From the IMG/VR virus record IMGVR_UViG_3300017917_001342, positions 434,001 to 498,000 of that record: a stretch of DNA of 64,000 nt. The stretch is one strand, 5' to 3'. The position numbers were made by a program, and so were the translations under genes. This document shows, in pieces, positions 1 to 64,000 of the stretch. The notes beneath the pieces were generated by a model that was not told the origin of the DNA, ran no database searches, and was given only the letters and a program-made list of their open reading frames with translations. How positions within the stretch are numbered: the first letter of the stretch is position 1; every line of letters begins with the position of its first letter.

Positions 1-2
1 CT

Positions 3-3000
3 CAGCGAGAGTATTTGCGTTTTTACAACAGATTTATATCTGCACTGTTCAATTTGTATTCTAACGGTTATACTCTTAATCAATCGCCTAGCGACTGGGT
101 AAGTGTTGCGCTTAAACAAATTAACCTTGGCAAAACTCCTGCTAGTGCATTTGCTAATAGTGGACCAAGTACAACACAGGGTGCGTACTGCGATGTTAAG
201 AGTACTGATCCTACATATGTACCTCCAACAGCTACTCGTCTGGGTTGTGCTCCTGCATATCTTCCAACTGTTTATTACGACCGTGACAATCTAGTAATAC
301 AATGCCATGATGGTGCAAGAATTGTAATGGCAAAAGATGGCTTACCATTGGGCGGTATTGCAAATGGCTTGGCTAGTACAATTAGTCCTGCACTGTTGAC
401 CAATCCTGTTGCAGCAGCATGGTTGCAGTTTGAAATAGATCTGTATTTTAACTTACCATCAAGATATAGAAATCCGCAGGCAACACTTGCATTGGATATC
501 AGAGAATACACACCTGGAAAATGGCGTCAAGGTGATTACACAGTAGACGAATTTAAACAAATCCTGTCTCCTATGTTTGATAAGTGGGTAATTACCAATC
601 AAGTTGATTATCGAGCAAACACTACCTACGACGCAAATGATCCATTCACCTGGAACTACCATAACAGTGCAGATAAAGATGGACTGCCTGTGCCTGGATA
701 TTATCAGGGAATTTATCGCTGGTTCTACGACACAGACAGACCACATACACATCCTTGGGAAATGTTAGGTTTCACACAAGAACCAGATTGGTGGACAGTT
801 GAATACGGTGCAGCACCTTACACCGCAGGCAACGCAGTTATGTGGGAAGACCTAAGAGATGGCTATATAAGACAAGGACCAAGAGCAGGTTACCATCCTA
901 CTTGGGCAAGACCTGGTCTTATGTCATGTATACCAGTTGACAACCAAGGAAATCTATTGCCGCCGCTTGCAGCAGGCACAGTAACAAGTTTGCCTAGCAG
1001 TCAACAAGCACAAGCTGAGTGGGTATTTGGGGATGGGTCTCCGGTAGAATCTGTATGGATATACAGCAACGACTATAATTTCTCTATAGCAGAATACAGT
1101 TACTTGATGAAACCTGCACAGTTCATCGAATACAACTGGGACACAATACGCAGTAAATTAGTGTTTGGTGATCAACCTACTGGACAGTGGGTTTACATTG
1201 ATACCAACAACCGTCGACCAAACGGAGAATTTTATGTACACAGAGAAAATCCGTTAGCAATAGGCGGTAACATACATATACCAAACGAAAGTACGTTAAG
1301 CTACTTTGGTAGTTGTGGTGTTCAACACTGGATAAGCGAGTACCTTGTTAATAGAAATCTCAGTGTAACTCAATATTTCGGTAATATTATAAGAGGTACT
1401 AATGTACAACTTGCTCACCAAATGGGCAGTTTTGTCAGTAGTAATCTTTACTTAACTGCTGATAGTTTTGGTCAAATTGGTTATAAGAGTCAGATAGTAC
1501 CAGCAGAAAACGTAAAAACATATCTGTATAAAAGTTCCAGCATTAAAACAGCGTTCTACACTGGTGTAATCATTACACAGTTAAAAAATGGTTATCGTGT
1601 TGTAGGATACGACGGTGTTAAGCAGTATTTTGAAATCATACCAAGCAATGCGTTTGGGCCAAAGAGCTATGTTGTTGTAGGCAACGAACGTGTAGTATGG
1701 TTTAAACAGGGTGTTGACACTGTTCAACAGATACCATATGGTTATGTGTTTGGTACTAAACAAGAAGTTTTTGACTTCTTAATTGGTTTACAGCGTTTCC
1801 AAGAGCTAGAAGGTTGGGTATTTGACACATATAATAACGACGGAAACTATGTATATGATTGGCAACAAAGTGCTAAAGAATTCCTGTTCTGGAGTCAAGG
1901 TAACTGGGCAAATGGCAATTTTATTGCACTCAGTCCGCTTGCTAATCGTGTAAAATTCCTACAACGTTTTGGCAATATACAGTTTGTCAACGGTATTGTT
2001 GGCGGTACATATCCGCTGCTAGATAAAACTGGTAGTCCTATACAAGGTCAAAACGTAGAAGTATTGCGATACGATGATGAAATTGTAGTTGCTACAACAA
2101 ACATACAAAGCATCTATGGAATACGACTGTTTGCAACCACGCTAGAAAGTATTGTTGTCATAGACAATCAGACAGCGTTTGGAGATATAATTTACGATCC
2201 ATTATATAATCAAGCGCAACCGAGATTAAAACTCTATGCATATCGTACCAATGATTGGAACGGCCGAGTAGATGCACCCGGATATTTCTTGTACCAAAAT
2301 GGTACAGATAACCAGTGGAATCTAGTTGCTAACTTTGAAAAAACTGCTAACGATTTCAGAAAATACTTCAACATAGAACAACCTAAAAACTATGTTACGT
2401 TTGATCCGGTATCTGGTAATTTGGTACAAGCAAGCACAAGTCTTGCAGTTATTGATAATCAGCCTATATCAGAAATAAGCAAACATCTCATAGGTTACCA
2501 GCAAAGAGGATACCTACAAAATCTATTATTAGAAGATAGCACTGAGTTTCAATTCTATCAAGGGTTTATTAGACAAAAAGGTACACGAGGTGCCATTGAC
2601 AAAATACTACGTAATGACAGTGTAATACCTGTCACAAGTGACTTTGTGTATTATGAAGAATATGCGTTACGTATTGCAAGATTTGGTGACACTGCTCTTA
2701 ACATTGGTATTGATTTTATCATACCACAGTCGCTATATGTCAATGACCCGCAACAGATAACAGTGTACGGTACTCAAGGAACTGATAGAGACCTTGATGG
2801 TATCATAGTGCTTATACCTAATGATCCAAGAATTGTAGTACCGCCGCAGAGTTATAGTAGTGTAACCAATCCGTTATTCCCTACACGACCACAAAATGAC
2901 GAATACCGAGACAATGACTATCCAACTACTGGTTACGTTTTAATCGGAGAAACTGACTACACAGTAACAAACACTGCTGCTCTTACCAGTTTGTATAGTA

Positions 3001-6000
3001 CACAATTAGAGTCCAATGTCAGACTTAAAGACGGCGACACCATATGGCAATTTGTTGATGATCAAAACAGTTGGACAGTGTGGCAATATTCAAAAGCCAA
3101 TGTAAACATTGTCAACACATCACCGATTATATTGTCCGGTCAATCTACTGTTATCAACGCAAGCGGTAATGTAGGTGTGTCGCCGGGCGATATTGTAGTA
3201 TTGACAGGTATAAGCAACGTCAATGCGTTGGAAGGTACATGGACTGTTGGTAACATCATAGGCGATGGTAATAGCTTTACAGTTGACACTACTACATTCA
3301 CAGTTGGATCTGGTGGTGAATATTATGCATATAAAAAAGTGCGTTTTGACGACACTGCTGCTAGAGATGCATATCCACCGTTTGGTGGATGGAAGCAAGG
3401 TGATCTAGCCTGGGTCGACAAGACAAATATTGGTCTGCAAGGTTGGGCAGTTTATGAGTATGTAAACAATGCATGGATGCCTAAGCGACTTGAACAACCA
3501 AAAGTTGATGCGGCATTGATGCTTCAAGCTAAACTATACAATAAAAATCAATTAAACGTCTATGGTGATTTAGAATACTATGATCCAGCCAAAGGCTTTA
3601 TACCTAAGCAAGCAAGAAATAATATAAACTTTTCATCTCTATATGATCCAGCATCATACACAGATGGTGATCCAATGCTGTATCCTATAAACTCTTCAAG
3701 AGCATGGGGTCCAGAACATGTTGGCCAAACATGGTGGGATCTAAATGCTGTTCGCTATTATGATTATGAAATAGGTGATACTGCATATCGTTGGCAGCAT
3801 TGGGGAGAAATTGCAACTGACACAACCGTAGATGTGTACGAATGGGTGCAAAGTCCAGTGCTTCCAACTAAATGGGCAGAATTTGTAAAAAATGGATCAA
3901 ATTTTAATCAATATGGTATAGACTATACTCCAAGTGGCACAGTTCTTAATGCAGATAATCCAGCATGGACTACTGCAACAACATACACTGCTGCTGGTAC
4001 TCCTACTACCTACTATTACTTCTGGGTAAAAAATGCATACACAATACCATTCCCACCCGGAAGAGCCGTAACTACCATAGAAATATCAAACCTTATAGCT
4101 GATCCAACTGCATATGGGGTTCCGTGGTATGCTGCTATAGATGATAGAAACATAATAGTTGCAAATGTCGGTAGCATGCTGGTTGCCGATAGTACAGTTC
4201 TTAGTTTGCTCTATACACATAAAGCAAACGAGCAAGTGGACTTTAAAGAGTGGGATCTGGTAAGAGAAAATGATCCCACTAGCATGCCTGCTGACTATTA
4301 TTGGACTAAACTGAAAAACAGTTTAACTGGTAAAGATGGTCTCAGTAATATTGTACCAGATCCATATCTCAGTGATTTGATGAGATATGGTACACTTATA
4401 CGTCCAAGACAAAGTTGGTTTAAAGACCGTACTGCTGCTGCTGCAACATATGTTACCAAAGCAAACCAGTTGCTTCTTGATATATTGCTAGTACCAGATT
4501 CAAACCGCAGCACCTGGGTTGATTATTTCTACGCTGCTGAACCACCACCTGAGGCAGATTACACTGTAGGTACAATCAGCAGTAGAAATGCACTAGGCGG
4601 TACTATCAGTGATGGTAGCACAGTGTTGGTACTTGGCGGCGCAGATACTGCAAATCTTTGGATACTGTATGAATATTCATACAATGGCGGTAACTATCTG
4701 TGGACTGCGATTCGTGTACAAGAATACAACACTCCGAACTACTGGTCGTTTGTTGACTGGTATATGCCAGGATCTGGTGTAACTGCTAACACTATTCCTA
4801 CATATACAGTACCCGACTTGGCAAGCAGAATTACCTATGCTGGAATGCAAAACATCACGGTTAAAGTACTCAACATTGGTGATGGCCGTTGGGCTATATA
4901 TCGCTGGGGTAGTTTTGACGGCATTAATGGGTGGGTAACTGTTGGTTACCAAGATGGTACAATTCAAATCAATGATGGCATCTACAACGGCACTATCAAC
5001 ACTATGATGTGGGATACTACACCGTTTGACAGTGTTACATTTGACATCTATCCATATATAGAATTTGGTTACATCATTGACGGTTTGAGATATTCAGTGT
5101 TCGAAGACATTGATCCTCATAACTCATCTGGCAGCGCACCACTTAACAATCTATTCTTTACTATGATAAACTATGTGTTGGTAGAGCAAGGATTTGTTGA
5201 TTGGATAATCAAAACCAGTTACATTGTCCTTAAAGGTTTCAATATACCTCTAAGTACAAGTACTCTTTATAAGCCAGATAGTACAAGTTCGTTGTTGGCC
5301 TACATCAATGAAGTCAAACCATACCATGCCAAGGTGCGCGATTTTGTTACAGGTCGCACTTGGCAAGACAATGCCTATGTACATTCTACCGATTTTGATA
5401 ATCCTGCAAACGTATCAGTCTCAACAAACATTGCATATAGCAATGTAGACTGGCAAAACAATTATCTTACAAATCCGCAGCTTATACGTACACTAAAAAC
5501 CAAATTGATATTTGACCGAGTAGCTTCATTCCCAGAAGGCTGGGATACTAAACCTTGGGCCTCTGTTGGTTGGCAGCTTGAATCTGGTGCATTGAACCCA
5601 GAATTGATTGATTGGGGTGCCTGGACTCGTATTCAAGAATACTATGCACCTGGTCCGGATATGATAAGAAAAGATGATCCAAACTTGATCACTAATAGTG
5701 ATTACAGAGGCATCATCATTGACAGTATAGGTTTTAGATTCAGACCAGGCTGGGATCTTGCACCATGGGATTCGATAACTGGTTGGCAAGCAGACCAACG
5801 CAGTTTTGACAACTATCTTGATTTAATCATTGAAGGTGGTGTTGCGCCTCAATATGATTACTACTACGGCACAGGTACCAAAGTGTCGTTCAAGCTATCG
5901 AGAATACCACAGGACCCAGCAAGTGTTGTAGTATGGTCGGATCAGGTACTGCGAGACTATGGTGTGGATTGGATAATACCAAACCACGTTACATCTATGT

Positions 6001-8909
6001 TAATAGTACAAGGTGGTTCTCTGTATAGTGTAGGAGACAAGCTACAACTTGATTTCGAACCATACAATTCACCTACCTGTGTTACAGTAACTGAAGTTGA
6101 TGTCAATGGTGCAATCGTTTCAGTATCTATTGACACTAAAGGTCAATATGACATATTCACTGGTACAGAACTGCCATTGATTTACAGACCATATTACTAT
6201 GGTAGTGGTACAGGTGCTATTGTTAAACCTGTATGGGGCAGTAACACACTGGTATTTAGAAATCCACCAAGCAGTAATGCTTCACCTAATGTGTATGTAC
6301 TGTATGTTGGTACTACATTTATTGAAGCACCTACTGGTTCGCTTGATATCATTACAGATGGCAATCAATTTGTACAACCATATATTGCAGAAGATCATGC
6401 TGAGGAACTCTACACTACAAATATTCTAGAAAATATCAGAATGGACACCTACACAGAGCCTGCAGGTGGTGCACCAGTCATTTACATGAGAGTGTACCAG
6501 TTGAATGGTTTACAGGACCAATTTGATATGGGCCTACGTCCTATGAATACCAGCAGTGTTATTGTACAAAAAGACGGTGTGGTGTTAACATACGGTTTAG
6601 CAAATGATTACATTATCAATTGGGAAAGTAACCGTGTGGTGTTCTTACTACCGCCAACTGGTACATCACTACAGATAATGACTATATCCTCCGGTGGTAC
6701 TGGAACCGGAATTTACAATCCAATAGTTGTTAACAACGGTATAGGCTATGCTACTGGTGATATTGTTACATTTGCAGGCGGCAACGTTGTAGATTATAAT
6801 TTTGCATCTGTACAAGTAACTGCTGTAATGGCATCGCAATTAGAAATTGTAAGCAGTGGTAACGGTTATGCAGTTGGCGATGTTCTGATATTAGAAGACG
6901 ATTTTGCAACAGCAAAAACCTATGCTGTAGAATTAACTGTTACAGGTGTTGCAACCAATGGCGCAATAACAACTGTGGAGATTACTCAATCTGGTGAATA
7001 TCAATATACACCGTTATCAAACGTATGGCGCACTTCCGGTAACGGAACCGGTGCAGTAATTGATATACTTTGGGGTATTGAAAGTGTATCAAGCGTTAAC
7101 ACTGGTCTTTATATAAATCATCCGGAAACACCAATTCAACAATTGACTACAACTGGTAACGGTGTAGATGCAACATTCTCTTCGTTGTATACATTTGTAC
7201 GATGCCAAAATGTGTTCAAAGCAAATGGTTCGGTAAATCAATTTGAAATAGATTTCCCTGTTCCAAACAACGACACTAGTATGTTACTGGTAACAGTTGA
7301 CGGTGTGGTAACTAACTTTGTAAATGCAAACGGTCGTGACATAACAGTAATAAACGTACCGCCTGCAAACAGTATTGTTAGCATCACATTGTTTACAAGT
7401 AACAATTTCAGTGTTGTAAATGACCAGACAGTTATTTTACAAACTGGCATTTATGCTTATGCATTGTCTAGTTTGCCATACAGTACAACACCTCCATACT
7501 TGAGCACTACAGTAACACTGAATGGTAATGAATTAACTGCACCATACAGCGACCTGTTTAAAGCAAACGGATATGTAAACGAATACACTGCAACATACAT
7601 GCCATCTAATACTGCATATTTGCAAGTATGGCTCAATGGTTATCTGTTAACAGAGAACACAGAATACACAATTTCTGGTAATAAGGTAATATTCTATGTT
7701 GCACCAACAGCAGGTGCAATTGTTGTGCTTCTAGTAACAGACCCAACATATCCATATGATTATACTATAGAAGGTAACTTTATACGATTGGCAACAACTG
7801 TACCGTTTGTGAACGGCGACGAACTTAAAATAGTAACTTACAGCGAAGATACTAGTTATAAGTTTAGAACACAGACTTTTGCTGGTCCTATGTATCCTAT
7901 AGTACCTGGCAATGCGCCCGGTACATATCTATTAGCAGATAGACCGTGGAACGACAATGCCTTGATGGTCTGGGTTAACAACACGATACAAACCCTAATG
8001 TACGACTATAGATATGAAATAACAGATGGTATATCTGGTTGGGACGTAACACCTTGGGACACATATGGTTGGAATGCTGAATTTGCAGGCGACGGTGTAA
8101 TTATATTTGGTGACAATATTGCACATAGTTCAAGCGACACCGTTTATGTACAATACATGAGTGGTATGCCACAGAAGGTTGCAACCGCATTCAGAACCGT
8201 GAATACTGGCAATACAACCGTCAACAGCATTGCAATTAACAATGCTAGAAGCACCGTACTGCTATCAAATATGTCTGTGCTAGCTGATGCAATAGAAGTA
8301 TCGGACTATACAGTATTGAGCATGCCAACTGAATCTCAACCTGGTGCAGTGTGGATCAACAACGAACGAATTGCATTCTGGACAGTTGACTATGCACCTA
8401 CTATTGAATATCCAAATCGTGCATTCTTAAAAACATTACAGCGCGGTACGTACAACACACCAAGTGGTAATGTAAGCACATTGTATAACACGATATTTTA
8501 CGATGGCGATGGTCAGACCACATACTTTGCAACAGCGGAAGGTACACAGCCATTAGGCGGACCCGAAGTAGTTTATGTAGGAAATGCAATACAAGTGGAC
8601 GTTACTGTCGATTCTGATATAGGTACATACAGTATTGTGATTAATCCCGACGGATATCCAGCTGGCAGATATGTTAAATTTGAAACTGCACCACCATCTG
8701 GTTGGAGAAACGTTAGACTGTGTGCTCCTACATTAGAAGCAAAAATCACTAGTTTTGTTAGCCATCCAGTAAATTCGACTGTATTGGATGGCGGGTATGA
8801 CGTAGAAATACCAGGCGGATACGGATGGCAACCTGCACCAAATGGTTTGCAATACAATAAAACAGCTATGGCAAACTTCCTATTAGAGAACTCTGGTACA
8901 AGGAACTAA
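3..8909 (+). CDS. Giant virion structural protein, probable baseplate wedge/hub (5'-truncated by the window edge)
   Basis: The frame is open from base 3, so the true start lies upstream. >2960 aa, rich in beta-strand/Tyr/Trp, with repeated YxGxGxxxxF and DYxIxxNxxxF modules and GWDxxPWD motifs. Followed by other structural genes. Resembles large baseplate proteins of jumbo myophages (recall). Confidence 0.7.
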   Translation, partial: QREYLRFYNRFISALFNLYSNGYTLNQSPSDWVSVALKQINLGKTPASAFANSGPSTTQGAYCDVKSTDPTYVPPTATRLGCAPAYLPTVYYDRDNLVIQCHDGARIVMAKDGLPLGGIANGLASTISPALLTNPVAAAWLQFEIDLYFNLPSRYRNPQATLALDIREYTPGKWRQGDYTVDEFKQILSPMFDKWVITNQVDYRANTTYDANDPFTWNYHNSADKDGLPVPGYYQGIYRWFYDTDRPHTHPWEMLGFTQEPDWWTVEYGAAPYTAGNAVMWEDLRDGYIRQGPRAGYHPTWARPGLMSCIPVDNQGNLLPPLAAGTVTSLPSSQQAQAEWVFGDGSPVESVWIYSNDYNFSIAEYSYLMKPAQFIEYNWDTIRSKLVFGDQPTGQWVYIDTNNRRPNGEFYVHRENPLAIGGNIHIPNESTLSYFGSCGVQHWISEYLVNRNLSVTQYFGNIIRGTNVQLAHQMGSFVSSNLYLTADSFGQIGYKSQIVPAENVKTYLYKSSSIKTAFYTGVIITQLKNGYRVVGYDGVKQYFEIIPSNAFGPKSYVVVGNERVVWFKQGVDTVQQIPYGYVFGTKQEVFDFLIGLQRFQELEGWVFDTYNNDGNYVYDWQQSAKEFLFWSQGNWANGNFIALSPLANRVKFLQRFGNIQFVNGIVGGTYPLLDKTGSPIQGQNVEVLRYDDEIVVATTNIQSIYGIRLFATTLESIVVIDNQTAFGDIIYDPLYNQAQPRLKLYAYRTNDWNGRVDAPGYFLYQNGTDNQWNLVANFEKTANDFRKYFNIEQPKNYVTFDPVSGNLVQASTSLAVIDNQPISEISKHLIGYQQRGYLQNLLLEDSTEFQFYQGFIRQKGTRGAIDKILRNDSVIPVTSDFVYYEEYALRIARFGDTALNIGIDFIIPQSLYVNDPQQITVYGTQGTDRDLDGIIVLIPNDPRIVVPPQSYSSVTNPLFPTRPQNDEYRDNDYPTTGYVLIGETDYTVTNTAALTSLYSTQLESNVRLKDGDTIWQFVDDQNSWTVWQYSKANVNIVNTSPIILSGQSTVINASGNVGVSPGDIVVLTGISNVNALEGTWTVGNIIGDGNSFTVDTTTFTVGSGGEYYAYKKVRFDDTAARDAYPPFGGWKQGDLAWVDKTNIGLQGWAVYEYVNNAWMPKRLEQPKVDAALMLQAKLYNKNQLNVYGDLEYYDPAKGFIPKQARNNINFSSLYDPASYTDGDPMLYPINSSRAWGPEHVGQTWWDLNAVRYYDYEIGDTAYRWQHWGEIATDTTVDVYEWVQSPVLPTKWAEFVKNGSNFNQYGIDYTPSGTVLNADNPAWTTATTYTAAGTPTTYYYFWVKNAYTIPFPPGRAVTTIEISNLIADPTAYGVPWYAAIDDRNIIVANVGSMLVADSTVLSLLYTHKANEQVDFKEWDLVRENDPTSMPADYYWTKLKNSLTGKDGLSNIVPDPYLSDLMRYGTLIRPRQSWFKDRTAAAATYVTKANQLLLDILLVPDSNRSTWVDYFYAAEPPPEADYTVGTISSRNALGGTISDGSTVLVLGGADTANLWILYEYSYNGGNYLWTAIRVQEYNTPNYWSFVDWYMPGSGVTANTIPTYTVPDLASRITYAGMQNITVKVLNIGDGRWAIYRWGSFDGINGWVTVGYQDGTIQINDGIYNGTINTMMWDTTPFDSVTFDIYPYIEFGYIIDGLRYSVFEDIDPHNSSGSAPLNNLFFTMINYVLVEQGFVDWIIKTSYIVLKGFNIPLSTSTLYKPDSTSSLLAYINEVKPYHAKVRDFVTGRTWQDNAYVHSTDFDNPANVSVSTNIAYSNVDWQNNYLTNPQLIRTLKTKLIFDRVASFPEGWDTKPWASVGWQLESGALNPELIDWGAWTRIQEYYAPGPDMIRKDDPNLITNSDYRGIIIDSIGFRFRPGWDLAPWDSITGWQADQRSFDNYLDLIIEGGVAPQYDYYYGTGTKVSFKLSRIPQDPASVVVWSDQVLRDYGVDWIIPNHVTSMLIVQGGSLYSVGDKLQLDFEPYNSPTCVTVTEVDVNGAIVSVSIDTKGQYDIFTGTELPLIYRPYYYGSGTGAIVKPVWGSNTLVFRNPPSSNASPNVYVLYVGTTFIEAPTGSLDIITDGNQFVQPYIAEDHAEELYTTNILENIRMDTYTEPAGGAPVIYMRVYQLNGLQDQFDMGLRPMNTSSVIVQKDGVVLTYGLANDYIINWESNRVVFLLPPTGTSLQIMTISSGGTGTGIYNPIVVNNGIGYATGDIVTFAGGNVVDYNFASVQVTAVMASQLEIVSSGNGYAVGDVLILEDDFATAKTYAVELTVTGVATNGAITTVEITQSGEYQYTPLSNVWRTSGNGTGAVIDILWGIESVSSVNTGLYINHPETPIQQLTTTGNGVDATFSSLYTFVRCQNVFKANGSVNQFEIDFPVPNNDTSMLLVTVDGVVTNFVNANGRDITVINVPPANSIVSITLFTSNNFSVVNDQTVILQTGIYAYALSSLPYSTTPPYLSTTVTLNGNELTAPYSDLFKANGYVNEYTATYMPSNTAYLQVWLNGYLLTENTEYTISGNKVIFYVAPTAGAIVVLLVTDPTYPYDYTIEGNFIRLATTVPFVNGDELKIVTYSEDTSYKFRTQTFAGPMYPIVPGNAPGTYLLADRPWNDNALMVWVNNTIQTLMYDYRYEITDGISGWDVTPWDTYGWNAEFAGDGVIIFGDNIAHSSSDTVYVQYMSGMPQKVATAFRTVNTGNTTVNSIAINNARSTVLLSNMSVLADAIEVSDYTVLSMPTESQPGAVWINNERIAFWTVDYAPTIEYPNRAFLKTLQRGTYNTPSGNVSTLYNTIFYDGDGQTTYFATAEGTQPLGGPEVVYVGNAIQVDVTVDSDIGTYSIVINPDGYPAGRYVKFETAPPSGWRNVRLCAPTLEAKITSFVSHPVNSTVLDGGYDVEIPGGYGWQPAPNGLQYNKTAMANFLLENSGTRN

Positions 8910-8912
8910 ATA
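8907..8912 (+). promoter_or_regulatory. T4-type late promoter core (TAAATA)
   Basis: CTAAATA lies 4 nt before the ATG at 8917. The same motif recurs in correct orientation before many genes. Confidence 0.6.
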
Positions 8913-8916
8913 ACTC

Positions 8917-9054
8917 ATGATAGATAAACAAAATGTACCAGATGAAACAGCTAATAAACCGTTACCTGACGAAGATGGCACTGTCATGGTGTATGGCTTT
9001 GTTCAAATCAAAGATTTGGACACGGGCGAAGTTATTGTGAATGTGAGGTCTTAA
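8917..9054 (+). CDS. 45-aa small protein (absent from the ORF track)
   Basis: Translates as MIDKQNVPDETANKPLPDEDGTVMVYGFVQIKDLDTGEVIVNVRS*. It fills the gap exactly, follows TAAATA, and resembles the N-terminus of the next gene. Confidence 0.75.
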   Translation: MIDKQNVPDETANKPLPDEDGTVMVYGFVQIKDLDTGEVIVNVRS

Positions 9055-9057
9055 TAC

Positions 9058-9654
9058 ATGGCAATGATAGATTCGTCAGATCAATGGATTACAGGACATG
9101 TCCTGATTAAAGACTTGTCTACAAATGAAATATTAGTAGACAAGTTTAATGCTATCAACTACGAAAATTTCAGTATCAGTTTAGCAAGAACTATTGCAAA
9201 CAGACCTGATAGTTGGATACAGGAAATGTGTTTTGGTAACGGTGGCGCTCAAGTTAGCGAAACTGGTACTATAACATATCTACCTCCTAACGTAGTAGGA
9301 CAAACAGCAGAGTTATACAATCAAACCTATTATAAAGTTGTTGACGATCAAAGTCCATTGGACGTAGACCCGGCACAGAATTATATTAGCGTTTCTCACA
9401 TCGATGGCGCTACATTTACTGATGTAATAGTAACTTGTACCCTTGGATTATCCGAACCATCTGGACAAGATGCATTTGATACTGCAACAAATTTATCTGG
9501 AGATTACGTATTCAATGAATTAGGTCTAAAGGCTTACAGTTCTAATGGCCCGAATACAGGACGACTATTAAGTCACGTTATATTCAGTCCTGTACAAAAA
9601 AGTCTAAATAGACAAATTCAAGTAGTTTATACAATACGTATTCAAACAGTGTAA
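9058..9654 (+). CDS. Baseplate/tail-associated structural protein
   Basis: 198 aa with FGNGG...ITY...LYNQTYYKVVD and EPSGQDAFD...VFNELGL motifs; located in the structural cluster. Confidence 0.6.
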   Translation: MAMIDSSDQWITGHVLIKDLSTNEILVDKFNAINYENFSISLARTIANRPDSWIQEMCFGNGGAQVSETGTITYLPPNVVGQTAELYNQTYYKVVDDQSPLDVDPAQNYISVSHIDGATFTDVIVTCTLGLSEPSGQDAFDTATNLSGDYVFNELGLKAYSSNGPNTGRLLSHVIFSPVQKSLNRQIQVVYTIRIQTV

Positions 9655-9662
9655 GAAGGGAT

Positions 9663-9668
9663 TAAATA
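9663..9668 (+). promoter_or_regulatory. Late promoter core TAAATA overlapping a small hairpin (aaatatg-ccag-catattt, 9664-9681)
   Basis: Intergenic, correctly oriented upstream of the ATG at 9696. Confidence 0.55.
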
Positions 9669-9695
9669 TGCCAGCATATTTCACAGGTAAACAAC

Positions 9696-10817
9696 ATGGC
9701 AACTAACATATATCAATTTAACGGAACTTTGTTGGCGACCGTGGCAGATGGCACGCTTAACACTTCTGCGGCACCAATAGCATTCCCTGGTAAGGGATAT
9801 AGTAACTACGGCGCACCCGTAATGCAAGACATTCTTTGGGTGATGCAAAATTTTGCAGGTGCAGTAACACCTACTCCTGCAATGCAAGGGATGTTTTGGT
9901 ATGACACTGGTAGCAGTAGCTTAAAACTCTATACAGGCAGCACTTGGAATAGTGTTTTCAAAGATAACCAAAACAATTTACCGGCTGCCGACGGTACGTA
10001 TTCTTTAGGATCACCTACATTTAAATTCAGTGATGTTGTAGCTAATACTTTAATTGCACAATCTGAAGAAGCTACAGGTGCTGCTGGTCCAGACGTTGCG
10101 CTGTTTAGAAATAGTCCTTCGCCCGCAGCCAATGATGATATTGGTAGAATAGTTTTCAGCGGTAACAATTCTTCCAATAGTGAAATTGTATACGGTCGCA
10201 TAAAAAATAAAATTGTAAGTCCAACTGGCGGCAATGAACAAAGCACTTTGCAATTTGCTGTGCAGAAAAACGGTTCAATAACAACAGTGCTTAACCTCAA
10301 CAGTGATGGTTCAACTGAGATGCTGTACAATGCATCAGTGGCCGGTAATTTAACTGTTACAGGCAATGTTGTATCAACTACTGGTGGCATGTATGCAGAT
10401 GTGTTCTACGGTGTTGCAACATCTGCTAGATATGCAGACGTTGCAGAACGTTATGAATCTGATGCTGTTTTAGAAGTAGGCGATGTTGTTGTCATAGGCG
10501 GCGAAAAAGAAATTACCAAATCTACAATTGACTGCGACGTTAATGTATTTGGCGTAATATCTGATAAACCTGCATTAAAGATGAACGATAAAGCAGGCAA
10601 CGACAAAACACATCCACTTGTTGCACTGTTGGGTAGAACACCTTGTAAAGTGCTAGGACCTGTAGGCAAAGGTCAACGTTTAGTAGCAAGTAGTATACCT
10701 GGTGTTGCTCGAGCAGCACATGGTAATGAACCTTCGCTATCTATTTTAGGCAGGTCATTAGAAGCAAAAACTACTGATGGTATCGAATTAGTTGAGATTG
10801 TTATAGGACGTTCGTAA
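9696..10817 (+). CDS. Tail fibre/spike protein with C-terminal peptidase G2-like intramolecular chaperone domain
   Basis: N-terminal GKGYSNYG...QNFAG...QGMFWYD baseplate-attachment motif. C-terminal ARYADVAERY...GDVVVIGG...VALLGRTPCKV. Confidence 0.65.
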   Translation: MATNIYQFNGTLLATVADGTLNTSAAPIAFPGKGYSNYGAPVMQDILWVMQNFAGAVTPTPAMQGMFWYDTGSSSLKLYTGSTWNSVFKDNQNNLPAADGTYSLGSPTFKFSDVVANTLIAQSEEATGAAGPDVALFRNSPSPAANDDIGRIVFSGNNSSNSEIVYGRIKNKIVSPTGGNEQSTLQFAVQKNGSITTVLNLNSDGSTEMLYNASVAGNLTVTGNVVSTTGGMYADVFYGVATSARYADVAERYESDAVLEVGDVVVIGGEKEITKSTIDCDVNVFGVISDKPALKMNDKAGNDKTHPLVALLGRTPCKVLGPVGKGQRLVASSIPGVARAAHGNEPSLSILGRSLEAKTTDGIELVEIVIGRS

Positions 10818-10818
10818 T

Positions 10819-11772
10819 ATGACTTATTCCGTTGGTAGTATAGCACAGGCATCAGATTACAACAGTTTTGTTGGTAACACTGCTGTTAATACTGCATATG
10901 CCAGTAGTGCTGCTGCACAGAATAAAATTTCTGCACTGATTGGTGTTGGATATGGTGACAGAGGTTATGGACAAACTTCTACTAACGTATCACCTACATC
11001 AACTGGACTAGTAATCACTGCGGGGCAGTGGAACAACCTGCGCAATGCAATGAGTACTGTGAACACGCATACTGGTTCTGCGTTGACATTACAACCTGCG
11101 GTTTCAACAACTACATTAATAGAAGCACAAAACGGTACACTAGGTAGACCAGATATTGCAACACTGTTAAGTACCTTGGATACCAATAGACTGAATGCCA
11201 GTATTTTACAAATGGCAGTATCAAGTGCATTAACCAGTACTCGTACCACAGCCTGGGGTACAATTATCAGGCATGAATTTACAGTTGCGTTCTTAGATGA
11301 AAACGCAGCTAGATACTTTTTTAACTCCAGTGGGGAAATTCGTTTTTCTGGATTTAGAACAGGTGGAACAGCCAGTACTATAAACGCTGCATGGACAGCA
11401 TTGTTGATACTAGTGGGTACTGTGAAATTTGGTGCAACATCTACTACCTATACTGGATCGGGTGGATTCCCAACTACTATAGGATATTATGATCTAACTG
11501 ATACATATCAGCAGGTATTTTCCCATAATGGTGCCGGTCCATATTACTCTAGCATCAGCTATATTATACAAGCTCGTAGAGAAAACTATGTTGGTGCTAA
11601 TGGCGGCAATGGATCAACAATTCGATTCGTAGTCACATTCAACGATTCATCTGCGTACACTTATTATGGTAATACAGTAGATGGTACCATTGTTAGTCAA
11701 ATTGACCAATACAAAGCAAGCGGTGTACTAACAATAGCGTCACCTACCTACACAACTGTAGTTAATCTATAA
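10819..11772 (+). CDS. Virion structural protein (tail-associated)
   Basis: 317 aa, S/T/G-rich, starts MTYSVGSIAQASDYN; last gene of the structural run. Confidence 0.55.
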   Translation: MTYSVGSIAQASDYNSFVGNTAVNTAYASSAAAQNKISALIGVGYGDRGYGQTSTNVSPTSTGLVITAGQWNNLRNAMSTVNTHTGSALTLQPAVSTTTLIEAQNGTLGRPDIATLLSTLDTNRLNASILQMAVSSALTSTRTTAWGTIIRHEFTVAFLDENAARYFFNSSGEIRFSGFRTGGTASTINAAWTALLILVGTVKFGATSTTYTGSGGFPTTIGYYDLTDTYQQVFSHNGAGPYYSSISYIIQARRENYVGANGGNGSTIRFVVTFNDSSAYTYYGNTVDGTIVSQIDQYKASGVLTIASPTYTTVVNL

Positions 11773-11774
11773 AT

Positions 11775-11803
11775 TTGACATCTGTTTAAAAATGCATCAT
11801 GCT
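11775..11803 (+). promoter_or_regulatory. Possible sigma70-type promoter (TTGACA-17-CATGCT)
   Basis: Perfect -35 and 17-bp spacer but an imperfect -10. Intergenic, ahead of the glycosyltransferase cluster. Confidence 0.4.
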
Positions 11804-11833
11804 GTAGTGTGAGTACTTCGCACGGGTGTATAT

Positions 11834-12193
11834 ATGGATGAACGATTAAAGAAAGCGTTGGAGTTTTCTAACTACAGAATAAGTCTTTTTCAGAAAAAAG
11901 AAGACCTTAAACTCAACTTGTCTAACATGCTTACATATGCAAACAATGGTGGTATATTTAAAATAGATCAGTCATTGATATGTTTTGTAAAAGCTATTAT
12001 CGATCAAGGCAAAGAACGTATTGTATTGATCGATTCAAACGAAAATCCCATTGTTGTTACCGACATTAAAGAATTTTACAATGAAATATTCAATAGATAT
12101 TTCGAAGCAACTAATCTCTACCACACTGAATACACTAAACTTAAAAAAAGCCGCACTGTGGGCAGTTTACATGATTTCATAGAGGAAGAATAA
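11834..12193 (+). CDS. Hypothetical protein (119 aa)
   Basis: Clean ORF, first gene of an overlapping operon. Confidence 0.75.
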   Translation: MDERLKKALEFSNYRISLFQKKEDLKLNLSNMLTYANNGGIFKIDQSLICFVKAIIDQGKERIVLIDSNENPIVVTDIKEFYNEIFNRYFEATNLYHTEYTKLKKSRTVGSLHDFIEEE

Positions 12194-12194
12194 C

Positions 12195-13076
12195 GTGGAC
12201 AAAGGTTATCTAATGTTTGCGTATAATAACACCAGCATTGATTATATATCAATGGCACTATGCAATGCATTGCTTATCAAGAAACATTTAAAACACAACA
12301 ACGTTGCATTGGTTACCAACGAATATTCTATGACCTATTTAAAATCAATAACCAATGACGAATTAATTGAACGTGCATTTGATATTGTAATCTATGATGA
12401 TATAAAAGATGGTAACAACGCAATTAGAGTTTTTAAAGATACTCGTTATACCGAATTTAGAGACAAGTACCAAAATATAAACAGAATAAATGCCTACAAT
12501 ATAACACCGTTTGAACAAACTGTTGTATTAGACACAGATTATCTCATGTTAGATTCTAGCATGGACCTGGTTTGGGATTGTGAAGAAGATTTTATGTGTA
12601 ATAGAAAAACTGTTACATTGGATCATGAAAAAAACTCATTTGGTTTTAATAATCGTTTCAATGAAATGAGCATACCGCTGTATTGGGCAACAGCAATATA
12701 TTTTAAAAAATCTGAACGCAGTAGATCTGTCTTTGAACTTATTAATTTTATCAAAGAAAATTACGAATATTACGGCTATTTGTATAGTTTTCAACCATGC
12801 GGATATTTCCGTAATGATTTTGCATTGAGTATTGCTATACATATGATTGACAATTGTATGGAATACAACTCAGTTAAACCATTTCCAATTGATTATATTC
12901 TAGTAAGTTTAGATGTAGATGAAATACATTCTTTTAAAAATGGTAGATTCCATATAACATCTGAACCAGATCCCGGTCAATTCAAATTGCACAACACATT
13001 TAATAACGTTCATGTCATGAATAAACGTGCAATACTTCGATACAAAGATGAGATTATAAATTATGCCTGTTTATAA
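12195..13076 (+). CDS. GT-A fold glycosyltransferase-like protein (GT8-like)
   Basis: GYLMFAYNN...DYI, RINAYNITPFEQTVVLDTDYL (DxD motif), WATAIYF. Confidence 0.6.
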   Translation: MDKGYLMFAYNNTSIDYISMALCNALLIKKHLKHNNVALVTNEYSMTYLKSITNDELIERAFDIVIYDDIKDGNNAIRVFKDTRYTEFRDKYQNINRINAYNITPFEQTVVLDTDYLMLDSSMDLVWDCEEDFMCNRKTVTLDHEKNSFGFNNRFNEMSIPLYWATAIYFKKSERSRSVFELINFIKENYEYYGYLYSFQPCGYFRNDFALSIAIHMIDNCMEYNSVKPFPIDYILVSLDVDEIHSFKNGRFHITSEPDPGQFKLHNTFNNVHVMNKRAILRYKDEIINYACL

Positions 13077-13938
13077 AACACCTGATCCTACCAGAGGGTT
13101 TTTTACTATTGCGCAAAACAGTGGTGACAATGATTATGTTAGAATGGCATATGCATTGTCGTTGAGTTTAAAAGCAAGTCAATCTAAGGTTAAAAATCTC
13201 AGCATTGGAATTACACCCGGTACTACTGTGCCAGATGAGTATGCCTGGGCATTTGATCACATTGTAGAAATTCCCTGGGGCGACCACGCTGCCAATAGCG
13301 AATGGAAATTGGAAAATGAATGGAAAACCATTCATATGAGTCCCTATGATGAAACTGTAAAACTTGATGCAGATATGCTGTTTTTCAACGATATTAATCT
13401 ATGGTGGGATAAAATGGCAATAGAAGATTTTACATTCTGCAATCAAGTGTTGTCTTATAGGGCCGAAGTTGTTAACAGTGATTATTATAGAAAAACTTTT
13501 ACTTCTAATAACCTACCAAATATATACACAGCTTTTATGTTTTTCAAAAAAACACCAATCTGTTATGACCTCTTTAGTCTCGCTAAAATTGTTTATTTTA
13601 ACTGGGAACGATTTTTTGAACAGTATCTGTTGCCAGAAGACCGACCAAAATACCCAAGTACAGATGTGATATTTGCATTGGTTCTTAAAATTTTTGATAT
13701 AGATCAGACGCTATACAAACGCAGATCTATTCCAACCTTTACACATATGAAACCAAAATTGCAAGGATGGAATATAGCAGATGTAAAAAATTGGCAATCT
13801 AAAATTCCTGTATTTTTTACACCAGAATTGCAATGTAGAATAGGAAATCATTTGCAATTTTTCCCGTTGCATTATCACAATAAAACTTTTGTCACCGATA
13901 ACATATTGAGCTATTATGAACAACAACTTAATACCTGA
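13063..13938 (+). CDS. GT-A fold glycosyltransferase-like protein (paralogue of 12195)
   Basis: GFFTIAQN...DYVRMAYAL, SPYDETVKLDADMLF (DxD motif), YTAFMFF. Confidence 0.6.
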   Translation: MPVYKTPDPTRGFFTIAQNSGDNDYVRMAYALSLSLKASQSKVKNLSIGITPGTTVPDEYAWAFDHIVEIPWGDHAANSEWKLENEWKTIHMSPYDETVKLDADMLFFNDINLWWDKMAIEDFTFCNQVLSYRAEVVNSDYYRKTFTSNNLPNIYTAFMFFKKTPICYDLFSLAKIVYFNWERFFEQYLLPEDRPKYPSTDVIFALVLKIFDIDQTLYKRRSIPTFTHMKPKLQGWNIADVKNWQSKIPVFFTPELQCRIGNHLQFFPLHYHNKTFVTDNILSYYEQQLNT

Positions 13939-14458
13939 TTTAACCAATGCCTGGGCCTGGTTTGAAAAAGACACTGGTTTAATAAAACACGTGAGTTTTA
14001 TTGACAACCAGTTATCGGAAGATAGCGGTCTAACTAAGATTAAAATTGACCCTAAAACTGCAACTGACATTATCACAGGTGTTAGCAATTTCTCACATTA
14101 CAAAGTTGTACAAAAAAACAATGAATATGTTGCAATTTACATAGCGTCTAACCTACTGAGTATGATTTCAGTTTTTTGGTCATTGAAAGAACTTAAACCA
14201 TTTGATCGAAAATGGTTACTATTTACTGAACCCGAAAGTCCTATTAGATTAGTGACTACTGAAACCGGATACGACATGTATGTAGTATCTTATGTACAAA
14301 ACGGTAAACTTTATATTACCATTAAAGAAGACCCAAGTTGGTTAGTAAAAACTGTAGACATTTCATCTGCTGTAGCTAATAATGGTTTAGGACCAATACC
14401 AATTTCATTAGACATGAGTAGAAATTACAGTGTATATGTGAGGCAAGATGCAGCGTAA
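13916..14458 (+). CDS. Hypothetical protein (180 aa)
   Basis: Overlaps both neighbours in the operon; no recognised motif. Confidence 0.65.
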   Translation: MNNNLIPDLTNAWAWFEKDTGLIKHVSFIDNQLSEDSGLTKIKIDPKTATDIITGVSNFSHYKVVQKNNEYVAIYIASNLLSMISVFWSLKELKPFDRKWLLFTEPESPIRLVTTETGYDMYVVSYVQNGKLYITIKEDPSWLVKTVDISSAVANNGLGPIPISLDMSRNYSVYVRQDAA

Positions 14459-15353
14459 TATTATTGAATTTGATTTTGTATTTTTAAGTTACGATGAACC
14501 AAACGCAGAAATGCTATATGCAGAACTGTTAAACGTTGTACCGTGGGCAAAGAGAGTACACGGAGTCAAAGGATTTGATGCTGCGCACATTGCATGCGCA
14601 GATGCGTCCGACACTGATTTTTTTGTAACAGTTGATGGTGACAATCGCATAGATCCAAAATTTTTAGACATTTCTATCGAAATTGAAGATTATCAGAATG
14701 ACCATGCATGGACTTGGGCTAGTCGCAATCACATAAACGGATTGGTATATGGCAATGGCGGTTTAAAATTATGGAGTAAATCGTTTGTGTACAACATGAA
14801 AAGCCATGAAAATAGCAGTACAGATGCTGGTAAGGTAGATTTCTGTTGGAATCACAAATACCATGATGTGTTCGGTACGTACAGTACTACTATGGCAAAT
14901 GGCAGTGCCTATCAAGCATGGAGAGCAGGATACCGCGAAGGTGTCAAAATGAGCCTCAATAACGGCAAACGAGTAAACCCGCCGGACTTTGCAAGAACTA
15001 TATGGGTATACAACCTACACAAACTTTTAATTTGGTGCAGTGTAGGTGCAGACGTTACCAACGGCATATGGAGTATTTTAGGTGCTAGACAGGGTGCATA
15101 CGATTGCAATTTAACTGATTGGGATTATACTCAGATACATGACTACAATTGGTTCAAGTCTAAATGGGATACGATAAAAGACTGTGATCCTGCTGCTAAA
15201 GCAATGGAGTTTGGTAAGGACCTAAGAAAAGGGTTAAACATCGACATTGCAGATTTTGATGCACAACAAAGTAAATTTTTTAAGAGTGTGTATATCAATC
15301 CGCCAAGACCACTAATTGGCTACGATATGATTTCTCATATATCTGCAACATAA
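14448..15353 (+). CDS. GT2-like glycosyltransferase-fold protein, paralogue 1
   Basis: FLSYDEPNAE...VHGVKGFDAAH...TVDGD, NGLVYGNGGLKLW, AWRAGYREGVK. Confidence 0.6.
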   Translation: MQRNIIEFDFVFLSYDEPNAEMLYAELLNVVPWAKRVHGVKGFDAAHIACADASDTDFFVTVDGDNRIDPKFLDISIEIEDYQNDHAWTWASRNHINGLVYGNGGLKLWSKSFVYNMKSHENSSTDAGKVDFCWNHKYHDVFGTYSTTMANGSAYQAWRAGYREGVKMSLNNGKRVNPPDFARTIWVYNLHKLLIWCSVGADVTNGIWSILGARQGAYDCNLTDWDYTQIHDYNWFKSKWDTIKDCDPAAKAMEFGKDLRKGLNIDIADFDAQQSKFFKSVYINPPRPLIGYDMISHISAT

Positions 15354-15371
15354 TTTAAATCATTTACAAAA

Positions 15372-16535
15372 TTGAGCAGTTTAATGTACGATATAGTATA
15401 TGTAAAACTGTCAGACAATTTAGATGGGTATAATTCGTTAAAACAACAGTACCCACATATTATATTGCTTGACGGTTATACAGACTTAATAGACACTATG
15501 CATAGAGTAAAATCATTGTGTTTTACTAATATGTATTGGTTGGTATCAGACTGCGACGATGACAACCTAAATACTATATTGCAATGGCGGCCCTGGGATT
15601 GTGATAAACTGGTACCATATTTTTGGAAAAACAGCAAACACAGTGATGCCAACTTAGATGATGTCAAGACAGGCAACAACACATTAACACAGGGTGCATA
15701 TCTCTTACCGTTGGATTATCAGTTCAACAGTGAAGAAATTAAAAACCACAGACTGTTAGATATTGCAATTATCAGCGGCAACAGTCCTGGGTCGTTACCC
15801 TTTGACATATTTTTTGTTAGCTATAACGAACCAAATGCAGATGAAAATTGGCAGCGTGTCGTTGATAGATTTCCTTACGCTAGACGAGTACATGGTATTA
15901 AAGGTATTGACAAGGCACACAGGCGCTGTGCTGAACTTAGTCGGTCTGGTATGTTTTGGACAATCGATGCCGATGCTGTGATACATGACGACTTTAATTT
16001 TGATTATGTTCCTGACATAAAAGAACGACCGTATCTATACATATGGCACAGTTTGAATCCTGTTAACGGATTAGAATATGGCTGGGGTGCAGTTAAGTTA
16101 TGGCCTACCAAACTGGTTTTAGATTTCGACGGCAATTGGTTAGATTTTACTACAACTGTGGGCAACATTCGTATGATGCCAGAAGTTGTTGCAACCAGTG
16201 CATTTAATATCGATGCGTGGACATCCTGGCGAAGTGGATTTAGAGAAACAATCAAACTCTGTGTTAATGTATCCAATGGTGATCACGAAGAAAGTCTATA
16301 CAGACTCATAACCTGGTTGACTGTTGCAAAATCGGTACCGTATGCTAATGATACAAGAAACGGTGCAATAGAAGGGGTTGAATTCTTTTTGTCTGCTACA
16401 TCTCTATCTGATCTATTAGTAATCAATGATTTTGATAAACTAAAACCCATATTCAATAATAGAAAAACAACTGTGGTTTTTGATACACCGTTAGACAAGC
16501 TTGTTGAAAAATTAAAGGCCCATTGTCTTGTATGA
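15372..16535 (+). CDS. GT2-like protein, paralogue 2 (degenerate N-terminal copy plus intact C-terminal copy)
   Basis: C-terminal half has FFVSYNEPNADENW...VHGIKG...TIDAD...NGLEYGWGAVKLW...WRSGFRE. N-terminal half is a diverged copy (YDIVYV...MYWLVSD). Confidence 0.6.
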   Translation: MSSLMYDIVYVKLSDNLDGYNSLKQQYPHIILLDGYTDLIDTMHRVKSLCFTNMYWLVSDCDDDNLNTILQWRPWDCDKLVPYFWKNSKHSDANLDDVKTGNNTLTQGAYLLPLDYQFNSEEIKNHRLLDIAIISGNSPGSLPFDIFFVSYNEPNADENWQRVVDRFPYARRVHGIKGIDKAHRRCAELSRSGMFWTIDADAVIHDDFNFDYVPDIKERPYLYIWHSLNPVNGLEYGWGAVKLWPTKLVLDFDGNWLDFTTTVGNIRMMPEVVATSAFNIDAWTSWRSGFRETIKLCVNVSNGDHEESLYRLITWLTVAKSVPYANDTRNGAIEGVEFFLSATSLSDLLVINDFDKLKPIFNNRKTTVVFDTPLDKLVEKLKAHCLV

Positions 16536-17220
16536 TATTGTTTTTATAAGCTACAACGAAACCAATGCAGAAGAAAACTGGGAACTGCTAAAACGTAGAA
16601 TGCCTAGAGCTATGAGATTGCATGGTATAAAAGGTTTACATGCTGCACACGCAACTGCCGCAGCTATGGTATCTACTGACATGTTTTATGTTGTTGACGG
16701 CGATGCAGAAATACTGGATAATTTTGATTTTGACTATAATGTAGATGATCACAAAAAACAGTGTGTCCATGTGTTCAGAGCTAAAAATCCAGTAAACGAT
16801 CTTGTGTATGGGTACGGTGCAGTAAAACTACTGCCTACTAAAGATGTGTTATCTATTACGTCAACTAAACTCAAACCAGATGTTACCACAAGCATCAATC
16901 GACGTTATGAAATAATTCATAAAATATCTAACATAACCAGATTCAATACCAATGAATTTAACACTTGGAGAAGTGCATTTAGAGAATGTGCTAAACTTGC
17001 TAGTAAAATAATACCAGAACAAGTAGACACAGAAACAGAACATCGTTTGAAAATCTGGTGTAATGTTGGGTCTGATCGACCCTTTGGTGAATGGTCTATT
17101 TTGGGTGCGCAAGCAGGTAAAAATTTCGGATTAACCTATAGAAACGATGTTGATCGTATGATGATGATTAACAACGTAGACACAATGCGTCTACTCTATG
17201 ATAGATACAAGTTGGTGTAA
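16528..17220 (+). CDS. GT2-like protein, paralogue 3
   Basis: YDIVFISYNETNAEENW...LHGIKG...VVDGD...YGYGAVKL...WRSAFRE. Confidence 0.6.
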   Translation: MYDIVFISYNETNAEENWELLKRRMPRAMRLHGIKGLHAAHATAAAMVSTDMFYVVDGDAEILDNFDFDYNVDDHKKQCVHVFRAKNPVNDLVYGYGAVKLLPTKDVLSITSTKLKPDVTTSINRRYEIIHKISNITRFNTNEFNTWRSAFRECAKLASKIIPEQVDTETEHRLKIWCNVGSDRPFGEWSILGAQAGKNFGLTYRNDVDRMMMINNVDTMRLLYDRYKLV

Positions 17221-18112
17221 TATGAACACTGCACCTTTAACTGATAGCTTCACTGTTAACACTCTTGATATATTTTTTATCAGCTATGACGAACCTAATG
17301 CAGAAACCAATTGGAAACATCTACAAGAAATTACCAATAACCGAGCAAAGCGTATTCATAATGTAAAAGGTTTCGACAAAGTACATAAACTCTGTGCTAA
17401 ATCAAGTACCACACGGCGCCTCGTTATTGTAGACGGTGACAGTTGGGTAAATTCCAACATCTTAGATGTCACGTTAGACGATGCCGAACACAAGACTGCA
17501 TGTTTTAGTTTTAAAAGCATTAATTTTATCAATGGTCTGGAATACGGCAACGGTGGTATAAAAATCTGGGACAAGAACACACTGTTAGATTCCAATACAC
17601 ACGAATCATCGAATACAACAGACTTTTGCTGGGATATACCATATTATCAAATTGACCAAATAAGTGGTACTACCGTTCAAAACGCTAGCCCATATCAAGC
17701 ATGGCGGGCAGGTTACCGCGAAGGTGTTAAATTAACATACCTAAACGGTAAACCCATTAACAACTGGAACAGTGATCGCAAAAAACTATGGAAAGGCAAT
17801 TTGAGTAAATTGTCAGTGTGGTGCTCAGTTGGTCGTGATATAGAAAACGGAATCTGGGCAATACTAGGTGCTAGACAAGGACTGTGTGAAACATTAGGGT
17901 CTGAGCTAGATACTACTGTTATCAATGACTACGACTGGTTCAATACTAAATGGCAAACCGTACAAGACGGCAATCCAGAATCTTTGGCAATACAATATGC
18001 AGCTACTCTCGACACACATTATGATTTTTATATACCAGAACTTGATGTTAAGAGCAGCAAATGGTTTAAGAACACCTATATCAATCCTGCAAGACAGGGG
18101 CTAATGAAATGA
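17198..18112 (+). CDS. GT2-like protein, paralogue 4
   Basis: DIFFISYDEPNAETNW...IHNVKG...IVDGD...NGLEYGNGGIKIW...AWRAGYREGVK; closest to paralogue 1. Confidence 0.6.
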   Translation: MIDTSWCNMNTAPLTDSFTVNTLDIFFISYDEPNAETNWKHLQEITNNRAKRIHNVKGFDKVHKLCAKSSTTRRLVIVDGDSWVNSNILDVTLDDAEHKTACFSFKSINFINGLEYGNGGIKIWDKNTLLDSNTHESSNTTDFCWDIPYYQIDQISGTTVQNASPYQAWRAGYREGVKLTYLNGKPINNWNSDRKKLWKGNLSKLSVWCSVGRDIENGIWAILGARQGLCETLGSELDTTVINDYDWFNTKWQTVQDGNPESLAIQYAATLDTHYDFYIPELDVKSSKWFKNTYINPARQGLMK

Positions 18113-19179
18113 CAATGCAATTACACGATAAAAATATTTTAGTTCAGTTACATAATGATCCTGCAATATTAAGTTTCATTCTTAAATTAACTGACAGCGA
18201 TAAAGTTGCATTCAAACAGTTATTGGTTTGGCCTCGATCATTGATTAGTATGATGTCTAAAAGTGACACTAATGTTATTGAATTTTTAAACAAATGTACT
18301 CAAGATGAAATGGTATATGTAAAAGACATAGTGTCGTGGCCTCAAACACTGTTTGCACTATTGACAAAAAACAATAACAAAGTACTGAAGTTTCTAAATA
18401 GGATTTCTGATACTGAACGTTTTAGCATTGAACAAATATTAGAATGGTCGCCAGTACTGTTGAAAACGCTGCGTGACACACCAGAACACGTTACCGTAAT
18501 ACATCGTATGTGGGATATCGTACCCGACATGCCACGGTTCCTTAAAACCTATTTTGCAGTATACACGCATCCAAACTTCAACAATAAAGAAATGATGGAT
18601 GCCTTTAGTAATGGACAGCTTAATAGCAAACTATGGTTAATTGATACTGTTGAGTCATTGAACATATCGTTGAACAGAGTATGGACGCTGTGTGGGTGGA
18701 TAGGCACATTGGCCTATTTGATGTTTATTCGTAGACAGAGTCTTGACATAACTCATATTCGCAGTTTTGATATAGATGATAACTGTCACGAATTAGCAGA
18801 TACAATGAACAGAGAGCAGGTAGTAGAAGGTTGGGATTTTAAAGCATCTACATTAGACGTGAATCTATTGCAATATGACGACTTTACATTTAACACTATG
18901 AGACGCAATGGTACTGTTCAGCCTGTGTTTGATTCGGCTGACACTATAATCAACACCAGTTGTGACCATATGGGCAACTCGGACGTTTGGTGGAACAATA
19001 TTCCAAGTGGTAAATTGGTTATATTACAAAACAACGATTTCTTTGAACATGACGAACACAGCAATTGTTGTTTTTCGTTAGAGCAATTTAAGTTAAAATA
19101 TCCTATGCAACAAATTCTATATGAAGGTGCTCTTGATTGCACAATATACAATAGATTTATGTTGATAGGCTATAAATGA
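18109..19179 (+). CDS. Class I SAM-dependent methyltransferase-like protein with three N-terminal 36-aa repeats
   Basis: C-terminal DAFSNGQLNSKLW...LCGWIG...RSFDID...IINTSCDH Rossmann-like pattern. Trp at residues 41/77/113 marks the repeat. Confidence 0.55.
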   Translation: MTMQLHDKNILVQLHNDPAILSFILKLTDSDKVAFKQLLVWPRSLISMMSKSDTNVIEFLNKCTQDEMVYVKDIVSWPQTLFALLTKNNNKVLKFLNRISDTERFSIEQILEWSPVLLKTLRDTPEHVTVIHRMWDIVPDMPRFLKTYFAVYTHPNFNNKEMMDAFSNGQLNSKLWLIDTVESLNISLNRVWTLCGWIGTLAYLMFIRRQSLDITHIRSFDIDDNCHELADTMNREQVVEGWDFKASTLDVNLLQYDDFTFNTMRRNGTVQPVFDSADTIINTSCDHMGNSDVWWNNIPSGKLVILQNNDFFEHDEHSNCCFSLEQFKLKYPMQQILYEGALDCTIYNRFMLIGYK

Positions 19180-20519
19180 CAGTGGATTTGTCAACTTTAA
19201 CAATTAGGCAATTACAAGAAGAATCTGCAAGAGTACTTGCCGCAGGAGATGGCTTTGGCAACAATGAATTGGTAAAATTCAATAAAGTTGCTAACCATAA
19301 CAGTCATGATTGGTATCGTGCTGTTATCGCATGGTACATAGAGCAGTATGGCAATTTGCCAAGTGTTGCAGGACCAGGTAAACAGGTTAAGTTGCTATTA
19401 CAAAACACACCGACTGTGCAGCAACCTGTTTCACAGATATATCCCTATGATAAAATCAGTGTAGTACATCTTGAAATCACATCTAAGTGCAATGCCAGTT
19501 GTCCGATGTGCGCAAGAAATAAATTCGGCGGACCTGTAAATGATCTGTTGCCACTAACTGAACTCAGTCTCATTGATATACAGCGTATCATGCCAATTGA
19601 GTTTGTACAGCAATTAACCAGACTTTATATGTGTGGTAACTATGGTGACCCTATTGTTGCCGCTGACATGTTAGAAGTGTGCGAATGGCTAAGGTCTATA
19701 AACCCTGGAATAAAATTAGGCATACACACAAATGGTAGTGCAAAAACCGAGGGGTGGTGGAAACAACTTGGCAAATTGCTTTGTAAAAAAGGTGATTATG
19801 TAAAATTTGGTATAGATGGCTTACAAGACACAAACCATATCTATCGCAGAGGCACCTATTGGCAAAAGCTTATGAATAACGCACAGGCATTTATCAACGC
19901 TGGTGGTATTGCGCAATGGGAATTTATTGTTTTTAAACACAACGAACATCAAATCGAAGAAGCTGAACAACTGAGTAAATCTATGGGTTTTCAACAGTTC
20001 AGAGTTAAGAAGACTGGCAGGTTTTTCAGTAATACGCGATTAGAAGGTAAAGACCGTCAAGAAGTATGGAATAGAAACGGCGACGTAGAATACTATATCG
20101 AAAAACCAACTAATCCTGTGTATACTAATGACAGTTTAGAAAAAGAACAACAGCTTGTAGACACCTTCGGCAGTATGCAAAATTATGTAGATCAAACCTG
20201 TGTTAAGTGTAAAGTTGCTGAAGATCATAGCATTTACATATCTGCTGAAGGATTGGTGTTCCCATGCTGCTGGACTGCCAATCAAATGTACATATGGTAT
20301 ACGCCGTTTAAGAAGAATGAAATATGGTCGTTGTTAGACGGTGATACTACACAGATAAGTGCATTAGAAAATGACCTGAAATCTATAATAGAGGGTAAGT
20401 TTTTCAATGACATAGCTAGTAGCTGGTCGAAGTCTAACACTAGTGACGGTAAACTAAAAGTCTGTGCTAAAACCTGTGGTACAGGCTTTGACCAATTTGC
20501 AAGCCAATTTAAAAAGTGA
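19176..20519 (+). CDS. Radical SAM protein with C-terminal SPASM/twitch-like domain
   Basis: CNASCPMC (CxxxCxxC), CGNYGDP, HTNG, C-terminal C...GLVFPCCW...CAKTC. Confidence 0.85.
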   Translation: MTVDLSTLTIRQLQEESARVLAAGDGFGNNELVKFNKVANHNSHDWYRAVIAWYIEQYGNLPSVAGPGKQVKLLLQNTPTVQQPVSQIYPYDKISVVHLEITSKCNASCPMCARNKFGGPVNDLLPLTELSLIDIQRIMPIEFVQQLTRLYMCGNYGDPIVAADMLEVCEWLRSINPGIKLGIHTNGSAKTEGWWKQLGKLLCKKGDYVKFGIDGLQDTNHIYRRGTYWQKLMNNAQAFINAGGIAQWEFIVFKHNEHQIEEAEQLSKSMGFQQFRVKKTGRFFSNTRLEGKDRQEVWNRNGDVEYYIEKPTNPVYTNDSLEKEQQLVDTFGSMQNYVDQTCVKCKVAEDHSIYISAEGLVFPCCWTANQMYIWYTPFKKNEIWSLLDGDTTQISALENDLKSIIEGKFFNDIASSWSKSNTSDGKLKVCAKTCGTGFDQFASQFKK

Positions 20520-21922
20520 ACACTATGACAAACGATTTACCAAGTCCAACTTTTTGTGTATTACCTTGGATACACCTAAGCAGTAGACCAGACGGTGCTA
20601 TGCGTGTTTGCTGCACAGCCAATGCCAGCAGTGTTCAAGATCCTGACAGTACTAAAAAAAGCGGCGGCGGTCAGATAGGTGTACTACGCACTGCTGATGG
20701 TACACCAGCCAATCTCAACAACACTACACTAATGGAAGCGTGGAACAACGATTACATGCGCAATGTTAGAAAGATGATGTTGCGAGGCGAAAAACCACCT
20801 AGCTGTTTAAAGTGCTATAAAGAAGAAGCCGCAGGAGTACAAAGCAAACGCAATTGGGAAACTGCTTATTGGATAGGTCAGCTTGGTTTGGATGATATTA
20901 TAGGAGACACTGCCGAAGATGGATCTGTAAGTCCTAGAATACGTTATATAGATCTCAGACTTGGTAGCAAGTGTCAGCTGGCATGTGTAATGTGTAGTCC
21001 CCATGATTCCAGTGGGTGGGTCAAGGAATGGACACAGATGCATCCTCAGATTCAAAATCAACGTCTCAAAGAAAGTTGGAGTTGGGAAAACAAAGGCAAA
21101 GCCCATGGTGCCAGTTACAATTGGCATTTGAATAATCCTGTGTTTTGGGAACAGCTTTATGACCAAATACCGCATATGAAGCAGCTTTATTTTGCAGGCG
21201 GCGAAAGTACTATCATCGACAAGCACTATACACTGCTAGAAGAAGTAATTCGCAGAGGCTATGCCGATAAAATAGAATTGCGTTACAACAGCAACGCAGT
21301 TGAACTACCAAACAAATTGTTTATGCTTTGGGATCAGTTTAGAGAAGTAAAGTTTCATTTCAGTATTGATTCGATCGGTGCAAAAAACGATTATATCAGA
21401 TATCCCAGTAACTGGGACCAACTGGTTACCAATATGGAATTATTAGACAGCACTGCTGACAACATAACGGTGACCACTGCGGTAACAGTTATGGCATTGA
21501 ACATCTATTACATACCAGACATGATAAAGTGGAAAATGCAAAAGAATTTTAAAAAATTCAACGCATGGCCCAATGGTGCAGGAATGATAAATTGGCATTT
21601 AGCGTATTGGCCGCCACAATTAAATGTTAAGGTTTTGCCTAAGTGGGCAAAACAAATGGTTAGAGAAAAATTTGAAGAATTTTTTACATGGCTTGATGAA
21701 AATTGGAAACAAACAACAGGATTAGATGAAACAGTCAGTAAGGACACATTCATGTCTGCTGGGTATGGTATAAAGCGTTTACGAAGTCTACTAGACTTTA
21801 TGGATAGTGAAGATTGGAGTGAACGCATGCCTGAATTGCAAGAGTGGATATGTCTTATAGACAAACAGCGAAATCTTGATTTTAAACAGATATTTCCGGA
21901 GATGGCCGGATTATTAGATTGA
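20516..21922 (+). CDS. Radical SAM protein with N-terminal Cys-rich SPASM/twitch-like domain
   Basis: N-terminal FCVLPW...VCC...CLKCY; CQLACVMC; FAGGE; YNSN. Confidence 0.85.
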   Translation: MNTMTNDLPSPTFCVLPWIHLSSRPDGAMRVCCTANASSVQDPDSTKKSGGGQIGVLRTADGTPANLNNTTLMEAWNNDYMRNVRKMMLRGEKPPSCLKCYKEEAAGVQSKRNWETAYWIGQLGLDDIIGDTAEDGSVSPRIRYIDLRLGSKCQLACVMCSPHDSSGWVKEWTQMHPQIQNQRLKESWSWENKGKAHGASYNWHLNNPVFWEQLYDQIPHMKQLYFAGGESTIIDKHYTLLEEVIRRGYADKIELRYNSNAVELPNKLFMLWDQFREVKFHFSIDSIGAKNDYIRYPSNWDQLVTNMELLDSTADNITVTTAVTVMALNIYYIPDMIKWKMQKNFKKFNAWPNGAGMINWHLAYWPPQLNVKVLPKWAKQMVREKFEEFFTWLDENWKQTTGLDETVSKDTFMSAGYGIKRLRSLLDFMDSEDWSERMPELQEWICLIDKQRNLDFKQIFPEMAGLLD

Positions 21923-21955
21923 GGAAAAACATGCAATTTGGACTACCAGGTACCA

Positions 21956-21961
21956 TAAATA
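21956..21961 (+). promoter_or_regulatory. Late promoter core TAAATA
   Basis: ATAAATA lies upstream of an AAGGGG RBS and the ATG at 21991. Confidence 0.5.
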
Positions 21962-21990
21962 GTAGTGTAAGCTCGCAAGGGGTAACTGTT

Positions 21991-22413
21991 ATGGCAACTT
22001 CTCAAAAAAAGACCACTGCTGCTGACGAATACTGGAACGAGATATTCGATAGTTTAGTAATTGAAAACGAACCTCCAATTGAATACATTAAAAGGGTAAT
22101 AATCGTAACAAAAGATGGCAATCAGTACAAAGTAAGTGCTCAACATTTTGCTCAAATAATTGAACACGAAAAACACTTGCATCCAGATGAAAGTGAAATA
22201 CGCAGTTGTAAAATGAGCATAGACTATAACAAACTGCGATATGATGTAGAAAATTGGGCAGGCCAGCTTTTGAGTGATTTAGAAGGTGTGCCGTTTGAAA
22301 AAGAACAGCCAGTTAAACCTACGAGAAAACCTAGAGCAGTTAAATCAAAACCTGAGACTGCCGAAGAACAACCGACAAAAACACGTCGTAATAAACCTAA
22401 GCCGTCAGAGTAA
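21991..22413 (+). CDS. Hypothetical protein with basic K/P/R-rich C-terminal tail
   Basis: Start moved from the track's 21919 to the ATG at 21991, which has an RBS and late promoter. Confidence 0.65.
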   Translation: MATSQKKTTAADEYWNEIFDSLVIENEPPIEYIKRVIIVTKDGNQYKVSAQHFAQIIEHEKHLHPDESEIRSCKMSIDYNKLRYDVENWAGQLLSDLEGVPFEKEQPVKPTRKPRAVKSKPETAEEQPTKTRRNKPKPSE

Positions 22414-23640
22414 CGGCTTAGGTAACCATTTTGCCAGCAATGGCATTGATTCGTGTACGTCACGTTTGAATAGTTTGTCTTCTAAATAGACACTGTTAGC
22501 AAAATCCTGCCATGTTGGTATACCCATTGAAGGTAAGCCATAAGGTAATTCGTTTATGTCACCCAACATGTAATTAATTGGATGACTACCCACTGCTTTA
22601 GCCCGTGCATATTTCACAGGGTCGTTTATACTAGCAAGATAATCATTCCACTTTGACAAAATCTCCTGTTTAACTTCGTCCGGTGCAACTCTTGGGCTTA
22701 TTATCAATGGTGACTGTACTATTGCACTGCTTAGATCTATTGACAAATTGTTATCATAGAGATAGTCTATAGTTTCAGATAGATAAAACAATTGATACAC
22801 ACTACAGGTTATCTCAGAGTATACATCATACCCTGCTGCACGAAATGCTCTCATGTTTTTTTCAACAACTGACCAATTGGCACCTTGTCTGAAATAATTG
22901 TAACGTTCTAACACCCCATCGGTGCTAACAACTACTACAACCTTTTTGAATTTTTTCCAAAGATCAAACACGTTGTATTTTTTATACTCTGTAACTGTGC
23001 CATTGGTTACATATAACAGTTGTATGTGTGCAGCATGCTCTTCTGGTATTGCTGCGATAAATTCATAATGCTGTTGCTGATACAGTGTTTCACCTCCTGC
23101 AAATGATATGTGCATGAGATTAGGAACTAGATTTTTTAAAATGTCGTCTATGTATTCCTGTCGTAGATTTTTTCCGTCAACTGGTTCTGCATCCTGCCAT
23201 AATAACGGTTGCCATAGCGTCGGATTGCGCTTTAGCAATGCTGCCCATTTGCTGCTGTATGCAGGGCTGCAATGCCTGCATGACAAATTGCATTCGTTGC
23301 CAAATCTAATTTCGATAGTTTTTAAATGCGATATTTCGCCAGTAGTATGGTCATAGTCATTGAGATTTAATCCAAATTCAGGATGCTGCAACCCTTCAAG
23401 TCTTGTACTAATAAGACCACTGGCTTCAAAATCTCTGCACGACCCGCAGCCTTCTGGCCACTCACCGTTCATCAATGTCTGTCTATGAGTTCTTGCTTCT
23501 TGCGAATTAACAATTTCACTCATTAATTGTTGTTTATGATCACCTAGTTTGGCGACACATCTAAAACACGACGATACGCGGTCTTGTTGTAGTTGATGGT
23601 TTAGATGTCCTAATGCATATGCACAGATTTTTGGAGTCAT
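22405..23640 (-). CDS. Radical SAM protein with N-terminal Cys-rich domain
   Basis: N-terminal C...SSCFRC...CGSC; CNLSCRHC; FAGGE; VTNGT; STDG. Confidence 0.85.
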   Translation of the reverse strand: MTPKICAYALGHLNHQLQQDRVSSCFRCVAKLGDHKQQLMSEIVNSQEARTHRQTLMNGEWPEGCGSCRDFEASGLISTRLEGLQHPEFGLNLNDYDHTTGEISHLKTIEIRFGNECNLSCRHCSPAYSSKWAALLKRNPTLWQPLLWQDAEPVDGKNLRQEYIDDILKNLVPNLMHISFAGGETLYQQQHYEFIAAIPEEHAAHIQLLYVTNGTVTEYKKYNVFDLWKKFKKVVVVVSTDGVLERYNYFRQGANWSVVEKNMRAFRAAGYDVYSEITCSVYQLFYLSETIDYLYDNNLSIDLSSAIVQSPLIISPRVAPDEVKQEILSKWNDYLASINDPVKYARAKAVGSHPINYMLGDINELPYGLPSMGIPTWQDFANSVYLEDKLFKRDVHESMPLLAKWLPKPLL

Positions 23641-23684
23641 GCTGATATTTGATATCCGAATTGATTGATATATTATGTATGTCG

Positions 23685-23702
23685 TTATAAACTAGTTTAT
23701 AA
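23685..23702. promoter_or_regulatory. 18-bp perfect palindrome TTATAAACTAGTTTATAA between divergent genes
   Basis: Equals its own reverse complement; lies between the radical SAM gene (-) and the queF-like gene (+). Confidence 0.6.
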
Positions 23703-23720
23703 AAATCAGCAGGCAAATTA

Positions 23721-24116
23721 ATGAAATTATGGCAATCCATCGAAAATACTTTAAAGTCTCTACCAAACGCAGCAGAAGGCTATGAGCAGCAAATAGACAT
23801 ACCTGAATTTACATTTCTTGGTGTAAAGAATCAGCCAGATTTTGGACATATTAAAATATGGTTTCATGGCAAAGAAAAAACCATTGAACTCAAAAGCCTA
23901 AAAGAATATCTGCTGCAATATCGAGACACTGTTATCAGCTACGAACGTGCAACAGATGTAATGTATAAACATCTAATGGAAGCCTATGCTCCGTTTAGAT
24001 TGCGTATGGAAATTGCGTTTAGGCCGCGCGGTGGCATCAGCAGTAAAATGGTAGTAGACAGCGATTGGGGTCATCTAGGTGGCACTGATAAACTTTGGCA
24101 ACATCACAAGGACTAA
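23721..24116 (+). CDS. queF: QueF-family T-fold protein lacking the catalytic Cys
   Basis: PEFT, QPDF, ELKSLKEY, SYE and PRGGIS align with B. subtilis-type QueF, but EFTSLCP reads EFTFLGV. Confidence 0.75.
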   Translation: MKLWQSIENTLKSLPNAAEGYEQQIDIPEFTFLGVKNQPDFGHIKIWFHGKEKTIELKSLKEYLLQYRDTVISYERATDVMYKHLMEAYAPFRLRMEIAFRPRGGISSKMVVDSDWGHLGGTDKLWQHHKD

Positions 24117-24119
24117 GCT

Positions 24120-24605
24120 ATGATACGTGCAATACTAGCCTGCGACGACAACTGGGGCATTGGTAAAAATGGCACACTGCCTTGGCCACATAACAGTGCA
24201 GATCTCAAATGGTTTAAAGAATCAACAACAGGTGGCGTTGTTGTTATGGGTAAAACTACCTGGGACAGTTTACCAGAAAAAAGTAAACCATTGCCGAACA
24301 GAAATAACATTGTGGTTACATCATCTATTAAAGATAAAGATGGCCCGTATCATTTTGTTAAGTTTGAAAATGCCAAAGACCATATTGTGTCTATGAGTAA
24401 ACTACAACCAGTTTGGATCATCGGTGGTGCAAAATTAGTTGAAAGCATGATAGATATTATGGATGAACTTTGGTTAAATCGAATCGCTGGTAACTTTGAC
24501 TGTGATACCTTTTTGCCAAGCGAGTTAATAATGAGACAGTTTGTGCAAGCAGATGTTGCACAACATAATACTGAATTAAACATAACACGATGGGTTAGGA
24601 GATAA
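24120..24605 (+). CDS. folA: Dihydrofolate reductase
   Basis: GIGKNGTLPW...DLKWFK, VVMGKTTWDSL, PLPNRNNIVV, WIIGGA, CDTF. Confidence 0.95.
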   Translation: MIRAILACDDNWGIGKNGTLPWPHNSADLKWFKESTTGGVVVMGKTTWDSLPEKSKPLPNRNNIVVTSSIKDKDGPYHFVKFENAKDHIVSMSKLQPVWIIGGAKLVESMIDIMDELWLNRIAGNFDCDTFLPSELIMRQFVQADVAQHNTELNITRWVRR

Positions 24606-24606
24606 C

Positions 24607-25452
24607 ATGCAAAATTACTTAGACTTATTGCAAAAAATATTAGACCGTGGTATAGACAGTGCCGATCGTACAGGTGTAGGTACTAGAAGCCTGTTTGCTG
24701 AACAGCTACGCTTTGATCTTAAACAGGGATTTCCTGCTGTAACTACTAAAAAGTTAGCATGGAAATCAATGGTAGCAGAACTGCTATGGTTCCTCGAAGG
24801 CACAGGCGACGAACGCAGACTTGCTGAAATACAACACGGTACACGTAAGCCAGAAAAGACCACAATATGGACTGCAAATGCCAATGCAGACTACTGGAAA
24901 CCCAAAGCACGCTATGAAGGTGACCTTGGTCGTGTCTACGGTGTACAGTGGCGCAACTGGCGCAAAGTTGATGGTTGGAAAACTGTCGATCAACTTAAGA
25001 ACTTGATCGAAGGCTTGCAGAACGACCCAACTGGCCGCAGACATATTATAAGTGCATGGAACCCAGGTGAAATTGATCAAATGGCATTGCCTCCGTGTCA
25101 TATGATGGCACAGTTCTACATTAGGAACAATCAGCTAAGTTGCCAAATGTATCAGCGTAGCTGTGATGCATTTTTGGGATTGCCCTTTAACATTGCCAGC
25201 TACGCACTGCTTACTCATTTGATTGCAAAAACCATAGGTGCAGAAGTTAATGAACTCATCATCACGCTTGGCGATGTGCATATCTATAACAATCACTTTG
25301 ATGCAGTGACTACACAGTTATCAAGGACACCATATGCATTGCCAAAACTGCATATTGCAGACTCTGCAACAGTATGGAACTCTAAACTTGATGACTTTAC
25401 ACTAGTTGATTATCAGCATCATCCTGCTATACAAGCAGAGATGGCGGTATAA
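24607..25452 (+). CDS. thyA: Thymidylate synthase
   Basis: DRTGVGT, ELLWFL, GRVYGVQWR, MALPPCH, QRSCDAFLGLPFNIASY, HIYNNH. Confidence 0.97.
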   Translation: MQNYLDLLQKILDRGIDSADRTGVGTRSLFAEQLRFDLKQGFPAVTTKKLAWKSMVAELLWFLEGTGDERRLAEIQHGTRKPEKTTIWTANANADYWKPKARYEGDLGRVYGVQWRNWRKVDGWKTVDQLKNLIEGLQNDPTGRRHIISAWNPGEIDQMALPPCHMMAQFYIRNNQLSCQMYQRSCDAFLGLPFNIASYALLTHLIAKTIGAEVNELIITLGDVHIYNNHFDAVTTQLSRTPYALPKLHIADSATVWNSKLDDFTLVDYQHHPAIQAEMAV

Positions 25453-25453
25453 G

Positions 25454-25481
25454 AAAAAGGACGGTAAAACCGTCCTTTTTT
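25454..25481. terminator. Bidirectional rho-independent terminator
   Basis: AAAAA-GGACGGT-AAA-ACCGTCC-TTTTTT between convergent genes. Confidence 0.9.
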
Positions 25482-25499
25482 CCTAACTATTTCAAAGAT

Positions 25500-26225
25500 T
25501 TATTTTTTAGCTAATACAGATGTTTTGCGTTGTACAGCAGGTGCTTTTGCAGGCGTAGCAGCTTTAGTAGCAGCCTTTGCAGCAGCTTTGGTCACTGTGG
25601 GTACTGCAACAGTTTCCTCGGCTTTAACAGACTTATTTGCAGGGTTTAACGTGGGGTCTATTCTGTATGCTTCTGCACGTTTACTAACAGCATCTGCTTC
25701 TAGCATTTCTGCCATACGTATTAGATTCCTTGCTGATTCAGCCTGACCTTCTGCGGTAGTGCCTTCCATGTTGGTCTTATGCACATTGAACTTGCCCATT
25801 TCTGCAATGACCTGTGCTCTAGTCACGGGATCTAGATCATTAAGGTCTGCGGGTGTTTCCGTTTCAACTTGTTTCATAGTTTCAAGTATCTGACGAAGTG
25901 GGAACTTCATACCACGACGCGGGGTCATGTGTACTAGATCAACCGGCACTTTCATTAGTCGCTGACTTACATGAAGCTTTTGTAGCATAGTTTGTCCACT
26001 GCCATCTGGACTAGGTCTACGACCAAGAATGTCGCCTAGATCCTTTGCTTGTTGACCTTCTACACTTTCAACAATACGACGCAGTGCTTCGTTGTATTGA
26101 TCTGGTAATGCGTCGGTATCAATTACCAATGCATTTTCTTCGTCTTGTGGCAAACTCATGAACACAACTACAACGTTCTTGCCTGTATTTTCGAGCATGC
26201 CTATATGTTTAAGCATATCAGCCAT
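25500..26225 (-). CDS. Hypothetical protein (241 aa) with A/K/T-rich tail
   Basis: Clean ORF overlapping its upstream neighbour. Confidence 0.75.
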   Translation of the reverse strand: MADMLKHIGMLENTGKNVVVVFMSLPQDEENALVIDTDALPDQYNEALRRIVESVEGQQAKDLGDILGRRPSPDGSGQTMLQKLHVSQRLMKVPVDLVHMTPRRGMKFPLRQILETMKQVETETPADLNDLDPVTRAQVIAEMGKFNVHKTNMEGTTAEGQAESARNLIRMAEMLEADAVSKRAEAYRIDPTLNPANKSVKAEETVAVPTVTKAAAKAATKAATPAKAPAVQRKTSVLAKK

Positions 26226-26442
26226 TGACTTGTTGACCTTCCTGTTGTGCTGCGTTCAATGCAATAGCATTGTCTACAAAGCGTTTAAATTTGTTGTAAA
26301 GTTGTCCTACTGGTTCTAGCTCGGGTCCACGGAATGCACCTCGGCTGCTAGCTAGATCCAATACTGAAATGATGTTTTGCAAATCAGTTAGCGTGATAGA
26401 TGCTTCTTCTGATTGCTGTTCAGTTACTGGTTGATCGTTCAT
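26218..26442 (-). CDS. Hypothetical protein (74 aa)
   Basis: AAGGAG RBS; ITLTDL...ASSRGAF...VGQLYNK. Confidence 0.75.
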   Translation of the reverse strand: MNDQPVTEQQSEEASITLTDLQNIISVLDLASSRGAFRGPELEPVGQLYNKFKRFVDNAIALNAAQQEGQQVNG

Positions 26443-26517
26443 ATAATTCTCCTTGACACACCGAGTCTAAAAATTATTGACTATAATCTAGTCGGAGGTC
26501 AAATTAATTTATCGGAA

Positions 26518-26703
26518 TTATACTATACTATTATAGATATGCATCGCATAATGGCCTAAAAAACCAAAAGATCCTAGAAACGACACAGTGCTGACAACTA
26601 AATCGTTGTGAAATTTTTCACATAATATACCAACGCAGCCGGCTACGATGAACACAGCAAATAACAAAGCAAACATACCGAGGTACTTCAACATTTTACG
26701 CAT
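26518..26703 (-). CDS. Small membrane protein (two hydrophobic segments)
   Basis: 61 aa; preceded by TATAAATA (26739-26746, minus strand). Confidence 0.55.
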   Translation of the reverse strand: MRKMLKYLGMFALLFAVFIVAGCVGILCEKFHNDLVVSTVSFLGSFGFLGHYAMHIYNSIV

Positions 26704-26738
26704 CGCATAACTCGCCCCATTAACATATGGTATTAAAC

Positions 26739-26746
26739 TATTTATA
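26739..26746 (-). promoter_or_regulatory. T4 late promoter consensus TATAAATA
   Basis: Exact match upstream of the 26703 start. Confidence 0.6.
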
Positions 26747-26757
26747 GTACGAGTTAA

Positions 26758-26783
26758 ATGTACCGCCTAATGTGGCGGTACAT
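26758..26783 (-). terminator. Stem-loop, probable terminator
   Basis: ATGTACCGCC-TAATGT-GGCGGTACAT, a 10-bp stem just after the stop at 26788; short U tract. Confidence 0.6.
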
Positions 26784-26787
26784 CTAG

Positions 26788-27015
26788 TTACTGTTTTTGC
26801 GACAATGCAGATCGTTGCTGTAGGGCTTTAATAGCATCAGCAATGACACGTTGATCGTCTGGACGCATGTCATTGATAGATTTAGGCATTCTTGGTGCAC
26901 CTAGCTGTGTCAGTATTTGACCAATCCTTGCCCAATCGCAGCACTGCTTATCATCTTGCAGATCGCCGCTTGCTATCATCATTTCTCTACCTAGATTCAT
27001 ATGGTCCATTTTCAT
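26788..27015 (-). CDS. Hypothetical protein (75 aa)
   Basis: AGGAG RBS; tightly packed ORF. Confidence 0.65.
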   Translation of the reverse strand: MKMDHMNLGREMMIASGDLQDDKQCCDWARIGQILTQLGAPRMPKSINDMRPDDQRVIADAIKALQQRSALSQKQ

Positions 27016-27018
27016 CTC

Positions 27019-27282
27019 CTAGTGGCTAAGTACAAATCTCAATGCATCTTCCTGTTTAGAAAATCTTATCTTAACAGTATCGTAATTCTTCTTTTTGTAT
27101 TTTGTATCGTTTGACTCTGTTAGTATTGCAGCATCTGGGTATTCCATTTGCAAGTGCATTTCTAAAATAGCCATAGCGAAGCTGTCGCAGTTAACAAGCT
27201 CTACCACCACGTCATTGCCTTGTAACTTTGTACCTAGTATCAATCCAGACTTATGAATTTCTTGGCCCATGTATCGGCCCAT
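27019..27282 (-). CDS. Hypothetical protein (about 87 aa, start uncertain)
   Basis: Fills the operon gap. Confidence 0.55.
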   Translation of the reverse strand: MGRYMGQEIHKSGLILGTKLQGNDVVVELVNCDSFAMAILEMHLQMEYPDAAILTESNDTKYKKKNYDTVKIRFSKQEDALRFVLSH

Positions 27283-27512
27283 TCGTCTAGGTGTTCTTCT
27301 AAGTACTGTACTCCCTGTGCGCTGTGCAAGCTAGGTGTTTTAGCAATGGTGTTTGCAATAACTGCTGGCAACTGTCCTTCTATCATATCCATAACACGCT
27401 TTCGTTCTGCGCTATTGATATCTTTACTCCAGTGCGCAAGTCTTTCTGCTACCATTACACTGAGCTGAGCAGTGAGTTGCATAAGCTGCGGTTTAAATTC
27501 TCCCGGTGTCAA
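27240..27512 (-). CDS. Hypothetical protein (90 aa)
   Basis: 4-bp overlap with the upstream stop codon. Confidence 0.65.
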   Translation of the reverse strand: MTPGEFKPQLMQLTAQLSVMVAERLAHWSKDINSAERKRVMDMIEGQLPAVIANTIAKTPSLHSAQGVQYLEEHLDEWADTWAKKFISLD

Positions 27513-27712
27513 CGTGATTCTCCTGATCGGTTGTGAACAAAGCCATTGTTCTTACATAGTATATCTATCCGATCTTTGAGCATGAGTTTTTGTTTTTTTA
27601 ACTCATGAACTTCAATAGTGTCATAACCAGGGTGTGCAGTTAGATGTTTGATCTGTTCGTCTAACACCTTGTGTTCTTTTACAAGACGATCTAGATGACC
27701 TTCTATACTCAT
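27509..27712 (-). CDS. DUF465/YdcH-like coiled-coil protein
   Basis: HLDRLVKEHKVLDEQI...ELKKQKLMLKDRI; AAGGAG RBS. Confidence 0.65.
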   Translation of the reverse strand: MSIEGHLDRLVKEHKVLDEQIKHLTAHPGYDTIEVHELKKQKLMLKDRIDILCKNNGFVHNRSGESR

Positions 27713-27763
27713 GCTGAGATTCTCCTTTAACAGCTATCAAAGTATAACCGCAGAAATAGAGAA

Positions 27764-28072
27764 TCACGAATATTTCAGTCGCGCTTCCATAAAAAGAGGG
27801 CAGTTATCGTCGAAGTCTAAACCGTATGCAGCACTACCAGATCCATCACCTAGATCGGGTAGCGACCATAGATCTACTTTCCAATTTTTAGTCTTTGCCC
27901 ATTTGATCAAATATGGCAAACCTCTGCGATAATCTGCTAGATATTTTTTAAATGTGTGGGAGATCTTAATGTCATGATCGCTACAAAAGTCTGCAATCAT
28001 GTTTTCAAGTATGCTGTTGACTACATCATGACCGCGACCTAAACTGGTCTTGCTGTGCATATTACACTTCAT
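27764..28072 (-). CDS. Hypothetical protein (about 100 aa)
   Basis: Fills the gap on the operon strand. Confidence 0.55.
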   Translation of the reverse strand: MKCNMHSKTSLGRGHDVVNSILENMIADFCSDHDIKISHTFKKYLADYRRGLPYLIKWAKTKNWKVDLWSLPDLGDGSGSAAYGLDFDDNCPLFMEARLKYS

Positions 28073-28102
28073 GATAACCCCAATTGGTAATAGTGCAGTC
28101 TC

Positions 28103-29386
28103 TTACGAGACTGCACCGATTTCACTAACACCTTCTGCGTGATCGTAGTAAGCATACTCGCCGAACGGCGGCTTAACACGAGTCTTAGCACCTTCTGTGA
28201 TAACCCACAGCGTGTCGCAGTAGTTTTCGGGACCCCAAGTACCAAACGGATAACCGTCGGTGAACACCACAGCCTTCTTAGGCTCAATGTCGTTCTCCAT
28301 CCAGTAATTCCAGAACGCCATGAAGTCAGTGCCGCCGCCACCTTTGCATTCGTAGCTAAGCAGATCATCAGCAGTGTCCTTGGTAAACACCTGATAGTTG
28401 TAGGTCTGCGTATCGAAGCAGATGATGCTGATAGTAAAGTCGTTGTAGCAGCTCATCATACCGTAGACTTCGCTAAGGAAATCCTTGGCCATACGATCGC
28501 TGATAGACCCCGACATGTCAATTGCAACTGCAATGTCAATAGTCTCATCCTTGTCAAGCACAGGAAGGAACACACCTGAATACATGTGCTTACGGTTAGG
28601 ACGCATCCAAGTAAAGTCATCAGTGATGCAGCTTTGGATGTTTTGTTGCAGCAGATCGCGCCAGCTGATCTTAGGCTCAACAAGATCGTCAATCAGTCGC
28701 TGCATGCTAGCAGGCATCTTACCCGCAGCAGCCTGCGCAGCTTGCAGAACCTTGTTCTTGAATTCGTCACGGATCTTCTTGAGATCTTCTTCGCTGATCT
28801 TAATGGGATTGCCATTGCCATCAACAGGCTGCTTACCACCTTTACCGTTCTTGTTGTTACCGTCCTTACCCATTTCAAGGTGAACGTCGAGTGTCATCTG
28901 CTTCTTGACCTTGCGCTTTTCAAGATCGTCATACACAGCTTCTGACGTCCAACCAAGATAGCGTTCGTCGTAAAGACCAACACGCTGGTTAGTTTCGCCG
29001 TTTTCATCAACGTCCATTACCTTCTTAGTAGGCATCTTACCGATCTTGTCAGTAGTCAGCATACCGTTGATAATGTAGTCGTTGGCCATGTTCCACCAGC
29101 TGGGATCACGATGTGTACGACGACCAAAGTGATCAAGTGCAACGTGCAGCACTTCGTGACACAGAACGAACACGATCTCATCGACATCCAGTTCTGCGAA
29201 AAACTCACGGTTGAAGTAGATGTTACGGCCATCAACCGCAGCAGTCTTACACCAACCCGAATCAGTTGCATCAACGAGCGGCAGTTGCATAGTCAGCGTA
29301 CCAAAGAACGGCTGCGAGAACAGCAGTTTAAGCCGTGCCTGGCTGATCTTCTTCTTAACAGCTTCTTTGTTAACAGTCATTGCCAT
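28103..29386 (-). CDS. DUF2201-type metallopeptidase-like/VWA domain protein
   Basis: HEVLH (HExxH); MIDAS motif DMSGS; GGGGTDF; VFTDGY; GGAGGA RBS. Confidence 0.85.
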   Translation of the reverse strand: MAMTVNKEAVKKKISQARLKLLFSQPFFGTLTMQLPLVDATDSGWCKTAAVDGRNIYFNREFFAELDVDEIVFVLCHEVLHVALDHFGRRTHRDPSWWNMANDYIINGMLTTDKIGKMPTKKVMDVDENGETNQRVGLYDERYLGWTSEAVYDDLEKRKVKKQMTLDVHLEMGKDGNNKNGKGGKQPVDGNGNPIKISEEDLKKIRDEFKNKVLQAAQAAAGKMPASMQRLIDDLVEPKISWRDLLQQNIQSCITDDFTWMRPNRKHMYSGVFLPVLDKDETIDIAVAIDMSGSISDRMAKDFLSEVYGMMSCYNDFTISIICFDTQTYNYQVFTKDTADDLLSYECKGGGGTDFMAFWNYWMENDIEPKKAVVFTDGYPFGTWGPENYCDTLWVITEGAKTRVKPPFGEYAYYDHAEGVSEIGAVS

Positions 29387-29424
29387 GTTTTAGTCCTCCT
29401 ATACACCGCATAATAGCATAGATT

Positions 29425-29454
29425 AAACGAGCGTCAATCACAATGACGCTCGTT
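29425..29454 (-). terminator. 12-bp stem-loop between the AAA+ and VWA genes
   Basis: AAACGAGCGTCA-ATCACAA-TGACGCTCGTTT. Confidence 0.6.
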
Positions 29455-29469
29455 TTGTTGTCGTTGATC

Positions 29470-30666
29470 TTACATGCTCGGGATAAGATCGGTGTAACGC
29501 TTGGTGAACTCAACCCAATTCTTGAGTTTCGGTGCGTTGATCGGCAGCTTGTAAAGACCGAGCACAGTCTTAGCAGCCATAACAGCCAGTTCGTCCTCAA
29601 AGTTGTCCATGATGAACCGGAAGAACCGGTCGGTCATCTCGTGGAACTCAGTGAACGCCTTGGGGTTGGTCTTCACGTCGCGGCTAGCATCTTGCAGTTC
29701 GTAGCACAGCGCAGTGGTCAGCGCATACATGATGTCGATCTGCTTGCTGTTCAGCTTGGTGACCTTACCGCTAAGAATGTCTTTAGCAGCCGGCAGGTTA
29801 GCAGCCTGTTTGCGATAAGTCATAAACTTAACGCCCGGACCTTCCCCAACGGTACCTTTGATCAAGTCACCCAGCACTTCGGTCGGAAGATCGGTGTCAA
29901 CCAAGTCACCGTTGTCGTCGGGTTCTTGCAGCAGTTCGCTAGCAAAGTACCACGAACGCGGAGTTGCAAACGCATAGCTGTCGCCGCTGGGTTTGAACTG
30001 GTTCAGGTCGTTCGGTTGGAAGCTGAGGTAGCCAACAATGTCCTTGTGGACACGATTCAGCACAGCCCATTCTTGCCAATCGTCGAAGCTAACGTCCAGC
30101 GTCACGTGAGTGAAGCGGTTAGCCAGCGGCATCGGCATGTTGTATGCAACACCCTTGTCCTTAACACGGTTACCAGCAGCAACGATAACCACATCCTTAG
30201 GCAGCGTGTAAGTACCAATCTTACGGTTAAGGATGATCTGATAGGTTGCAGCTTGAACGCTGGGCGGAGCCGCGCTCATTTCGTCGAAGAACACCAGCGC
30301 ACGGCTGTTGGGATCAGTTGGCAAGTCCGACGGAGTGGACCAGCGGAAAACCTTGTCAGTCAGCGGCACACCAGATTCATCTTTAACAAGGTTACCGTCC
30401 TTGTCGTAGATTTTCACATCTGCCAGATACGGGATACCGCGCATGTCAGTGGGTTCCATCAGCGGCAGACGAATGTCGATCAGCGGACGATTTTGTTCGC
30501 GAGCAACTTCGGCAACAATGTCCGATTTACCAATGCCCGGAGGACCCCAAACGAACAGCGGACGCTTGCGATTCAAGCTATGGCGCATAGCCATCTTAAG
30601 GCGGGAGGGAGTGACGCTTGCAGTTTCAAGCATACGATTCTTAGTAGCAGTGTTAGCGTTAGCCAT
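29470..30666 (-). CDS. MoxR-like AAA+ ATPase
   Basis: Walker A GPPGIGKS, Walker B FFDEM, AAGNR, LANRF, ATPRSW; paired with a VWA gene. Confidence 0.88.
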   Translation of the reverse strand: MANANTATKNRMLETASVTPSRLKMAMRHSLNRKRPLFVWGPPGIGKSDIVAEVAREQNRPLIDIRLPLMEPTDMRGIPYLADVKIYDKDGNLVKDESGVPLTDKVFRWSTPSDLPTDPNSRALVFFDEMSAAPPSVQAATYQIILNRKIGTYTLPKDVVIVAAGNRVKDKGVAYNMPMPLANRFTHVTLDVSFDDWQEWAVLNRVHKDIVGYLSFQPNDLNQFKPSGDSYAFATPRSWYFASELLQEPDDNGDLVDTDLPTEVLGDLIKGTVGEGPGVKFMTYRKQAANLPAAKDILSGKVTKLNSKQIDIMYALTTALCYELQDASRDVKTNPKAFTEFHEMTDRFFRFIMDNFEDELAVMAAKTVLGLYKLPINAPKLKNWVEFTKRYTDLIPSM

Positions 30667-30702
30667 CTTGTGTGTCTCCGTAGTGTTGTTGTCGATGAGT
30701 TA

Positions 30703-30730
30703 CATTTAGCACATTATTAGATACTGTCAA
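30703..30730 (-). promoter_or_regulatory. Possible sigma70-type promoter for the AAA+ gene
   Basis: TTGACA-16-TAAATG preceded by TGTGC; the -10 is imperfect. Confidence 0.45.
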
Positions 30731-30914
30731 CCACTTTTTTCTCTGTGGGTTGCAGTGTTTCTGTGTCAATCCATTGAGCGCAGAATGCTTCGGTGTAATC
30801 AGCATTGGGATTAGGACCGATACCAAACCGACGCTTGTAGCTGGCAACAAACTGTGCCCACAACTGCGGATTGCAGCTATAGCAGGGTTCATTGCAAGGG
30901 AATTCGTCAGTCAT
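30717..30914 (-). CDS. Small Cys-containing hypothetical protein (65 aa)
   Basis: CNEPCYSC motif; on the operon strand. Confidence 0.5.
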   Translation of the reverse strand: MTDEFPCNEPCYSCNPQLWAQFVASYKRRFGIGPNPNADYTEAFCAQWIDTETLQPTEKKVVDSI

Positions 30915-30975
30915 GTGCAGTTCGCTTTCTTAGTTAACAATTGAACTATACAGCTATTGCACCTAACAAAGCAAG

Positions 30976-31374
30976 CTAGTTTTTAAAGCCTATGTACTGT
31001 TGTGCGCTACCGTTGCACATTTGCAACTCGAAATGTATGGTATGGTCAAACACTATAATAGTAGCGTCTTTATAACCCCATGGACCTTTCACAGCATTGT
31101 CCATGTTTAACAATACTTTACCTGTCATGATACGATTATCTTCATGTGTGCTAGTGTAATGGTTATACATGCTAGTAAAGAGGTTTACACCGCGTCGTGA
31201 CAGTCGCCATCCTTGGTTAACAAACAACTGCTGTCTCAACAGTATGTGTTGTTTGTATGTGGGATCTTGTTCTTCTGTAAAGACCAATTCAGGCTGCGGC
31301 GACCGCAGCCCGTATTGTTTGATCCATGTCATTGGATCACTGCATGGTATCCAATCTGTTAGATTATTTTTCAT
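30976..31374 (-). CDS. Hypothetical protein (132 aa)
   Basis: Overlaps the upstream gene by 11 bp. Confidence 0.7.
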   Translation of the reverse strand: MKNNLTDWIPCSDPMTWIKQYGLRSPQPELVFTEEQDPTYKQHILLRQQLFVNQGWRLSRRGVNLFTSMYNHYTSTHEDNRIMTGKVLLNMDNAVKGPWGYKDATIIVFDHTIHFELQMCNGSAQQYIGFKN

Positions 31375-31654
31375 CTATCTGCTGACCGCTAGTTAACAGT
31401 ACAACAGTGAATTTGTCAGTCTTAAACAGGCTGTTTAACTTTGTGCAAAGATTAAACGCATGTCCCGGATTACTAAAACTGACTTTGCGATATTTTGGAC
31501 CTGGGTAACTGATCAAACTGTTTAGAGTGCGAAGATTGATCGGTTTATTCTCATAAAAAACTGCGTATATACCAGTGGCTTCTAATATTTCTTCAGCTTT
31601 GTAAGTCTTTGGATCTGTGTAAGAAAGTAACACATTTGGCTTTGGTCTTGACAA
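31364..31654 (-). CDS. Hypothetical protein (96 aa, MSRPKP...)
   Basis: AGGAG RBS, TTG start, TAAATA at 31679-31684. Confidence 0.75.
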   Translation of the reverse strand: MSRPKPNVLLSYTDPKTYKAEEILEATGIYAVFYENKPINLRTLNSLISYPGPKYRKVSFSNPGHAFNLCTKLNSLFKTDKFTVVLLTSGQQIDEK

Positions 31655-31697
31655 TATCGTAACTCCTAGACAGCACGATATTTATCAATTACAGGGT

Positions 31698-31919
31698 TTA
31701 AAACCCTCCGCCATCCTGTTGAACTTCTGCACTGGCAATCTGTGATTGCAACTCAATTATCTGATTGGCCATGTCCAATTCTTTACTTAACAAGATTCCC
31801 AGTGCAATGCCCAACTGTTCTGCTTCTTGTATGGTAACACGTATTTCTTTACTGTTTGCAGATTTTGCAACACGTACCTTGTCGAGAAAACTGCGTATTT
31901 GTAATGTGTCGTTATTCAT
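31698..31919 (-). CDS. Hypothetical protein (73 aa)
   Basis: ATGA overlap with the upstream gene. Confidence 0.7.
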   Translation of the reverse strand: MNNDTLQIRSFLDKVRVAKSANSKEIRVTIQEAEQLGIALGILLSKELDMANQIIELQSQIASAEVQQDGGGF

Positions 31920-32395
31920 AGTTTACTGACTCTCTTTTTCTGCGACATAGCATTCTGCATTTCTAGTTTACTGCGGAATGGTCCAATGTATGTGTTGTTT
32001 AATACAGTTTGTATTCTCGGACAGTAGCTAGGTGTCCATCCATGATCAAACTCAATAGCAAAATAACCAGCAGCATATCTAGCTTTGCTTTTAGTTGCTT
32101 TGGTATAGGTAACAATTTCATCTTCTACAATGTCAAATGCTACACGATGTTTGATAGGATAGCCGTTTACCTCACCTATTTCATCACCATCTTCATTGTC
32201 AGCATCGCGAGATTCGATAGTTAGTGTGCCACCTAGATAAGAACCTAGTTCGTCAGCACTTTCAAACAGTTTGCGTTCAACATTGCCGATGACTTTTAAG
32301 CCGTCTGCTGTTGCAACAACCAATGCAGACATAGTACCGTCTTTTGACAATATCCAACTGTTTTCAGATACGTCTTTTAATTGCCAATGTATCAT
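31916..32395 (-). CDS. Hypothetical protein (159 aa)
   Basis: ATGA overlap with the RNase H gene. Confidence 0.7.
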   Translation of the reverse strand: MIHWQLKDVSENSWILSKDGTMSALVVATADGLKVIGNVERKLFESADELGSYLGGTLTIESRDADNEDGDEIGEVNGYPIKHRVAFDIVEDEIVTYTKATKSKARYAAGYFAIEFDHGWTPSYCPRIQTVLNNTYIGPFRSKLEMQNAMSQKKRVSKL

Positions 32396-33381
32396 TGAGA
32401 CTCCATTTTAAGATTGCCTTCGTATAGCGAACTCAGTGTAGACGAAAATTCACCTACTTGCTTTTCAATTCTTACCAACCCGTGTACATTACAGAAACGC
32501 ATGAGATTGATACCGATTTGCTTACGAGGTTCTTTATTTGTACTCTCAATAATAACTCTGTCAAACTTTTCAATTAGGTCAATTGGCTGTTGAGTTAGAT
32601 CAATCAGTTGACGGTTGCGTTCGTAATCATCGCGAACTCGATGTTCAACATTTTCATGATCTAGCCATTTGCTAAGCATGAGATTATTCCACACATAGCC
32701 TTTGGTATGTCGGTCTTGAAATGCTGCTTCTAGTTTAGTTTTGCGAACACCTGGGAATGCACTCATCACATTGTCACTGTCGTCACCGCGCATGCACTTT
32801 TCAAACAGCAACCATTCTGGATTAGGTACTGCAAGATCTGCGCCCTGTTTGTTTTTAGCAATCTTCCCATCTTTATCGAAGATACCTTCGTGTGTGTATA
32901 GTAGACCTGCAATGCCGTTATAGATGACAACATTTTTAGCAATCAACTGCTGGAAGTCGCTGTCGCTGCTGATAACAACATGCTGATCATCTGGATGCAA
33001 TGCAATCCATCTTGCAATCATATCGTCTGCTTCTGCATTGGGATGTCGTAGCACAGTACAATTAGTTTGATCAGTAACAAACTTTATAAATTCGTCCATG
33101 CTTTCAAAGAATACTTTGTCTTCTTCGACTTCACGTTCTGATCGCTTTGCTGCGGCAACTTTTCTGTTGGCCTTGTATGGCGGATAAAAGTCTTTACGCC
33201 AACTGCGACCTTCAAGGCAAAACACTGTATGTGTGCCATTGAACTCGTTCCACACTTTTTTAACACTGTTGAAAATAATGTGAAGCGCCATACCAATTTG
33301 TTGGTCGATATCGGGTGCTCGAATACCGTGACGAACACGCATAAACAGATTTTGTGTATCGATTACAATGTAAGTTGCCAT
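32392..33381 (-). CDS. rnh: T4 RNase H-like 5'-3' exonuclease (FEN fold)
   Basis: IVIDTQN, RSWRKDFYPPYKANR, EADDMIA, ISSDSDFQQL, MRGDDSDNV...PG. Confidence 0.85.
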   Translation of the reverse strand: MATYIVIDTQNLFMRVRHGIRAPDIDQQIGMALHIIFNSVKKVWNEFNGTHTVFCLEGRSWRKDFYPPYKANRKVAAAKRSEREVEEDKVFFESMDEFIKFVTDQTNCTVLRHPNAEADDMIARWIALHPDDQHVVISSDSDFQQLIAKNVVIYNGIAGLLYTHEGIFDKDGKIAKNKQGADLAVPNPEWLLFEKCMRGDDSDNVMSAFPGVRKTKLEAAFQDRHTKGYVWNNLMLSKWLDHENVEHRVRDDYERNRQLIDLTQQPIDLIEKFDRVIIESTNKEPRKQIGINLMRFCNVHGLVRIEKQVGEFSSTLSSLYEGNLKMESQ

Positions 33382-33408
33382 GTTATAGAATCCTGATTGC
33401 TAACGTAT

Positions 33409-33437
33409 ACTGTAGCACATTAACAATAGATGTGCAA
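33409..33437 (-). promoter_or_regulatory. Sigma70-type promoter for the rnh operon
   Basis: TTGCAC-17-TACAGT with TG just upstream of the -10. Confidence 0.6.
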
Positions 33438-33442
33438 CTGTT

Positions 33443-34033
33443 TTAATTGTCGGTTTTATACCAAAACCAGCATTCGTTAGGTGCTTGCTTTAAAAGGGAA
33501 AGATCCCAACCTTTGCTTTTGTACCAACTTGAAACTGCAAAATTCACACTGAACAAATTGCTGTCATGCCCTGCAATAATGCCGCCAGTTCGTACCTTTG
33601 GATACCAACTGTCAAGGTCGGACAACACCTGCTTCATGCTGTGTCCACCATCTATAAACACAAAGTCGTATACATCGTCATCTAACATACTAGCAGCAGT
33701 TTGACTATCTTCTTTTATCAACTTAAAGCGATCGCCCATCAACGGTATGTTTTTCAACAACACACGGTAGTTCAACTCTTGTTCAAGTTTGGTAATTGGT
33801 CTATCCCAATCAATGTATGGTTGGTAATGGTCAACACCTATCAGAGAACTGATATTCGGACATTCCTGCAACATATACCAACTGTTTATACCTCGATTGA
33901 CACCTATTTCTATGCCAATTGCTGGATAAGGTAATTTCTTAAGTTCTTTCACAATGCCACGAGCAGCCTGCTGTTTGTATATCGCAGGCCAATCGGCACT
34001 TTCTAATAATGAGTTAATAGATTTGTCGTTCAC
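33443..34033 (-). CDS. Class I SAM methyltransferase (Methyltransf_24-like)
   Basis: IEIGVNRG, DFVFIDGGH, GGIIAGHD. Confidence 0.8.
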   Translation of the reverse strand: MNDKSINSLLESADWPAIYKQQAARGIVKELKKLPYPAIGIEIGVNRGINSWYMLQECPNISSLIGVDHYQPYIDWDRPITKLEQELNYRVLLKNIPLMGDRFKLIKEDSQTAASMLDDDVYDFVFIDGGHSMKQVLSDLDSWYPKVRTGGIIAGHDSNLFSVNFAVSSWYKSKGWDLSLLKQAPNECWFWYKTDN

Positions 34034-34037
34034 ATAG

Positions 34038-34045
34038 TATTTATA
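34038..34045 (-). promoter_or_regulatory. T4 late promoter consensus TATAAATA, 4 nt before the GTG start
   Basis: Exact match overlapping the upstream stop codon. Confidence 0.6.
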
Positions 34046-34577
34046 TTGGTTTTTGCCATAACCAACTGGTAACTATGCCATAACCTTGATTTGGTACAGA
34101 CGGATCAACTTCCCTATGATCGGGTATCAATTCACAACAGGCCTGTTTGACGCCTTCATGTTGCGGATGATTGTAGTCATGTCCGCCCATCCATCCTCCG
34201 GGTTTTACTTTTGGCAACCACGCAGTGATGTCTTGTACAACAGCTTCGTACGAATGATCACCATCTATCCATACAAAGTCTAAACTGTGATCTTCGTATT
34301 CAGTTGCAGCTTCTGTGCTAGGAATCTGTTTGTGAGTATAGCGTCCACAGACTTGAATCAAATTGTTGTTAAATTCAGTTTGATAGCCTACGTCAACACA
34401 GTCTAACTTGATGTTCTTGCCGCTATTAATAATCTCTACAAGCATGTATGCTGCACTTCTGCCCATGTAAGAACCGACCTCTACAAAATGTGCAGAGTCT
34501 GATACCTGTGCAATCATATCGTCGTAGATACCGGGATAGTCAAACCATCCTTCGATTTTGTTATAAAAGTGTTCCAT
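34041..34577 (-). CDS. Class I SAM methyltransferase (Methyltransf_24-like)
   Basis: VEVGSYMGRS, DFVWIDGDHSY, PGGWMGGHDY. Confidence 0.85.
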   Translation of the reverse strand: MEHFYNKIEGWFDYPGIYDDMIAQVSDSAHFVEVGSYMGRSAAYMLVEIINSGKNIKLDCVDVGYQTEFNNNLIQVCGRYTHKQIPSTEAATEYEDHSLDFVWIDGDHSYEAVVQDITAWLPKVKPGGWMGGHDYNHPQHEGVKQACCELIPDHREVDPSVPNQGYGIVTSWLWQKPI

Positions 34578-34601
34578 TAACCTATCCTGTTAATGGTGTA
34601 T

Positions 34602-35195
34602 TTAACTGTGTTCTATCTTGCCATCGTCGCGACGTATTTTTCTCACTGTGGTGACAAAATCAGTATCAACAGGTTCCATTTCACTGAGAATACTGTTGCA
34701 TACATCGTTCAACCAACGAGAAATAATGTCATCTTCGGCACCAGTGTAGCCATTACTTTGTAGATATTCTACAAACGCAGGATTGTAATCTAACTCAAAA
34801 AATGTCTTGCTTGGATCAGTGGGATCCCAACTGATTTTTGGCATTGCCATATAGGGTTCGTTTAACAGATCAGCACGTTTACGATCATACTCTTGTTGTG
34901 CAATGCGACTATGCTTGAGATCAAGATCTAGCTTTGCAAGTTCTGTGGCATTTGGATTATCTGCATTATCAAGTTCTAACAGTTTCAATTCTGCTAGATA
35001 TTGATCAATACGACCGTATTGCAGATCAATTTTAATCACTGACCTTGTAAATTCTCTACTGTCTTCACCGTGCTCAATCTTTGCAAGTTCCACAGCAAGA
35101 TCGTAGCCACTGAGATTGTATTCTGCTTCGGCAATCAATCTTGATTTGCCTTTTAAGCCCCAACTTGCAGGCAAATATTTAAACGGTATTTTCAT
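34602..35195 (-). CDS. Hypothetical protein (197 aa)
   Basis: Clean ORF with FFELDYNPAFV...GYTG. Confidence 0.75.
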   Translation of the reverse strand: MKIPFKYLPASWGLKGKSRLIAEAEYNLSGYDLAVELAKIEHGEDSREFTRSVIKIDLQYGRIDQYLAELKLLELDNADNPNATELAKLDLDLKHSRIAQQEYDRKRADLLNEPYMAMPKISWDPTDPSKTFFELDYNPAFVEYLQSNGYTGAEDDIISRWLNDVCNSILSEMEPVDTDFVTTVRKIRRDDGKIEHS

Positions 35196-35206
35196 TATGA
35201 GTATCC

Positions 35207-36079
35207 TTATGCCAGACTAGCATACAAGTGTATTTGCAAGTTTAGAGTAAATCCATACTTGACACAATATTCTGCTGCATATTCATGGTTGCGTTGATTA
35301 GATTCTGCGTTAAGCAGGCCCGGGGTCCAGAATGAAACTACTTCGTCAATAGTGCTGCGCTCTTGCATAGTTGTCTGGTTAGAAGTTAGTCGCAGTTTCT
35401 TTGATGCAAGTGGTACTTCGTTATAGACATTCATTGGACTTACATAGATTTCTTTGCCTGTCTTGTTGCGCCACTCATGCGCCCAATCCGGTACCTCTGC
35501 ATATGGAGAACCTTCTGTAGCTTCCATAACAAATTTCAAACAGTCTGCACGTTCGAGTATTTCTGGACGCGGTTTCAAATACCGCACTGCAATCTTATTC
35601 TTTTCTAAACATTTTGGTGAACATACTAACACAGTGGACGCTGGTATAGCTGTATTCTGTGTACCGTTTGATTCAATCTGAGTTTTAGTAAAAATTCTGT
35701 CCATGTATTCTAAAAACGGACCAATGTTGTCTTGCAGCATTGGTTCCCCACCTGTCATAACAAGCACCATTTTTTTACGAGCAACGTCGCTATGATGTGT
35801 CCATGCAGGCCTATCTAGTTTTTTATCTGTGTAGAATTGCTCGATTGTCTGTTCTACACGTTCTGCGATCTGATCAAATGTTAGCCAATCACCGTCGTCG
35901 AAGAATGTATCACAGAATTGACAATCTAAGTTACATTTTGCAAGACGAATAAAGAACGCAGGTTCTCCACGAAAGGGTCCTTCACCTTGCAGTGTCATAA
36001 ACATACTAGTTACAAACAGTTGATCTTTGCTTGCGTCTTTAAAGTATTTTTTACCAATGATTTCGTTTGTACCAAACAT
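35207..36079 (-). CDS. queE: 7-carboxy-7-deazaguanine synthase (radical SAM)
   Basis: FMTLQGEG, FIRLAKCNLDCQFCDT, TGGEPMLQ, IESNGT, CSPK, LQIH. Confidence 0.9.
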   Translation of the reverse strand: MFGTNEIIGKKYFKDASKDQLFVTSMFMTLQGEGPFRGEPAFFIRLAKCNLDCQFCDTFFDDGDWLTFDQIAERVEQTIEQFYTDKKLDRPAWTHHSDVARKKMVLVMTGGEPMLQDNIGPFLEYMDRIFTKTQIESNGTQNTAIPASTVLVCSPKCLEKNKIAVRYLKPRPEILERADCLKFVMEATEGSPYAEVPDWAHEWRNKTGKEIYVSPMNVYNEVPLASKKLRLTSNQTTMQERSTIDEVVSFWTPGLLNAESNQRNHEYAAEYCVKYGFTLNLQIHLYASLA

Positions 36080-36082
36080 GTT

Positions 36083-36268
36083 TTAACCTTTGTTATCTAT
36101 TGTATGATTATGTGCTACATCGTCTGATATATCAAGTGTATCTATAGAATCCCATCCAACTTGGTCCATTGAGTCTAAAGATACAACTAATTCTACCAGA
36201 TCATTACCGTCTTTGACCTGTATTACCCAACGTCCGTCTTCAAGTTTATGTGGATATGTTTTCATCAT
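36083..36268 (-). CDS. Hypothetical protein (about 60 aa)
   Basis: Fills the gap before queE. Confidence 0.5.
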   Translation of the reverse strand: MMKTYPHKLEDGRWVIQVKDGNDLVELVVSLDSMDQVGWDSIDTLDISDDVAHNHTIDNKG

Positions 36269-36479
36269 CTTTACTCAAAATATATAACAGTTTAACTTGT
36301 GCGATCATTTCAGCCAATGCAGTATTGGTTTCAGCGGCAGCAAGAATATCGCGCCACTGCGGTTCTTCCTGTTTAGGCGATGTTGATTTGAATCGGTCTA
36401 GTAGTGGCCCTGGTAGAAACCCAAACTCTCTAGAGTATACTGTTTTGCCACCATCTGGACTTTCGTAGATCTTAGGCAT
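36246..36479 (-). CDS. Hypothetical protein (YESPDGGKTVY motif)
   Basis: Start moved to the ATG at 36479, which overlaps the upstream stop. Confidence 0.65.
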   Translation of the reverse strand: MPKIYESPDGGKTVYSREFGFLPGPLLDRFKSTSPKQEEPQWRDILAAAETNTALAEMIAQVKLLYILSKDDENIST

Positions 36480-36681
36480 TAGGTCCAACAGGGCCTTCTG
36501 TCTTAGCCTTGCGAGCAACTACTCTACCGTGGTCGTCTGTGTCCCATTCAATGACATCACCTTCTTGCCATCCAAGATGTGCAATCATTTCTTCTGGAAA
36601 TGTGATATACAGTTCGCCGTGTTCATCTTCTTCTACTGTGCCAATAAATGTCACTGCGTCTTGGTTTAGGGTCTCGGGCAT
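36472..36681 (-). CDS. AbrB/MazE-like swapped-hairpin DNA-binding protein
   Basis: EDEHGELYITFPEEMIAHLGWQEGDVIEW matches the AbrB/SpoVT pattern. Confidence 0.65.
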   Translation of the reverse strand: MPETLNQDAVTFIGTVEEDEHGELYITFPEEMIAHLGWQEGDVIEWDTDDHGRVVARKAKTEGPVGPNA

Positions 36682-37085
36682 TGATCTGAATCCTTGGTTA
36701 ATGCATGATATACTTTGGCTTCGTTTTTTAAACGTTCGTAATCATCTGCATGTTGTTTCATAGTGTTAATCGCAATGTTCATAATATCTGCAATGGCATC
36801 GTCCAACACTGCGTCATACTTATCGCCAGCTTCTCTCAGGGGTTCGTAGGCATTTTCTAGAGCTTTGTCTCTACGCAGTATTCCCATCATGCGTTCAATG
36901 CGTTCTAATCTATCGAACACACCGTCTTTGACTTGATTACCTGTTGTCATTCTATAGATGTCTCCATCTTGTAAAGTAATACCACTGCGAGTTATATCAA
37001 CTGTGGTAAGTGCAGGTTCCCAGCCATTGGTTGTGAGAATAGAACCTTCTATTAGATTAGCGGGTACTGTTATTACGCTAGTCAT
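36666..37085 (-). CDS. Hypothetical protein (139 aa)
   Basis: ATGA overlap with the upstream gene. Confidence 0.65.
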   Translation of the reverse strand: MTSVITVPANLIEGSILTTNGWEPALTTVDITRSGITLQDGDIYRMTTGNQVKDGVFDRLERIERMMGILRRDKALENAYEPLREAGDKYDAVLDDAIADIMNIAINTMKQHADDYERLKNEAKVYHALTKDSDQCPRP

Positions 37086-37381
37086 CCGTTCCTCAGATGA
37101 TGCTGCATTATGATACTGGAAACTTCTTGTCCCAGATCTTTATCTTCGCTGATAATGTAAAGTTCTGATTCATATCTATCACGTTTTGAATCATACCAAC
37201 TAACCTGTGCAACAGTACCACCGTTTGCAGTGTGAAATTTAAAATTTGCACTGCTTCTGGTACTGAGGTCATCATCAACAGCAGATGCCTTAACAATGCC
37301 AGATGATCTGCTGTTAGTAAGACGCTGATTGTCCCAGTCTTCGCGTATCCATTTAATCACTAGTTTTTTTAGAAAATTCAT
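37082..37381 (-). CDS. Hypothetical protein (99 aa)
   Basis: ATGA overlap with the folE stop. Confidence 0.7.
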   Translation of the reverse strand: MNFLKKLVIKWIREDWDNQRLTNSRSSGIVKASAVDDDLSTRSSANFKFHTANGGTVAQVSWYDSKRDRYESELYIISEDKDLGQEVSSIIMQHHLRNG

Positions 37382-38073
37382 CTAGGTGCAAACTCCTGTT
37401 GCAATTTGATATTATCAAAGAATTCTTTCTTAGTACCGGTGTCGTGATTAAATGCACCTTTCAACACTGTGGTTTGTGTTAGGCTGCTGTGTGCCATAAT
37501 ACCACGATTTTCGCAACAGCCATGTGTTGCCTGAATATACACACCTACGTCTTTACTGCCGGTGGCTTTCATAATCTCCCTGGCTATATCGTTACAGAGT
37601 TCTTCTTGTAGTGTACCACGTCGAGCACACCACTGTGCAATACGAGTATATTTGCTAAGTCCAATTAGTTTTTGTGCAGCAATAATACCGATATATGCAA
37701 CACCAGTTACTGGTTGATGATGATGGCTGCAAACGCTTTTGATTTCACTGCGTACTACCAACATACCTTCGTAACGGTCTTCGCTGTCGTTGGGAAATGC
37801 AGTTGGATTGGGAGACTTATCATAACGTCCTGACATCAGTTCGTTATAATACATCTTAGCAAGCCTGCGTGCTGTGCCTTTGCTGTTTGGATCTGTTTCT
37901 TTGTCGATTAACAGAGTATCTAACACTGCTTCAAATGCCAGTTCGGCTTCGTCAATCAGTTTCTTTTTTATGTCTTCTGTAATGAATTGAGAAATGTTAT
38001 CACCTGCCCAGTATCTTGTACCAGATGATTTGAGTTGTTCGCGAATTTTCGCGCTAACGGGATAGTTTGTCAA
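37378..38073 (-). CDS. folE: GTP cyclohydrolase I
   Basis: SVCSHHHQP, IGLSKYTR, LQEEL, HGCCENRG, TTVLKGAF. Confidence 0.95.
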   Translation of the reverse strand: MTNYPVSAKIREQLKSSGTRYWAGDNISQFITEDIKKKLIDEAELAFEAVLDTLLIDKETDPNSKGTARRLAKMYYNELMSGRYDKSPNPTAFPNDSEDRYEGMLVVRSEIKSVCSHHHQPVTGVAYIGIIAAQKLIGLSKYTRIAQWCARRGTLQEELCNDIAREIMKATGSKDVGVYIQATHGCCENRGIMAHSSLTQTTVLKGAFNHDTGTKKEFFDNIKLQQEFAPR

Positions 38074-38130
38074 TATTGTCTCCGATGGTAAGCAGTGGAT
38101 TGCTAAGAACTTCTTAAGTTACTTAAAATG

Positions 38131-38159
38131 ATTATAGTCTAAAATAGTAGTCAATGCAA
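38131..38159 (-). promoter_or_regulatory. Sigma70-type promoter for folE
   Basis: TTGCAT-17-TATAAT. Confidence 0.7.
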
Positions 38160-38165
38160 CATTGA

Positions 38166-38600
38166 CTACACTCTTAATTTTGCGCTGGCAGACGACACAC
38201 TGATCATGCCATTATACGAGCCTGTGCCACCGTTGGTAATACTGCTAGATGCACCAACTGCACCCATTGCACCAATTGATGCTAAGTTATAGTGTCTGTC
38301 ATGCCACAGTGTTTGTTGTTGATGTTCTTCAGTCTTTAGTTTAGCTTCTACTGGATCACAGCCAGTATCTAGCATAAATGTAACGATTCTGCGCATTCTG
38401 TTAAGTCGTTGGTATAGTTCTTCACTAGACTCTTGTAGATCACTCATTAAATGATTAAATCGTTCTTCTTCGTCTTTTATTCGTGTTTTAATATTTGCAA
38501 ATTGTTCAGCAGCTTGACGGTATTCTTCAAAATACTGTTCTCTAGCAGCAACTCGTTCTTCGTTGGTCATATAGGTTGGTCCTTTCCATATTCTTGCCAT
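38166..38600 (-). CDS. Hypothetical coiled-coil protein (144 aa)
   Basis: Helical N-terminal half, G/S-rich tail. Confidence 0.6.
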   Translation of the reverse strand: MARIWKGPTYMTNEERVAAREQYFEEYRQAAEQFANIKTRIKDEEERFNHLMSDLQESSEELYQRLNRMRRIVTFMLDTGCDPVEAKLKTEEHQQQTLWHDRHYNLASIGAMGAVGASSSITNGGTGSYNGMISVSSASAKLRV

Positions 38601-39109
38601 GATGTAAATGTATCACGTGTCATCAATTCGTGTAGACTATGACACCAAACACCTGGGTTAGATGCTTTGAAATCAGTGTCATCTATTTTCAACATTGTGT
38701 TGTAGTTGAACTGTTTGATATAGGGTATTTTGACACTGATCTGTGGAATGAAATTATCATACTCGCACCATCCAGATTCTAACACTGTGTTGCAATGCGT
38801 TACATCAAAATCCAATGTTACTAGATAATCCAGCTTCAACAATGGTTTGATCATACTATCCCATTTTTGCATAGCATCGTACAAATCCACGTTGTATTTT
38901 GACATTGTTGCAGCAGGATCAAAACACTGATTTGCACCAACAAATATGTGCTTACAATCATGCTTGTTTGCATAATCTACAATAGCAATTGGACTTTGAA
39001 TATCTACCACAAACAGTGTGCGTTGACCATATGCCGGTGTGCGTTCTATTTCTGTACCAACAAAAAATACCACATTGTTTTTTACGCCGTCTGCATAATC
39101 TCGTTCCAT
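38567..39109 (-). CDS. Uncharacterised protein directly downstream of dpdA (180 aa)
   Basis: FFVGTEIERTPAYGQRTLFVV...KIDDTDFKASNPGVWC; its start overlaps the dpdA stop (TAATG). Confidence 0.75.
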   Translation of the reverse strand: MERDYADGVKNNVVFFVGTEIERTPAYGQRTLFVVDIQSPIAIVDYANKHDCKHIFVGANQCFDPAATMSKYNVDLYDAMQKWDSMIKPLLKLDYLVTLDFDVTHCNTVLESGWCEYDNFIPQISVKIPYIKQFNYNTMLKIDDTDFKASNPGVWCHSLHELMTRDTFTSWQEYGKDQPI

Positions 39110-40767
39110 TACATATCCTCTATGTCCATACTGACATCGTTGTTGGCATCCATGCCTGTGATCTGCTGTAGCATTTTTGCATGTTTATTGATCAAATCCA
39201 TTGGACGCTCGCTAGTGAATATTTCCGGACAGAGATCTCTAAACTCTAATAGGTCTGGTGTTAGATGATGCCTAGCTTCTTCGATTGCCATGTCTTGATA
39301 TTTGTTTGCAGTTTGAATTGCATCAATGTGTACTTCCACATTGTGATTCATTGCCAACAGATAACTGAACCCATCCATGCTGCTTGGCCACTTGAGCTGA
39401 TACTTGTTGCGGTCATTGTTATAGTCTACATTACCCATATCAAACAAGCCACCATTTTCGTGACTGTGCAACAGATACTCTTTGTATTCTTTAGTCCAAC
39501 GGAACTTGTCACCTGCACGACCTTCGGGTGTTTTACTCCATTCGCCGTTTTCAATTTCTTTCTTTGTAAACTGTACTTTCTTGTATTCGAGATCATCATA
39601 GCCGCGAACACAGATATCACCAACTGTACAAGCATCGCCGATACGCGAACGATAGGGATAGCAACTTTTAATACGGTTTTCAATTAACCAGTCATTTAGA
39701 CTCTGCATACCGCCCTTGAGTTCTTTTTTATCAACAATTGGTCCACCTTTGAATCCTACACTGGTTGGACTTAGTTCGTATCCATAGTACATCTGACCTT
39801 TAGCTGTCATAACAAAAGGTGATGCAGCATCAAAGCTTACAGTAAGTTCCGGATCTACATATTTTCTCAATGCACGCTGTACAGTGGTTAATGCACAGCC
39901 TGCTTTGATCTTACCGTTACCAAGATAATGCAGCCATTCACGACCTTGTAGATAACCATCGTCGCGCATGATAATCAGTCGACGTAGATTGATGCTAAAG
40001 TTACTGGCCTGTACGTTTGAGAATGCCCAGCTTTCAAATGGCAAGTCTTTGGTTGCTTCCCACCATATATCGCCTTCTTCTTGGTTACGACCTTGAAGAA
40101 CGTTTAGGAATTTAGTAGCACCTTCTTTGCGATTCTTAATAAAGAACTCGTGATTTTCTAAACTACCACGTAGGCAGTCGCCGAAGTTTTTCAAACTTGG
40201 ATGTAGACTTGCACCAGTTACTGGATCAAGACCAAACTTAACCAGTGCATAGGTAGGCCAGTCTAGTACCATACTGTAGTCACTAGTTGCTTCTAACCAG
40301 CGCAGCAGTTTCATACGAACATCATCTTTATCATTTAGATGCTGTTCGGGTGTTTGATTTGGCTTAGGATGCCATGGGTATTTTAGCACACCTGTTGCAG
40401 CTTGGAAACCACCACTGTCACCAATCATCACAGTGCGACTTCTGTCACGCTGTTGAACTAGGCTTTCTTGTTCCCAACTCTGTTCTGGATCAAGTATTGC
40501 ATGTCCTGCCGAATACAGTGCAACAGGATAATAAAACATGCTGTTTGCAGGATCTAGAAAATCTAGATCCTTGAGTCCGTTGACCATACCTGGTGGCAAC
40601 GATTCTCTCATGTTGTAGTTTTTCATGCTGGCAATTCTAGCATAGATAGCACTGATACTAGGCAAGAAACATGCATAGTCTTTTTGCGGATCAGCAAGAT
40701 TTTTAGCAGCGGGATTTAGGTTTAATCCGTCTGTTGTGAATTGAAATCGTTTAAATGTGTTTGTCAT
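39109..40767 (-). CDS. dpdA: TGT-fold guanine transglycosylase, probable DNA 7-deazaguanine insertase (DpdA-like)
   Basis: GDSGGFQ TGT motif, VLDWP, LNVLQG, HYLG, SFDAASP; no CxCxxC zinc site seen; flanked by folE and queE. Confidence 0.72.
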   Translation of the reverse strand: MTNTFKRFQFTTDGLNLNPAAKNLADPQKDYACFLPSISAIYARIASMKNYNMRESLPPGMVNGLKDLDFLDPANSMFYYPVALYSAGHAILDPEQSWEQESLVQQRDRSRTVMIGDSGGFQAATGVLKYPWHPKPNQTPEQHLNDKDDVRMKLLRWLEATSDYSMVLDWPTYALVKFGLDPVTGASLHPSLKNFGDCLRGSLENHEFFIKNRKEGATKFLNVLQGRNQEEGDIWWEATKDLPFESWAFSNVQASNFSINLRRLIIMRDDGYLQGREWLHYLGNGKIKAGCALTTVQRALRKYVDPELTVSFDAASPFVMTAKGQMYYGYELSPTSVGFKGGPIVDKKELKGGMQSLNDWLIENRIKSCYPYRSRIGDACTVGDICVRGYDDLEYKKVQFTKKEIENGEWSKTPEGRAGDKFRWTKEYKEYLLHSHENGGLFDMGNVDYNNDRNKYQLKWPSSMDGFSYLLAMNHNVEVHIDAIQTANKYQDMAIEEARHHLTPDLLEFRDLCPEIFTSERPMDLINKHAKMLQQITGMDANNDVSMDIEDM

Positions 40768-40797
40768 GTCTAAGTATGGTCACTGGTTATTATATTG

Positions 40798-41898
40798 TCA
40801 AGCTGATTTTACTAAACTGTTTACCAATGGCGTCGCATCAGTAAACTGTGATATTTTGTTAACTTGTTCTGCAATATCCTGTTGCAATTGGTTGTCTCGA
40901 TTTAGTACAGCGTTTACGTCTGCTTTTATACGAGCAATTAGATTATCTTTATTTTTGAGGTAATTGTCAAAATTAATTGTCCATTCGCTAGGATACTTAA
41001 AACGATCATTCCACATTTCTTTATAGCTTAGCCTATCTGGTACCATTGGCACAGCACCTGCAAGCAGACCTTCGATAACACTAATGCCATAGGTCTCTTG
41101 CAAATTAGCACTGAACACTATTGCAGCAGATCCCAGTATCTCATGATATTGATCCTTTGTTAGGGTACGTTCTTGACACACTATCCATTCATACTCGGGC
41201 ATTGACTCTGCAAGGTCTTTGAAAATCACTAGTTGCTTTTCTGGTGCTAGTCTGTGTGGGAATACAATCTGTGGCTTCTTAACTGGTTGTGCATACGCAG
41301 GCATAATATCATGTAGATATTCCATTGGCCAGCCTGTTAGCTGTACGCGGCCTTGAGAATTCTCATGCCATTTGTTCCATTCTTCGATACTGCCGTTGTC
41401 ATCAAACAGTGTATTCAAAAACAGTTCGGCATGAAAATCAGTTGCAAACCAATTTACATCATAGGTGTAGAACATTGTGCCTTCTGCATTGCGAACCCAG
41501 GGTTTGTTGCCAATCAGCCTACCTAAGAAGTCTTGCGGGTCATAGCTGCCAGCATGCCACATGCCATGTATTTCAATATTTTTCCCAAGTAATTCAGCCA
41601 TGTAGCGTAGCTGAATTACAGTTGGGTTCCATGCATCTGTATACAAAAATTTGTCACCATCTTGTATTTTGCCGTCTCTGAATAGCTGTGCAATTACACT
41701 TAGTTGCGAACCTTTATAGATGTTTGTTGCACCAAAATCTAGAAATGCACCCGGTGTTGGTTGTGCCGGTACATCTTCACCTTCTATGACTGCAACGGTT
41801 TCTGCACCTGCTGCGTCTAGCAGTTTGGGAATATGATCATACCATTGTCTGGTATAGCGAGTGTCAATTGGTTCAATTGGTACTACGTATATAGTCAT
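40798..41898 (-). CDS. GT-B fold (GT4-like) glycosyltransferase
   Basis: FPHRLAPEK, SANLQETYGISVIEGLLAGAVPMVPDRLSY (ExFG...E-type signature). Confidence 0.8.
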   Translation of the reverse strand: MTIYVVPIEPIDTRYTRQWYDHIPKLLDAAGAETVAVIEGEDVPAQPTPGAFLDFGATNIYKGSQLSVIAQLFRDGKIQDGDKFLYTDAWNPTVIQLRYMAELLGKNIEIHGMWHAGSYDPQDFLGRLIGNKPWVRNAEGTMFYTYDVNWFATDFHAELFLNTLFDDNGSIEEWNKWHENSQGRVQLTGWPMEYLHDIMPAYAQPVKKPQIVFPHRLAPEKQLVIFKDLAESMPEYEWIVCQERTLTKDQYHEILGSAAIVFSANLQETYGISVIEGLLAGAVPMVPDRLSYKEMWNDRFKYPSEWTINFDNYLKNKDNLIARIKADVNAVLNRDNQLQQDIAEQVNKISQFTDATPLVNSLVKSA

Positions 41899-41899
41899 G

Positions 41900-42352
41900 T
41901 TACATTCCCCACATGTTGTCTTCGTATCGACGTATCACACGTTCGATTATATCTTGTGCATCTTTATTGGCTTTGGTAGTGTGAATAGCATTCTTCAACG
42001 ACCGTATCATATGCTTGCGCATAATTTCTTGATTTTCTATGTATCGATCCATAGATATTTTACCAATGTCATTGCTGTTAGAATGCCATTCATTGTAAAC
42101 GCGAACTAATTCATCAAAGTTGCGTTTGCTTTCTTCGTCCCACATGCTAACTGGCTCATAGGGATCGTCACAACCATTGATATAGTTGCACAATCCGCTA
42201 TCCATTAGATTAACAATACTTTCTAAGTCTTGAATACGTTTTTGTTGATCGACGATAGTGTCAATGGCTTCTTTGATCAAAAGATGTACTTTACTATCAG
42301 CCATATGCGATTCTAATCGGTTTACCAAATTAGCAAGTGTGGCGTCATTCAT
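41900..42352 (-). CDS. Hypothetical protein (150 aa)
   Basis: Start overlaps the upstream stop (TAATG). Confidence 0.65.
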   Translation of the reverse strand: MNDATLANLVNRLESHMADSKVHLLIKEAIDTIVDQQKRIQDLESIVNLMDSGLCNYINGCDDPYEPVSMWDEESKRNFDELVRVYNEWHSNSNDIGKISMDRYIENQEIMRKHMIRSLKNAIHTTKANKDAQDIIERVIRRYEDNMWGM

Positions 42353-42759
42353 TATGCTAGTCCTTTAATGTGTTCAGCACGGTCCCACTTGATTAGTGCG
42401 CCGTTTTCATTGTCTTCGCTAACTTCGATCCACACACTGCGATTTGGATAACGAGCAGAAATTTCTGCATACAAATCATCTGCAATCATCTCGCAGCTTT
42501 TGTAATCTAGATTGAGTATGTTGTCGCCATAGAGATTTTGCAGCCAACGTTTGAACTGAATAAATTCAATGTCCCTGTCGTCGTGTGTTACACTGATCCA
42601 AACTTGAAAGTGAAAAATGTGACGATGCGGATGCCCTAGAAAACTAACATCATATTTGTCACCAGTTGCAAGTTTTGGATCAGTTAATGCCGCAGGATAT
42701 CTGTGAATACCTTCCTGGGTAAACTTTACCCAGATCATTTTGCTTGTAGCATCAACCAT
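42352..42759 (-). CDS. dpdL: QueD-like T-fold protein with LxxxHRHxF motif (DpdL-like CDG decarboxylase candidate)
   Basis: LGHPHRHIF replaces the QueD CxxxHGH motif; SCEMIADDL...EVSEDNENG C-terminus; AGGAG RBS. Confidence 0.6.
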   Translation of the reverse strand: MVDATSKMIWVKFTQEGIHRYPAALTDPKLATGDKYDVSFLGHPHRHIFHFQVWISVTHDDRDIEFIQFKRWLQNLYGDNILNLDYKSCEMIADDLYAEISARYPNRSVWIEVSEDNENGALIKWDRAEHIKGLA

Positions 42760-42818
42760 TAGAAGTCTCCTATACTGTGATTCTACAGTATAGCGTCAAT
42801 ACCGCAAATCAGCTAGTA

Positions 42819-45800
42819 TCAAAGATCGATAGTAGTTCTAACGGTTTTAATAACCATAGTACCACTATTAGCAGGAGTGAATATTAATTCCACAACTCCG
42901 CCTACAATGTCTGCATCAAACTCGCCTAAGCTGCCACTGGTATAGATGTAGTTGTATTCGGTAATGTACACATCAGTACCGTCATGTATTAACATAACCT
43001 GTCCGGATTGATAAGTGCTATTGGTTTGATCTGTAATCTGTATAAAGTAGTGAGCAGTTCTGTATTCTGTTGCAGGCCATGAGTCTACTACCTGTTGGAA
43101 CGTGCTAGAACTAGTATATGAATTACCATCTAGTACCCAGGTGTTACCGCTTACAGTAGAATTGCTGTTGAGTTTTTCTACAGTAACAGTACCTCTAGAA
43201 GTCAATGCACTGACGTTAGCATGACCGGCAACAGCAATGTTACCGCCCGCATTAACATCACCGCCAAGACCTATGCCACCACCTACTACCAATGCACCTG
43301 TGGCAGTGTTTGTGCTTGCATTAGTTGAGTTAACTGTTACATTCTGTCCAAACTGACCATAGACGTTGCTTACCAATGCATTTACTGTTGCAGTACCACT
43401 ACTCTGTAGTGATGTAACTGTAAATGCAGTGCCGCTAATAGCACCATTTGATATCAAACTGCCTACTGAGAGACTGCTGTTAAAATTGGATGCACCGGTA
43501 ACACCAACACCGCCGCGTACATCCAAGTTACTGTTTGGTGTTGTAGTGTTTATACCAATACTGCCAGTGAATGCAGTATAACCACTCAGGCCACCGGTTA
43601 TATCTAGATAAGCACCTGTATCGTTATTGATACTGCCTCTAAAACTAGCAACGTTGCTTACATATAATCCAGTACCCGGTCCGTCTGCTAAGATTGCACC
43701 GCCCATAACTTCAAGTTGTGTAGCTGGATTATTAGTGCCGATACCAACACGACCTGCGAAATAGTTTACACTACCACCAGTGACAATGTTGCCACCTATA
43801 CCAATACCGCCGCCTACAACCAACGCACCGGTAGTTGTACTGATACTAGGATTGGTACTGTTAACAGTTACGTTTTGACCAAACAAACCATAGACGTTTG
43901 AAATCAATACGTCTGTTAAGGTTGTGGTGCTGCTTTGTATAGATGTAAATCCGGCATGTGTACCCGTAACTGTGCCGTTACTAGCTAGAGAACTTACACT
44001 GGCTCTACCAACTGATTGTATGTTAGTTGCTACAACATTGGTATTACTTGATAAACTGTTAACAGATGTGTGACCGATGACTTTTAATTCGTTGACAGTC
44101 AGTCTTGTTGCATTGTTGTCCCAGAATAAGTTGTCACCGTTACCTGAGAAGCTGTTTGCTGCGCCCGCAAATTGCACTGTACCTGGAATACCATAACTCA
44201 GTGTGCTGGTAGCAGATGTAGTTTGGAAACTGCCGTCTGGGAATATTATGCCGCTGGCTGTATTGGAATTACCTATATGTATATTTCCGTATACGTCCAA
44301 TGGATAATTGTAAGTTGCAGTGCCTATACCGATTGCAACATTGGCAATAATGTAAGTACCAGCAGTAATACTGGTGTTGCTAACCAACACATTGAACTGC
44401 GAACTACCGCCAACAGTTATATTGTTAGCAGTAAATCCTATATTTGCAACAACATAATTTGCTTGTAACGTGCCACTTGATTGAATATCACCGTTGCTTA
44501 CTAATCGTTGACCGGTGATAGTACCGTTTGCTTGTATAAATGTATTACTGCGTAGAGAATCACCTACGATTTTATCGTTGGCCTGTATGGCAATATTAGA
44601 ATAGAGATTCTGTGCAACAATCTGGCCGGTGGATTGTATAAAACTGTTACTGTAAATTTCGCCAGCCCACAGTGTACCATTGGCCTGTATTGTAGTATTA
44701 CTTGTTAGTTTGTTACCTAATACGTAACTATCAGCCTGAACAAAGTTATTACTATAATATCCATTGGCATATACAAAAGATGCTGCTCGTACAGTGGAAT
44801 TACTTGAAAATGTGTCAACAATTACAATACCAGTAGCATTCAAACTACCAGTTTTCATGTCAACGTTGCTGTAAATGCTGTCCCCTAAAATTACAGTAGC
44901 AGCTTGAATTGTAGAATTGCTAAAAATTCTATTTGCAGTTATATCACTGCGAGCAGAAATGCTGTCTGCATTCACATAGGTATTGGAGTCTAAATATCCA
45001 GTCTGTGTACCTAAATGTGTATAGGTATAATTTGATACAGTTTGAGAAAAATTACCTTGTGTTGCATTTAACACAGATGCTTGTACAAAGGAATTGCTGA
45101 TAATAGCATTGGCTATTATTCTGTCAGATGCATTAACTACTGGTGAAAATACTGAAATGTTACCAACTAGAACATTACCAGTAATATAGTTTAATGCTGT
45201 AATATTGTTACTAGTAACCGAATCATTTGCTGCCAACAACAATCCAGTTATTGTGTTTGTAGCAGACATGTTGGTAGCACTGATTGCAGTGTTACTCTGT
45301 ATATTATTACCTGTGATAGTACCTGCGGCGCTGACAAAACTGTTGCTTCTTATACCGTTTGATTGTATGTCGTTTACAGCTCGTATACCGTCTAGCGAAG
45401 AAATTTGACCGCCGGTGTTCAGAGAATCTCCGATACCAACACCACCTGCAACAATTAATGCACCTGTGGTAGTATTAGTACTTACAGTAGTATTGCTGAG
45501 ATATTGACTACCAAAGTGAGCTCTACCATAGACATATCCGGCTATCGCTTCAAATGGGTTATATACATTACTAGAATTTGGTTGCACATTGGTGATGTAA
45601 ATGAGATCACCTGTGCTGTTTTGCCAACCTAAGAATGCATTATTATCATCAATGACATAATAATTCATTATCATGCCACGATCATAACCATCGTTAACAG
45701 TTAATGGGTCATTGTTAATCGATTCGTTACCAACTATGATAGTTGGACCTAGTATAGAAACTACGTTACTGTTGATAATAGAACTGTTACCAGTGACGAT

Positions 45801-47597
45801 TAAGTTACCGGCAACACGCAGGTTACCAGCTATAAATGCAGCACCTCCTACGTTAAGGTTGCCGCCAATTCCCACACCGCCTGTAACAGTCAATGCACCG
45901 CTTGCTGTACCATAGCTCTGTGCAGTGTTTGTAACGTTAACGATACCGGATACATTTAAATCTGCTGTGACAACTGTGGTATTTGCAGTTATGATATTTG
46001 CACTTATTTGATTAAATGCATTGATGTTTTCAGAAGTTACGTTGAGATTTGCGTATATTTGATCGGCTATTACATCAGCAGATTGAATGGTAGTATTACT
46101 GACAATTTGTTGCGATACTATACCGGTAATTACGTTTACAGTGTTTGCAGTTATCTCAGTGTTGGTAATTACAGAATTTAACTGTGCAACACCGACAGAT
46201 TTTATAGTAGATGCTTCTACAAATCCATTACTGCGAATATCGTTGCCTATTATTAAATCTGCGGCGGTCATAGTAGACAAACTGTCAACTGCCCCGCCTA
46301 GTATTCTACCGGCAGCATAGATCACAGTATTACTTGATAGAGAATCTACATTTGCGTGAAAATGTACGGTTATTCTCTGAGTTGTGGTACTACCAGTTAC
46401 TTCTAATGTGTTAAGCGTAGTGTCACTCAACACCTGTAGATTATTTGACGTAATGGTATTATTAGTGTTTAAACTGTCTACACTAGTTAAACCAGTTGAT
46501 TGTAGATTGGTAGCAACTACATTGGTATTGCTATTCAAACTTTGAACAGTGGTAGTTCCACTATTTTGCAGCGATGTAAATGTGCCAGCAGTACCGTTTA
46601 TAGTAGTACCAACAATTGCGCCGTTGCTATTCAATGAATTTACAGTAGCAACTCCGGCGGTATTAAAATCACCGCTATACAGCGTGTTAGTAAATGTGCC
46701 GTTGACTGCGTCTACATAGGTATTGCTTGTAAATGCGTTGACAACTGCATTACCACTTACCTGCAGATTGGTAAATGTACCAGTGTTAAAATTGATTACA
46801 TTGCCACTAATAGTGGTATTGCTTACAAGTGCGTTTACTGTTGCTGTTCCGCTGCTTTGTAAACTGTTAAATGTACCATCAGTGCCATTTATACTTGTGC
46901 CATTGATTGCACCATTACTCGCAAGCGCATTTACTGTTGCAGTACCAGAAACATTTAACTGGCCAGCGTAGGCATCACTGGCAAATATACCAGTTAAACC
47001 GCTAACCGCAGTGTTGCTTGCTAACGAGTTGACAGTAGCAACACCCGCAGTGTTGAGCTCAGCACTATAGATTGCAGTATTTGATACAAAATTGTTAACG
47101 GTTGCAGTGTTTGAAACAGTTAAGTCGTTGCCGATGATATTAAGTGCAGCAGCATAACCATTTACAATTAGATTCGCACCGTTGTCTAACACAAGGTTAT
47201 TGCTGGTGTAATCCCAAAATAAGTGCGACGAATCGCCGGCAAATGCGTTGCCAACACCGGCAAACTGTATAGTACCTTGAATACCAAAGCTTGGTGTATT
47301 TTTAGTAGCAGTGCTTTGAAATGTTCCGTCTGGAAATATTATACCGCTTGAAGTTGCAGTATTGCTGATATGCACATTACCCCAAACATCTAATGGATAG
47401 ACGATTTGAGATGTGCCTATGCCAATAGCTGTAAAATTACCTTGGTTTATTATTACGTTGCCTGGTAATCCGGATGCAGTTAGCAGTTGAAGGTCGCCGC
47501 CAGAATTGACTAAGCGAGGTCCGCCTTTGCCAAAGCTCAGGTCTCCAGAAACGCCACTCTGTCTAAAATCAAAAGTTGGGTTAGTTGGTAAAGTCAT
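42819..47597 (-). CDS. Long tail fibre-like protein (1592 aa)
   Basis: N/S/T/G-rich, repeated TVNxLxSN and GALxVxGGxGIG motifs, internal duplication, globular C-terminal domain; late promoter upstream. Confidence 0.75.
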   Translation of the reverse strand: MTLPTNPTFDFRQSGVSGDLSFGKGGPRLVNSGGDLQLLTASGLPGNVIINQGNFTAIGIGTSQIVYPLDVWGNVHISNTATSSGIIFPDGTFQSTATKNTPSFGIQGTIQFAGVGNAFAGDSSHLFWDYTSNNLVLDNGANLIVNGYAAALNIIGNDLTVSNTATVNNFVSNTAIYSAELNTAGVATVNSLASNTAVSGLTGIFASDAYAGQLNVSGTATVNALASNGAINGTSINGTDGTFNSLQSSGTATVNALVSNTTISGNVINFNTGTFTNLQVSGNAVVNAFTSNTYVDAVNGTFTNTLYSGDFNTAGVATVNSLNSNGAIVGTTINGTAGTFTSLQNSGTTTVQSLNSNTNVVATNLQSTGLTSVDSLNTNNTITSNNLQVLSDTTLNTLEVTGSTTTQRITVHFHANVDSLSSNTVIYAAGRILGGAVDSLSTMTAADLIIGNDIRSNGFVEASTIKSVGVAQLNSVITNTEITANTVNVITGIVSQQIVSNTTIQSADVIADQIYANLNVTSENINAFNQISANIITANTTVVTADLNVSGIVNVTNTAQSYGTASGALTVTGGVGIGGNLNVGGAAFIAGNLRVAGNLIVTGNSSIINSNVVSILGPTIIVGNESINNDPLTVNDGYDRGMIMNYYVIDDNNAFLGWQNSTGDLIYITNVQPNSSNVYNPFEAIAGYVYGRAHFGSQYLSNTTVSTNTTTGALIVAGGVGIGDSLNTGGQISSLDGIRAVNDIQSNGIRSNSFVSAAGTITGNNIQSNTAISATNMSATNTITGLLLAANDSVTSNNITALNYITGNVLVGNISVFSPVVNASDRIIANAIISNSFVQASVLNATQGNFSQTVSNYTYTHLGTQTGYLDSNTYVNADSISARSDITANRIFSNSTIQAATVILGDSIYSNVDMKTGSLNATGIVIVDTFSSNSTVRAASFVYANGYYSNNFVQADSYVLGNKLTSNTTIQANGTLWAGEIYSNSFIQSTGQIVAQNLYSNIAIQANDKIVGDSLRSNTFIQANGTITGQRLVSNGDIQSSGTLQANYVVANIGFTANNITVGGSSQFNVLVSNTSITAGTYIIANVAIGIGTATYNYPLDVYGNIHIGNSNTASGIIFPDGSFQTTSATSTLSYGIPGTVQFAGAANSFSGNGDNLFWDNNATRLTVNELKVIGHTSVNSLSSNTNVVATNIQSVGRASVSSLASNGTVTGTHAGFTSIQSSTTTLTDVLISNVYGLFGQNVTVNSTNPSISTTTGALVVGGGIGIGGNIVTGGSVNYFAGRVGIGTNNPATQLEVMGGAILADGPGTGLYVSNVASFRGSINNDTGAYLDITGGLSGYTAFTGSIGINTTTPNSNLDVRGGVGVTGASNFNSSLSVGSLISNGAISGTAFTVTSLQSSGTATVNALVSNVYGQFGQNVTVNSTNASTNTATGALVVGGGIGLGGDVNAGGNIAVAGHANVSALTSRGTVTVEKLNSNSTVSGNTWVLDGNSYTSSSTFQQVVDSWPATEYRTAHYFIQITDQTNSTYQSGQVMLIHDGTDVYITEYNYIYTSGSLGEFDADIVGGVVELIFTPANSGTMVIKTVRTTIDL

Positions 47598-47630
47598 TAT
47601 GTTTCCGGCCGGTGTAAATACCTACGACGA

Positions 47631-47636
47631 TATTTA
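47631..47636 (-). promoter_or_regulatory. Late promoter core TAAATA forming one arm of an inverted repeat (47615-47636)
   Basis: Minus strand reads TAAATATC-GTCGTA-GGTATTTA, upstream of the tail fibre ATG at 47597. Confidence 0.55.
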
Positions 47637-47666
47637 GTTGAACCTGTTTTTGTAAAACCGGGTTGG

Positions 47667-49685
47667 TCAATTGTAATCTAATACGATTTTAAATTCTCCA
47701 GAGGTACTAGACCCTGGATTTATAAATGCTTTGACACTGGTTGTAGATAATACTGGATATGACAATGTTGTTGTGTATAGACCCACTGTTGTTGGATCAA
47801 TTAATGCACCGTCCATTAATAAACCATGCACAGTGTCAGTGCCAATTTCAATGTTGCTGCTGTTGTCGTTGAATGCCTGTATGATTTCGATGTTTAATCT
47901 AGTCAAAGTTTTAGTCGGCGCTAGTATACCAACTGTAACAGGACTAGTACTGAGATAACTGCCGGTTGCAGTAAAACTATTCACTAGTGTTGTATCACCA
48001 GATGTAGTGTTGCCAACGTTTTGACCATTCTGACTTAGCCCTAGTTGCATCCATACAGTCGGACCGGTATCAACTGCTACATATGCTTGGTTGTGACCAG
48101 CACCGTCGTTATAAACAAACGCAATAGCACCTCGTGTGGGTGTTAGTGCATTTCTAGCTGCAATATCTTGTACAAAGTATCCAAACGCAACACCAGTTGG
48201 ACCTGTTGGACCTGTTAATTGGCTTAGACTTGATATTGACCATGCGATAAGGTCAACCTGATCACCTGCAACAGACGGTGCATTTAATGTAACAGTTATA
48301 CCATCATCTGCTGTGTACTCAGTTGGCGGTAATTTGAGTCCATTTACATACACATCTATATATGGTGCTGTATATAGAGCATTGAATATAGTCTGGCCGC
48401 TTGTAGCGGTGTAGTTATATTCTTGGTATGCACCAACTGCGGCCGGACCAGTTGGACCTGTTACATCGCTGGCAGCACCAGTTGGACCTATAAAACCCTG
48501 TGGACCAGTAGGACCAGTTACTACGCTGTCTGCGCCAGTCGGGCCAATAGGACCAGTAGGACCGCCTAACGGACCAGTGGGACCTGTAGCACCTACTCCT
48601 GTTGCTCCCGTAGCACCAGTTGGTCCAGTAGGACCTGCTGCACCACCTACGCCTAGACGTTGCCAATTTGCATTACCAAGTGTAGGGTTAATACAAATGT
48701 ATGCAGTGTTTGTGCCGATGTCTATCCAAAGACTACCGTAACTGTAACCAAATGCTTCATCATCGTAGATAGTAGGCGGTACTACACTGGTAAAATTGTT
48801 TAGAGGTCCTGATAAACTGCCTTGTGATAATTTTACTGCGCTGGTATTGTTTATTTTTATAAACAATGGCATAGCAAAATTATTTGGTTTAACTGCGGTT
48901 AGTTTTCCCGGTACAGTGGTACTTAGATATAGGACATCACCTGGATTACCAGGCAGTGTAGGTAAATCATAAAGTACTTTGCCTTTTGGTTCCCAGCTAA
49001 AGTAATCATATCCAGGAATGCCTAATTGTCTTACAGTACCAATTACATTAACAGTTGAAATGTCATCAGCAATTGCCAGCGCATAGGTGCCATCAGATTT
49101 AAGATAGATCTGATCGCCTATATCAAATCCATTGCTGGGTTGTAAAACAGTTAACAGATTCTGTTTAATGTTTCTAGCATTGAATTTGCTAATAACATCT
49201 TCTAAAAATCCCGGATAGGGTTGAAGAAAACTGTTGTATAAGGTTAGTGTATGGAATACTGGAATGCCATCTTCGTCTAACGCAAAAATAAAACCAGGCT
49301 CACCTGTTGCTGCAACACCGTCTGGAGCAGAAAACTGCTCATATCTTCCGGTATCTTCTATTGTACAAACCAGTGTTGTGCTGTTAGTTAATAGTGGGTC
49401 TATTGCAATGATCTGGCAGCATTTACCAGTGGATGCTTCCGCATACCACATGCCTACTTTGATATCTAATGCATTATAAACATAGAGTTGTTCGGTACTG
49501 AAACTGCTGTGGTTTTGTTGAGTTACAGCAGCAGTCATAATAAAACGATATGGTTGCGGTGCTGGCCCGCCAGCCCACCATTGATCTTCTCCGTATATAG
49601 GACCTTCGTCTACAGGCCAATACCCATCAGGTACAATACTGATATTGTCTACATATAACGTAATGATAGGAAGTATAGATGCCAT
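47667..49685 (-). CDS. Collagen-like tail fibre/virion appendage protein (672 aa)
   Basis: Central (Gly-Pro-Thr)n tract, followed by the YTATSGQT...VYVNG fibre module. Confidence 0.75.
48438..48653 (-). repeat. Gly-X-Thr collagen-like coding repeat
   Basis: [13 protein letters not shown]... interrupted triplet repeat. Confidence 0.9.
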
Positions 49686-49698
49686 CAGTTAAATCCTA

Positions 49699-50763
49699 TC
49701 ATGCTGTGAATATCAGCGTCACCCAGAGATATCCATTGCCGGATGCAGGTACACCTGTATTACCAGGTGACAATGCATATAAACTTGTACTGTTAACAGT
49801 AGTACTCAGCGCAGAATAGCTACCAGTTGTAGCACCAGATGGTATTGTTTGTCTAAATGCTCCGGCTGGTAATACACCCGGCCCGCCTTGACAAGATATC
49901 ATAACAGGATAGAGATTTCTGTTGTGATTTACAGTGATCTGTGTATCGCCCAGTCTTGTGATTTGACCTAATGTGATATTTGTTAAATTGTCAACATAGT
50001 CAGATGGCAATATTACACCGTCTGCAAACAGCAATCTGAAATTGATAAGCGATGTTGCAGCAGGGCCTGTTGCACCAGTTGGTCCTACAACACTAGAACC
50101 AGTTGCACCAGTTGGACCTGTAATTGTGCTAGCTGCACCAGTTGGGCCTTGATCTCCCTGTGGTCCTGTAGCACCTTGATCACCTTGACTACCAGTAGGA
50201 CCAGTTGGACCGCCTAAAGGACCAGTAGGACCAGTTACAGTACTATCTGCACCTTGAGGACCAGTTACGCCAGTAGGACCAGTTGGACCTAACGGACCAG
50301 GTGGGCCCATTGCACCACCGCCGCTACCACCGGATGGTAATGGATTGCTAGGAGCAATTGCGCCATAATTTAAAAGTATTTGAAGAACTTCGCCTACTAG
50401 ATAGGAATTACTTGGTGGTGGCACCAAATAGGTTCTGTCAATTTTTGCACGAACCCAAACATAGTTGCCAGAGAAACTATATGCATAGTTACCTGTATCA
50501 CCAGTTTGTCCTGTGGGATATGCAGGGTCTAGTGGATATTGTACATATGGTGCAGTTGTACCAATTGGTATATCAAACCAGTCGAGTTCACCCGGGTCTC
50601 TAGCTAGACTGCCCTGAATGTATATACGACCAGTAAAATTGCTAAGCGATATACTAACGGTATGATTGTTACCGATAGTGTTATTGTAGCCAGCGCCTTT
50701 TTGTTTCTGGCCTGTTACATTGATTTGTTCGTTGGTAGTTGATAAAAGAATTACACTGATCAT
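49699..50763 (-). CDS. Collagen-like virion protein (354 aa)
   Basis: Central GPT/GAT/GPQ tract; late promoter upstream. Confidence 0.75.
50055..50320 (-). repeat. Gly-X-Thr collagen-like coding repeat
   Basis: [30 protein letters not shown]... Confidence 0.9.
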
Positions 50764-50784
50764 GATGCCGCCTAATACTTGAAT

Positions 50785-50790
50785 TATTTA
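50785..50790 (-). promoter_or_regulatory. Late promoter core TAAATA inside an RBS-sequestering hairpin (50766-50796)
   Basis: Minus strand reads TGCCGC-TAAATA-ATTCAAG-TATTA-GGCGGCA-TC-ATG. Confidence 0.65.
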
Positions 50791-50801
50791 GCGGCAGCGC
50801 A

Positions 50802-50984
50802 TTACTCTAATTCTGCAAGTTCCACTATAACCGAAGAGTCGTTCAATACTTCGTCTACAAGAGCTGGAACCGTGGCAAGCAACAGTGCTTTTTGCTCATC
50901 GCTTAAGACACTGTTGTTACCACTGTGATCTTTTACTAATTTACTGAGTTTTAAAACTACAATTTCTTCAACAAGTTTGGCCAT
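50802..50984 (-). CDS. Hypothetical protein (60 aa)
   Basis: AAGGTG RBS before the ATG at 50984; TAAATA at 51015-51020. Confidence 0.7.
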   Translation of the reverse strand: MAKLVEEIVVLKLSKLVKDHSGNNSVLSDEQKALLLATVPALVDEVLNDSSVIVELAELE

Positions 50985-51036
50985 TTTAAACACCTTATGT
51001 TAGGCAATACTTGATATTTATTAAATTAGTAGTTAA

Positions 51037-51369
51037 TTATACACGAGGTTTTGGTTTTCTACCACGTTTGCGGCCAGTTGATCTGTTACTGCCATCTGCA
51101 TTTATGTTGTAGACTTCTGCGTATCTGTCTAAACTCATGCCTTCTATACTGGTAATTAGATCCATTGATATTTTTATTGCTGCTGAGGTATACGGGTCCC
51201 TCAGCAGCAAAATGTATCCATCTACAGCACCGTCGATTTTATCTATTACCATATCTCGATAATGATGAGTGACTGTTCCATATTTAGAATGCTGTGGTAT
51301 TTTTGCTGTAACCACAGTGTCTTCAACTAATACTCCTGATAGAATCAATCGTTCTATAACTGCTGTCAT
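51037..51369 (-). CDS. Hypothetical protein with basic C-terminal GRKRGRKPK motif
   Basis: ATGA overlap with the clpA stop. Confidence 0.7.
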   Translation of the reverse strand: MTAVIERLILSGVLVEDTVVTAKIPQHSKYGTVTHHYRDMVIDKIDGAVDGYILLLRDPYTSAAIKISMDLITSIEGMSLDRYAEVYNINADGSNRSTGRKRGRKPKPRV

Positions 51370-53660
51370 TCATTGACCTCAGTAATACTGGTAGAATCTA
51401 ACAATAGCAATTCTGTTTCATTAGTGAATTCCGGATTGCTAAGATAGTCAAAAACCAACTGCGAATCCTTTACAGTGATCATCACTGCACCACCGTTTTT
51501 CAATTTACCAAACAGTATTTCTTTACTGATAGGCTTTTTAACATTTTCTGCAATGACTCTCGACAGCGGTCTAGCACCCATCTTTTTGTCAAAGCCCTTG
51601 TCAATAAGCCACTGTTTAGCAGCAGGATCACAAATTATGTTAACATTCTTTTTAGCAGACAGTTCATTCATTTGATTGATAAACTTGTCAACAATGTGTT
51701 CCATATTTTCTTTAGCAAGGCTACCAAACCGTACTATTGCATCAAGACGGTTACGGAATTCGGGAGTAAAGTATCTATTGATTGCTTGAGTATCTTCGTC
51801 TCTCAACGCATTCTCACTACCAAACCCGATACGGTCTTTTTCCATATCTGCTGCACCTAGGTTACTGGTAAAGATAACAATTGCATTTCTTGCACTTGCA
51901 CTCTTACCTTGACTACCTGTCACAGTACCGCTATCCATCATAGCAAGGAACACGTTATAAACATCGGGGTGTGCTTTTTCGATTTCATCAAACAGCAACA
52001 CACAATGCGGATGTGTTTCTAATTCATTGATAAGAAGACCGCCACCTGCTCCACCGTCGCTGTATCCTACATAACCCGGAGGGCTACCTAGGAATTTACT
52101 GACAGTGTGTCGTTCTTGGAATTCGCTCATATCAAATTTAGTAAAGTGAATTCCCAGACTCTTTGCCAATTGTTTAGCAACTTCTGTTTTACCTACACCA
52201 CTTGGCCCACTAAACAGGAAACTACCTATAGTTTTGTCATTTTCACGTAGACCGCTACGGCTCATGTAGATTGCATCAGTTACACGATTAATTGCTTCGT
52301 CTTGTCCGAAGATCACTGTTTTAAGATCAGACTCTAAACGTTCTAGACGATCTGCTTCTTTACTCTTAACTGAAGTCACTGGCACTTTGGCAACACGGCT
52401 TACTTCTGCTTCGATTTCAGTTTTAGTAATAGTTTTAATACGTAGTTCTTCTGGGCGTATTTTTTGCCATGCTGCTGCACTGTCAATTACATCAATTGCT
52501 TTGTCTGGCAAAAATTTATCATGCATATGACGGCTAGTAAGTTCAACTGCTGCATCCAGTGCCGCGGTTTCATATTGCACGCCATGGAATTCTTCGTAGT
52601 ATTTGGCAATACCTCTGAGAATACGCTTGCTGTCCTCGATGCTGGGTTCAAAAATATCAAGTTTTTGGAAACGTCGTACCATTGCACGGTCTTTTTCAAA
52701 ATGCTTGCGATATTCTTCAGCAGTTGTACTACCTATGCAGCGAATGTCGCCTCGACTCAGAGCCGGTTTAAGCATGTTGGCAGCATCCATACTGCCTGAA
52801 CCACCGCCACTGCTACCTGCACCCATGATCATATGTATTTCATCAATGAACATAATGTGTTCAGGTAGTGCTGTAAACGCAGCAATGATATGCTTCATGC
52901 GTTCTTCAAAGTCACCGCGGAATTTTGTACCTGCTACTAGGCTTGCAATATCTAGATTCCAAATTGTGCAGTTAGCAAGACTTTCTGGTACATCGCCTTC
53001 AACAATGCGTTTTGCAAGACCTTCGACAATAACAGTTTTACCAACACCAGGGTCACCTGTCATAATGACATTGTGTTTGTTGCGTCTTGCAAGTATTTGA
53101 CAGATTTGTTCAACTTCGCGTTCACGTCCGATCAATGGGTCAATACGACCCGCTTCGGCTTTTGAATTAAGATTGATACAATATGTCTGCAATATTTCTA
53201 TAGCAGAATTTTCATCCATTGTTGATTGTTCTTCTGCTGCAACCTGATTTATCTGTGCAACTATTTTGTCTTTTGATGCAGAGTGCTGTTGAATGATCCA
53301 ACTTGCAGGACTATCTTGAATGCCATACAGTGCAAGGTAGATGTCTTCTGGACCAATTTCTTTTCTGCCACTAAACATGCTGTGTGTTTTGGCTTTTTTA
53401 ATAACCTGTGCAAGCAATGTAGTGTGTCTTGGTTGATATGAACCCTGTTTAACAATTACATGATTGCGATCATCGTTTAACCAATCGCTAGTATCTTTGA
53501 TCATTGCATCAAGATCGCCGCCTGTGCGTTTGATTAGTTTTTGAATAATACCATTTTCAAGCAGTCCAGCCAATAGATGTTCAAGAGTCACTAATTCGTG
53601 ATTCATGCTTGCAGCCAATTGGTATGCACGTTGAATAGTCTGTTCGAAGCTGTTTTCCAT
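51366..53660 (-). CDS. clpA: ClpA-type Hsp100 AAA+ unfoldase
   Basis: Clp N domain; NBD1 GDPGVGKT/FIDEIH; NBD2 GPSGVGKT/LLFDEIEKAHP; IGF ClpP-docking loop; no ClpB middle domain. Confidence 0.92.
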   Translation of the reverse strand: MENSFEQTIQRAYQLAASMNHELVTLEHLLAGLLENGIIQKLIKRTGGDLDAMIKDTSDWLNDDRNHVIVKQGSYQPRHTTLLAQVIKKAKTHSMFSGRKEIGPEDIYLALYGIQDSPASWIIQQHSASKDKIVAQINQVAAEEQSTMDENSAIEILQTYCINLNSKAEAGRIDPLIGREREVEQICQILARRNKHNVIMTGDPGVGKTVIVEGLAKRIVEGDVPESLANCTIWNLDIASLVAGTKFRGDFEERMKHIIAAFTALPEHIMFIDEIHMIMGAGSSGGGSGSMDAANMLKPALSRGDIRCIGSTTAEEYRKHFEKDRAMVRRFQKLDIFEPSIEDSKRILRGIAKYYEEFHGVQYETAALDAAVELTSRHMHDKFLPDKAIDVIDSAAAWQKIRPEELRIKTITKTEIEAEVSRVAKVPVTSVKSKEADRLERLESDLKTVIFGQDEAINRVTDAIYMSRSGLRENDKTIGSFLFSGPSGVGKTEVAKQLAKSLGIHFTKFDMSEFQERHTVSKFLGSPPGYVGYSDGGAGGGLLINELETHPHCVLLFDEIEKAHPDVYNVFLAMMDSGTVTGSQGKSASARNAIVIFTSNLGAADMEKDRIGFGSENALRDEDTQAINRYFTPEFRNRLDAIVRFGSLAKENMEHIVDKFINQMNELSAKKNVNIICDPAAKQWLIDKGFDKKMGARPLSRVIAENVKKPISKEILFGKLKNGGAVMITVKDSQLVFDYLSNPEFTNETELLLLDSTSITEVNE

Positions 53661-54175
53661 TAGCGTCCCTTTGTCAAAATAGCTTTAAGCCTAGCGTTCT
53701 TAGCGGCTTTTTTCTTTGCTAGCATAAGCTTAACTGGTCCTACACGATCGTCAATCAGTATTCCTTGCAAATGGTCAAATTCGTGCAAGAATATTCTTGC
53801 CCACCATTCATCAAAGTCAGTTACCTGTTGATTACCGTGTTCATCTCGATACATGGCTTTGATACGTTTGCTACGTGGTATATCTAACACAAGCCCTGGT
53901 ATGCTCAAACAGCCTTCTGGTTGTACAGACATTTCGTCGCTGGCTTCTATTACCACAGGATTAATAAAAACGTAGTCTTGTCCTTCGAGACTGATTACAA
54001 ACAAACTGAGATCACTACCAACCTGCGGTGCAGCTAAACCAACTCCGCCATGTTTTTTAAGTGTATCAAACATGTCGCGAATCAGTGTTTGATGATTGAC
54101 AATATCTTCCGGTTCAATGACAGTGGTCTTTTGCCTAAGTATGGCATTTGGTTTTTTAACGATATCTAATATCAT
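53660..54175 (-). CDS. def: Peptide deformylase
   Basis: GVGLAAPQ, EGCLS, HEFDH. Confidence 0.95.
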   Translation of the reverse strand: MILDIVKKPNAILRQKTTVIEPEDIVNHQTLIRDMFDTLKKHGGVGLAAPQVGSDLSLFVISLEGQDYVFINPVVIEASDEMSVQPEGCLSIPGLVLDIPRSKRIKAMYRDEHGNQQVTDFDEWWARIFLHEFDHLQGILIDDRVGPVKLMLAKKKAAKNARLKAILTKGR

Positions 54176-55044
54176 AAAGTTGGTTCGCCTCTTTGTTGTG
54201 CTATTGTTTTGATTTGCTCAAACTGTTCAACATTTAAATCTTTTGGTATACTGATGTTAACAGTGATAAACAAATCACCGCGTTGTCTTGCATTGTTGTG
54301 TACAGGCATACCGTTTCCGGCTACTCGTAAAATTGCACCAGTCTGTGTGCCTGCCGGAATGTTAATAGACAGATGTGTACCATCTATAGCTGTTAGCTCA
54401 CGCTTTGTTCCAACTATTGCAGATAGTGCATCTAACTTCAATGCCATGTGCAGATGCGGTCCATCTCTCCTAAAAACAGGATGATCGTTGATACTCACTG
54501 TTACAAACAAATCACCTGGTGGTAAATTGTTGATAGACTTGTCACCGTAACCTTGATAGCGCAATCGTGTACCATGTTGCACACCTGCTGGTATGTTGAC
54601 AACTATGTTTCTAGATTGGCCATTTACTTCAAAGTTTATCGGTAAACTTTTACCTGCAAATGCTTCTTCTAATGTGATATTCAGAGTAAATTGATAGTCT
54701 TTGTTTTTTACAGGATGTTGTTGTCTAAATGCCTGTCCAAAGAACTGATTGATCATGTCGTCAAATGGGTTACCATGACCAAAATCAAATGTAAACCCAC
54801 CTGGTCCAAACGGCGATCCGCCATTCATATTACCAAACTTGCGCTGTTGGTCATATTGAGCACGTTTTTGCGGGTCGCTTAATATATCATTGGCTTCGTT
54901 TATTTGTTTAAACTTAGCTTCAGCATCGGGATTATCTTTGTTGAGATCCGGATGCCATTTTTTTGCGAGATTGCGATACGCAGTTTTTATTTCATCCTGC
55001 GACGCAGAGTCTGATAATCCTAAAGTACTATAATGGTCTGTCAT
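54172..55044 (-). CDS. dnaJ: Class II DnaJ (CbpA-like) co-chaperone
   Basis: J domain with HPD, G/F-rich linker, C-terminal GDL/LRVAGNGMP domains; no zinc finger. Confidence 0.9.
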   Translation of the reverse strand: MTDHYSTLGLSDSASQDEIKTAYRNLAKKWHPDLNKDNPDAEAKFKQINEANDILSDPQKRAQYDQQRKFGNMNGGSPFGPGGFTFDFGHGNPFDDMINQFFGQAFRQQHPVKNKDYQFTLNITLEEAFAGKSLPINFEVNGQSRNIVVNIPAGVQHGTRLRYQGYGDKSINNLPPGDLFVTVSINDHPVFRRDGPHLHMALKLDALSAIVGTKRELTAIDGTHLSINIPAGTQTGAILRVAGNGMPVHNNARQRGDLFITVNISIPKDLNVEQFEQIKTIAQQRGEPTL

Positions 55045-55050
55045 ATCATA

Positions 55051-55078
55051 AGTTTATAAATTTTCTAACGTTTGTCAA
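55051..55078 (-). promoter_or_regulatory. Sigma70-type promoter for the dnaJ-def-clpA operon
   Basis: TTGACA-16-TAAACT; the -10 ends 6 nt before the dnaJ ATG. Confidence 0.6.
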
Positions 55079-55091
55079 GGTATTAGATTTC

Positions 55092-55099
55092 TATAAATA
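55092..55099 (+). promoter_or_regulatory. T4 late promoter consensus TATAAATA
   Basis: Exact match, followed by an AAGGTG RBS and the GTG at 55128. Confidence 0.7.
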
Positions 55100-55127
55100 T
55101 TGCGACTTGCGAAAAAAGGTGCATAAA

Positions 55128-55841
55128 GTGGCAGAATCGAGAAAAATACCAACATTTTCAAGAGCAGTACCTATTCTGGATGCATTGTTAAAGTATCTAA
55201 CTAGAACTTCTCCATTGATGTTAGCAGTGCATTTAATTTATATCAGCACTGCTAGTATATTCATAAGCATGGCATATGTTGTTAGTTTCCATTGGGAAAG
55301 TCTAGTACGACTATACGAAGAAGCACACGATATACAATCATTTTCTGCCAATTTGAAAACATCTGTAGAAAACGACAACAAAATCTACGGACACCTCAAT
55401 ACTATTATCAGCAATTCTGGAGGTATGCGTGCTTATGTATATCGCTATCACAACGGACTAGCTGCAATTTCAGGTGTGCCTTTTTTCTTTCAAACTATGA
55501 CACACGAAGTAATCGCCAATGGTGCAACTCGTATTATACAATTTGAACAGCGTATACCAGCAAGCATACATATGGCAATTAACAATGATTTTGTAGAAGA
55601 TAAATGTGCTATTATCGAAAATGCAGATAAAGATCCAAGCAGCCAAAACTATTACTTCTATCAAAGCAAGAACGCTAAGTCATTGATACGTTGTCCAATT
55701 TATATGGAAAATGGTGATTTGTTTGGATTTGTTGGAGTTGACTTTGCAGATCATATTCCTTCTGATACTAAGAAAACTGTAGATGAAATCAAAAACACTG
55801 CTAAAGATATAGGTAGATTATTCGCTACTACTGCCAAGTGA
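55128..55841 (+). CDS. T4 gpT-like holin candidate (single TMD plus GAF-like periplasmic domain)
   Basis: Amphipathic N-terminus, one hydrophobic span, C-terminal RCPIYMENGDLFGFVGVDF similar to T4 T SCPYFNLDNIYAGTITMYW. Start reassigned from 54963. Confidence 0.55.
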   Translation: MAESRKIPTFSRAVPILDALLKYLTRTSPLMLAVHLIYISTASIFISMAYVVSFHWESLVRLYEEAHDIQSFSANLKTSVENDNKIYGHLNTIISNSGGMRAYVYRYHNGLAAISGVPFFFQTMTHEVIANGATRIIQFEQRIPASIHMAINNDFVEDKCAIIENADKDPSSQNYYFYQSKNAKSLIRCPIYMENGDLFGFVGVDFADHIPSDTKKTVDEIKNTAKDIGRLFATTAK

Positions 55842-55871
55842 TTTTTTTAGGTAATCCGCCGTTTATGCCAT

Positions 55872-55877
55872 TAAATA
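55872..55877 (+). promoter_or_regulatory. Late promoter core TAAATA in the loop of an RBS-sequestering hairpin (55852-55897)
   Basis: TAATCCGCCGTTTATG ... CATAACGGATGGATTA flanks TAAATA; ATG at 55900. Confidence 0.65.
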
Positions 55878-55899
55878 TGTACATAACGGATGGATTAAC

Positions 55900-56622
55900 A
55901 TGCAGATTCTTATACCAATGAGCGGAGCCGGCAAGAGATTTGCCGATATGGGTTATCAAAAACCAAAACCTTTAATAGAGTTTTTTGGTAAACCTATGAT
56001 AGAACATGTGTTGGAAAATCTAGGTGCAGACAACGATTACATTCTCTGTGTGCAAAAAGCACACTATGATGCAGACCCAACTCTGTTCGAAAGATTAAAA
56101 ACCAAAGTTAAAAGTTTATCTATAGTTCTAGTAAACGGTGTAACACAGGGTGCAGCAGAAACCTGTCTGCTTGCAAAACAGCTATTGGATCTAGATAAAC
56201 CGTTGTTCATTGCCAACTGTGATCAAATGATGGTATGGGATCAAACACATTTTGAAAATTGGTTTGCAGCAGAGAACCTGGATGGTGTTATGTTTGTGTT
56301 TGACAGCGACAGTACAAAAAACAGTTATGTAGAATTAGATAGCAACGGTATTGCTGTTAGAACTGCTGAGAAACAGGTTATCAGTCCCTATGCTACCAAC
56401 GGCATCTATGTATGGAAACGTGCAGGCGACTTTGTCTGGGCAGCCGAAAAGATGATTGCAGATGATATACGTGTAAACAACGAATTCTATGTGTGTCCTG
56501 TATACAATGAAAACATTGCAAGAGGTGATCGTATAGGCATCTACTATCCAACTGAGCATTGGCCTATTGGAACACCAGAAGACCTGGACATCTACATAAA
56601 GGCACACTATGAAACTGTTTGA
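55900..56622 (+). CDS. Sugar-phosphate nucleotidyltransferase (BcbE-like)
   Basis: IPMSGAGKRF...PKPLI, GAAET, ANCDQ, EKQVIS, NEFYV, GTPEDL. Confidence 0.85.
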   Translation: MQILIPMSGAGKRFADMGYQKPKPLIEFFGKPMIEHVLENLGADNDYILCVQKAHYDADPTLFERLKTKVKSLSIVLVNGVTQGAAETCLLAKQLLDLDKPLFIANCDQMMVWDQTHFENWFAAENLDGVMFVFDSDSTKNSYVELDSNGIAVRTAEKQVISPYATNGIYVWKRAGDFVWAAEKMIADDIRVNNEFYVCPVYNENIARGDRIGIYYPTEHWPIGTPEDLDIYIKAHYETV

Positions 56623-56941
56623 TCCTGACGAATTTAAAGGCGGATGGTTTATAGGAGATTTTGAACCTAGTATTTGGCGTACAACTGGTTTTGAAATAGG
56701 TTATAAACATCATATTGCAGGCGAAGCATGGCCTGCACACTACCATGAACACATGGACGAAGTTACTTTTCTTCTAGAAGGTACAATGCAAATTTGCAAT
56801 CAGACCATAACTGGTCCTATTATATTTTTAATAGGCCGTAATGAAATCGCTGACCCCGAATTTATAACAGACTGCAAGGTATTCATAATAAAAACTCCGT
56901 CTGTACCCGGAGATAAAGTTTTAATTGGAGATAAAACATGA
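56609..56941 (+). CDS. Cupin-fold protein (possible sugar epimerase/isomerase)
   Basis: GGWFIGDFEP, HYHEHMDEVTFLLEG cupin metal motif. Confidence 0.75.
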   Translation: MKLFDPDEFKGGWFIGDFEPSIWRTTGFEIGYKHHIAGEAWPAHYHEHMDEVTFLLEGTMQICNQTITGPIIFLIGRNEIADPEFITDCKVFIIKTPSVPGDKVLIGDKT

Positions 56942-58161
56942 GCGCAATTGACATTGTGAGAGACGAAAAAAATCTTGCAAAATATTTTTATGTAACATAC
57001 GACGTTGAAAGTACAAAAAGCGTATACGATGCTGCCTGGAATATTGCAGTCGGACAAAGTATAGGTAATCCAAATACTCGCAGTATTTGGGAAACTGACG
57101 ATATGATCGAAGCATACAGTGCTAAGATTTTACGCAATAGTAATTTTGAAAAGAAAAAAGGCAAAGTTGTAATTGCATACCCCAATGCTAATATTGACTG
57201 GGACACCGATGGTATTGCACAGCTATTGTGTATAGTACAAGGTGGTCAGGTTGATATTGACAGCATTAAAAAATGCAGAGTGTTGGATATAGAAATACAT
57301 CCTCAAATAATAGACAGCCACTTTAAAAAGCCTGCGCATGGTATAACAGGTATGCGCGAGTTCACTAACACCTATGGTAAACCAATGTTCGGCGGTATCG
57401 TAAAACCAAAAACAGGTATTACTCCTCAGGTACTGTTGGACATGACCAAAGAACTTGTAGAGGGTGGTGTTAACTTTATCAAAGAAGATGAAATTCTCAG
57501 CAACCCTGCTGTATGTAGATTGCAAGATCGAGTAGAACTTATCAGCAATTACATACAAGGTAAGAACGTAGTATACTGTTTCTGTATCAACAGTGATCCT
57601 GCATACGTAGTAGACCGCGCACGCTTTGTTGCACAGAATGGCGGTAATGGTGTGCATGTTAATATTTGGAGCGGATTAGGCAGCTATCGCAGTATACGCA
57701 ACGCAGACCTCGGTCTGTTTATACACTATCAAAAGAGCGGCGACAAAGTAATTACAGGTAAACAAAATCCCTTTGGTATTGAGTGGACAGTGCTTTGTAA
57801 ACTGGCTGCAATGTGTGGTGTAGACACTATTCATGCAGGTATGTGGGGCGGATATCTCAGCGACGACGAAGAGGAACTGCGTAAAACACTTGCTGTACTG
57901 CATGATAGAAACGTATTACCTGCACTAAGCTGTGGTATGCATCCTGGTATTGTTAACGCAACATCTGAGAAATTTGGTGTAGATTTCCTTGCTAACGTTG
58001 GCGGTGCTATTCACGGACACCCAGGTGGTACACTTGCTGGCGCTAAGGCTATGCGTCAAGCAATAGATAAGACTCCGGGTCCAGAATTCAAAACTGCAAT
58101 TGACAAATGGGGTTATGAAACCAACGGTGGTTCAATGCCGGAATGGGTATTGGAATTCTGA
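56938..58161 (+). CDS. RuBisCO-like protein (form IV RLP)
   Basis: GGIVKPKTG, FIKEDE, DTIHAG, LSCGMHP, VGGAIHGHP; the Lys334 position is Tyr. Confidence 0.9.
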   Translation: MSAIDIVRDEKNLAKYFYVTYDVESTKSVYDAAWNIAVGQSIGNPNTRSIWETDDMIEAYSAKILRNSNFEKKKGKVVIAYPNANIDWDTDGIAQLLCIVQGGQVDIDSIKKCRVLDIEIHPQIIDSHFKKPAHGITGMREFTNTYGKPMFGGIVKPKTGITPQVLLDMTKELVEGGVNFIKEDEILSNPAVCRLQDRVELISNYIQGKNVVYCFCINSDPAYVVDRARFVAQNGGNGVHVNIWSGLGSYRSIRNADLGLFIHYQKSGDKVITGKQNPFGIEWTVLCKLAAMCGVDTIHAGMWGGYLSDDEEELRKTLAVLHDRNVLPALSCGMHPGIVNATSEKFGVDFLANVGGAIHGHPGGTLAGAKAMRQAIDKTPGPEFKTAIDKWGYETNGGSMPEWVLEF

Positions 58162-58667
58162 TAGAAAGGTATAGGATTTTGCCATCTGTAATAATTGCAC
58201 ATAGAGGGTTGTTGGAGGGACCAGATGTAAATCTGCAGAATCGTCCAGATCAGGTGAAGAAAGCAATTGGCTTAGGCTTTCAAGTTGAAGTTGATGTGTG
58301 GTATATAGATGGCAAATGGTTTTTAGGACACGACGGACCTGAGCATAGTATAGATTGGCAGTTTCTAGCTGATCACAGCAATGACCTTTGGATACACTGT
58401 AAAAATCTAAATGCGTTCTTTGAGCTAAAAACTGATAGATCACATCAGTTAAATTACTTTTATCACGACAGTGACGCAGTTGTGTTAACAGCTAAAAACC
58501 ACGTTTGGACATATTTTGGTAAACGCGAAACCATGCATCGCAGCAGTGTATGTGTAATGCCGGAAGTTAGTTATGAGTGGGAAGAAATAGTACAAATGGC
58601 AACAAACAATCAATGGTTTGCCATTTGTACGGATTACCCAAGAAAGCTCAAGGAATGTCTCGCGTAG
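58143..58667 (+). CDS. GDPD/PI-PLC-like phosphodiesterase-fold protein (start uncertain, possibly TTG 58179)
   Basis: IIAHRG, GFQVEVDVW, FLGHD, LWIHCKN. Confidence 0.7.
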   Translation: MGIGILIERYRILPSVIIAHRGLLEGPDVNLQNRPDQVKKAIGLGFQVEVDVWYIDGKWFLGHDGPEHSIDWQFLADHSNDLWIHCKNLNAFFELKTDRSHQLNYFYHDSDAVVLTAKNHVWTYFGKRETMHRSSVCVMPEVSYEWEEIVQMATNNQWFAICTDYPRKLKECLA

Positions 58668-59317
58668 CACTTTGCTTTGCAGGTCTACCAAGAATGTCTA
58701 CAATCAGCACAGATAGCTGGCGTAGATTAATATCTCAACACCATACAGATGTTTTTGTACATACTTGGGCTGATAATGATCCGCAACAGCTACAGCAATC
58801 TATTGCTGCAACCTATGCACCAAAAGAATTGATTGTTGAACAACAACGTCAATTTGATACAGCTATCTATACTGATCGCATATGGGCATACCGTAGTTTT
58901 CCCAACAATGTATTGAGCATGTGGTACAGCATAGCACAGAGCCTACAGATGGCTGATAGATATGCTGCAAAATACAACATCACATATGATTATGTTTGTC
59001 GTGCTAGATTTGACTGGCACTGTAATCAATTTGATTTGCAACCATTTGATGGCTTAACAGTACCAGATGATCCCGGTTTAAGTGGACATCATTTTCAACA
59101 TAGAGGCCACTGGTATGTTGCACATAACGATCAATTTGGCTATGGCAGCATGAATGTCATGCGCGATTATGGTGAGACCTTTTATCGCATACCATGGTTA
59201 TATCAAATCGACAAAATAGACTTTTGCAGTGAATTATTCCTTACAACAAATATGATTACAAAAAAAATTCCTGTAAAATTACAAAAGGGATGGGTTTATA
59301 GGATGGTACGCGAATGA
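58655..59317 (+). CDS. Glycosyltransferase-like protein
   Basis: VALCFAGLPR, DVFVHTW, SMWYS, YDYVCRARFD, NDQF; start moved to the ATG at 58655 (AAGGA RBS). Confidence 0.5.
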   Translation: MSRVALCFAGLPRMSTISTDSWRRLISQHHTDVFVHTWADNDPQQLQQSIAATYAPKELIVEQQRQFDTAIYTDRIWAYRSFPNNVLSMWYSIAQSLQMADRYAAKYNITYDYVCRARFDWHCNQFDLQPFDGLTVPDDPGLSGHHFQHRGHWYVAHNDQFGYGSMNVMRDYGETFYRIPWLYQIDKIDFCSELFLTTNMITKKIPVKLQKGWVYRMVRE

Positions 59318-60387
59318 AAATAGCTGTATATACAATTGCACTTAATGAAATAAAACACTGTGAACGCTGGGCAGAATCTGTAAAAGATGCAGACTATCGA
59401 ATCGTTTTAGACACTGGTAGTACAGATGGTACAGTAGAAAAACTGCGCGAACTAGGTGTAACTGTATACGAACAGCAGTTTACACCTTGGCGTTTTGATG
59501 TTGCACGCAATGCTGCATTGAATTGTGTACCAGAAGATGCTGATATCTGTATAAGCCAAGACATGGATGAATTTTTAGAGCCGGGATGGCGTGCAAAAAT
59601 GGAAGCAGTTTGGCAGAAAGGTCAAACTACTAGATTGGCTTACACCTATGTATTTGATTATAGACCAGGTGGTAAGAATGACGGCTATCGTATGGATAAG
59701 ATTCATGCTAGACAGGGTTACGAATGGCGCAGGCCAGTGCATGAAACTGTATGGAGCACACTGAGTTACGAAAACATTGCAGAAGATCTGTCTATTGTAT
59801 TGAATCAAATACAAGACAGAAACAAAACAACTCGCAGCAACTATTTGCCATTGATGGCTATGGCCACAGCAGAAAATCCCAATGACAGCCAATTGAGCTT
59901 TTGGTATGGACGCGAGTTAATGTACGCAAATCAACATGAAGCTGCTATCACAGAATTGAAACGCTATCTTGATCTAGAAACCAGTCGTTGGCCAGTAGAA
60001 CGTAGCGAAGCTATGATTTATCTGTCTAGACTAACAGACAGCAGCAAATTTGACTATTTGCACAGGGCATTGATCTGTGCGCCAGAACGCAGACAGGTAT
60101 GGTTAGAACTTGCTAGATATTATTACAGTAAACAAGACTGGCATGGATTGCTATGGGCCTGTGGTAGCGGGCTTGAACACAGCCGCAGGGACAACAGCTA
60201 TCTTGATCATGCAGATGCCTGGGGCAATCAACTACACGATTTTGGAAGCATTGCAGCAGCTAACTTAAAATGGTACGAAAAAGCTGTGGAATGGTGCCAA
60301 TTAGCGATAAACATACAACCAACTGATGATAGATTGCGTGCAAACTTAAATTGGATGCAAAGCAAACTAGGAGAGATTTCAAAATGA
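59314..60387 (+). CDS. GT2 glycosyltransferase with C-terminal TPR domain
   Basis: IAVYTIALNE, LDTGSTDGT, FDVARNAAL, QDMDE, followed by TPR-like helices. Confidence 0.85.
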   Translation: MKIAVYTIALNEIKHCERWAESVKDADYRIVLDTGSTDGTVEKLRELGVTVYEQQFTPWRFDVARNAALNCVPEDADICISQDMDEFLEPGWRAKMEAVWQKGQTTRLAYTYVFDYRPGGKNDGYRMDKIHARQGYEWRRPVHETVWSTLSYENIAEDLSIVLNQIQDRNKTTRSNYLPLMAMATAENPNDSQLSFWYGRELMYANQHEAAITELKRYLDLETSRWPVERSEAMIYLSRLTDSSKFDYLHRALICAPERRQVWLELARYYYSKQDWHGLLWACGSGLEHSRRDNSYLDHADAWGNQLHDFGSIAAANLKWYEKAVEWCQLAINIQPTDDRLRANLNWMQSKLGEISK

Positions 60388-61448
60388 AAATAGCTATATA
60401 CGGTCCGGCAAAAAACGAATTCAAACATGTCGAAGCATGGTATGACAGTTGCAAAGATGCAGACATTATCTGCGTTGCAGACACTGGTAGTACAGATGGT
60501 ACACCAGAATTAATGCGACAACTTGGTGTACAAGTTACAGATGTACGTATATCACCTTGGCGATTTGATGATGCATTTAATACAGCAATGTATCTGGTGC
60601 CCGATTGGGTCGATGTTTGTATTCGATTAGACACAGACGAGCGTCTTGTAGAAGGTTGGAGAGCAGCGTTAGAAGCAGCATGGACACCTGAAACAACACG
60701 TTTACGTTACCCTTATGTATGGAATTGGAACCCAGATGGCACACCAGGCCGTACATGGTATGGCGATCGTATCCACAAGCGAGTTGGTTACAGATGGATG
60801 GGTGCAACACACGAAGGGCTTGTTAGCAGGTTGCCGGAAATTCAAACCTATACAGACACTGTGAAGATACATCATTTCCCGGATGTAAAAAACAAATCGG
60901 GCGATTTGCCATTGCTGTTAGAATCTGTAAAAGAGTGGCCGCATGATGCTAGAATCCGTGCTTACCTTGCTAGAGAATACATGTATGCTAGAAACTACGA
61001 GAAAGCAGCAGAAACCTACAAAGAATTCCTAGGAATGAGCTGGGACACTGCCGAACGCTGTCAGGCAATGACATCACTGGCACAAGCAGAACCAGAAAAT
61101 AAAATCTACTGGTTAAGGCAAGCTGCGTATGAAGTACCAACACACAGAGAACCTCTAGTATATCTTGCACAACACTATTACGACAAAAGTGAATGGCAAA
61201 AGTGTTATGAATATGCACACAAGGCTTTGGCAATTACCAGACATCCTATGGATTATACCTGCACACCGGAAGCATGGGGATGGCAACCACACGATTTGTT
61301 AAGCATTGCAGCATGGAATCTCAAGCTGTACAAAGAAAGTCTCGAACATGCTAAACTGGCATTGTCACATGCTACACATGATGTAAGGCTGCAAAACAAT
61401 GTCAAGCTCATTGAAGAATTTATAGCTAAGAATCTCAGTGACAGTTGA
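60384..61448 (+). CDS. GT2 glycosyltransferase with C-terminal TPR domain (paralogue)
   Basis: IAIYGPAKNE, DTGSTDGT, LDTDE, HEGL, TPR helices; start moved to the ATG at 60384. Confidence 0.85.
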   Translation: MKIAIYGPAKNEFKHVEAWYDSCKDADIICVADTGSTDGTPELMRQLGVQVTDVRISPWRFDDAFNTAMYLVPDWVDVCIRLDTDERLVEGWRAALEAAWTPETTRLRYPYVWNWNPDGTPGRTWYGDRIHKRVGYRWMGATHEGLVSRLPEIQTYTDTVKIHHFPDVKNKSGDLPLLLESVKEWPHDARIRAYLAREYMYARNYEKAAETYKEFLGMSWDTAERCQAMTSLAQAEPENKIYWLRQAAYEVPTHREPLVYLAQHYYDKSEWQKCYEYAHKALAITRHPMDYTCTPEAWGWQPHDLLSIAAWNLKLYKESLEHAKLALSHATHDVRLQNNVKLIEEFIAKNLSDS

Positions 61449-61452
61449 TCAC

Positions 61453-61458
61453 TAAATA
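61453..61458 (+). promoter_or_regulatory. Late promoter core TAAATA, 5 nt before ATG
   Basis: CTAAATA-TCACT-ATG. Confidence 0.6.
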
Positions 61459-61463
61459 TCACT

Positions 61464-61640
61464 ATGAGAGCAACTGAATTCATAAATGAGTCAGGCGGAG
61501 CAGGCCGCGTTGTGCCAGGTGTGAATACCACACCTGATGTTGGACCGGATGAAATACCAAAGCAAGCTGCAAAGCTAGGTATGAAAACTGATAGAGACGG
61601 TAGACCGCCTATTGCTAGAACTGATGGGAAAATTGAATAA
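61464..61640 (+). CDS. 58-aa late protein (absent from the ORF track)
   Basis: Translates as MRATEFINESGGAGRVVPGVNTTPDVGPDEIPKQAAKLGMKTDRDGRPPIARTDGKIE*; bounded by a late promoter and a terminator. Confidence 0.8.
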   Translation: MRATEFINESGGAGRVVPGVNTTPDVGPDEIPKQAAKLGMKTDRDGRPPIARTDGKIE

Positions 61641-61641
61641 T

Positions 61642-61668
61642 AAAAAAGGGCGCCTAAGCGCCCTTTTT
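61642..61668. terminator. Bidirectional rho-independent terminator
   Basis: AAAAAA-GGGCGC-CTAA-GCGCCC-TTTTT between convergent genes. Confidence 0.9.
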
Positions 61669-61670
61669 AG

Positions 61671-61868
61671 TTAGATACGACTGCGTCGACTTGCAGCTTC
61701 TGCGTCTTCTTTTGTACGCTCAATTGCGATAGGAACCCACCGTTGCGGAATAGCAAGGCCGCTCTTGCGGTAATAGTCTAGATCAGCATCGGGATCATCT
61801 ACCTGAGCCCAAACTGTCCACTTACCATCAAAAGGACGCTGCGTAATTTCGTGTCGGGATTTTTCCAT
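61671..61868 (-). CDS. Hypothetical protein (65 aa)
   Basis: GAGG RBS; ends at the terminator. Confidence 0.65.
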   Translation of the reverse strand: MEKSRHEITQRPFDGKWTVWAQVDDPDADLDYYRKSGLAIPQRWVPIAIERTKEDAEAASRRSRI

Positions 61869-61954
61869 TATCTTAATTGCCTCATATTTTGAGTTAGTGT
61901 TATGCGTATTACTACGCGGCTAATATTATTGCATGTTATTATGCAATAATTTCG

Positions 61955-62470
61955 TTATGGTGTAGTCTTGCTCCACCATTTGTCCCAAGGAAAGCTAATT
62001 TCTGTATCGGTTGATTCAGTTGCGCTGTAGTTAACTATAAAGTCACTTTCGACGTTGTCAACCAATACTGCAAATTTTGTAGATTTATACCAAACATCGT
62101 CCCAGATGTTTGACATAGGCATGCAGCCACTTTGCCAATCTTTTTTGATCCAATTAAAAACAGTTGGATCATTTACATGATTGACAATGAGAATATTTTT
62201 TGGTGTACAAGGTTTCCAATTATTGTTGCAATCTAAACCAAATGCATCCTCTGCCATCCATAGGTTAGATTCAGCCGAATCGATATGTAGCTGTGTGTTG
62301 AGAGTGTAACAAGGTACATCAAACCATTCACTGATGAGCGCAGCAGGTAATGTACCGTTCTTAACAAGACCTACGACGTAGTCTGGTTTCCAGTTGTTGC
62401 AGTGCATCTGTTGAACAATGTCTAAACATTGTGCATGAACATCTTTATATGTAAATGCTGTTGCGGCCAT
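61955..62470 (-). CDS. Type I phosphoribosyltransferase-fold protein with degenerate PRPP loop
   Basis: WKPDYVVGL...GTLPAALIS, KNILIV; the expected VDDxxxTG motif reads VNHVNDP. Confidence 0.65.
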   Translation of the reverse strand: MAATAFTYKDVHAQCLDIVQQMHCNNWKPDYVVGLVKNGTLPAALISEWFDVPCYTLNTQLHIDSAESNLWMAEDAFGLDCNNNWKPCTPKNILIVNHVNDPTVFNWIKKDWQSGCMPMSNIWDDVWYKSTKFAVLVDNVESDFIVNYSATESTDTEISFPWDKWWSKTTP

Positions 62471-62491
62471 AGTGTCTCCAATCTATGCCGC

Positions 62492-62519
62492 AGTATAACA
62501 CAGTGTTGTTAGTTGTCAA
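62492..62519 (-). promoter_or_regulatory. Sigma70-type promoter
   Basis: TTGACA-16-TATACT with TGn extended -10; GGAG RBS downstream. Confidence 0.75.
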
Positions 62520-63303
62520 CTGCCAATGTTAAGTTGAAAGTACCGTCTGTAACAACAACATGCCCGTCGCCACATTCGACATGATAAGAAGGACCTAGCA
62601 GCGATTGCAATGCAATGCTTTCTCTTAGTGCAGAGTTACCTATAGTAAGTCCGAATACTGGCATCGGAGATGTGCCTTTGCGCCAATCAGTGATTTGATA
62701 CACTCTGTCGCGGCCTCTGTCAGAAATACAAATCCAGTCGCCTTTGATTTCGACACTTTCTACTAGCGAATGCTTTAAAAACTCACCAACTTGTTCGTAG
62801 ATTTTTACTTCACCTGCTGGTGCAACTTCAAGTTTATCTTCTGGTGATTCAACCGGCGGCTCAGTTGTGTCGCCTTCAATCTCAATTTTGTCTGGATTTA
62901 GATTAACGTATTCTCTAACGTTGTCTTCGGTTAGATCTAAAAACTCGTCGTCGCCGAGACCATAAGGCTTGAATTTCCATTTGTTGACAAATGTTAGATT
63001 TTTCAGTTGATTTGCCATGTCTATTAAACGTGACGGATAATCTTCGTTTCTGGACATTTCCACGAACACCATGTAGAATCCGTCATCTGTTGGTGCAGGA
63101 CTAACTTCTGTGTCCAGCGGTCGTATGCTGCTTTTTTCTACAAACACACTTAGATCAGCTGCTGGATTTTTATCTTTTACATAAAATCCGGTAACAATTA
63201 CTCTGCGATCATCGATCTTGCTTTCATATTCGTCAACTGAAATCAACGGCAATACTAGATGTTCTAATGCACCTCGATCAAGACCTTCGTTTATTCTTTT
63301 CAT
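62509..63303 (-). CDS. Hypothetical protein (264 aa)
   Basis: ISVDEYESK...FYVKD...PAADL...YMVFVE; ATGA overlap with the upstream gene. Confidence 0.75.
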   Translation of the reverse strand: MKRINEGLDRGALEHLVLPLISVDEYESKIDDRRVIVTGFYVKDKNPAADLSVFVEKSSIRPLDTEVSPAPTDDGFYMVFVEMSRNEDYPSRLIDMANQLKNLTFVNKWKFKPYGLGDDEFLDLTEDNVREYVNLNPDKIEIEGDTTEPPVESPEDKLEVAPAGEVKIYEQVGEFLKHSLVESVEIKGDWICISDRGRDRVYQITDWRKGTSPMPVFGLTIGNSALRESIALQSLLGPSYHVECGDGHVVVTDGTFNLTLAVDN

Positions 63304-63812
63304 TGCTGTGGCGCTCCATCAGCATCAACACCTGCTGCTGCTGCGTCGTCAAGTGTTTCAACGTCAACTTCTTCTTCGTATTGGTCCATGATTTTATTAT
63401 CAATGTTTTGAACAAACTTACGAGGTATAAGCATATCTATCAGCCAAATCTTACGTTTTTTCATCTTTGGCTTTTTAGTACCTGGTTGGTAGTCAGCTTC
63501 GCTTTTTACCTTGACAGGATATTTTTCCAGTGCAACACGATATGAAATTTTTGTACCGTGCATAAGAAGTCTTAGACCGCCTTCGGGGTCTGGCATTTTT
63601 TCGTATGGATATTTCAGTGTGATCTTTACCCAATACTGTTTGGTATAAGGGCCAGCTACAACTTCACCAAGTTTCCAATTTTTGTAAACGTACAGGTTGT
63701 TACCATCGAGGTAATCCTCAATGTCAATTAGTATATCTACAAGATCTTCAGAGTCCGTAATTCTACGGACTACTTCTGCTGCTTTTGATGTGTTAAATTC
63801 TTCGTGTGCCAT
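63300..63812 (-). CDS. Hypothetical late protein (170 aa)
   Basis: Start moved from 63833 to the ATG at 63812, 5 nt after TATAAATA; LYVYKNW...GEVVAGP...MPDPEGG. Confidence 0.75.
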   Translation of the reverse strand: MAHEEFNTSKAAEVVRRITDSEDLVDILIDIEDYLDGNNLYVYKNWKLGEVVAGPYTKQYWVKITLKYPYEKMPDPEGGLRLLMHGTKISYRVALEKYPVKVKSEADYQPGTKKPKMKKRKIWLIDMLIPRKFVQNIDNKIMDQYEEEVDVETLDDAAAAGVDADGAPQQ

Positions 63813-63817
63813 GTAGA

Positions 63818-63825
63818 TATTTATA
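63818..63825 (-). promoter_or_regulatory. T4 late promoter TATAAATA within a perfect 12-bp inverted repeat (63804-63835)
   Basis: GTGTGCCATGTA-8 nt-TACATGGCACAC. Confidence 0.75.
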
Positions 63826-63848
63826 CATGGCACACAAGTTTCGTTATA

Positions 63849-64000
63849 TCATTCTTCGCCGTACATGCGAAGAATATCTGTTATCACAGGATGGCGTTCT
63901 ACACTGTCTTTATCAAACTTACAGATTCGTATACGGGACGATCCGTCGAAGCGATTAACAAAGTCTGCAAGTCCATTATTGTTCATACCTCTATCGCTTT
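63849..64000 (-). CDS. phoH: PhoH-family ATPase, C-terminal fragment (5'-truncated)
   Basis: Manual translation SDRGMNNNGLADF...KFDKDSVERHPVITDILRMYGEE* matches the PhoH C-terminus. Confidence 0.8.
   Translation of the reverse strand, partial: SDRGMNNNGLADFVNRFDGSSRIRICKFDKDSVERHPVITDILRMYGEE

What the first reader, a model, noticed from the sequence alone, without database searches (positions are those of the whole stretch)
12195..18112. Six tandem glycosyltransferase-like genes in two paralogous families directly behind the baseplate genes
Seen: two GT8-like DxD proteins, plus four paralogues (five domain copies) sharing FxSYxEPNA...HGxKG...VDxD...YGxGxxKL...WRxxxRE, translationally coupled, with no terminator recognised after the structural genes. 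Established: some mycobacteriophages glycosylate their virions. Inference: a dedicated assembly line that builds a multi-sugar glycan on the virion or on the host surface. The sigma70-like promoter at 11775 leaves the timing open.
Basis: partly seen in the sequence, partly recalled or inferred. Interest (0 to 1): 0.62.

Follow-up and report, generated by a model that had tools for sequence, protein, structure and literature searches.

The report
Conserved jumbo-phage glycosyltransferase gene module
Behind the tail-fibre genes of a 518-kb phage lies a widely conserved but unannotated set of sugar-transferring enzymes, including a protein family with no existing database model, which probably decorates a protein (most likely part of the virus particle) with a multi-sugar chain.

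Summary
The six glycosyltransferase-like genes are real. Two (A, B) fold like family-8 glycosyltransferases (glycogenin Z 15.6), and their DxD aligns with glycogenin's metal site. Four (P1-P4) are paralogues of a large family with no Pfam or NCBIfam model; its N-terminal domain has a GT-A fold with a DxD.

The "fifth domain copy" is a degenerate half-domain. The sigma70 promoter has no statistical support.

The window is not from a mycobacteriophage. It comes from a 518,643-bp jumbo phage related to Agrobacterium phage Atu_ph07 and Ralstonia phage RsoM2USA.

The core g119-A-B-gX-Plong-Pshort follows the fibre genes in 80 related viral contigs and in RsoM2USA. This genome has duplicated the P pair.

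Elsewhere P domains are fused to each other, to the methyltransferase-like g356, and to GT-B glycosyltransferases. Four bacterial loci put the GT-B fusions beside C39-ABC exporters; three also encode double-glycine leader peptides. P domains also sit beside nucleotide-sugar genes and radical SAM genes.

I conclude it is a glycan assembly module, probably acting on a protein. The acceptor is untested. DNA glycosylation is less likely: the only ThyA homologue is a canonical thymidylate synthase.

The parts
9058..9654 (+). g198, a baseplate or virion structural protein (context)
   Evidence: phrog_11259, E 3e-73. 93 jumbo-phage records hold homologues, some annotated as baseplate or structural protein. 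RsoM2USA ORF356 was confirmed in virions by mass spectrometry (PMC8504454).
9696..10817 (+). g373, a tail-fibre-like protein (context); present in 1-4 tandem copies in relatives
   Evidence: Tail-fibre PHROGs; homologue in Atu_ph07; multiple copies in related loci.
10819..11772 (+). g317, a Ser/Thr/Gly-rich virion protein (context); a candidate acceptor
   Evidence: Homologues in PA5oct-like phages are annotated as virion structural protein or tail pin, and one is present in RsoM2USA; sequence.
11834..12193 (+). g119, the first gene of the conserved module; function unknown
   Evidence: Found before A in 67 of 80 related loci. Among cultured phages it occurs only in RsoM2USA. No hit to PDB sequences or NCBIfam.
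12195..13076 (+). A, a GT8-like (retaining GT-A) glycosyltransferase with DxD at residues 113-115; GTG start
   Evidence: AF2 model pLDDT 93.5. The top 50 Foldseek hits are all GT8/GT24. VIA Z 15.6 to glycogenin, 14.1 to LgtC, 13.9 to GlyE. The DxD aligns with the DAD of glycogenin. Homologues cover the N-terminus that the shorter stored gene call removes.
13063..13938 (+). B, a second GT8-like glycosyltransferase and paralogue of A; DxD at residues 102-104
   Evidence: 25% identity to A, E 1e-7. It keeps all invariant columns of alignment A2. 51% identity to RsoM2USA ORF352.
13916..14458 (+). gX, a conserved non-GT module member (150-220 aa in relatives); function unknown
   Evidence: An HMM iteration recovers it at this position in 76 of 79 sequences collected between B and P-long, including RsoM2USA. 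Only a sub-threshold FHA-domain hint (E 0.05). The Atlas search found nothing informative.
14448..15353 (+). P1, the P-long orthologue: a GT-A-like N-terminal domain (residues 2-156, DxD 63-65) plus a helical C-terminal domain
   Evidence: AF2 model pLDDT 92.6. VIA Z 10.4-8.9 to B4GALNT1, STIV A197, SunS, SpsA and PBCV-1 A64R. Foldseek finds TarP and SunS at E about 4e-4. BFVD hits are nearly all annotated glycosyltransferases. 45% identity to RsoM2USA ORF350.
15372..16535 (+). P2, a degenerate N-terminal half-domain (residues 1-142) followed by a complete P-short-type domain (143-371); the start is probably the ATG at 15384
   Evidence: The architecture of truncated half-domains followed by a full domain recurs in P0307, P0385 and P0388.
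16528..17220 (+). P3, the P-short orthologue (TTG start)
   Evidence: 42.5% identity to RsoM2USA ORF348; all five motifs present.
17198..18112 (+). P4, a second P-long copy (paralogue of P1, 44% identity)
18109..19179 (+). g356: N-terminal repeats of about 35 aa, then a Rossmann-type, methyltransferase-like core (residues 163-356); functionally linked to P
   Evidence: Fused C-terminally to P-long+P-short in P0241 (E 2e-47), and two copies follow the multi-P protein in L190. Weak Methyltransf_25, Spermine_synth and MJ0882 hits only.
19176..20519 (+). rSAM1, a radical SAM enzyme
   Evidence: PF04055 E 6e-9. A 48%-identical homologue follows the g356-like genes in L190.
20516..21922 (+). rSAM2, a radical SAM protein with an N-terminal twitch domain
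   Evidence: NF033640: 419 bits against a cut-off of 170. Homologues are inserted between P-long and P-short in 25 of 80 loci and in RsoM2USA.
21919..22413 (+). g164, the last gene of the co-directional run; function unknown
   Evidence: conserved in the closest relatives.
22405..23640 (-). rSAM3, a second twitch-domain radical SAM protein, convergent with the run
   Evidence: NF033640: 255 bits.

Best explanation
The region is a conserved jumbo-phage glycosylation module. Its core is six co-transcribed genes. g119 is a small protein of unknown role. A and B are two GT8-like, probably retaining, metal-dependent glycosyltransferases. gX is a second small protein of unknown role. P-long and P-short are a pair from a previously unmodelled GT-A-like family with a DxD. 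In this genome the P pair has been duplicated (P1/P3 are the orthologues; P2/P4 are the extra pair). The run continues into a methyltransferase-like protein and radical SAM enzymes. The proposed mechanism is that soluble cytoplasmic enzymes use nucleotide sugars to add sugars one after another, then tailor them (methylation, radical chemistry), on a polypeptide acceptor. The most likely acceptor is a fibre or baseplate protein encoded just upstream, giving a glycosylated virion. Shown here: the folds, the motifs, the paralogy, the conservation of the module, and the natural fusions and neighbourhoods. Inferred: catalysis, donor sugars, order of action and acceptor. My sub-confidences are about 0.8 for glycosyltransferase function, about 0.5 for a protein or peptide acceptor, and about 0.4 for a virion protein specifically.
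For: Folds. A matches glycogenin at Z 15.6 and rmsd 3.8 over 212 residues; the top 50 Foldseek hits are all GT8/GT24; a sequence profile finds only glycogenin in the PDB and aligns the DxD. The N-terminal domain of P matches GT-A enzymes at Z 10.4-8.9 over about 140 residues, and viral-library hits are almost all annotated glycosyltransferases. Nineteen columns, including D63 and D65, are invariant across 43 P proteins including all four window copies.

Module. g119-A-B-gX-Plong-Pshort follows the fibre genes in 80 of 80 IMG/VR loci wherever the contig reaches that far, and in RsoM2USA.

Functional links of P elsewhere. Single-chain Plong+Pshort fusions exist. A Plong+Pshort+g356 fusion exists. 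GT-B(GT28/GT1)+P fusions were found in 5 of 5 proteins tested. All four loci examined put those fusions next to a C39-peptidase ABC exporter, and three also have double-glycine-leader, Cys/Ser/Thr-rich precursor peptides. In a Tateyamaria chromosome P lies next to GT4 and GT28-like genes. A six-domain P protein lies next to a carbamoyltransferase, a CMP-sugar synthetase, an aldolase, g356-like genes and radical SAM genes.

Sugar supply. The genome also encodes two NAD-epimerases, an NDP-sugar pyrophosphorylase-like protein and four GT2 hits.

Position. The module lies on the same strand as MS-confirmed virion genes, 61 nt after them, with no terminator-like site between.
Against: No activity, donor or acceptor has been measured for any member. 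None of the window's GT-like proteins reaches a Pfam, NCBIfam or PDB sequence threshold. The N-terminal domain of P also resembles nucleotidyltransferases such as MobA and IspD at Z about 9. Its C-terminal domain has no match. Related cultured phages with the same baseplate and fibre genes lack the module (Atu_ph07) or lack its genes (PA5oct-like phages), so it is not needed to build those proteins. The combination of a TarP-like GT-A with a GT8-like GT-A is exactly what known phage DNA-glycan pathways use, and in relatives a thymidylate synthase gene follows the module. The peptide link comes from bacterial fusion proteins, not from the phage. No precursor peptide or exporter was seen in the window.
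Confidence: 0.45

Rival explanations
1. Host-envelope modification. The enzymes add sugars to LPS core, O-antigen precursors or another cell-surface glycoconjugate at the inner face of the membrane. This would mask receptors, giving superinfection exclusion or keeping progeny from adsorbing to debris.
For: GT8 includes LPS-core transferases, and LgtC matches A at Z 14.1. P matches the phage-borne wall-teichoic-acid enzyme TarP, as well as RmlT and GtrB.
Against: No membrane segments, flippase, polymerase or lipid-carrier genes were found in the module. The phages are large lytic myoviruses. The strict linkage is to fibre genes, not to lysis or early genes. The bacterial links of P are to peptide-export clusters.
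Confidence: 0.15
2. DNA glycan hypermodification. The P enzymes put a first sugar on a modified base in phage DNA, and the GT8-like enzymes extend it, protecting the genome from nucleases.
For: Published phage DNA glycosyltransferases include TarP/JGT-like GT-A enzymes, plus GT8-like enzymes that add secondary sugars (bioRxiv 10.1101/2023.12.21.572611). The top Foldseek PDB hit of P is TarP. A thymidylate synthase gene (ThyX in relatives, ThyA here) lies a few genes downstream.
Against: The genome has a single ThyA-family gene. It is 52% identical to E. coli ThyA and keeps all 12 active-site residues, including L143, D169 and N177, which distinguish methyl-, hydroxymethyl- and hydroxy-forming enzymes (criteria from PMC13326640). 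It passes the NCBIfam equivalog cut-offs and sits next to DHFR. No C5-methyltransferase was found. No Tet/JBP hit was found, although the control for that search was silent. No TGT/DpdA was found. P lacks the R...DDD...EDY/F motif set described for those enzymes.
Confidence: 0.12
3. A RiPP-like or small-molecule product. The glycosyltransferases, the methyltransferase-like protein and the radical SAM (twitch/SPASM) enzymes together mature a peptide or metabolite that is not part of the virion, for example a glycosylated peptide acting on the host or on competitors.
For: Bacterial GT-B+P fusions sit in glycocin-like clusters with double-glycine precursors and C39-ABC exporters. P resembles the glycocin transferases SunS and ThuS. 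Twitch/SPASM radical SAM enzymes are classic peptide maturases. They are inserted between P-long and P-short in 25 of 80 loci, in up to six copies.
Against: No leader-bearing small ORF, protease or exporter was seen in the window. The core module in most relatives has no radical SAM gene. The genome carries at least 22 radical SAM genes in four clusters, so adjacency here may be incidental.
Confidence: 0.12
4. Not glycosyltransferases. The P proteins are nucleotidyltransferases or non-catalytic GT-A-fold proteins, for example assembly factors for the fibres.
For: MobA, IspD and other cytidylyl/guanylyltransferases match P at Z 9.5-8. Foldseek TM-scores are low, about 0.3. No sequence-level link to any GT family was found.
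Against: P has the PxYNE-like segment after strand 1 and a DxD after strand 4, not the N-terminal GxGxR loop of nucleotidyltransferases (family knowledge). There are recurrent fusions to bona fide GT-B domains. Nineteen residues are invariant across paralogues.
Confidence: 0.06

Closest known systems
CAZy family GT8 (glycogenin, LgtC, GlyE, the LARGE1 xylosyltransferase domain)
   Same: A and B share the whole-domain fold (Z 15.6-13.6 over 212-233 residues), the N-terminal strand-helix signature, and a DxD aligned with the metal-binding DAD of glycogenin.
   Different: Neither window protein (A or B) matches PF01501; one of the 48 members of A2 does, at E 0.0012. Identity to solved members is 9-17%. 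A and B occur as an adjacent paralogous pair inside a phage structural-gene region.
GT2-type GT-A enzymes acting on polypeptides or polymers (SunS/ThuS glycocin S-glycosyltransferases, TarP, PBCV-1 A64R, SpsA)
   Same: The N-terminal domain of P (residues 2-156) superposes at Z about 9-10. It has an acidic/Asn segment after strand 1 and a DxD after strand 4. Bacterial P fusions sit in glycocin-like clusters.
   Different: No match to PF00535. An HGxKG segment replaces the usual acidic residue after strand 2. The helical C-terminal domain carrying WRxxxRE has no structural match. The proteins occur as long/short pairs and in tandem arrays of up to six domains.
Mycobacteriophage virion glycosylation (Che8-type glycosyltransferase genes; Freeman et al. 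2023, as cited in PMC12619734)
   Same: Several phage glycosyltransferase genes lie beside structural genes. The Che8 glycosyltransferase appears among the weak structural matches to P (E 1.4e-3).
   Different: Unrelated phage lineage and unrelated enzymes. No glycan has been shown on these virions. Here the module also carries two unknown small proteins, a methyltransferase-like protein and radical SAM enzymes.
Phage DNA glycan hypermodification clusters (bioRxiv 10.1101/2023.12.21.572611; PMC13326640)
   Same: They combine TarP/JGT-like GT-A and GT8-like GT-A enzymes, in the neighbourhood of a thymidylate-synthase-family gene.
   Different: No enzyme able to make a hydroxylated pyrimidine was found, the ThyA is canonical, and the motif set is different.

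Membership tests
GT8 (Pfam Glyco_transf_8 / CAZy GT8), for A and B | Glycogenin-type GT-A fold over the whole catalytic domain | tested here: met
   AF2 model pLDDT 93.5. VIA Z 15.6 (glycogenin), 14.1 (LgtC), 13.9 (GlyE). The top 50 Foldseek hits are all GT8/GT24.
GT8 (Pfam Glyco_transf_8 / CAZy GT8), for A and B | DxD metal/nucleotide-sugar motif at the position of the DAD of glycogenin | tested here: met
   The profile alignment puts the family's llDaDyLvl on glycogenin's fmDADtLVL. The motif is invariant in 48 sequences including B.
GT8 (Pfam Glyco_transf_8 / CAZy GT8), for A and B | Sequence match to the family model above threshold | tested here: not met
   No Pfam hit for A or B. Only 1 of 48 homologues touches PF01501, at E 0.0012. 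The profile against PDB gives E 0.06.
GT8 (Pfam Glyco_transf_8 / CAZy GT8), for A and B | Retaining transfer from an NDP-sugar | not testable with these tools
   Needs an enzyme assay.
GT2-like GT-A glycosyltransferases (PF00535), for P1-P4 | GT-A Rossmann-like nucleotide-sugar domain | tested here: met
   Residues 2-156 match at Z 10.4-8.9 over about 140 residues to GT-A enzymes. Nucleotidyltransferases score similarly.
GT2-like GT-A glycosyltransferases (PF00535), for P1-P4 | DxD at the end of the fourth strand | tested here: met
   (V/I)D(G/A)D occurs in all four copies. It lies at the end of strand 58-63 of the model. D63 and D65 are invariant.
GT2-like GT-A glycosyltransferases (PF00535), for P1-P4 | Sequence match to the family model | tested here: not met
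   No Pfam, NCBIfam or PHROG hit. The profile against PDB found nothing relevant.
Glycocin-type peptide glycosyltransferase systems (SunS-like) | Glycosyltransferase clustered with a double-glycine-leader precursor and a C39-peptidase ABC exporter | tested here: inconclusive
   Met for the bacterial GT-B+P fusions: an exporter in 4 of 4 loci and precursors in 3. Not seen in the phage window. Small ORFs in the window were not searched systematically.
Phage DNA glycosyltransferases (JGT/TarP-like GT-A) | R...DDD...EDY/F active-site motif set | tested here: not met
   P has VDGD and no EDY/F among its conserved columns. The motif is as described.
Phage DNA glycosyltransferases (JGT/TarP-like GT-A) | A co-encoded source of a hydroxylated pyrimidine (a ThyA-like hydroxymethylase or hydroxylase, or a C5-MT plus a TET-like dioxygenase) | tested here: not met
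   There is one ThyA-family gene, with all 12 canonical active-site residues. No C5-MT was found. No Tet_JBP hit was found, but the control for that search was silent.
Phage virion glycosylation systems | Glycan covalently attached to virion proteins | not testable with these tools
   Only the position beside MS-confirmed virion genes is known.

The most novel reading that the evidence does not exclude
The P proteins are a new family of polypeptide glycosyltransferases shared between jumbo phages and bacterial glycocin-like peptide clusters. In the phage they work with twitch-domain radical SAM enzymes and a methyltransferase as a post-translational modification line. This line would install tailored glycans on tail-fibre or baseplate proteins (or on the small module proteins g119 and gX), changing how the virion meets its host.
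Probability: 0.25. Interest if true: 0.75.

Novelty: new variant of a known kind. Interest (0 to 1): 0.57.

Why it matters
Phage-encoded glycosylation is known for DNA, for host surfaces and, recently, for mycobacteriophage virions. This module has not been annotated anywhere: every source name seen for its proteins is "hypothetical protein".

It is nevertheless abundant. The P family has more than 8,000 clusters at 90% identity and 1,679 clusters at 50% identity. The module holds a fixed position behind the fibre genes in a whole clade of environmental jumbo phages.

It defines a GT-A-like family that has no model in Pfam or NCBIfam. It ties that family to peptide-export clusters in bacteria.

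It is also directly testable, because Ralstonia phage RsoM2USA carries the module and can be grown.

If the acceptor is a virion protein, this would extend virion glycosylation to Gram-negative jumbo phages, with consequences for host recognition and particle stability.

Tried and rejected
- Sequence searches of all seven ORFs against Pfam, NCBIfam, PHROGs and PDB sequences found nothing usable. The only hit was an unnamed PHROG for B.
- A megablast of the region against 50,697 phage records found no match.
- Complex prediction on P1 with P3 gave no verdict (score 0.00). It counts neither for nor against pairing. The case for pairing rests on natural fusions and adjacency only.
I did not pursue reads by another route and did not use read laying, so there are no expression data.
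- Profiles of g119 and gX against PDB found nothing significant. The best hit was to FHA domains at E 0.05 for gX. The Atlas search for gX was uninformative.
- Look-ups of P0306 and P0304 returned contigs too short to give context.
- The promoter and terminator scans gave counts no different from shuffled sequence. TATAAATA is enriched in non-coding DNA (16 of 26 sites touch the 11% that is non-coding). The site before g119 is TATAAATT, a variant that is not enriched. Timing therefore stays open.
- The moraphage paper (PMC12619734) concerns a different lineage.
- Atu_ph07 was checked with the family HMMs and lacks the module.
- No alternative genetic code was needed.

Full report
WHAT IS THERE

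The window is bases 434,001-498,000 of a 518,643-bp virus record with direct terminal repeats. It has about 40% GC, dipping to 33% over 12-14 kb, where A and B lie.

The + strand between 11,834 and 22,413 carries an uninterrupted run of genes that abut or overlap:
- g119 (11834-12193)
- A (12195-13076)
- B (13063-13938)
- gX (13916-14458)
- P1 (14448-15353)
- P2 (15372-16535)
- P3 (16528-17220)
- P4 (17198-18112)
- g356 (18109-19179)
- two radical SAM genes (19176-20519 and 20516-21922)
- g164 (21919-22413)

Upstream on the same strand are a giant ORF of at least 2,968 aa, g198, g373 and g317.

g198 has homologues in 93 jumbo-phage records. The closest are Agrobacterium phage Atu_ph07 (62% identity) and Sinorhizobium phage Phosso. 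Some homologues are annotated as baseplate or structural protein. The RsoM2USA homologue (ORF356) was identified in virions by mass spectrometry (PMC8504454).

g373 matches tail-fibre families. g317 matches a PA5oct virion structural protein.

CHECK OF THE OBSERVATION

P1-P4 are real paralogues (E 1e-81 to 3e-27). Each has the five motifs in the same order. A and B are distant paralogues, each with a DxD.

It also missed g119, which precedes A.

The "fifth domain" is the first 142 residues of P2. The family HMM does not detect it (E 1.3). BLASTP aligns it, in register, with the starts of P domains in four other proteins (E 2e-4 to 4e-3). Truncated half-domains placed ahead of one full domain are a recurrent architecture in the family, as in P0307, P0385 and P0388. 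I accept it as a degenerate half-copy that lacks the SYxEPNA and HGxKG motifs.

The sigma70-like site has no statistical support (70 sites against 64 +/- 10 in shuffles).

Start codons: homologues support the GTG start of A at 12195. The stored gene call (P0121, 274 aa) is shorter than the 293-aa ORF and covers 94% of it, so it removes the conserved N-terminal stretch. P3 must start at the TTG at 16528 to keep its first motif. P2 more likely starts at the ATG at 15384.

FOLDS

A was modelled from a 48-sequence alignment (pLDDT 93.5).
- Its 50 best Foldseek hits in the PDB are all GT8 or the related GT24 (glycogenin at E 1e-6).
- An independent all-against-all alignment gives Z 15.6 to glycogenin (212 residues, rmsd 3.8), 14.1 to LgtC, 13.9 to GlyE and 13.6 to LARGE1.
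- A sequence profile of the family finds only glycogenin in the PDB (E 0.06). It aligns the DxD with glycogenin's DAD.

P1 was modelled from a 43-sequence alignment (pLDDT 92.6).
- It has an N-terminal domain (residues 2-156) that matches GT-A enzymes at Z 10.4-8.9. These include B4GALNT1, STIV A197, SunS, SpsA and PBCV-1 A64R.
- It also matches nucleotidyltransferases at Z about 9.
- Foldseek ranks TarP and SunS first (E about 4e-4).
- In the viral structure library the hits are almost all annotated glycosyltransferases.
- The helical C-terminal domain has no match.
- The DxD lies at the end of the fourth strand. Nineteen columns are invariant in all 43 sequences, including the four window copies. 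All four copies therefore look catalytically intact.

THE MODULE IS CONSERVED, NOT PECULIAR TO THIS GENOME

The P family is very large. All but 8 of the 8,000 scored candidates pass E 0.001 among the 90% clusters. A full profile search finds 1,679 clusters at 50% identity. Every source name seen is "hypothetical protein".

Among 50,697 cultured phage records, only Ralstonia phage RsoM2USA has A, B, g119 and P. There the order is the same, with a twitch-type radical SAM gene between P-long and P-short.

In 80 IMG/VR loci the order is g198, g373 (1-4 copies), g317, g119, A, B, gX, P-long, 0-6 radical SAM genes, P-short. This order holds wherever the contig extends far enough. P-short lies within 10 kb in 72 of the 80 loci. 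gX is recognised by HMM iteration in 76 sequences, including RsoM2USA.

Only the window genome and its closest relatives (L009, L010, L013) have four P genes. P1 and P3 are the orthologues of the usual pair.

Atu_ph07 has the same baseplate and fibre genes but lacks the module. The module is therefore accessory to that structural block.

WHAT THE P FAMILY IS LINKED TO ELSEWHERE

(a) Natural single-chain fusions of P-long with P-short exist: P0242, P0244, P0245, P0247 and P0248.

(b) P0241 fuses P-long, P-short and a g356-like domain (E 2e-47).

(c) About twenty clusters of proteins of about 740 aa carry a P domain after some 420 N-terminal residues. In all five that I scanned, that N-terminal part is a GT-B domain of the GT28/GT1/EryCIII type.

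In all four loci examined, such a fusion lies next to a C39-peptidase ABC exporter. In three of them, small ORFs just upstream have double-glycine leaders followed by Cys/Ser/Thr-rich cores. This is the known layout of glycocin clusters (established knowledge; see PMC12457901 and PMC6405829).

(d) In the Tateyamaria armeniaca chromosome a lone P gene lies beside GT4 and GT28-like genes. P also occurs in isolate genomes of Roseibium, Ruegeria, Sulfitobacter and others.

(e) A protein with six P-type stretches (five truncated, one complete) is followed by two g356-like genes, a homologue of rSAM1 (48% identity), a CMP-sugar synthetase, an aldolase and further radical SAM genes. It is preceded by a carbamoyltransferase.

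These links place P in glycan-building systems. They tie g356 and the radical SAM genes to it functionally. At least in bacteria, they point to polypeptide acceptors.

g356 has a Rossmann-type core. Its methyltransferase matches are sub-threshold only.

The phage genome can also supply or alter nucleotide sugars. It has two NAD-epimerases, an NDP-sugar pyrophosphorylase-like gene and several GT2 genes.

WHICH ACCEPTOR

Position and conservation next to fibre genes, the soluble nature of the enzymes and the peptide link of P favour a protein, most simply a virion protein. This is inference.

The strongest rival is DNA. Published phage DNA-glycan pathways combine TarP/JGT-like GT-A enzymes with GT8-like extenders, and they associate with thymidylate-synthase homologues.

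I tested that rival.
- The genome has one ThyA-family gene.
- That gene is 52% identical to E. coli ThyA. It keeps all twelve residues within 6 A of C5, including L143, D169 and N177 (criteria).
- It passes the NCBIfam thymidylate synthase equivalog cut-offs and is preceded by DHFR.
- No C5-methyltransferase, TGT/DpdA or Tet/JBP hit (control silent) was found.
- P lacks the motif set described for those enzymes.

DNA glycosylation is therefore less likely, though an unknown acceptor base cannot be excluded.

Host-envelope modification and a RiPP-like product remain open.

LIMITS

- No expression data could be obtained.
- The complex prediction gave no verdict.
- g119, gX, g356 and the C-terminal domain of P remain without a fold assignment.

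VERDICT

The finding is better described as a conserved, unannotated six-gene glycosylation module of a jumbo-phage clade, expanded here and extended by tailoring enzymes, and containing a GT-A-like family that no database models. The acceptor is the open question, and it is testable in RsoM2USA.

Noticed in passing
whole genome G000: about 87-101 kb, 144-152 kb, 376-387 kb and 453-457 kb (the last cluster is window 19176-23640): The phage encodes at least 22 radical SAM proteins in four clusters. The two scanned in the window belong to the twitch-domain family NF033640. Such an expansion in one phage is unusual and unexplained.
   Followed up: partly
window 55900-61448 (+): A second sugar-related cluster: an NDP-sugar pyrophosphorylase-like gene (55900-56622), a RuBisCO large-subunit-like protein (56938-58161, PF00016 E 2.5e-39), an unknown gene, a DUF7796 protein and two GT2+TPR proteins (59314-60387 and 60351-61448).
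   Followed up: partly
loci L170 (7390-13102), L137, L165 and L153: Bacterial clusters with double-glycine-leader, Cys/Ser/Thr-rich precursor peptides, a GT-B+P fusion glycosyltransferase of about 740 aa, an HlyD-like protein and a C39-peptidase ABC exporter. These are possibly an undescribed class of glycocin-like peptides.
   Followed up: partly
window 23721-25452 (+): A QueF-like protein (just below the NCBIfam cut-off), dihydrofolate reductase and a canonical thymidylate synthase lie in a row. No TGT/DpdA gene was found in the genome, so the role of the QueF-like gene is unclear.
   Followed up: partly
window 12001-14000: GC falls to 0.33 over A and B, against about 0.40 around them. This may point to a separate origin for the GT8-like pair.
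   Followed up: no
window 28103-29386 (-): An HNH endonuclease gene (phrog_1314, E 7e-115) lies in the most GC-rich stretch of the window (0.49). It is possibly a mobile element.
   Followed up: no
whole genome G000; window 11767-11774: TATAAATA, the T4 late-promoter consensus, occurs 26 times. Sixteen of these touch the 11% of the genome that is non-coding. The site before g119 is the variant TATAAATT, which is not enriched.
   Followed up: partly
loci L090-L100, L106, L109, L151, L162, L169 and L048: Contigs carrying the full phage module are filed in public MAGs labelled Bifidobacterium, Flavobacteriales, Polynucleobacter, Fischerella, Rickettsiales and Neomarinimicrobiota, and in one giant-virus MAG. 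These are probably binning errors.
   Followed up: partly
window 12195-13076: The stored gene call for A (P0121, 274 aa) is 19 residues shorter than the 293-aa ORF, which implies a start at the internal ATG (12252) and loss of the conserved first strand. Homologues support the GTG at 12195.
   Followed up: yes
loci L190 and L191: A 1,225-aa protein with six P-type stretches (five truncated, one complete) sits in a cluster with a carbamoyltransferase, a CMP-sugar synthetase, an HpcH-type aldolase, two g356-like genes and three radical SAM genes.
   Followed up: partly
window 3-8909 (+): A giant ORF of at least 2,968 aa runs off the window start. It is positionally equivalent to the 4,449-aa structural protein of Atu_ph07 and to proteins of about 3,700 aa in relatives.
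   Followed up: no

Follow-up and report, generated by a model that had tools for sequence, protein, structure and literature searches.

A conserved cysteine-less QueF relative in a large phage, a candidate folate reductase

The question raised by this locus is what a QueF-family protein can do after the catalytic cysteine of that family has been lost. The window, defined here as the whole 64,000-nucleotide stretch that was analyzed, is part of a 518,643-bp virus record with direct terminal repeats. The original prediction was that this gene encodes a QueF homologue with glycine in place of the thioimide-forming cysteine, that it binds a 7-deazapurine and NADPH but performs different chemistry or acts as a sensor, and that it may be a new step in base hypermodification. 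The observation of the missing cysteine is confirmed. The interpretation is only partly supported, because the gene and its relatives track methionine and folate genes and little connects them to 7-deazapurines.

The QueF-like gene and its missing cysteine

The gene (referred to here as QueF*) and the features that bear on it are as follows.

23721..24116 (+), QueF* gene, an intact ORF encoding a 131-aa QueF paralogue without the cysteine (T-fold); coordinates include the stop codon
23820..23822 (+), Gly34 codon (GGT) at the position of the catalytic Cys55 of B. subtilis QueF
23838..23840 (+), Asp40 codon, equivalent to the general acid Asp62
23886..23909 (+), E56-L-K-S-L-K-E-Y63, the retained QueF NADPH/base-binding motif
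23937..23948 (+), S73-Y74-E75-R76, the clade signature SYER
24024..24044 (+), P102-R-G-G-I-S-S108, in which S108 replaces the pocket residue Ile130
24120..24605 (+), dihydrofolate reductase (DHFR) gene, starting 3 nt after the QueF* stop codon (PF00186, 8.5e-35)
24607..25452 (+), thymidylate synthase ThyA gene, starting 1 nt after the DHFR stop codon (PF00303, 2.3e-103)
23649..23676 (+), sigma-70-like hexamers (10 of 12 matches) in the 80-nt AT-rich gap upstream of QueF*, a consensus match only, as the number of sites found is no higher than in shuffled sequence
37378..38073 (-), GTP cyclohydrolase I (FolE) gene, 13 kb away (PF01227, 3e-39)
35207..36079 (-), QueE-like radical SAM gene (phrog_2076, 1e-47; 74 bits against the NCBIfam QueE equivalog TIGR04322, below its 200-bit cut-off)

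The protein matches the Pfam QueF family (PF14489) at 66.2 bits against a cut-off of 27.3, and this is its only Pfam hit. It scores 76.9 bits against the NCBIfam preQ1 synthase equivalog TIGR03139 and 32.4 bits against TIGR03138, below the respective cut-offs of 86.9 and 293. A phmmer search of the PDB aligned it to B. subtilis QueF (4F8B, 4FGC, and 5UDG), with PEFTSLCPKtGQPDF opposite PEFTFLGVK-NQPDF. Cys55, the thioimide-forming cysteine that corresponds to Cys190 in E. coli QueF, is therefore Gly34, and the loop is one residue shorter. Apart from a TetR regulator at E=0.67, this search returned only QueF chains.

The residues Asp62 (D40), Glu97 (E75), Glu78 (E56), the E-x-K-S-x-K-x-Y motif (E56-Y63), and PRGGIS (102-107) are kept. 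The motif defined for QueF is E(S/L)K(S/A)hK(L/Y)(Y/F/W), and position 7 is Glu in this protein instead of L/Y. Further changes, absent from the original prediction, are Pro56 to V35, Phe95 to S73, His96 to Y74, Asp98 to R76, Cys99 to A77, and Ile130 to S108. The roles of these residues are taken from a 2026 review (PMC13740343), in which Glu97 anchors the 2-amino-4-oxo face of the substrate and Phe95 is a stacking residue. The pocket appears larger and more polar but is inferred to still fit a 2-amino-4-oxo-pyrimidine head. An AlphaFold2 model has a pLDDT of 90.9. Its best PDB matches are B. subtilis QueF (TM 0.78-0.80, about 31% identity), followed by bimodular QueF, QueF-L, and GTP cyclohydrolase I.

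Conservation of the substitution and the balance of synonymous and non-synonymous change had been named in advance as checks, and both exclude chance, a sequencing error, or decay. The best 120 metagenomic homologues are 74-89% identical to the protein, and all 120 have Gly at the Cys position. Of 150 representatives of 50%-identity clusters, 75 have Gly and 62 have Cys. The Gly proteins share the signatures E-x-T-F-x-G-x3-QPDF, [IV]SYER, and PRGGISS, which Cys-QueF lacks. An alignment-derived profile (A3) scored 160-192 bits for Gly members and 82-117 bits for Cys-containing QueF. On a tree of 147 proteins, from which 14 representatives without a clear motif were left out, the Gly/Cys state changes once, on a branch with SH-aLRT of 92. 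Against its closest relatives the gene shows pN of 0.08-0.15 and pS of 0.71-0.89, the latter saturated, which indicates purifying selection. A megablast search of positions 22000-26000 against GenBank phages found nothing, and tblastn of the protein against phages found only distant Cys-containing QueFs below 40% identity.

Gene context in phages and bacteria

As originally stated, the window holds no queC. In addition to FolE and the QueE-like gene, the phage genome encodes a QueD-like gene 160 kb away. No QueC above cut-off and no TGT hit was found in it, and searches with DpdA2 and QueC of Vibrio phage VH7D found nothing. Across 14 phage records no TGT/DpdA Pfam hit and no QueC above cut-off was found. 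Five records estimated to be 79-100% complete carry QueF* without FolE or PTPS, and QueF* must therefore be able to act on a host metabolite.

Among 79 viral loci, the gene immediately downstream is S-adenosylhomocysteine hydrolase (AhcY) in 36, or in 12 of 29 clusters at 90% identity. SAM synthetase (MetK) is the upstream gene in 11 loci, and related phages place the gene in MetK-QueF*-AhcY blocks. QueD directly follows QueF* in seven loci. The DHFR-ThyA neighborhood of this window was not seen in the other viral loci. The genome also has MetK and at least 16 radical SAM/SPASM paralogues, while MetF, MetH, and AhcY were absent.

The clade is not phage-specific. A scan of species-representative genomes found about 32 carriers from several bacterial phyla, including Chitinophagales, Cytophagales, Marinilabiliaceae, Syntrophorhabdus, Dehalococcoidia, Pleionea, Nitrotoga, Neomarinimicrobiota, and a Saccharibacteria genome. 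Some carriers have QueF* as their only PF14489 gene, and others have it alongside a normal bimodular QueF. A phylum-wide sample of 401 Bacteroidota genomes added no new carriers.

In Cyclobacteriaceae and other Cytophagales the gene lies between the two halves of a split methionine synthase, in the order metH-N (PF02574), QueF*, metH-C (Pterin_bind, B12, and activation domain). In 1.6-Mb Cytophagales genomes the order is AhcY, MetK, QueF*, an ORF of about 190 aa, metH-N, metH-C. In Pleionea it is divergent from full-length MetH, and in Chitinophagaceae it lies beside a Cys/Met PLP enzyme and homoserine dehydrogenase. It follows thyX in Syntrophorhabdus and lies beside thyA-folA in the Saccharibacteria genome. 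On a virus-like contig the order is QueF*, HNH, MetH. The Marinilabiliaceae are an exception, where the neighbors are sulfur-relay genes and an RNA methyltransferase. As a control, 48 Cys-QueF loci from the same scan were examined, of which 13 have queC next door and seven have queE. None of the 32 bacterial Gly-clade loci has queC, queE, or folE nearby.

Rfam scans of 30 bacterial loci identified a SAM-I or SAM-I/IV riboswitch upstream, on the same strand, of the operon containing QueF* in 11 loci, in one of which it sits directly in front of QueF*. A SAM-II riboswitch precedes the adjacent metK in one more locus. No preQ1 riboswitch was found in these loci, and none of nine Cys-QueF loci has a SAM riboswitch. 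The window itself has no Rfam match.

MetF is missing in 12 of the 32 carriers. In a sample of 151 Cytophagales genomes, 121 have MetF, and all seven with QueF* lack it (hypergeometric p about 7e-6, not corrected for phylogeny), Mfr-type reductases being outside the scope of this count. The seven genomes represent roughly three lineages and include complete chromosomes. They hold MetH with its pterin-binding domain, so they need 5-methyl-THF. However, QueF* and canonical MetF coexist in 20 of 32 carriers, and in two loci they share one operon, so QueF* is not simply a replacement for MetF. Five other Cytophagales genomes have MetH but neither MetF nor QueF*, and the neighbors of metH in these five gave no alternative candidate. 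Absence of MetF alone is therefore weak evidence. The gene that takes the place of metF in the operon of MetF-negative Cyclobacteriaceae is a CitMHS transporter and not a reductase. In one genome (G043) a 661-aa frame fuses PF02574, the homocysteine-binding domain, with the MTHFR domain, and QueF* occupies the equivalent position after metH-N. FolD is present in 32 of 32 carriers, which rejects replacement of FolD. Carriers in Saccharibacteria and Syntrophorhabdaceae lack the MetH N-domain, and there the gene sits by thymidylate synthase, which fits a methylene-THF-related role but not supply of MetH.

Inferred reaction

The best explanation, held with middling confidence, is that QueF* is a distinct, widespread clade of QueF paralogues that has lost the thioimide-forming cysteine and moved from queuosine synthesis into folate-dependent methionine/SAM (one-carbon) metabolism. 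The most likely reaction is a flavin-free, NADPH-dependent reduction of 5,10-methylene-tetrahydrofolate to 5-methyl-tetrahydrofolate, the MetF step that feeds methionine synthase MetH. The clade, its conservation, its fold, and its genomic and regulatory associations come from the analysis itself, while the substrate, the reaction, NADPH binding, and the roles of individual residues are inferred, with substrate and reaction resting on context alone.

In the proposed mechanism, the T-fold pocket would hold the pterin head through Glu75 and Glu56, the residues that hold the 2-amino-4-oxo face and ring NH of preQ0 in QueF. Asp40 would protonate N10 and open the imidazolidine ring to the 5-iminium cation. 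NADPH, held by the retained motif, would then deliver a hydride to the exocyclic carbon. This resembles the imine-reducing second half of the QueF reaction, which needs no cysteine, and loss of the cysteine would reflect a substrate that is already an iminium. The changes of Cys to Gly, Phe95 to Ser, and Ile130 to Ser would enlarge the pocket for a 6-6 ring with a tail, and the new Arg76 may bind a carboxylate. Direct hydride transfer from NAD(P)H to the iminium without flavin is established for mycobacterial Mfr (PMC11094777).

In this phage the gene forms a compact QueF*-DHFR-ThyA block and would act as an auxiliary metabolic gene on host folates. A phage-borne supply of reduced one-carbon folate for host MetH and for its own ThyA fits the gene content, although this is inference. 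The MetK-QueF*-AhcY blocks of related phages would sustain SAM regeneration.

In its broadest form, which is more tentative, this reading makes QueF* a third structural class of methylene-tetrahydrofolate reductase, a 130-aa T-fold enzyme that evolved from the queuosine nitrile reductase and replaces or supplements MetF in several bacterial lineages. Large phages would carry it widely to couple host folate to SAM regeneration and thymidylate synthesis. Such an analogue would fill the MetF gap in genomes such as MetF-negative Cyclobacteriaceae. It would be a clear case of an enzyme changing pathway by dropping covalent catalysis while keeping its hydride-transfer machinery, and a gene that looks like DNA-hypermodification equipment would become a one-carbon or SAM-supply auxiliary gene. 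If it really reduces C=N bonds with NADPH and no cysteine, it could also interest those engineering QueF-type biocatalysts. Literature searches, limited to open-access papers and preprints, found no description of Cys-less QueF and no link between QueF and MTHFR. Every automatic name seen for this clade was 7-cyano-7-deazaguanine reductase, which would be a systematic mis-annotation.

Alternative readings and related enzymes

A different folate or pterin oxidoreductase in the same metabolic area is possible but unlikely. Candidates are NADP-linked oxidation of 5-methyl-THF back to methylene-THF, which would release the methyl trap to feed thymidylate synthase, reduction of methenyl-THF, reduction of a dihydropterin or dihydrofolate, and repair of oxidised 5-methyl-dihydrofolate. 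The ThyA-DHFR and ThyX neighborhoods, the bacterial genomes among them lacking the MetH N-domain, and the coexistence with MetF agree with this reading, and the retained Asp and NADPH motif suit any C=N reduction. However, FolD is present in all 32 carriers and DHFR lies next door in two contexts, which makes those two activities redundant. Oxidation of 5-methyl-THF by NADP+ is thermodynamically unfavorable, and the MetF-negative pattern in Cytophagales points to the MetF step.

The originally proposed 7-deazaguanine role, in which an intermediate such as CDG or host preQ0 would be bound and another substituent reduced or removed by decarboxylation as part of phage nucleic-acid or nucleoside modification, is less likely still. 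Parts of that proposal are supported. The protein cannot be a canonical nitrile reductase, because C55A and C55S QueF are inactive (PMC13740343), the Cys loss is conserved in a clade, and different chemistry with NADPH is reasonable given the retained motif and general acid. The protein descends from QueF and keeps both base-anchoring glutamates. This genome and its large relatives encode FolE, QueD-like, and QueE-like genes but no recognizable QueC, so CDG would accumulate, and Arg76 near the substituent pocket could bind the CDG carboxylate. QueD follows QueF* in the seven viral loci, and MazG-QueE-x-MetK-QueF* blocks exist. Against this are the lack of TGT/DpdA Pfam hits in the 14 phage records, the phages that carry QueF* without FolE or PTPS, the bacterial neighbors, and the SAM rather than preQ1 riboswitches. 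NADPH cannot reduce a free carboxylate without prior activation.

A non-catalytic binder, such as a folate or purine sensor, a sponge, or a regulatory subunit of MetH or AhcY, is not excluded but is doubtful. The nucleophile is lost, the protein is small with an oligomeric T-fold, and the tight spacing with AhcY or MetH could reflect a protein partner. This would not explain why the general-acid Asp, both lysines and the Tyr of the cofactor motif, and Arg68 are invariant or nearly so across a clade only 35-50% identical overall, and the gene occurs alone in many phages with no fixed partner. A decaying or mis-sequenced queF is refuted by the shared Gly, the intact frame, the low pN, the spread of the clade, and the confident model.

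Among known enzymes, unimodular QueF (YkvM type, EC 1.7.1.13) shares the Pfam domain, T-fold, motif, and anchors described above, but differs from QueF* in the cysteine, the loop, and the pocket. In bacteria QueF* has no queC, queD, queE, or tgt neighbors. QueF-L, the archaeosine synthase amidinotransferase of Crenarchaeota (5JYX), is likewise a T-fold QueF paralogue that changed function (TM 0.63-0.69 by the query, up to 0.87 by the target, about 12% sequence identity). It keeps the cysteine, forms the thioimide, and lacks NADPH-dependent reduction (PMC10516641), while QueF* is the reverse in lacking the cysteine and keeping the NADPH motif.

MetF (FAD-dependent, PF02219) and Mfr would share the proposed reaction and place in the pathway, with MetH operons, the S-box regulon, and a link to the SAM cycle. 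Both are (beta-alpha)8 barrels with no homology to QueF*, and in Mfr the iminium forms after protonation by an acidic residue (PMC11094777). QueF* would be an analogue with a different fold. GTP cyclohydrolase I, dihydroneopterin aldolase, and PTPS/QueD share the T-fold and a conserved Glu that anchors the 2-amino-4-oxo-pyrimidine of purines and pterins alike. None of them uses NADPH or reduces a folate, and none matches the sequence significantly.

Two fusion proteins were uninformative. One is a Lar-like domain joined to QueF*, and the other is a chimera with FliM that is probably an artefact. The family is abundant in metagenomes, where about 1,475 clusters at 90% identity matched the query, with Gly and Cys types not separated beyond the best 120.

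Radical SAM, QueD-like and PP-loop ATPase genes of the phage genome

The phage genome (G000) contains at least 16 paralogous radical SAM/SPASM genes, three of which are located just upstream of the gene for QueF*, the cysteine-less QueF paralogue. These three genes are found in the window at the following positions:
19176-20519, radical SAM/SPASM gene
20516-21922, radical SAM/SPASM gene
22405-23640, radical SAM/SPASM gene

Other copies are present in G000 at about 87-102 kb, 144-152 kb, and 381-387 kb. The genome also encodes its own SAM synthetase (G000:175049-176164). Together, these genes represent an unusually heavy investment in SAM chemistry.

The QueD/PTPS-like protein of the phage (locus L004:1447-1962, corresponding to G000:294628-295143) contains C-N-L-I-H-G-Y where QueD has the CxxxHGH zinc and catalytic motif. 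The second zinc histidine is therefore replaced by Tyr. This protein matches neither canonical QueD nor the published DpdL motif, LxxxHRHxF (PMC10516641).

Two divergent PP-loop ATPases (SGGxDS) are located in G000 at about 375.6-378.7 kb (loci L002:1495-2217 and L003:1492-2127). Both end in a QueC-like motif, HCG-x-C-xx-C-xx-R-xxx-FG, but both score below the QueC Pfam cut-off. Each lies next to a radical SAM gene and, in L003, next to cupin-like genes. These ATPases could represent a cryptic QueC function or an unrelated pathway.

Other open reading frames of the window

Two adjacent short ORFs (window 33443-34033 and 34041-34577) both match the same part of a phage DNA methyltransferase family (phrog_2675), and are either tandem partial duplicates or a split gene. 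The window also contains two very long ORFs, at 15-8909 and 42819-47597, which are 2964 and 1592 amino acids in length, respectively.

QueF* and metH loci in other viral and bacterial sequences

A single viral contig (L091) carries two tandem QueF* copies, one at L091:5470-5838 and the other in the adjacent ORF. One QueF* homologue (P0128) is fused to a Lar restriction-alleviation domain. Several contigs that carry QueF* (the IMG/VR records L037, L076, and L078) are filed as giant-virus MAGs (GVMAG), although their relatives are tailed-phage-like records.

In several small Bacteroidota genomes, a DUF6580 protein of about 190-200 amino acids is located between QueF* and metH-N (the gene for the N-terminal half of a split methionine synthase), inside the SAM-riboswitch operon. 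This ORF is present at L113:8350-8958 and in loci L185, L186, and L187.

A virus-like contig (L194:5126-7672) encodes an 848-amino-acid MetH that lacks the reactivation domain, and its gene is separated from QueF* by an HNH endonuclease gene. A Cytophagales MetH (L201:7860-12104) is 1415 amino acids in length and contains a DUF559/REase-like endonuclease domain inserted between the B12-binding cap and the B12-binding domain.

What the first reader, a model, noticed from the sequence alone, without database searches (positions are those of the whole stretch)
35207..42759. 7-deazaguanine DNA-modification region with non-canonical composition
Seen: queE, folE, a DSGGFQ TGT-fold gene, a GT-B glycosyltransferase and a QueD-like protein with LGHPHRHIF, on one strand with sigma70-like promoters. 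No queC and no canonical CxxxHGH QueD are in the window. Established: FolE-QueD-QueE make CDG from GTP, and phage DpdA inserts 7-deazaguanines into DNA. As I recall, the LxxxHRHxF QueD paralogue (DpdL) is reported to decarboxylate CDG to 7-deazaguanine. Inference: the genome carries 7-deaza-dG or dCDG, possibly further decorated by the adjacent GT, the orphan gene and the Cys-less QueF into an undescribed hypermodified guanine for anti-restriction/anti-CRISPR defence.
Basis: partly seen in the sequence, partly recalled or inferred. Interest (0 to 1): 0.8.

Follow-up and report, generated by a model that had tools for sequence, protein, structure and literature searches.

The report
Deazaguanine DNA-modification cluster in a megaphage
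A 519-kb uncultivated phage carries genes predicted to swap guanine in its DNA for a 7-deazaguanine base, together with a conserved sugar-transferase and a protein of unknown fold that no described pathway accounts for.

Summary
On the minus strand of 35207-42759 lie QueE, FolE, a 552-aa TGT-fold protein with DSGGFQ, a 366-aa GT1/GT4-like glycosyltransferase and a 135-aa QueD paralogue with the DpdL motif LGHPHRHIF.

Profile and tblastn searches find no QueC or canonical QueD in the window. But the window is only 12% of a 518,643-bp phage contig, and relatives keep QueD elsewhere, so a "non-canonical composition" is not shown. Sigma70-like sites are not enriched.

The closest cultured relative is Pseudomonas jumbo phage PA5oct. 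Its DNA resists G-containing restriction enzymes, and the chemistry of its modification is unknown.

Three observations I did not find in the papers I searched:
- The TGT-fold enzyme lacks the Zn site of TGT and bacterial DpdA. It belongs to a family of at least 4,589 unannotated proteins.
- The glycosyltransferase sits beside or near DpdL in seven phage lineages, in varying gene order.
- A 180-aa protein with no PDB fold match is translationally coupled to the transglycosylase.

The Cys-less QueF is real. It lies 11 kb from the cluster, next to DHFR and ThyA, and relatives lack it.

Verdict: a new variant of a known system. A sugar-decorated deazaguanine is plausible but unproven.

The parts
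42352..42759 (-). DpdL-like QueD/PTPS paralogue, 135 aa, motif LGHPHRHIF
   Evidence: phrog_17812 1e-30. tblastn hits: Phosso 68%, ACP17 54%, PA5oct 56%, phiST DpdL 32% at E 3e-7. Invariant residues H19, H45, H47, F49, R62, E65, S88, C89, E90, E115. hhalign against a QueD alignment: prob 90.7, E 1.3e-6. 2,180 cluster representatives in the protein library.
41900..42352 (-). 150-aa ORF of unknown function between DpdL-like and GT, specific to this clade
   Evidence: No Pfam or PHROG match. No tblastn match in the PA5oct, ACP17, Phosso, L088 or L089 loci.
40798..41898 (-). Putative GT1/GT4-like (GT-B type) glycosyltransferase, 366 aa
   Evidence: 18 of 31 homologues hit PF00534 weakly. Invariant Q267-E268...E276 (E-x7-E). 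This motif aligns with the WaaG motif region, E 0.067. Homologues lie next to DpdL in Phosso, PA5oct, ACP17 and BUCT-ZZ01.
39109..40767 (-). Zn-less TGT-fold protein, a DpdA-like putative DNA guanine transglycosylase, 552 aa, DSGGFQ at 40402-40419
   Evidence: AF2 pLDDT 89. Foldseek against PDB and BFVD. Invariant D117, D169, Q225, G226, H280, G283, D313. No CxCxxC motif. No Pfam or PADLOC hit. At least 4,589 homologues.
38567..39109 (-). 180-aa conserved partner protein of unknown fold, start overlapping the transglycosylase stop
   Evidence: Its start at 39109 coincides with the last base of the 552-aa gene. A homologue lies directly upstream of ACP17 dpdA. Homologues lie directly downstream of the DpdA-like gene in L089 and L171. 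AF2 pLDDT 88, best PDB Foldseek E 0.17. At least 5,279 homologues.
38166..38570 (-). 134-aa coiled-coil-like ORF of unknown function, conserved after the 180-aa gene
   Evidence: JGI gene call of 134 aa. Homologues in L089. ORFs of similar size at the same position in the P0016 contig and L171.
37378..38073 (-). FolE, GTP cyclohydrolase I
   Evidence: Pfam PF01227 3e-39 and NCBIfam FolE 1e-38.
36083..37381 (-). Five small ORFs (99, 139, 69, 90 and 61 aa) with no family match; the slot where a relative carries QueD
   Evidence: No Pfam match for the 99- and 139-aa ORFs. The QueD HMM is negative here. In L089 a PTPS gene sits in this interval.
35207..36079 (-). QueE-like radical SAM enzyme (CDG synthase)
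   Evidence: phrog_2076 1e-47. NCBIfam QueE models, best 1.1e-20, below their cut-offs. CNLDCQFC motif. BcepGomr QueE hits it at 1e-18.
34602..35195 (-). 197-aa conserved syntenic gene of unknown function between QueE and the 5'-3' exonuclease
   Evidence: Homologues at the same position in PA5oct, Phosso and L089.
33443..34577 (-). Two Methyltransf_24 SAM methyltransferases; possible clade-specific add-on
   Evidence: PF13578 at 4e-18 each. Present at this position in the two nearest relatives. Absent from the PA5oct, Phosso and ACP17 loci.
23721..24116 (+). QueF-like T-fold protein lacking the catalytic Cys; probably not part of the module
   Evidence: Pfam QueF 3e-18. Gly replaces Cys55 while the ELKSLKEY motif is kept. 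Followed by DHFR and ThyA.

Best explanation
The cluster is a QueC-independent, DpdL-type 7-deazaguanine DNA-modification module of a 519-kb phage.

Proposed pathway:
1. FolE converts GTP to dihydroneopterin triphosphate.
2. A QueD activity makes CPH4. No QueD gene is in the window; it is presumed to lie elsewhere in the genome or to come from the host.
3. QueE makes 7-carboxy-7-deazaguanine (CDG).
4. The DpdL-like T-fold paralogue converts CDG onward. The published proposal is decarboxylation to 7-deazaguanine.
5. The 552-aa Zn-less TGT-fold enzyme exchanges guanine in phage DNA for that base after replication. It probably acts with the translationally coupled 180-aa protein.
6. The glycosyltransferase, which travels with DpdL in several lineages, most likely adds a further step (sugar transfer) in the same pathway.

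The outcome would be DNA that resists host restriction.

Shown here: gene identities, folds, motifs, synteny and linkage. Inferred: every chemical step, the DNA target, the role of the 180-aa protein and the role of the GT.
For: - FolE and QueE are identified.
- The 552-aa protein has a TGT fold with DSGGFQ and three invariant Asp residues.
- The 135-aa protein has the DpdL motif and is homologous to phiST DpdL. phiST DNA is fully dDG.
- The gene order DpdL, GT, transglycosylase, 180-aa gene, FolE, QueE is kept in relatives at 50-77% identity.
- The same components sit next to each other in ACP17.
- GT and DpdL are adjacent in Phosso, PA5oct, ACP17 and BUCT-ZZ01, in both gene orders. They lie within 4 kb in BCSR5, X1 and BUDD.
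- PA5oct DNA is refractory to five G-containing restriction enzymes (PMC12191111).
- Iyer et al. 2021 listed PA5oct as carrying a deazaguanine synthesis/incorporation system.
- One DpdL homologue is fused to a Vut_1 (PF02592) domain. From my own knowledge this is the family of YhhQ, a queuosine-precursor transporter.
Against: - No QueD is in the window, or in the fetched stretches (about 22 kb each) around the cluster in the two nearest relatives.
- DpdL activity has never been demonstrated. ACP17 dpdL plus dpdA gave no dDG in E. coli.
- The transglycosylase lacks the Zn site said to be conserved in DpdA and TGT. It matches no TGT or DpdA sequence profile.
- 7-deazaguanine offers no obvious hydroxyl for a glycosyltransferase.
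- Six DpdL lineages, including phiST, have no GT detectable by tblastn.
- The GT fold was not modelled.
Confidence: 0.6

Rival explanations
1. The core pathway is the same, but the end product is plain 2'-deoxy-7-deazaguanosine (or dCDG). The glycosyltransferase acts on something else, such as another base or a host or virion glycan.
For: - phiST makes dDG with DpdL and no GT.
- dDG has no hydroxyl acceptor.
- The window holds other sugar genes: an NTP_transferase and a GT2+TPR protein.
Against: GT and DpdL stay adjacent in at least four lineages despite reversed gene order and rearranged surroundings. In Phosso their ORFs overlap.
Confidence: 0.25
2. In this clade the DpdL-like protein replaces QueD. 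It would make CPH4 or another tetrahydropterin from dihydroneopterin triphosphate, so the window already holds the whole base-synthesis pathway.
For: - No QueD is found in the window, or in the fetched stretches around the cluster in the two nearest relatives.
- The protein is a QueD paralogue that keeps the His triad and the Glu.
Against: - phiST, ACP17, Phosso, BCSR5, BUCT-ZZ01, X1 and BUDD carry both QueD and DpdL.
- The motif Cys that QueD needs is replaced by Leu.
- 88% of the genome was not seen.
Confidence: 0.1
3. The TGT-fold enzyme modifies tRNA (a queuosine-like base) rather than DNA.
For: The best PDB matches are tRNA-guanine transglycosylases.
Against: - The genes lie among replication genes: a 5'-3' exonuclease here, and DNA polymerase or primase next to the homologues.
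- PA5oct DNA itself is restriction-resistant.
- Known phage homologues of this fold are DpdA enzymes.
Confidence: 0.05
4. FolE, the PTPS-like protein and the GT make a pterin glycoside. Together with the QueF-like protein, DHFR and ThyA this would be pterin/folate metabolism, not DNA modification.
For: - FolE, a PTPS-like T-fold protein and a GT are the ingredients of bacterial pterin-glycoside synthesis (my own knowledge, not tested).
- A relative has a short-chain dehydrogenase (SDR) in the cluster.
Against: It does not explain QueE or the TGT-fold enzyme, which stay in the cluster throughout. DpdL correlates with dDG in phiST.
Confidence: 0.03

Closest known systems
Cellulophaga phage phiST dDG pathway (FolE, QueD, QueE, DpdL, DpdA3; Cui, Hutinet et al., NAR 2023, PMC10516641)
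   Same: FolE, QueE and a DpdL with LxxxHRHxF; no QueC; a TGT-superfamily enzyme in the cluster.
   Different: - phiST DpdA3 is 259 aa. It shows no profile similarity to the 552-aa protein and only a weak structural match (E 6.6e-4).
- phiST has QueD in the cluster.
- phiST has no GT homologue and no 180-aa homologue.
Pseudomonas jumbo phage PA5oct (Wroclawvirus) cluster EST35_0316-0322
   Same: Homologous transglycosylase (33% identity), GT (40%) and DpdL (56%) genes side by side, with a QueE gene, the 197-aa gene and the 5'-3' exonuclease in similar order. A modified G is inferred from restriction resistance.
   Different: - The PA5oct QueE belongs to a different lineage.
- No 180-aa homologue, FolE or methyltransferases in the fetched locus.
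- The GT and DpdL order is reversed.
- Its DpdL has HFH in place of HRH.
Acidovorax phage ACP17 cluster (QueD, FolE, 132-aa gene, dpdA, GT, DpdL, QueE)
   Same: The 180-aa homologue, a transglycosylase, the GT, DpdL and QueE are contiguous.
   Different: - Its 424-aa DpdA is only marginally similar (hhalign E 1.3e-3, motifs in register).
- Canonical QueD is present in the cluster.
Bacterial Dpd system DpdA/DpdB (PDB 7ui4; PMC10164549)
   Same: TGT-like TIM barrel, the DSGG-type acid/base Asp and further invariant Asp residues; an accessory protein is needed (DpdB there).
   Different: - No CXCX2CX22H Zn site.
- No PADLOC or Pfam match.
- The partner is a 180-aa protein of unknown fold, not a ParB-like ATPase.
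- The inserted base is presumably not preQ0, because QueC is absent from the window.
Glycosylated modified bases: T4 glucosyl-hmC in DNA and mannosyl- or galactosyl-queuosine in tRNA (my own knowledge)
   Same: A GT-B type enzyme decorating a modified base is an established counter-defence or tuning strategy.
   Different: - No sequence match to the T4 glucosyltransferase families in Pfam.
- The acceptor group here is unknown.

Membership tests
DpdA / TGT superfamily | TGT-like TIM-barrel fold | tested here: met
   AF2 pLDDT 89. Foldseek top 9 PDB hits are all TGT, QTRT or DpdA, prob 1.00. Viral TGT/DpdA hits in BFVD.
DpdA / TGT superfamily | General acid/base Asp in a DSGG(F/Y/L)Q motif | tested here: met
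   D117-S-G-G-F-Q122 is invariant in 36 sequences. The same hexapeptide occurs in E. coli Tgt at residue 89.
DpdA / TGT superfamily | Base-recognition Asp and nucleophile Asp | tested here: inconclusive
   D169 (LDWP) and D313 (SFDAAS) are invariant and in the expected order. They are in register with ACP17 DpdA. No structural superposition on 7ui4 was possible.
DpdA / TGT superfamily | Structural Zn site CXCX2CX22H, stated to be conserved in DpdA and TGT (PMC10164549) | tested here: not met
   No C.C..C motif in the window protein or in the PA5oct, Phosso, L088 or ACP17 homologues. E. coli Tgt has CDCYTC.
DpdA / TGT superfamily | Match to curated sequence models (Pfam TGT PF01702, PADLOC DpdA) | tested here: not met
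   No hit. hhalign against E. coli Tgt: E 2.4e-3, prob 12.
DpdA / TGT superfamily | Exchanges guanine in DNA for a 7-deazaguanine | not testable with these tools
   Only indirect evidence: PA5oct DNA resists restriction.
DpdL (proposed CDG decarboxylase) | QueD/PTPS T-fold paralogue | tested here: met
   hhalign against an 83-sequence QueD alignment: prob 90.7, E 1.3e-6. The best PDB profile hit is 2dj6, labelled only 'hypothetical protein PH0634', E 0.047. From my own knowledge it is a PTPS homologue.
DpdL (proposed CDG decarboxylase) | LxxxHRHxF in place of QueD CxxxHGH | tested here: met
   LGHPHRHIF at 42613-42639. H45, H47 and F49 are invariant. The Arg varies across the family, for example HFH in PA5oct.
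DpdL (proposed CDG decarboxylase) | Homology to phiST CGPG_00067 | tested here: met
   32% identity over 89% of the query, E 3e-7 against the phage collection.
DpdL (proposed CDG decarboxylase) | [quoted passage not shown] | tested here: inconclusive
   FolE, QueE and a DpdA-like gene are present. QueC and QueD are absent from the window. 455 kb of the genome was not available.
DpdL (proposed CDG decarboxylase) | Decarboxylates CDG | not testable with these tools
   Never shown for any member.
QueE (CDG synthase) | Radical SAM CX3CX2C motif and a QueE family match | tested here: met
   CNLDCQFC. phrog_2076 1e-47. The NCBIfam QueE equivalog scores 74 bits against a cut-off of 200, so it is a divergent member.
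GT-B glycosyltransferase (GT1/GT4-like) | C-terminal nucleotide-sugar domain with E-x7-E | tested here: inconclusive
   PF00534 hits are sub-threshold (18 of 31 homologues, best 1.7e-5; window copy 0.044). E268 and E276 are invariant. A profile search of PDB gave only E 0.4.
QueF (preQ0 reductase) | Catalytic Cys that forms the thioimide | tested here: not met
   Gly aligns with B. subtilis Cys55. The Pfam QueF domain and the ELKSLKEY motif are present.

The most novel reading that the evidence does not exclude
A large, environmentally widespread group of big phages, including PA5oct, ACP17, Phosso and this 519-kb phage, carries an undescribed guanine hypermodification. The guanine would be a 7-deazaguanine derivative further decorated by the DpdL-linked glycosyltransferase. 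It would be installed by a Zn-less TGT-fold transglycosylase working with a 180-aa partner of novel fold.
Probability: 0.3. Interest if true: 0.85.

Novelty: new variant of a known kind. Interest (0 to 1): 0.6.

Why it matters
7-deazaguanine DNA modifications protect phages from restriction, and they are now themselves targets of host nucleases and glycosylases.

The chemistry in PA5oct-like phages, which have been studied for phage therapy, is unknown. Published attempts to reconstitute dDG from dpdL plus dpdA failed. The two conserved extra genes found here, the GT and the 180-aa partner, are obvious candidates for the missing components.

Each of these families has thousands of unannotated homologues in metagenomes, so solving one member would annotate many genes.

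Tried and rejected
- Megablast of the region against GenBank phages found no match.
- Sequence searches of the 552-aa protein against PDB, Pfam, NCBIfam, PHROGs and PADLOC gave nothing useful. Only the fold search worked.
- The 180-aa protein gave no result by PDB profile search or by Foldseek.
- A GT profile against PDB gave E 0.4. hhalign against E. coli WaaG and WaaB was not significant.
- I tried to find QueD on the window's own contig with two scans of IMG/VR. One used Phosso QueD and one used a QueD alignment. The contig was not among the 80 loci kept.
- Pfam scans of DpdL fusion proteins were mostly uninformative, apart from one Vut_1 fusion.
- No supplementary files were held for the NAR 2023 paper, so I could not check which DpdA subfamily its authors assigned to ACP17.

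Full report
**What is there.**
The minus strand of 33.4-42.8 kb carries one co-directional block. In order of transcription it holds:
- a 135-aa QueD paralogue (42759-42352);
- a 150-aa ORF;
- a 366-aa putative glycosyltransferase (41898-40798);
- a 552-aa protein with DSGGFQ (40767-39109);
- a 180-aa ORF whose start overlaps the stop of the 552-aa gene (39109-38567);
- a 134-aa ORF;
- FolE (38073-37378);
- five small ORFs;
- QueE (36079-35207);
- a 197-aa ORF;
- two Methyltransf_24 genes;
- a 5'-3' exonuclease.

FolE and QueE are clear family members. G+C content is about 0.40 throughout, so the "non-canonical composition" of the title can only refer to gene content. Sigma70-like sites are not enriched: 21 found against 26.4 +/- 4.5 in shuffles.

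**Where it comes from.**
An exact 40-mer places the window on IMG/VR contig IMGVR_UViG_3300017917_001342, which is 518,643 bp long. The gene's record coordinates put the window at about 434,001-498,000. This is a very large uncultivated phage. Elsewhere the window encodes ClpB-, DnaJ- and deformylase-like proteins, a RuBisCO-large-like protein and several radical SAM enzymes. There is no near-identical GenBank phage.

**The TGT-fold protein.**
No sequence library recognises it. A model built from 36 homologues is confident (pLDDT 89). Its nine best PDB matches are all tRNA-guanine transglycosylases, QTRT1/2 or Salmonella DpdA 7ui4. In BFVD it matches phage TGT/DpdA proteins from Motura, nt-1, Bella96 and R5C, and more weakly phiST DpdA3.

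D117-SGGFQ, D169 and D313 are invariant. They occur in the order expected for the acid/base, base-recognition and nucleophile aspartates described for DpdA (PMC10164549). That paper states the CXCX2CX22H zinc site is conserved in DpdA and TGT. The site is absent here and in the PA5oct, Phosso, L088 and ACP17 proteins.

I therefore describe the protein as working like a DpdA and belonging to the TGT superfamily. I do not file it in the bacterial DpdA family or in DpdA3. The family has at least 4,589 members, none with a Pfam domain.

**The DpdL-like protein.**
LGHPHRHIF fits the published DpdL signature LxxxHRHxF. The protein hits phiST DpdL, aligns to a QueD profile and belongs to a family with 2,180 representatives. 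Across 35 members, H19, H45, H47, F49, R62, E65, the S88-C89-E90 triplet and E115 are invariant. The Arg of HRH is not invariant.

The decarboxylase function is a proposal only. Expression of the phiST and ACP17 genes gave no dDG.

**Conserved companions.**
- GT and DpdL are adjacent in Phosso (overlapping ORFs), PA5oct, ACP17 and BUCT-ZZ01, in both gene orders. They lie within 4 kb in BCSR5, X1 and BUDD.
- Six DpdL lineages, including the dDG phage phiST, show no GT.
- The GT call itself is moderate: weak PF00534 hits in 18 of 31 homologues and an invariant E-x7-E.
- The 180-aa protein is coupled to the transglycosylase here, in ACP17, in L089 and in L171. Its model is confident, but no PDB fold matches it.
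- Metagenomic relatives at 50-77% identity keep the whole gene order.

**QueD and QueC.**
Neither is in the window. A QueD HMM with filters off and tblastn with four QueD queries and one QueC query were negative, with positive controls for QueE and FolE.

The window is only 12% of the genome. Phosso keeps QueD about 220 kb from DpdL. X1 and BUDD keep it about 100 kb away. ACP17, BCSR5, BUCT-ZZ01 and a 50%-identical relative have it in the cluster. Two attempts to find it on the window's own contig were inconclusive.

**The QueF-like gene.**
It is real and lacks the catalytic Cys. It sits at 23.7 kb on the other strand, directly upstream of DHFR and ThyA. It is only about 35% identical to phage QueFs. 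No Phosso, PA5oct or ACP17 record is among the 40 listed of the 67 matching phage records. I see no evidence that it belongs to the module.

**Mechanism and what is known.**
The best reading is a QueC-independent deazaguanine pathway whose base is inserted into DNA by base exchange.

In the relative PA5oct, virion DNA resists five G-containing restriction enzymes and is targeted by nucleases that sense modified G. Its chemistry is undetermined. Iyer et al. 2021 had already noted a deazaguanine system in PA5oct. The kind of system is therefore known.

I found no paper describing three things: the GT-DpdL linkage, the 180-aa partner, and the Zn-less transglycosylase family. Whether the GT yields a sugar-decorated deazaguanine is open, and it can be tested in cultured relatives.

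Noticed in passing
window 56938-58161 (+), with 55900-56622 and 59314-60387: A RuBisCO large-chain-like protein (Pfam 2.5e-39) sits beside an NTP_transferase and a GT2+TPR protein. This is unusual cargo for a phage; it may be a RuBisCO-like protein working in sugar or sulfur metabolism.
   Followed up: no
window 51366-55044 (-): ClpB-like AAA+ chaperone, peptide deformylase and a full DnaJ in a row: a phage-encoded proteostasis set.
   Followed up: no
window 19176-23640: Three radical SAM genes are clustered (motifs). Two also give weak SPASM matches, one of them below Pfam's cut-off. Neighbouring ORFs have no family match. This may be a peptide- or cofactor-maturation module.
   Followed up: no
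window 23721-25452 (+): A QueF-like protein with Gly in place of the catalytic Cys, but with the QueF NADPH motif kept, lies directly upstream of DHFR and thymidylate synthase. It may be a T-fold enzyme of pterin/folate metabolism rather than of deazaguanine metabolism.
   Followed up: partly
window 33443-34577 (-): Two tandem Methyltransf_24 genes follow QueE and the 197-aa gene. They occur only in this phage's nearest relatives, so they could add a clade-specific methylation step.
   Followed up: partly
window 42819-47597 (-) and 15-8909 (+): Two very long ORFs: a 1,592-aa repeat-rich, fibre-like protein immediately upstream of the cluster, and a 2,964-aa ORF at the window start.
   Followed up: no
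ENA contig of 94,964 bp that carries P0016; Phosso locus L004:14519-15637: In a relative whose DpdA-like protein is 77% identical, the 630-aa gene in the QueE position has Hint/intein Pfam domains, so QueE appears to be interrupted by an intein. Phosso QueE has an insertion of about 80 aa.
   Followed up: no
L176 (Synechococcus phage BUCT-ZZ01) 3459-3920: A gene annotated as xanthine-guanine phosphoribosyltransferase lies between QueE and QueD in a DpdL+GT cluster. This hints that some of these phages may turn the free deazaguanine base into a nucleotide.
   Followed up: no
P0496 (312 aa, metagenomic): A DpdL-like domain is fused to a Vut_1 (PF02592) domain. From my own knowledge this is the YhhQ family of queuosine-precursor transporters. 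The fusion could be a gene-calling artefact.
   Followed up: no
window 38147-38169: A 10-bp-stem hairpin followed by a T-rich tail lies between the 134-aa ORF and FolE on the minus strand. It is the only clear terminator-like site inside the cluster.
   Followed up: no

Follow-up and report, generated by a model that had tools for sequence, protein, structure and literature searches.

Which role does a predicted glycosyltransferase (GT) play within a phage operon that is predicted to exchange guanine for 7-deazaguanine in DNA? This question is raised by an ORF in a 64,000-nt stretch (the window; positions 434,001 to 498,000 of the IMG/VR record IMGVR_UViG_3300017917_001342) of a 518-kb phage genome. 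A sequence-only reading had noticed at this place a GT-B glycosyltransferase with a GT4-like signature, located between dpdL-like and dpdA genes and away from other GT clusters, and had suggested that it glycosylates the 7-substituent of the deazaguanine in DNA. The observation was confirmed by the analysis presented here, while its interpretation is only partly supported, in that the operon placement and the main idea are supported but the detail of the 7-substituent is not.

Sequence, predicted fold and donor site

The ORF lies exactly at 40798-41898 on the minus strand, starts with ATG and encodes 366 aa (P0001). Taken alone, the protein shows only a weak GT4-like signature. Searches against Pfam, PHROGs, NCBIfam and PADLOC gave no significant hit, and single-sequence and profile searches against PDB sequences were negative as well. 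PF00534 matches only at E 0.044 with 13.7 bits over residues 249-299, below the cut-off of 26.4 bits. Within the family the signature is clearer, as 16 of 19 diverse homologues hit PF00534 (best 9.1e-11), 11 hit PF13692 and 5 hit PF13439. The AlphaFold (AF2) model has a mean pLDDT of 90.3 and a pTM of 0.88 and shows a full GT-B fold, i.e., two Rossmann-like domains with an inter-domain cleft. Foldseek returned 443 PDB hits at E<=0.001, led by GT-B enzymes, and VIA-align gave Z scores of 23.6-20 over about 300-320 residues (290-325) to sucrose-phosphate synthase (SPS), BshA, MshA, PimA/PimB', GlgM and OtsA, placing the model closest to retaining GT4/GT20 enzymes.

R216 and K221 are conserved in all 19 homologues down to 20% identity, and E268 and E276, which form an E-x7-E motif, in at least 90%. 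These residues correspond to the donor site, i.e., the Arg/Lys pair for the diphosphate and the E-x7-E motif, although their equivalence to the MshA/PimA residues is read from the motif spacing and not from a superposition. D88, D123 and E139 are also conserved. It might be argued that the protein is a catalytically inert GT-B scaffold that assists DpdA or DpdL, for example by binding the base or DNA, as the sequence has diverged so far that Pfam barely recognizes it and as the N-terminal glycine-rich loop typical for GT4 enzymes is replaced by an EP..RYT.QW motif. This is very unlikely in view of the conservation of the diphosphate- and sugar-binding residues across the whole family and of the co-occurrence of sugar-nucleotide and de-N-acetylase genes. 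A complex prediction of the GT with DpdL gave a score of 0.00, which is not evidence either way.

Organization of the deazaguanine operon

All genes of the operon are encoded on the minus strand, with spacings of 1 nt and 30 nt or 1-nt overlaps from DpdL through the gene of a 180-aa protein. Upstream of the GT lies DpdL (42352-42759; 135 aa), a QueD-like T-fold protein that is the proposed 7-carboxy-7-deazaguanine decarboxylase. It carries the motif LGHPHRHIF, which fits the published LxxxHRHxF signature replacing the CxxxHGH of QueD (Cui et al. 2023, PMC10516641), hits phrog_17812 at 1.2e-30, and is 32% identical to DpdL of phiST and 54% to the ACP17 protein. Homologues occur in 28 phage records, including phiST. 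DpdL and the GT are separated by a lineage-specific 150-aa ORF (41900-42352), which overlaps DpdL by 1 nt and ends 1 nt before the GT start, gave no family hit and is not conserved in other loci.

Directly downstream of the GT lies a candidate DpdA-like DNA guanine transglycosylase (39109-40767; 552 aa, P0122). It has the motifs GDSGGFQ (D117) and SFDAASP (D313), and the DSGGFQ and FD(A/C)ASP motifs are invariant in the alignment. The hhalign comparison to ACP17 gp123 gave E 4e-5 at 70% probability, and language-model look-alikes include a viral TGT-like cluster (0.94) and a PF23859 DpdA cluster (0.89). However, no Pfam TGT match was found anywhere in the genome, a PDB profile search gave no hit, and hhalign to the phiST candidate DpdA3 reached a probability of only 7%. 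The assignment, which rests on motifs and weak profile or feature matches, is therefore probable rather than proven.

The candidate DpdA is followed by a conserved 180-aa protein (38567-39109), which is present in 50 of 56 related loci between DpdA and DpdL. Its AF2 model has a pLDDT of 91, but Foldseek, a wide VIA search and an Atlas comparison gave no convincing match, the best being Z 6 and including partial-barrel matches to QueE. A lineage-specific 144-aa ORF with only weak hits (38166-38600) is the last gene before a hairpin with a 10-bp stem (38147-38169), which overlaps the 3' end of this ORF (stop at 38166-38168) upstream of FolE and is terminator-like on both strands. A promoter scan was uninformative, giving fewer sites than in shuffled sequence. 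FolE, GTP cyclohydrolase I (37378-38073), was identified by PF01227 at 3e-39 and phrog_2197 at 9.7e-45, and the radical SAM enzyme QueE, 7-carboxy-7-deazaguanine synthase (35207-36079), by TIGR04322 at 1.1e-20, other QueE models and PF04055. Downstream of QueE a 197-aa protein (34602-35195) travels with the module in most loci, its homologues forming the cluster found in 53 of the 88 loci clustered. Two Methyltransf_24 paralogues of 178 and 196 aa (33443-34577; PF13578 at about 3.6e-18 each) are possibly tailoring enzymes and have homologues only in the closest relatives (loci L011 and L090).

QueD lies elsewhere in the genome, at genome positions 294682-295095. For QueC only a partial match of 19.8 bits, below the cut-off, was found, and QueC is also missing in the five GT-bearing isolates tested. 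A phosphoribosyltransferase (PRTase) homologue on the minus strand at 61982-62455 shows 39% identity at E 2.5e-35 in tblastn to the PRTase that sits inside the module in many other contigs, where PF00156 was confirmed on representatives. The other GTs of the window are GT2/TPR genes at about 59.3-61.4 kb, so that the location of P0001 away from other GT clusters holds.

Linkage to deazaguanine genes in isolates and metagenomic contigs

The sequence-only reading had named a distribution of the GT unlinked to dpdA as an observation that would refute it, and the distribution was found to be tightly linked to the deazaguanine genes, above all to DpdL, so that this test failed to refute the reading. 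All seven isolate lineages carrying a homologue (20-46% identity) also have FolE and a QueE-type gene, and in six the GT lies within about 3 kb of DpdL, despite rearranged gene orders. The order is DpdL-GT-x-FolE...QueE in Phosso, DpdA-GT-DpdL...PRT-QueE in PA5oct, in which the GT is gp167, QueD-FolE-x-DpdA-GT-DpdL-QueE in ACP17 and QueE-PRT-QueD-FolE-GT2-DpdA-DpdL-GT in BUCT-ZZ01, and the linkage was also found in BCSR5 and in X1 and BUDD. In the PhiXhv-12 lineage the GT homologue sits about 110 kb from FolE and the QueE-like gene, and no DpdL was found.

In IMG/VR, DpdL lies close upstream in 56/56 contigs of the clade of the window, in 11/11 loci of the BCSR5 clade that include upstream DNA and in 72/73 contigs of the BUCT-ZZ01 clade; in the window clade DpdA is present in 56/56. 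Most metagenomic loci within each clade share ancestry, so these large counts are not independent events. A megablast search of the 20-kb surroundings against the phage collection found no match, a search for related loci with the GT of PhiXhv-12 found nothing, and with the GT of ACP17 only ACP17 itself was found. The family is 95-100% viral and abundant, with at least 593 and at least 600 confirmed IMG/VR stretches in two clades and about 8,000 proteins in a word search.

Sugar genes often travel with the GT. PMM, CTP_transf_like or an epimerase is found in 40/56 loci of the window clade, a PIG-L de-N-acetylase in the BCSR5 clade and, together with GlmS, in PhiXhv-12, and a second GT in BUCT-ZZ01.

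One alternative is that the GT acts on an unrelated target, such as another DNA base, a virion protein or a host envelope sugar, and is found next to the deazaguanine genes only because both belong to the same early DNA-metabolism gene block. In most loci the module indeed lies within replication gene blocks (DNA polymerase, clamp, exonuclease), large phages carry many GTs and sugar genes for other purposes, with at least five further GT matches in this genome, and the PhiXhv-12 homologue is not next to the deazaguanine genes. However, adjacency to DpdL survives at least seven different gene orders and divergence down to 20-26% identity. A hydroxymethyl-pyrimidine as acceptor was rejected, as the only gene of the Thymidylat_synt family is a full-length canonical ThyA (345 bits), without a second paralogue that could serve as hydroxymethylase. 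This alternative is regarded as unlikely.

Proposed pathway and acceptor

The explanation favored here, which is held to be about as likely as not, is that P0001 is an active, nucleotide-sugar-dependent GT-B glycosyltransferase and a dedicated part of the QueC-less, DpdL-type 7-deazaguanine DNA-modification module. In this model, FolE, QueD and QueE make 7-carboxy-7-deazaguanine (CDG), DpdL converts CDG to 7-deazaguanine, the DpdA-like enzyme exchanges it for guanine in phage DNA, and the GT adds a sugar from a host or phage-made NDP-sugar, either on the DNA after insertion, as T4 glucosylates 5hmC, or on the free base just before insertion. The resulting glycosylated deazaguanine in virion DNA would be a cap protecting against nucleases and against the 7-deazaguanine-specific defense glycosylases now known in bacteria (bioRxiv 10.1101/2025.10.29.685425). 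What the analysis has shown are the predicted fold, the conserved donor-site residues, the operon structure and the deep linkage to DpdL, DpdA and sugar genes that withstands rearrangement, while catalytic activity with sugar transfer from an NDP-sugar, deazaguanine as the acceptor, the arrival of the product in DNA and the atom that carries the sugar are inferred, without chemical evidence of any kind.

DpdL clusters without the GT exist, such as in phiST, the DNA of which carries plain dDG by mass spectrometry (PMC10516641), and in this view the GT would be an add-on layer downstream of DpdL. VP1 DNA also carries plain dDG. PA5oct DNA carries a modified G of unknown identity (PMC12191111), and glycosylation of a 7-deazapurine base by a GT using UDP-GlcNAc is known in huimycin biosynthesis (bioRxiv 10.64898/2026.04.15.718813).

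The site proposed by the sequence-only reading, the 7-substituent, is not supported. Following Cui et al. 2023 (PMC10516641), the base predicted from FolE, QueD, QueE and DpdL without QueC is 7-deazaguanine, which has only H at C7, or its precursor CDG, which has a carboxyl there. The acceptor atom must therefore be something else, i.e., N2, C7/C8 or the CDG carboxyl. As 7-deazaguanine offers no hydroxyl, an N-, C- or acyl-glycosidic link would be needed, which is unusual for a GT4-like enzyme and speaks against the model.

A second alternative, considered doubtful, is that the GT glycosylates a soluble small molecule of the pathway and that the sugar never reaches DNA. Candidate acceptors are free 7-deazaguanine or CDG, a deazapurine nucleotide made by the co-occurring PRTase, or a pterin by-product, and the purpose could be a huimycin-like glycoside, the sequestration or activation of an intermediate, or a pterin glycoside. 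In favor of this, the closest structures (BshA, MshA, SPS, OtsA and LmbT) are all small-molecule GT4/GT20 enzymes, HuiG glycosylates a free deazapurine base, and tetrahydrobiopterin glucosyltransferases (5zer, 9v0l) appear among the Foldseek hits, although these rank no better than dozens of other GT-B enzymes. A PRTase travels with the module in 33/56 and 39/73 loci as well as in PA5oct and BUCT-ZZ01, and the pairs of GT and PIG-L deacetylase mirror BshA/BshB and MshA/MshB. The acceptor domain is rich in conserved aromatic and acidic residues and acidic, with a pI of 4.6 for the N-terminal domain and 4.9 for the protein, which is weak evidence because the DpdA-like family is acidic too. However, the GT tracks DpdL and DpdA, the DNA-directed end of the pathway, rather than FolE or QueD in general, and a lytic phage has no evident use for a soluble glycoside. 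If the glycosylated base is then inserted by DpdA, this alternative merges with the favored model.

All published sugar modifications of DNA bases sit on pyrimidines, namely glucosyl- and arabinosyl-5hmC, base J and glycosylated 5-hydroxycytosine, while the eight or so known deazaguanine DNA modifications carry small groups only. In agreement with the sequence-only reading, no report of a glycosylated deazaguanine in DNA was found in the literature searched. It is possible, although this remains tentative, that virion DNA of this phage and of the many phages carrying the DpdL-GT pair (PA5oct, ACP17, Phosso, BCSR5, T4-like cyanophages such as BUCT-ZZ01, and over a thousand IMG/VR contigs) contains a glycosylated 7-deazaguanine, which would be the first sugar-bearing purine in any genome. 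The bond would have to be an N2-glycoside, a C7/C8 C-glycoside or an acyl-glycoside, the sugar would differ between lineages and could be an amino sugar where a PIG-L deacetylase is present, and the modification would have evolved as a cap against defenses that recognize bare 7-deazaguanine. A dedicated GT family locked to the DpdL/DpdA genes would extend hypermodification by sugars to purines and could explain why the ACP17 genes failed to give dDG in E. coli in the experiment of Cui et al., what the modified G of the therapeutic jumbo phage PA5oct is, and how phages might escape the defense glycosylases. The enzymes could also become tools for labeling deazaguanine in DNA.

Comparison with known systems

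The T4 alpha- and beta-glucosyltransferases (AGT and BGT; GT72/GT63) and the newer phage GTs acting on 5hmC or 5-hydroxycytosine DNA (bioRxiv 10.1101/2023.12.21.572611; PMC13326640) are, as P0001 is predicted to be, phage-encoded GT-B enzymes placed beside the genes that create the non-canonical base and proposed to add a sugar as a second protective layer. These enzymes put the sugar on a hydroxyl of a modified pyrimidine, whereas the partner pathway of P0001 makes a 7-deazapurine with no hydroxyl. A special kinship to T4 AGT or BGT is not supported, as neither is among the 50 rows listed from the PDB or BFVD searches.

BshA/BshB and MshA/MshB, in which GT4 small-molecule GlcNAc transferases are paired with PIG-L/LmbE deacetylases, are among the best structural matches (Z 22-23.5) and have the same R...K and E-x7-E donor site. 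No sequence-level similarity was found, the N-terminal acceptor domain of P0001 has its own motifs, and its genomic context is DNA modification and not thiol biosynthesis.

HuiG of huimycin biosynthesis transfers GlcNAc onto a 7-deazapurine base made by FolE, QueD and QueE and shows that such a base can be glycosylated without a hydroxyl (bioRxiv 10.64898/2026.04.15.718813). HuiG is actinobacterial and makes a secondary metabolite, its acceptor is an O-methylated, QueC-dependent preQ0 derivative, and its cluster has no DNA-insertion enzyme. The eukaryotic queuosine glycosyltransferases of tRNA (QTMAN/QTGAL type, with QTMAN/GTDC1 a GT4-type enzyme) glycosylate a 7-deazaguanine derivative already sitting in a nucleic acid, with the sugar added to the cyclopentenediol of queuosine. 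A queuosine-type acceptor was rejected for P0001, as without QueC the pathway stops before preQ0 and neither preQ0 nor anything made from it can be produced by the phage.

The DpdL-type 7-deazaguanine DNA modification of Cellulophaga phage phiST and related phages (Cui et al. 2023, PMC10516641) matches in its gene set, i.e., FolE, QueD, QueE, DpdL with the LxxxHRHxF motif and a DpdA-family transglycosylase, which is here the probable one, without QueC. The DpdA candidate of the present phage is a longer, distinct subfamily, and phiST has no GT homologue, while in the locus described here a GT, a conserved 180-aa protein and, in related loci often, sugar-nucleotide genes are added.

Predicted fold and family of the glycosyltransferase

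The window covers bases 434001-498000 of a single virus record of 518,643 bp with direct terminal repeats that is rated as 100% complete. It represents a very large phage with a GC content of about 40%, and no close relative exists in the phage collection at the DNA level. An ORF occupies exactly positions 40798-41898 on the minus strand and encodes a protein of 366 aa. By sequence alone the protein is almost invisible. Nothing significant was found in Pfam, PHROGs, NCBIfam or PADLOC, or among PDB sequences, even with a 44-sequence profile, and the best Pfam match is Glycos_transf_1 with an E-value of 0.044 over residues 249-299. It is the family that shows what the protein is: of 19 homologues spanning 20-68% identity, 16 match PF00534 (best E-value 9e-11), 11 match PF13692 and 5 match the N-terminal PF13439. 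An AlphaFold2 model built on 44 homologues, with a mean pLDDT of 90.3 and a pTM of 0.88, is a complete GT-B fold. With this model, Foldseek finds 443 PDB chains at E<=0.001, and VIA-align gives Z-scores of 23.6-20 over about 300-320 residues to sucrose-phosphate synthase, BshA, MshA, PimA/PimB', GlgM, OtsA and LmbT, which are the retaining GT4/GT20/GT5 group. The GT4-like signature of the sequence-only reading is therefore confirmed.

Across the deepest alignment R216 and K221 are invariant, and E268 and E276, forming an E-x7-E motif, are nearly so. We read these as the diphosphate- and sugar-binding residues of GT4 enzymes, so that the donor site looks intact. The N-terminal acceptor domain is special to this family as it has an EP..RYT.QW motif where GT4 enzymes have a glycine-rich loop, a HAGSY motif and three invariant acidic residues, D88, D123 and E139.

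Organization of the deazaguanine operon

On the minus strand, DpdL (42352-42759) is followed by a 150-aa ORF, the glycosyltransferase (GT), a 552-aa protein, a 180-aa protein (38567-39109) and a 144-aa ORF. Next come a hairpin at 38147-38169, FolE, two small ORFs, QueE, a 197-aa protein, two Methyltransf_24 paralogues and a 5'-3' exonuclease. From DpdL to the 180-aa gene the genes are 1 nt apart, 30 nt apart, or overlap by 1 nt. DpdL carries the sequence LGHPHRHIF, which fits the LxxxHRHxF signature used to separate the proposed CDG decarboxylase from QueD (Cui et al., PMC10516641). The 552-aa protein has invariant GDSGGFQ and SFD(A/C)ASP motifs, it aligns by hhalign to ACP17 gp123 (E-value 4e-5), and its look-alikes in a protein language-model comparison include viral TGT-like and PF23859 DpdA clusters. 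As it has no Pfam or PDB hit, we call it DpdA-like with that caveat. QueD lies 140 kb away and no QueC was found in the genome. The locus is therefore the QueC-less, DpdL-type pathway, which, following Cui et al., should deliver 7-deazaguanine, or its precursor CDG, to DNA.

The 180-aa protein is a second component of the module for which no clear structural relative was found: its model is confident (pLDDT 91), but the best match reaches only a Z-score of 6, including partial-barrel matches to QueE. The adjacent Methyltransf_24 paralogues (33443-34033 and 34041-34577, minus strand) lie just downstream of QueE and the 197-aa gene. Their homologues occur only in the closest relatives, the loci L011 and L090, and they may be tailoring methyltransferases acting on the base or the sugar. 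Directly upstream of DpdL lies a very large ORF of 1592 aa (42819-47597, minus strand) without Pfam or PHROG hit, next to a tail-fibre-like gene (47667-49685), so that a structural gene block abuts the DNA-modification operon. A second very large ORF encodes 2964 aa (15-8909, plus strand). Elsewhere in the window three radical-SAM-related ORFs (19176-21922, plus strand, and 22405-23640, minus strand), i.e., a radical SAM protein, a SPASM-domain protein and a second radical SAM protein, lie next to a canonical thymidylate synthase (24607-25452). The phage also encodes a full-length DnaJ with J domain and C-terminal domain and a DUF2201 metallopeptidase/VWA protein (54172-55044 and 28103-29386, respectively, both minus strand).

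Linkage of the glycosyltransferase to DpdL across viral lineages

A tblastn search against 50,697 phage records found GT homologues in 23 records from seven lineages. In Phosso (45% identity), PA5oct and its kin (40%) and ACP17 (36%) the GT lies among FolE, QueD and QueE genes, and the same holds for BCSR5 (26%) and the T4-like cyanophage BUCT-ZZ01 (23%). In X1 and BUDD (24-25%), for which only DpdL was looked at, DpdL lies about 1.5 kb from the GT. A search with DpdL finds 28 records, of which 18 are the GT-bearing ones. DpdL is the immediate neighbour of the GT in Phosso, PA5oct, ACP17 and BUCT-ZZ01, and it lies within 1.5-3 kb in X1, BUDD and BCSR5. As the gene orders differ from lineage to lineage, the pairing has survived many rearrangements. 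None of five isolates tested has QueC. In the BCSR5 locus (L007, 5242-6799) an AAA_28 kinase-like protein lies between DpdL and the GT, and the clade has in this place a protein with a weak PAPS-reductase/PP-loop match. The latter could be a QueC-like ATP-dependent step, so that the base in that clade may not be plain 7-deazaguanine.

In IMG/VR the GT family is large, with at least 593 confirmed stretches for the clade of the window, at least 600 for the BUCT-ZZ01 clade and 12 for the BCSR5 clade. In the window clade 56 loci carry at least 6.5 kb of upstream DNA; DpdL and the DpdA-like gene are present in all 56, and the 180-aa protein is present in 50, where it always lies between DpdA and DpdL. 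DpdL lies near the GT in 11 of 11 BCSR5-clade loci that include upstream DNA and within 1 kb upstream in 72 of 73 BUCT-ZZ01-clade loci. Loci within a clade share ancestry and these are not independent counts; the agreement across clades at 20-26% identity is the real evidence. ESM Atlas clusters of the fold are 95-100% viral. The one exception to the pairing is the PhiXhv-12/Ep026 lineage, in which the homologue lacks the N-terminal motif, no DpdL was found, and the gene sits beside GlmS and a PIG-L-type deacetylase. Even so, that phage has FolE and a QueE-like radical SAM gene elsewhere in its genome.

Co-occurrence with genes of nucleotide-sugar metabolism

Genes of nucleotide-sugar metabolism travel with the module. 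In the window clade a phosphomannomutase (PF03332), a cytidylyltransferase-like nucleotidyltransferase (PF01467) and an NAD epimerase/dehydratase (PF01370) lie just upstream of the clamp and DpdA genes, and at least one of them is present in 40 of 56 loci. By our reading of their sequences, some loci also carry a UDP-glucose-dehydrogenase-like gene, an ADH-like gene, a Gfo/Idh/MocA-like gene and an SGNH gene. The BCSR5 clade has a conserved PIG-L/LmbE-type de-N-acetylase with the HxDD motif, BUCT-ZZ01 has a second GT and PA5oct has a short SDR-like protein. The variety of sugar genes between lineages resembles the diversification seen in other glyco-modifications under selection.

A phosphoribosyltransferase (PF00156) is common in several clades, being found in 33 of 56 window-clade and 39 of 73 BUCT-ZZ01-clade loci, and in PA5oct (gp163) and BUCT-ZZ01; its positions include L002:12330-12764, L009:3084-3545 and many IMG/VR loci. 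It could salvage the guanine released by DpdA or, alternatively, it could make a deazapurine nucleotide, as TubE and ToyH do in tubercidin and toyocamycin biosynthesis. In the genome of the window itself homologues of these sugar-metabolism and phosphoribosyltransferase genes exist but are scattered, the phosphoribosyltransferase lying at 61982-62455 on the minus strand. The window also encodes a RuBisCO large-subunit-like protein (56938-58161, plus strand; PF00016 with an E-value of 2.5e-39 and the N-terminal domain PF02788), which follows a sugar-phosphate nucleotidyltransferase (55900-56622) and precedes a DUF7796 protein and two GT2/TPR proteins (59314-61448). It may be a RuBisCO-like protein serving a sugar or salvage pathway rather than carbon fixation.

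Putative function and comparison with known systems

The gene belongs to a large, virus-only GT-B family that is a previously unremarked, conserved component of DpdL-type deazaguanine modules. While the predicted fold, the conserved residues and the genomic linkage rest on the present analyses, nothing chemical is shown, and sugar transfer, the nature of the acceptor and the presence of the product in DNA are inferred. The simplest reading is that the GT puts a sugar on 7-deazaguanine, either on DNA after DpdA has inserted the base, or on the free base, which the unusually long DpdA-like enzyme would then insert. We consider a glycosylated deazaguanine in virion DNA about as likely as not, a prediction that is directly testable on cultured phages. 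A selective reason exists, as many bacterial DNA glycosylases specifically destroy dDG-substituted phage DNA (bioRxiv 10.1101/2025.10.29.685425) and END nucleases sense the modified G of PA5oct (PMC12191111). It may also explain why ACP17 DpdL plus DpdA gave no dDG in E. coli (PMC10516641). In a literature search that was not exhaustive, no paper was found that reports a glycosylated deazaguanine in DNA or notes this GT.

A soluble acceptor, i.e., a base, nucleotide or pterin, is a live rival, as the closest structures all act on small molecules. Tetrahydrobiopterin glucosyltransferases are among the many Foldseek hits, but they are not distinguished from the others. The protein is acidic, although the DpdA-like family is acidic too, and a complex prediction of the GT with DpdL gave no answer. 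Which atom would carry the sugar remains a matter of inference. The sequence-only reading, which proposed glycosylation of the 7-substituent, is right in outline and wrong in this chemical detail, since with no QueC there is no 7-cyano or 7-aminomethyl group; it can only hold in the form of an ester on CDG or a C-glycoside at C7, and N2 is the documented alternative.

Among known systems, a special kinship to the T4 enzymes is not confirmed, as AGT and BGT do not appear among the 50 rows listed from the PDB or BFVD searches. Chemical precedent exists in HuiG, which transfers GlcNAc from UDP-GlcNAc to a 7-deazapurine base (bioRxiv 10.64898/2026.04.15.718813). DpdL clusters also exist without the GT. 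Rhizobium phage RHph_I1_18 and several Vibrio and Aeromonas phages are examples, and in RHph_I1_18 (locus L010, 8420-9244) a macro-domain (Appr-1-p processing) protein follows DpdL, which may be a different add-on to the same core pathway. A further GT-less cluster is that of phiST, the DNA of which is fully dDG by mass spectrometry (PMC10516641). In comparison with these clusters, the GT is therefore an added layer downstream of DpdL and not part of making the base.
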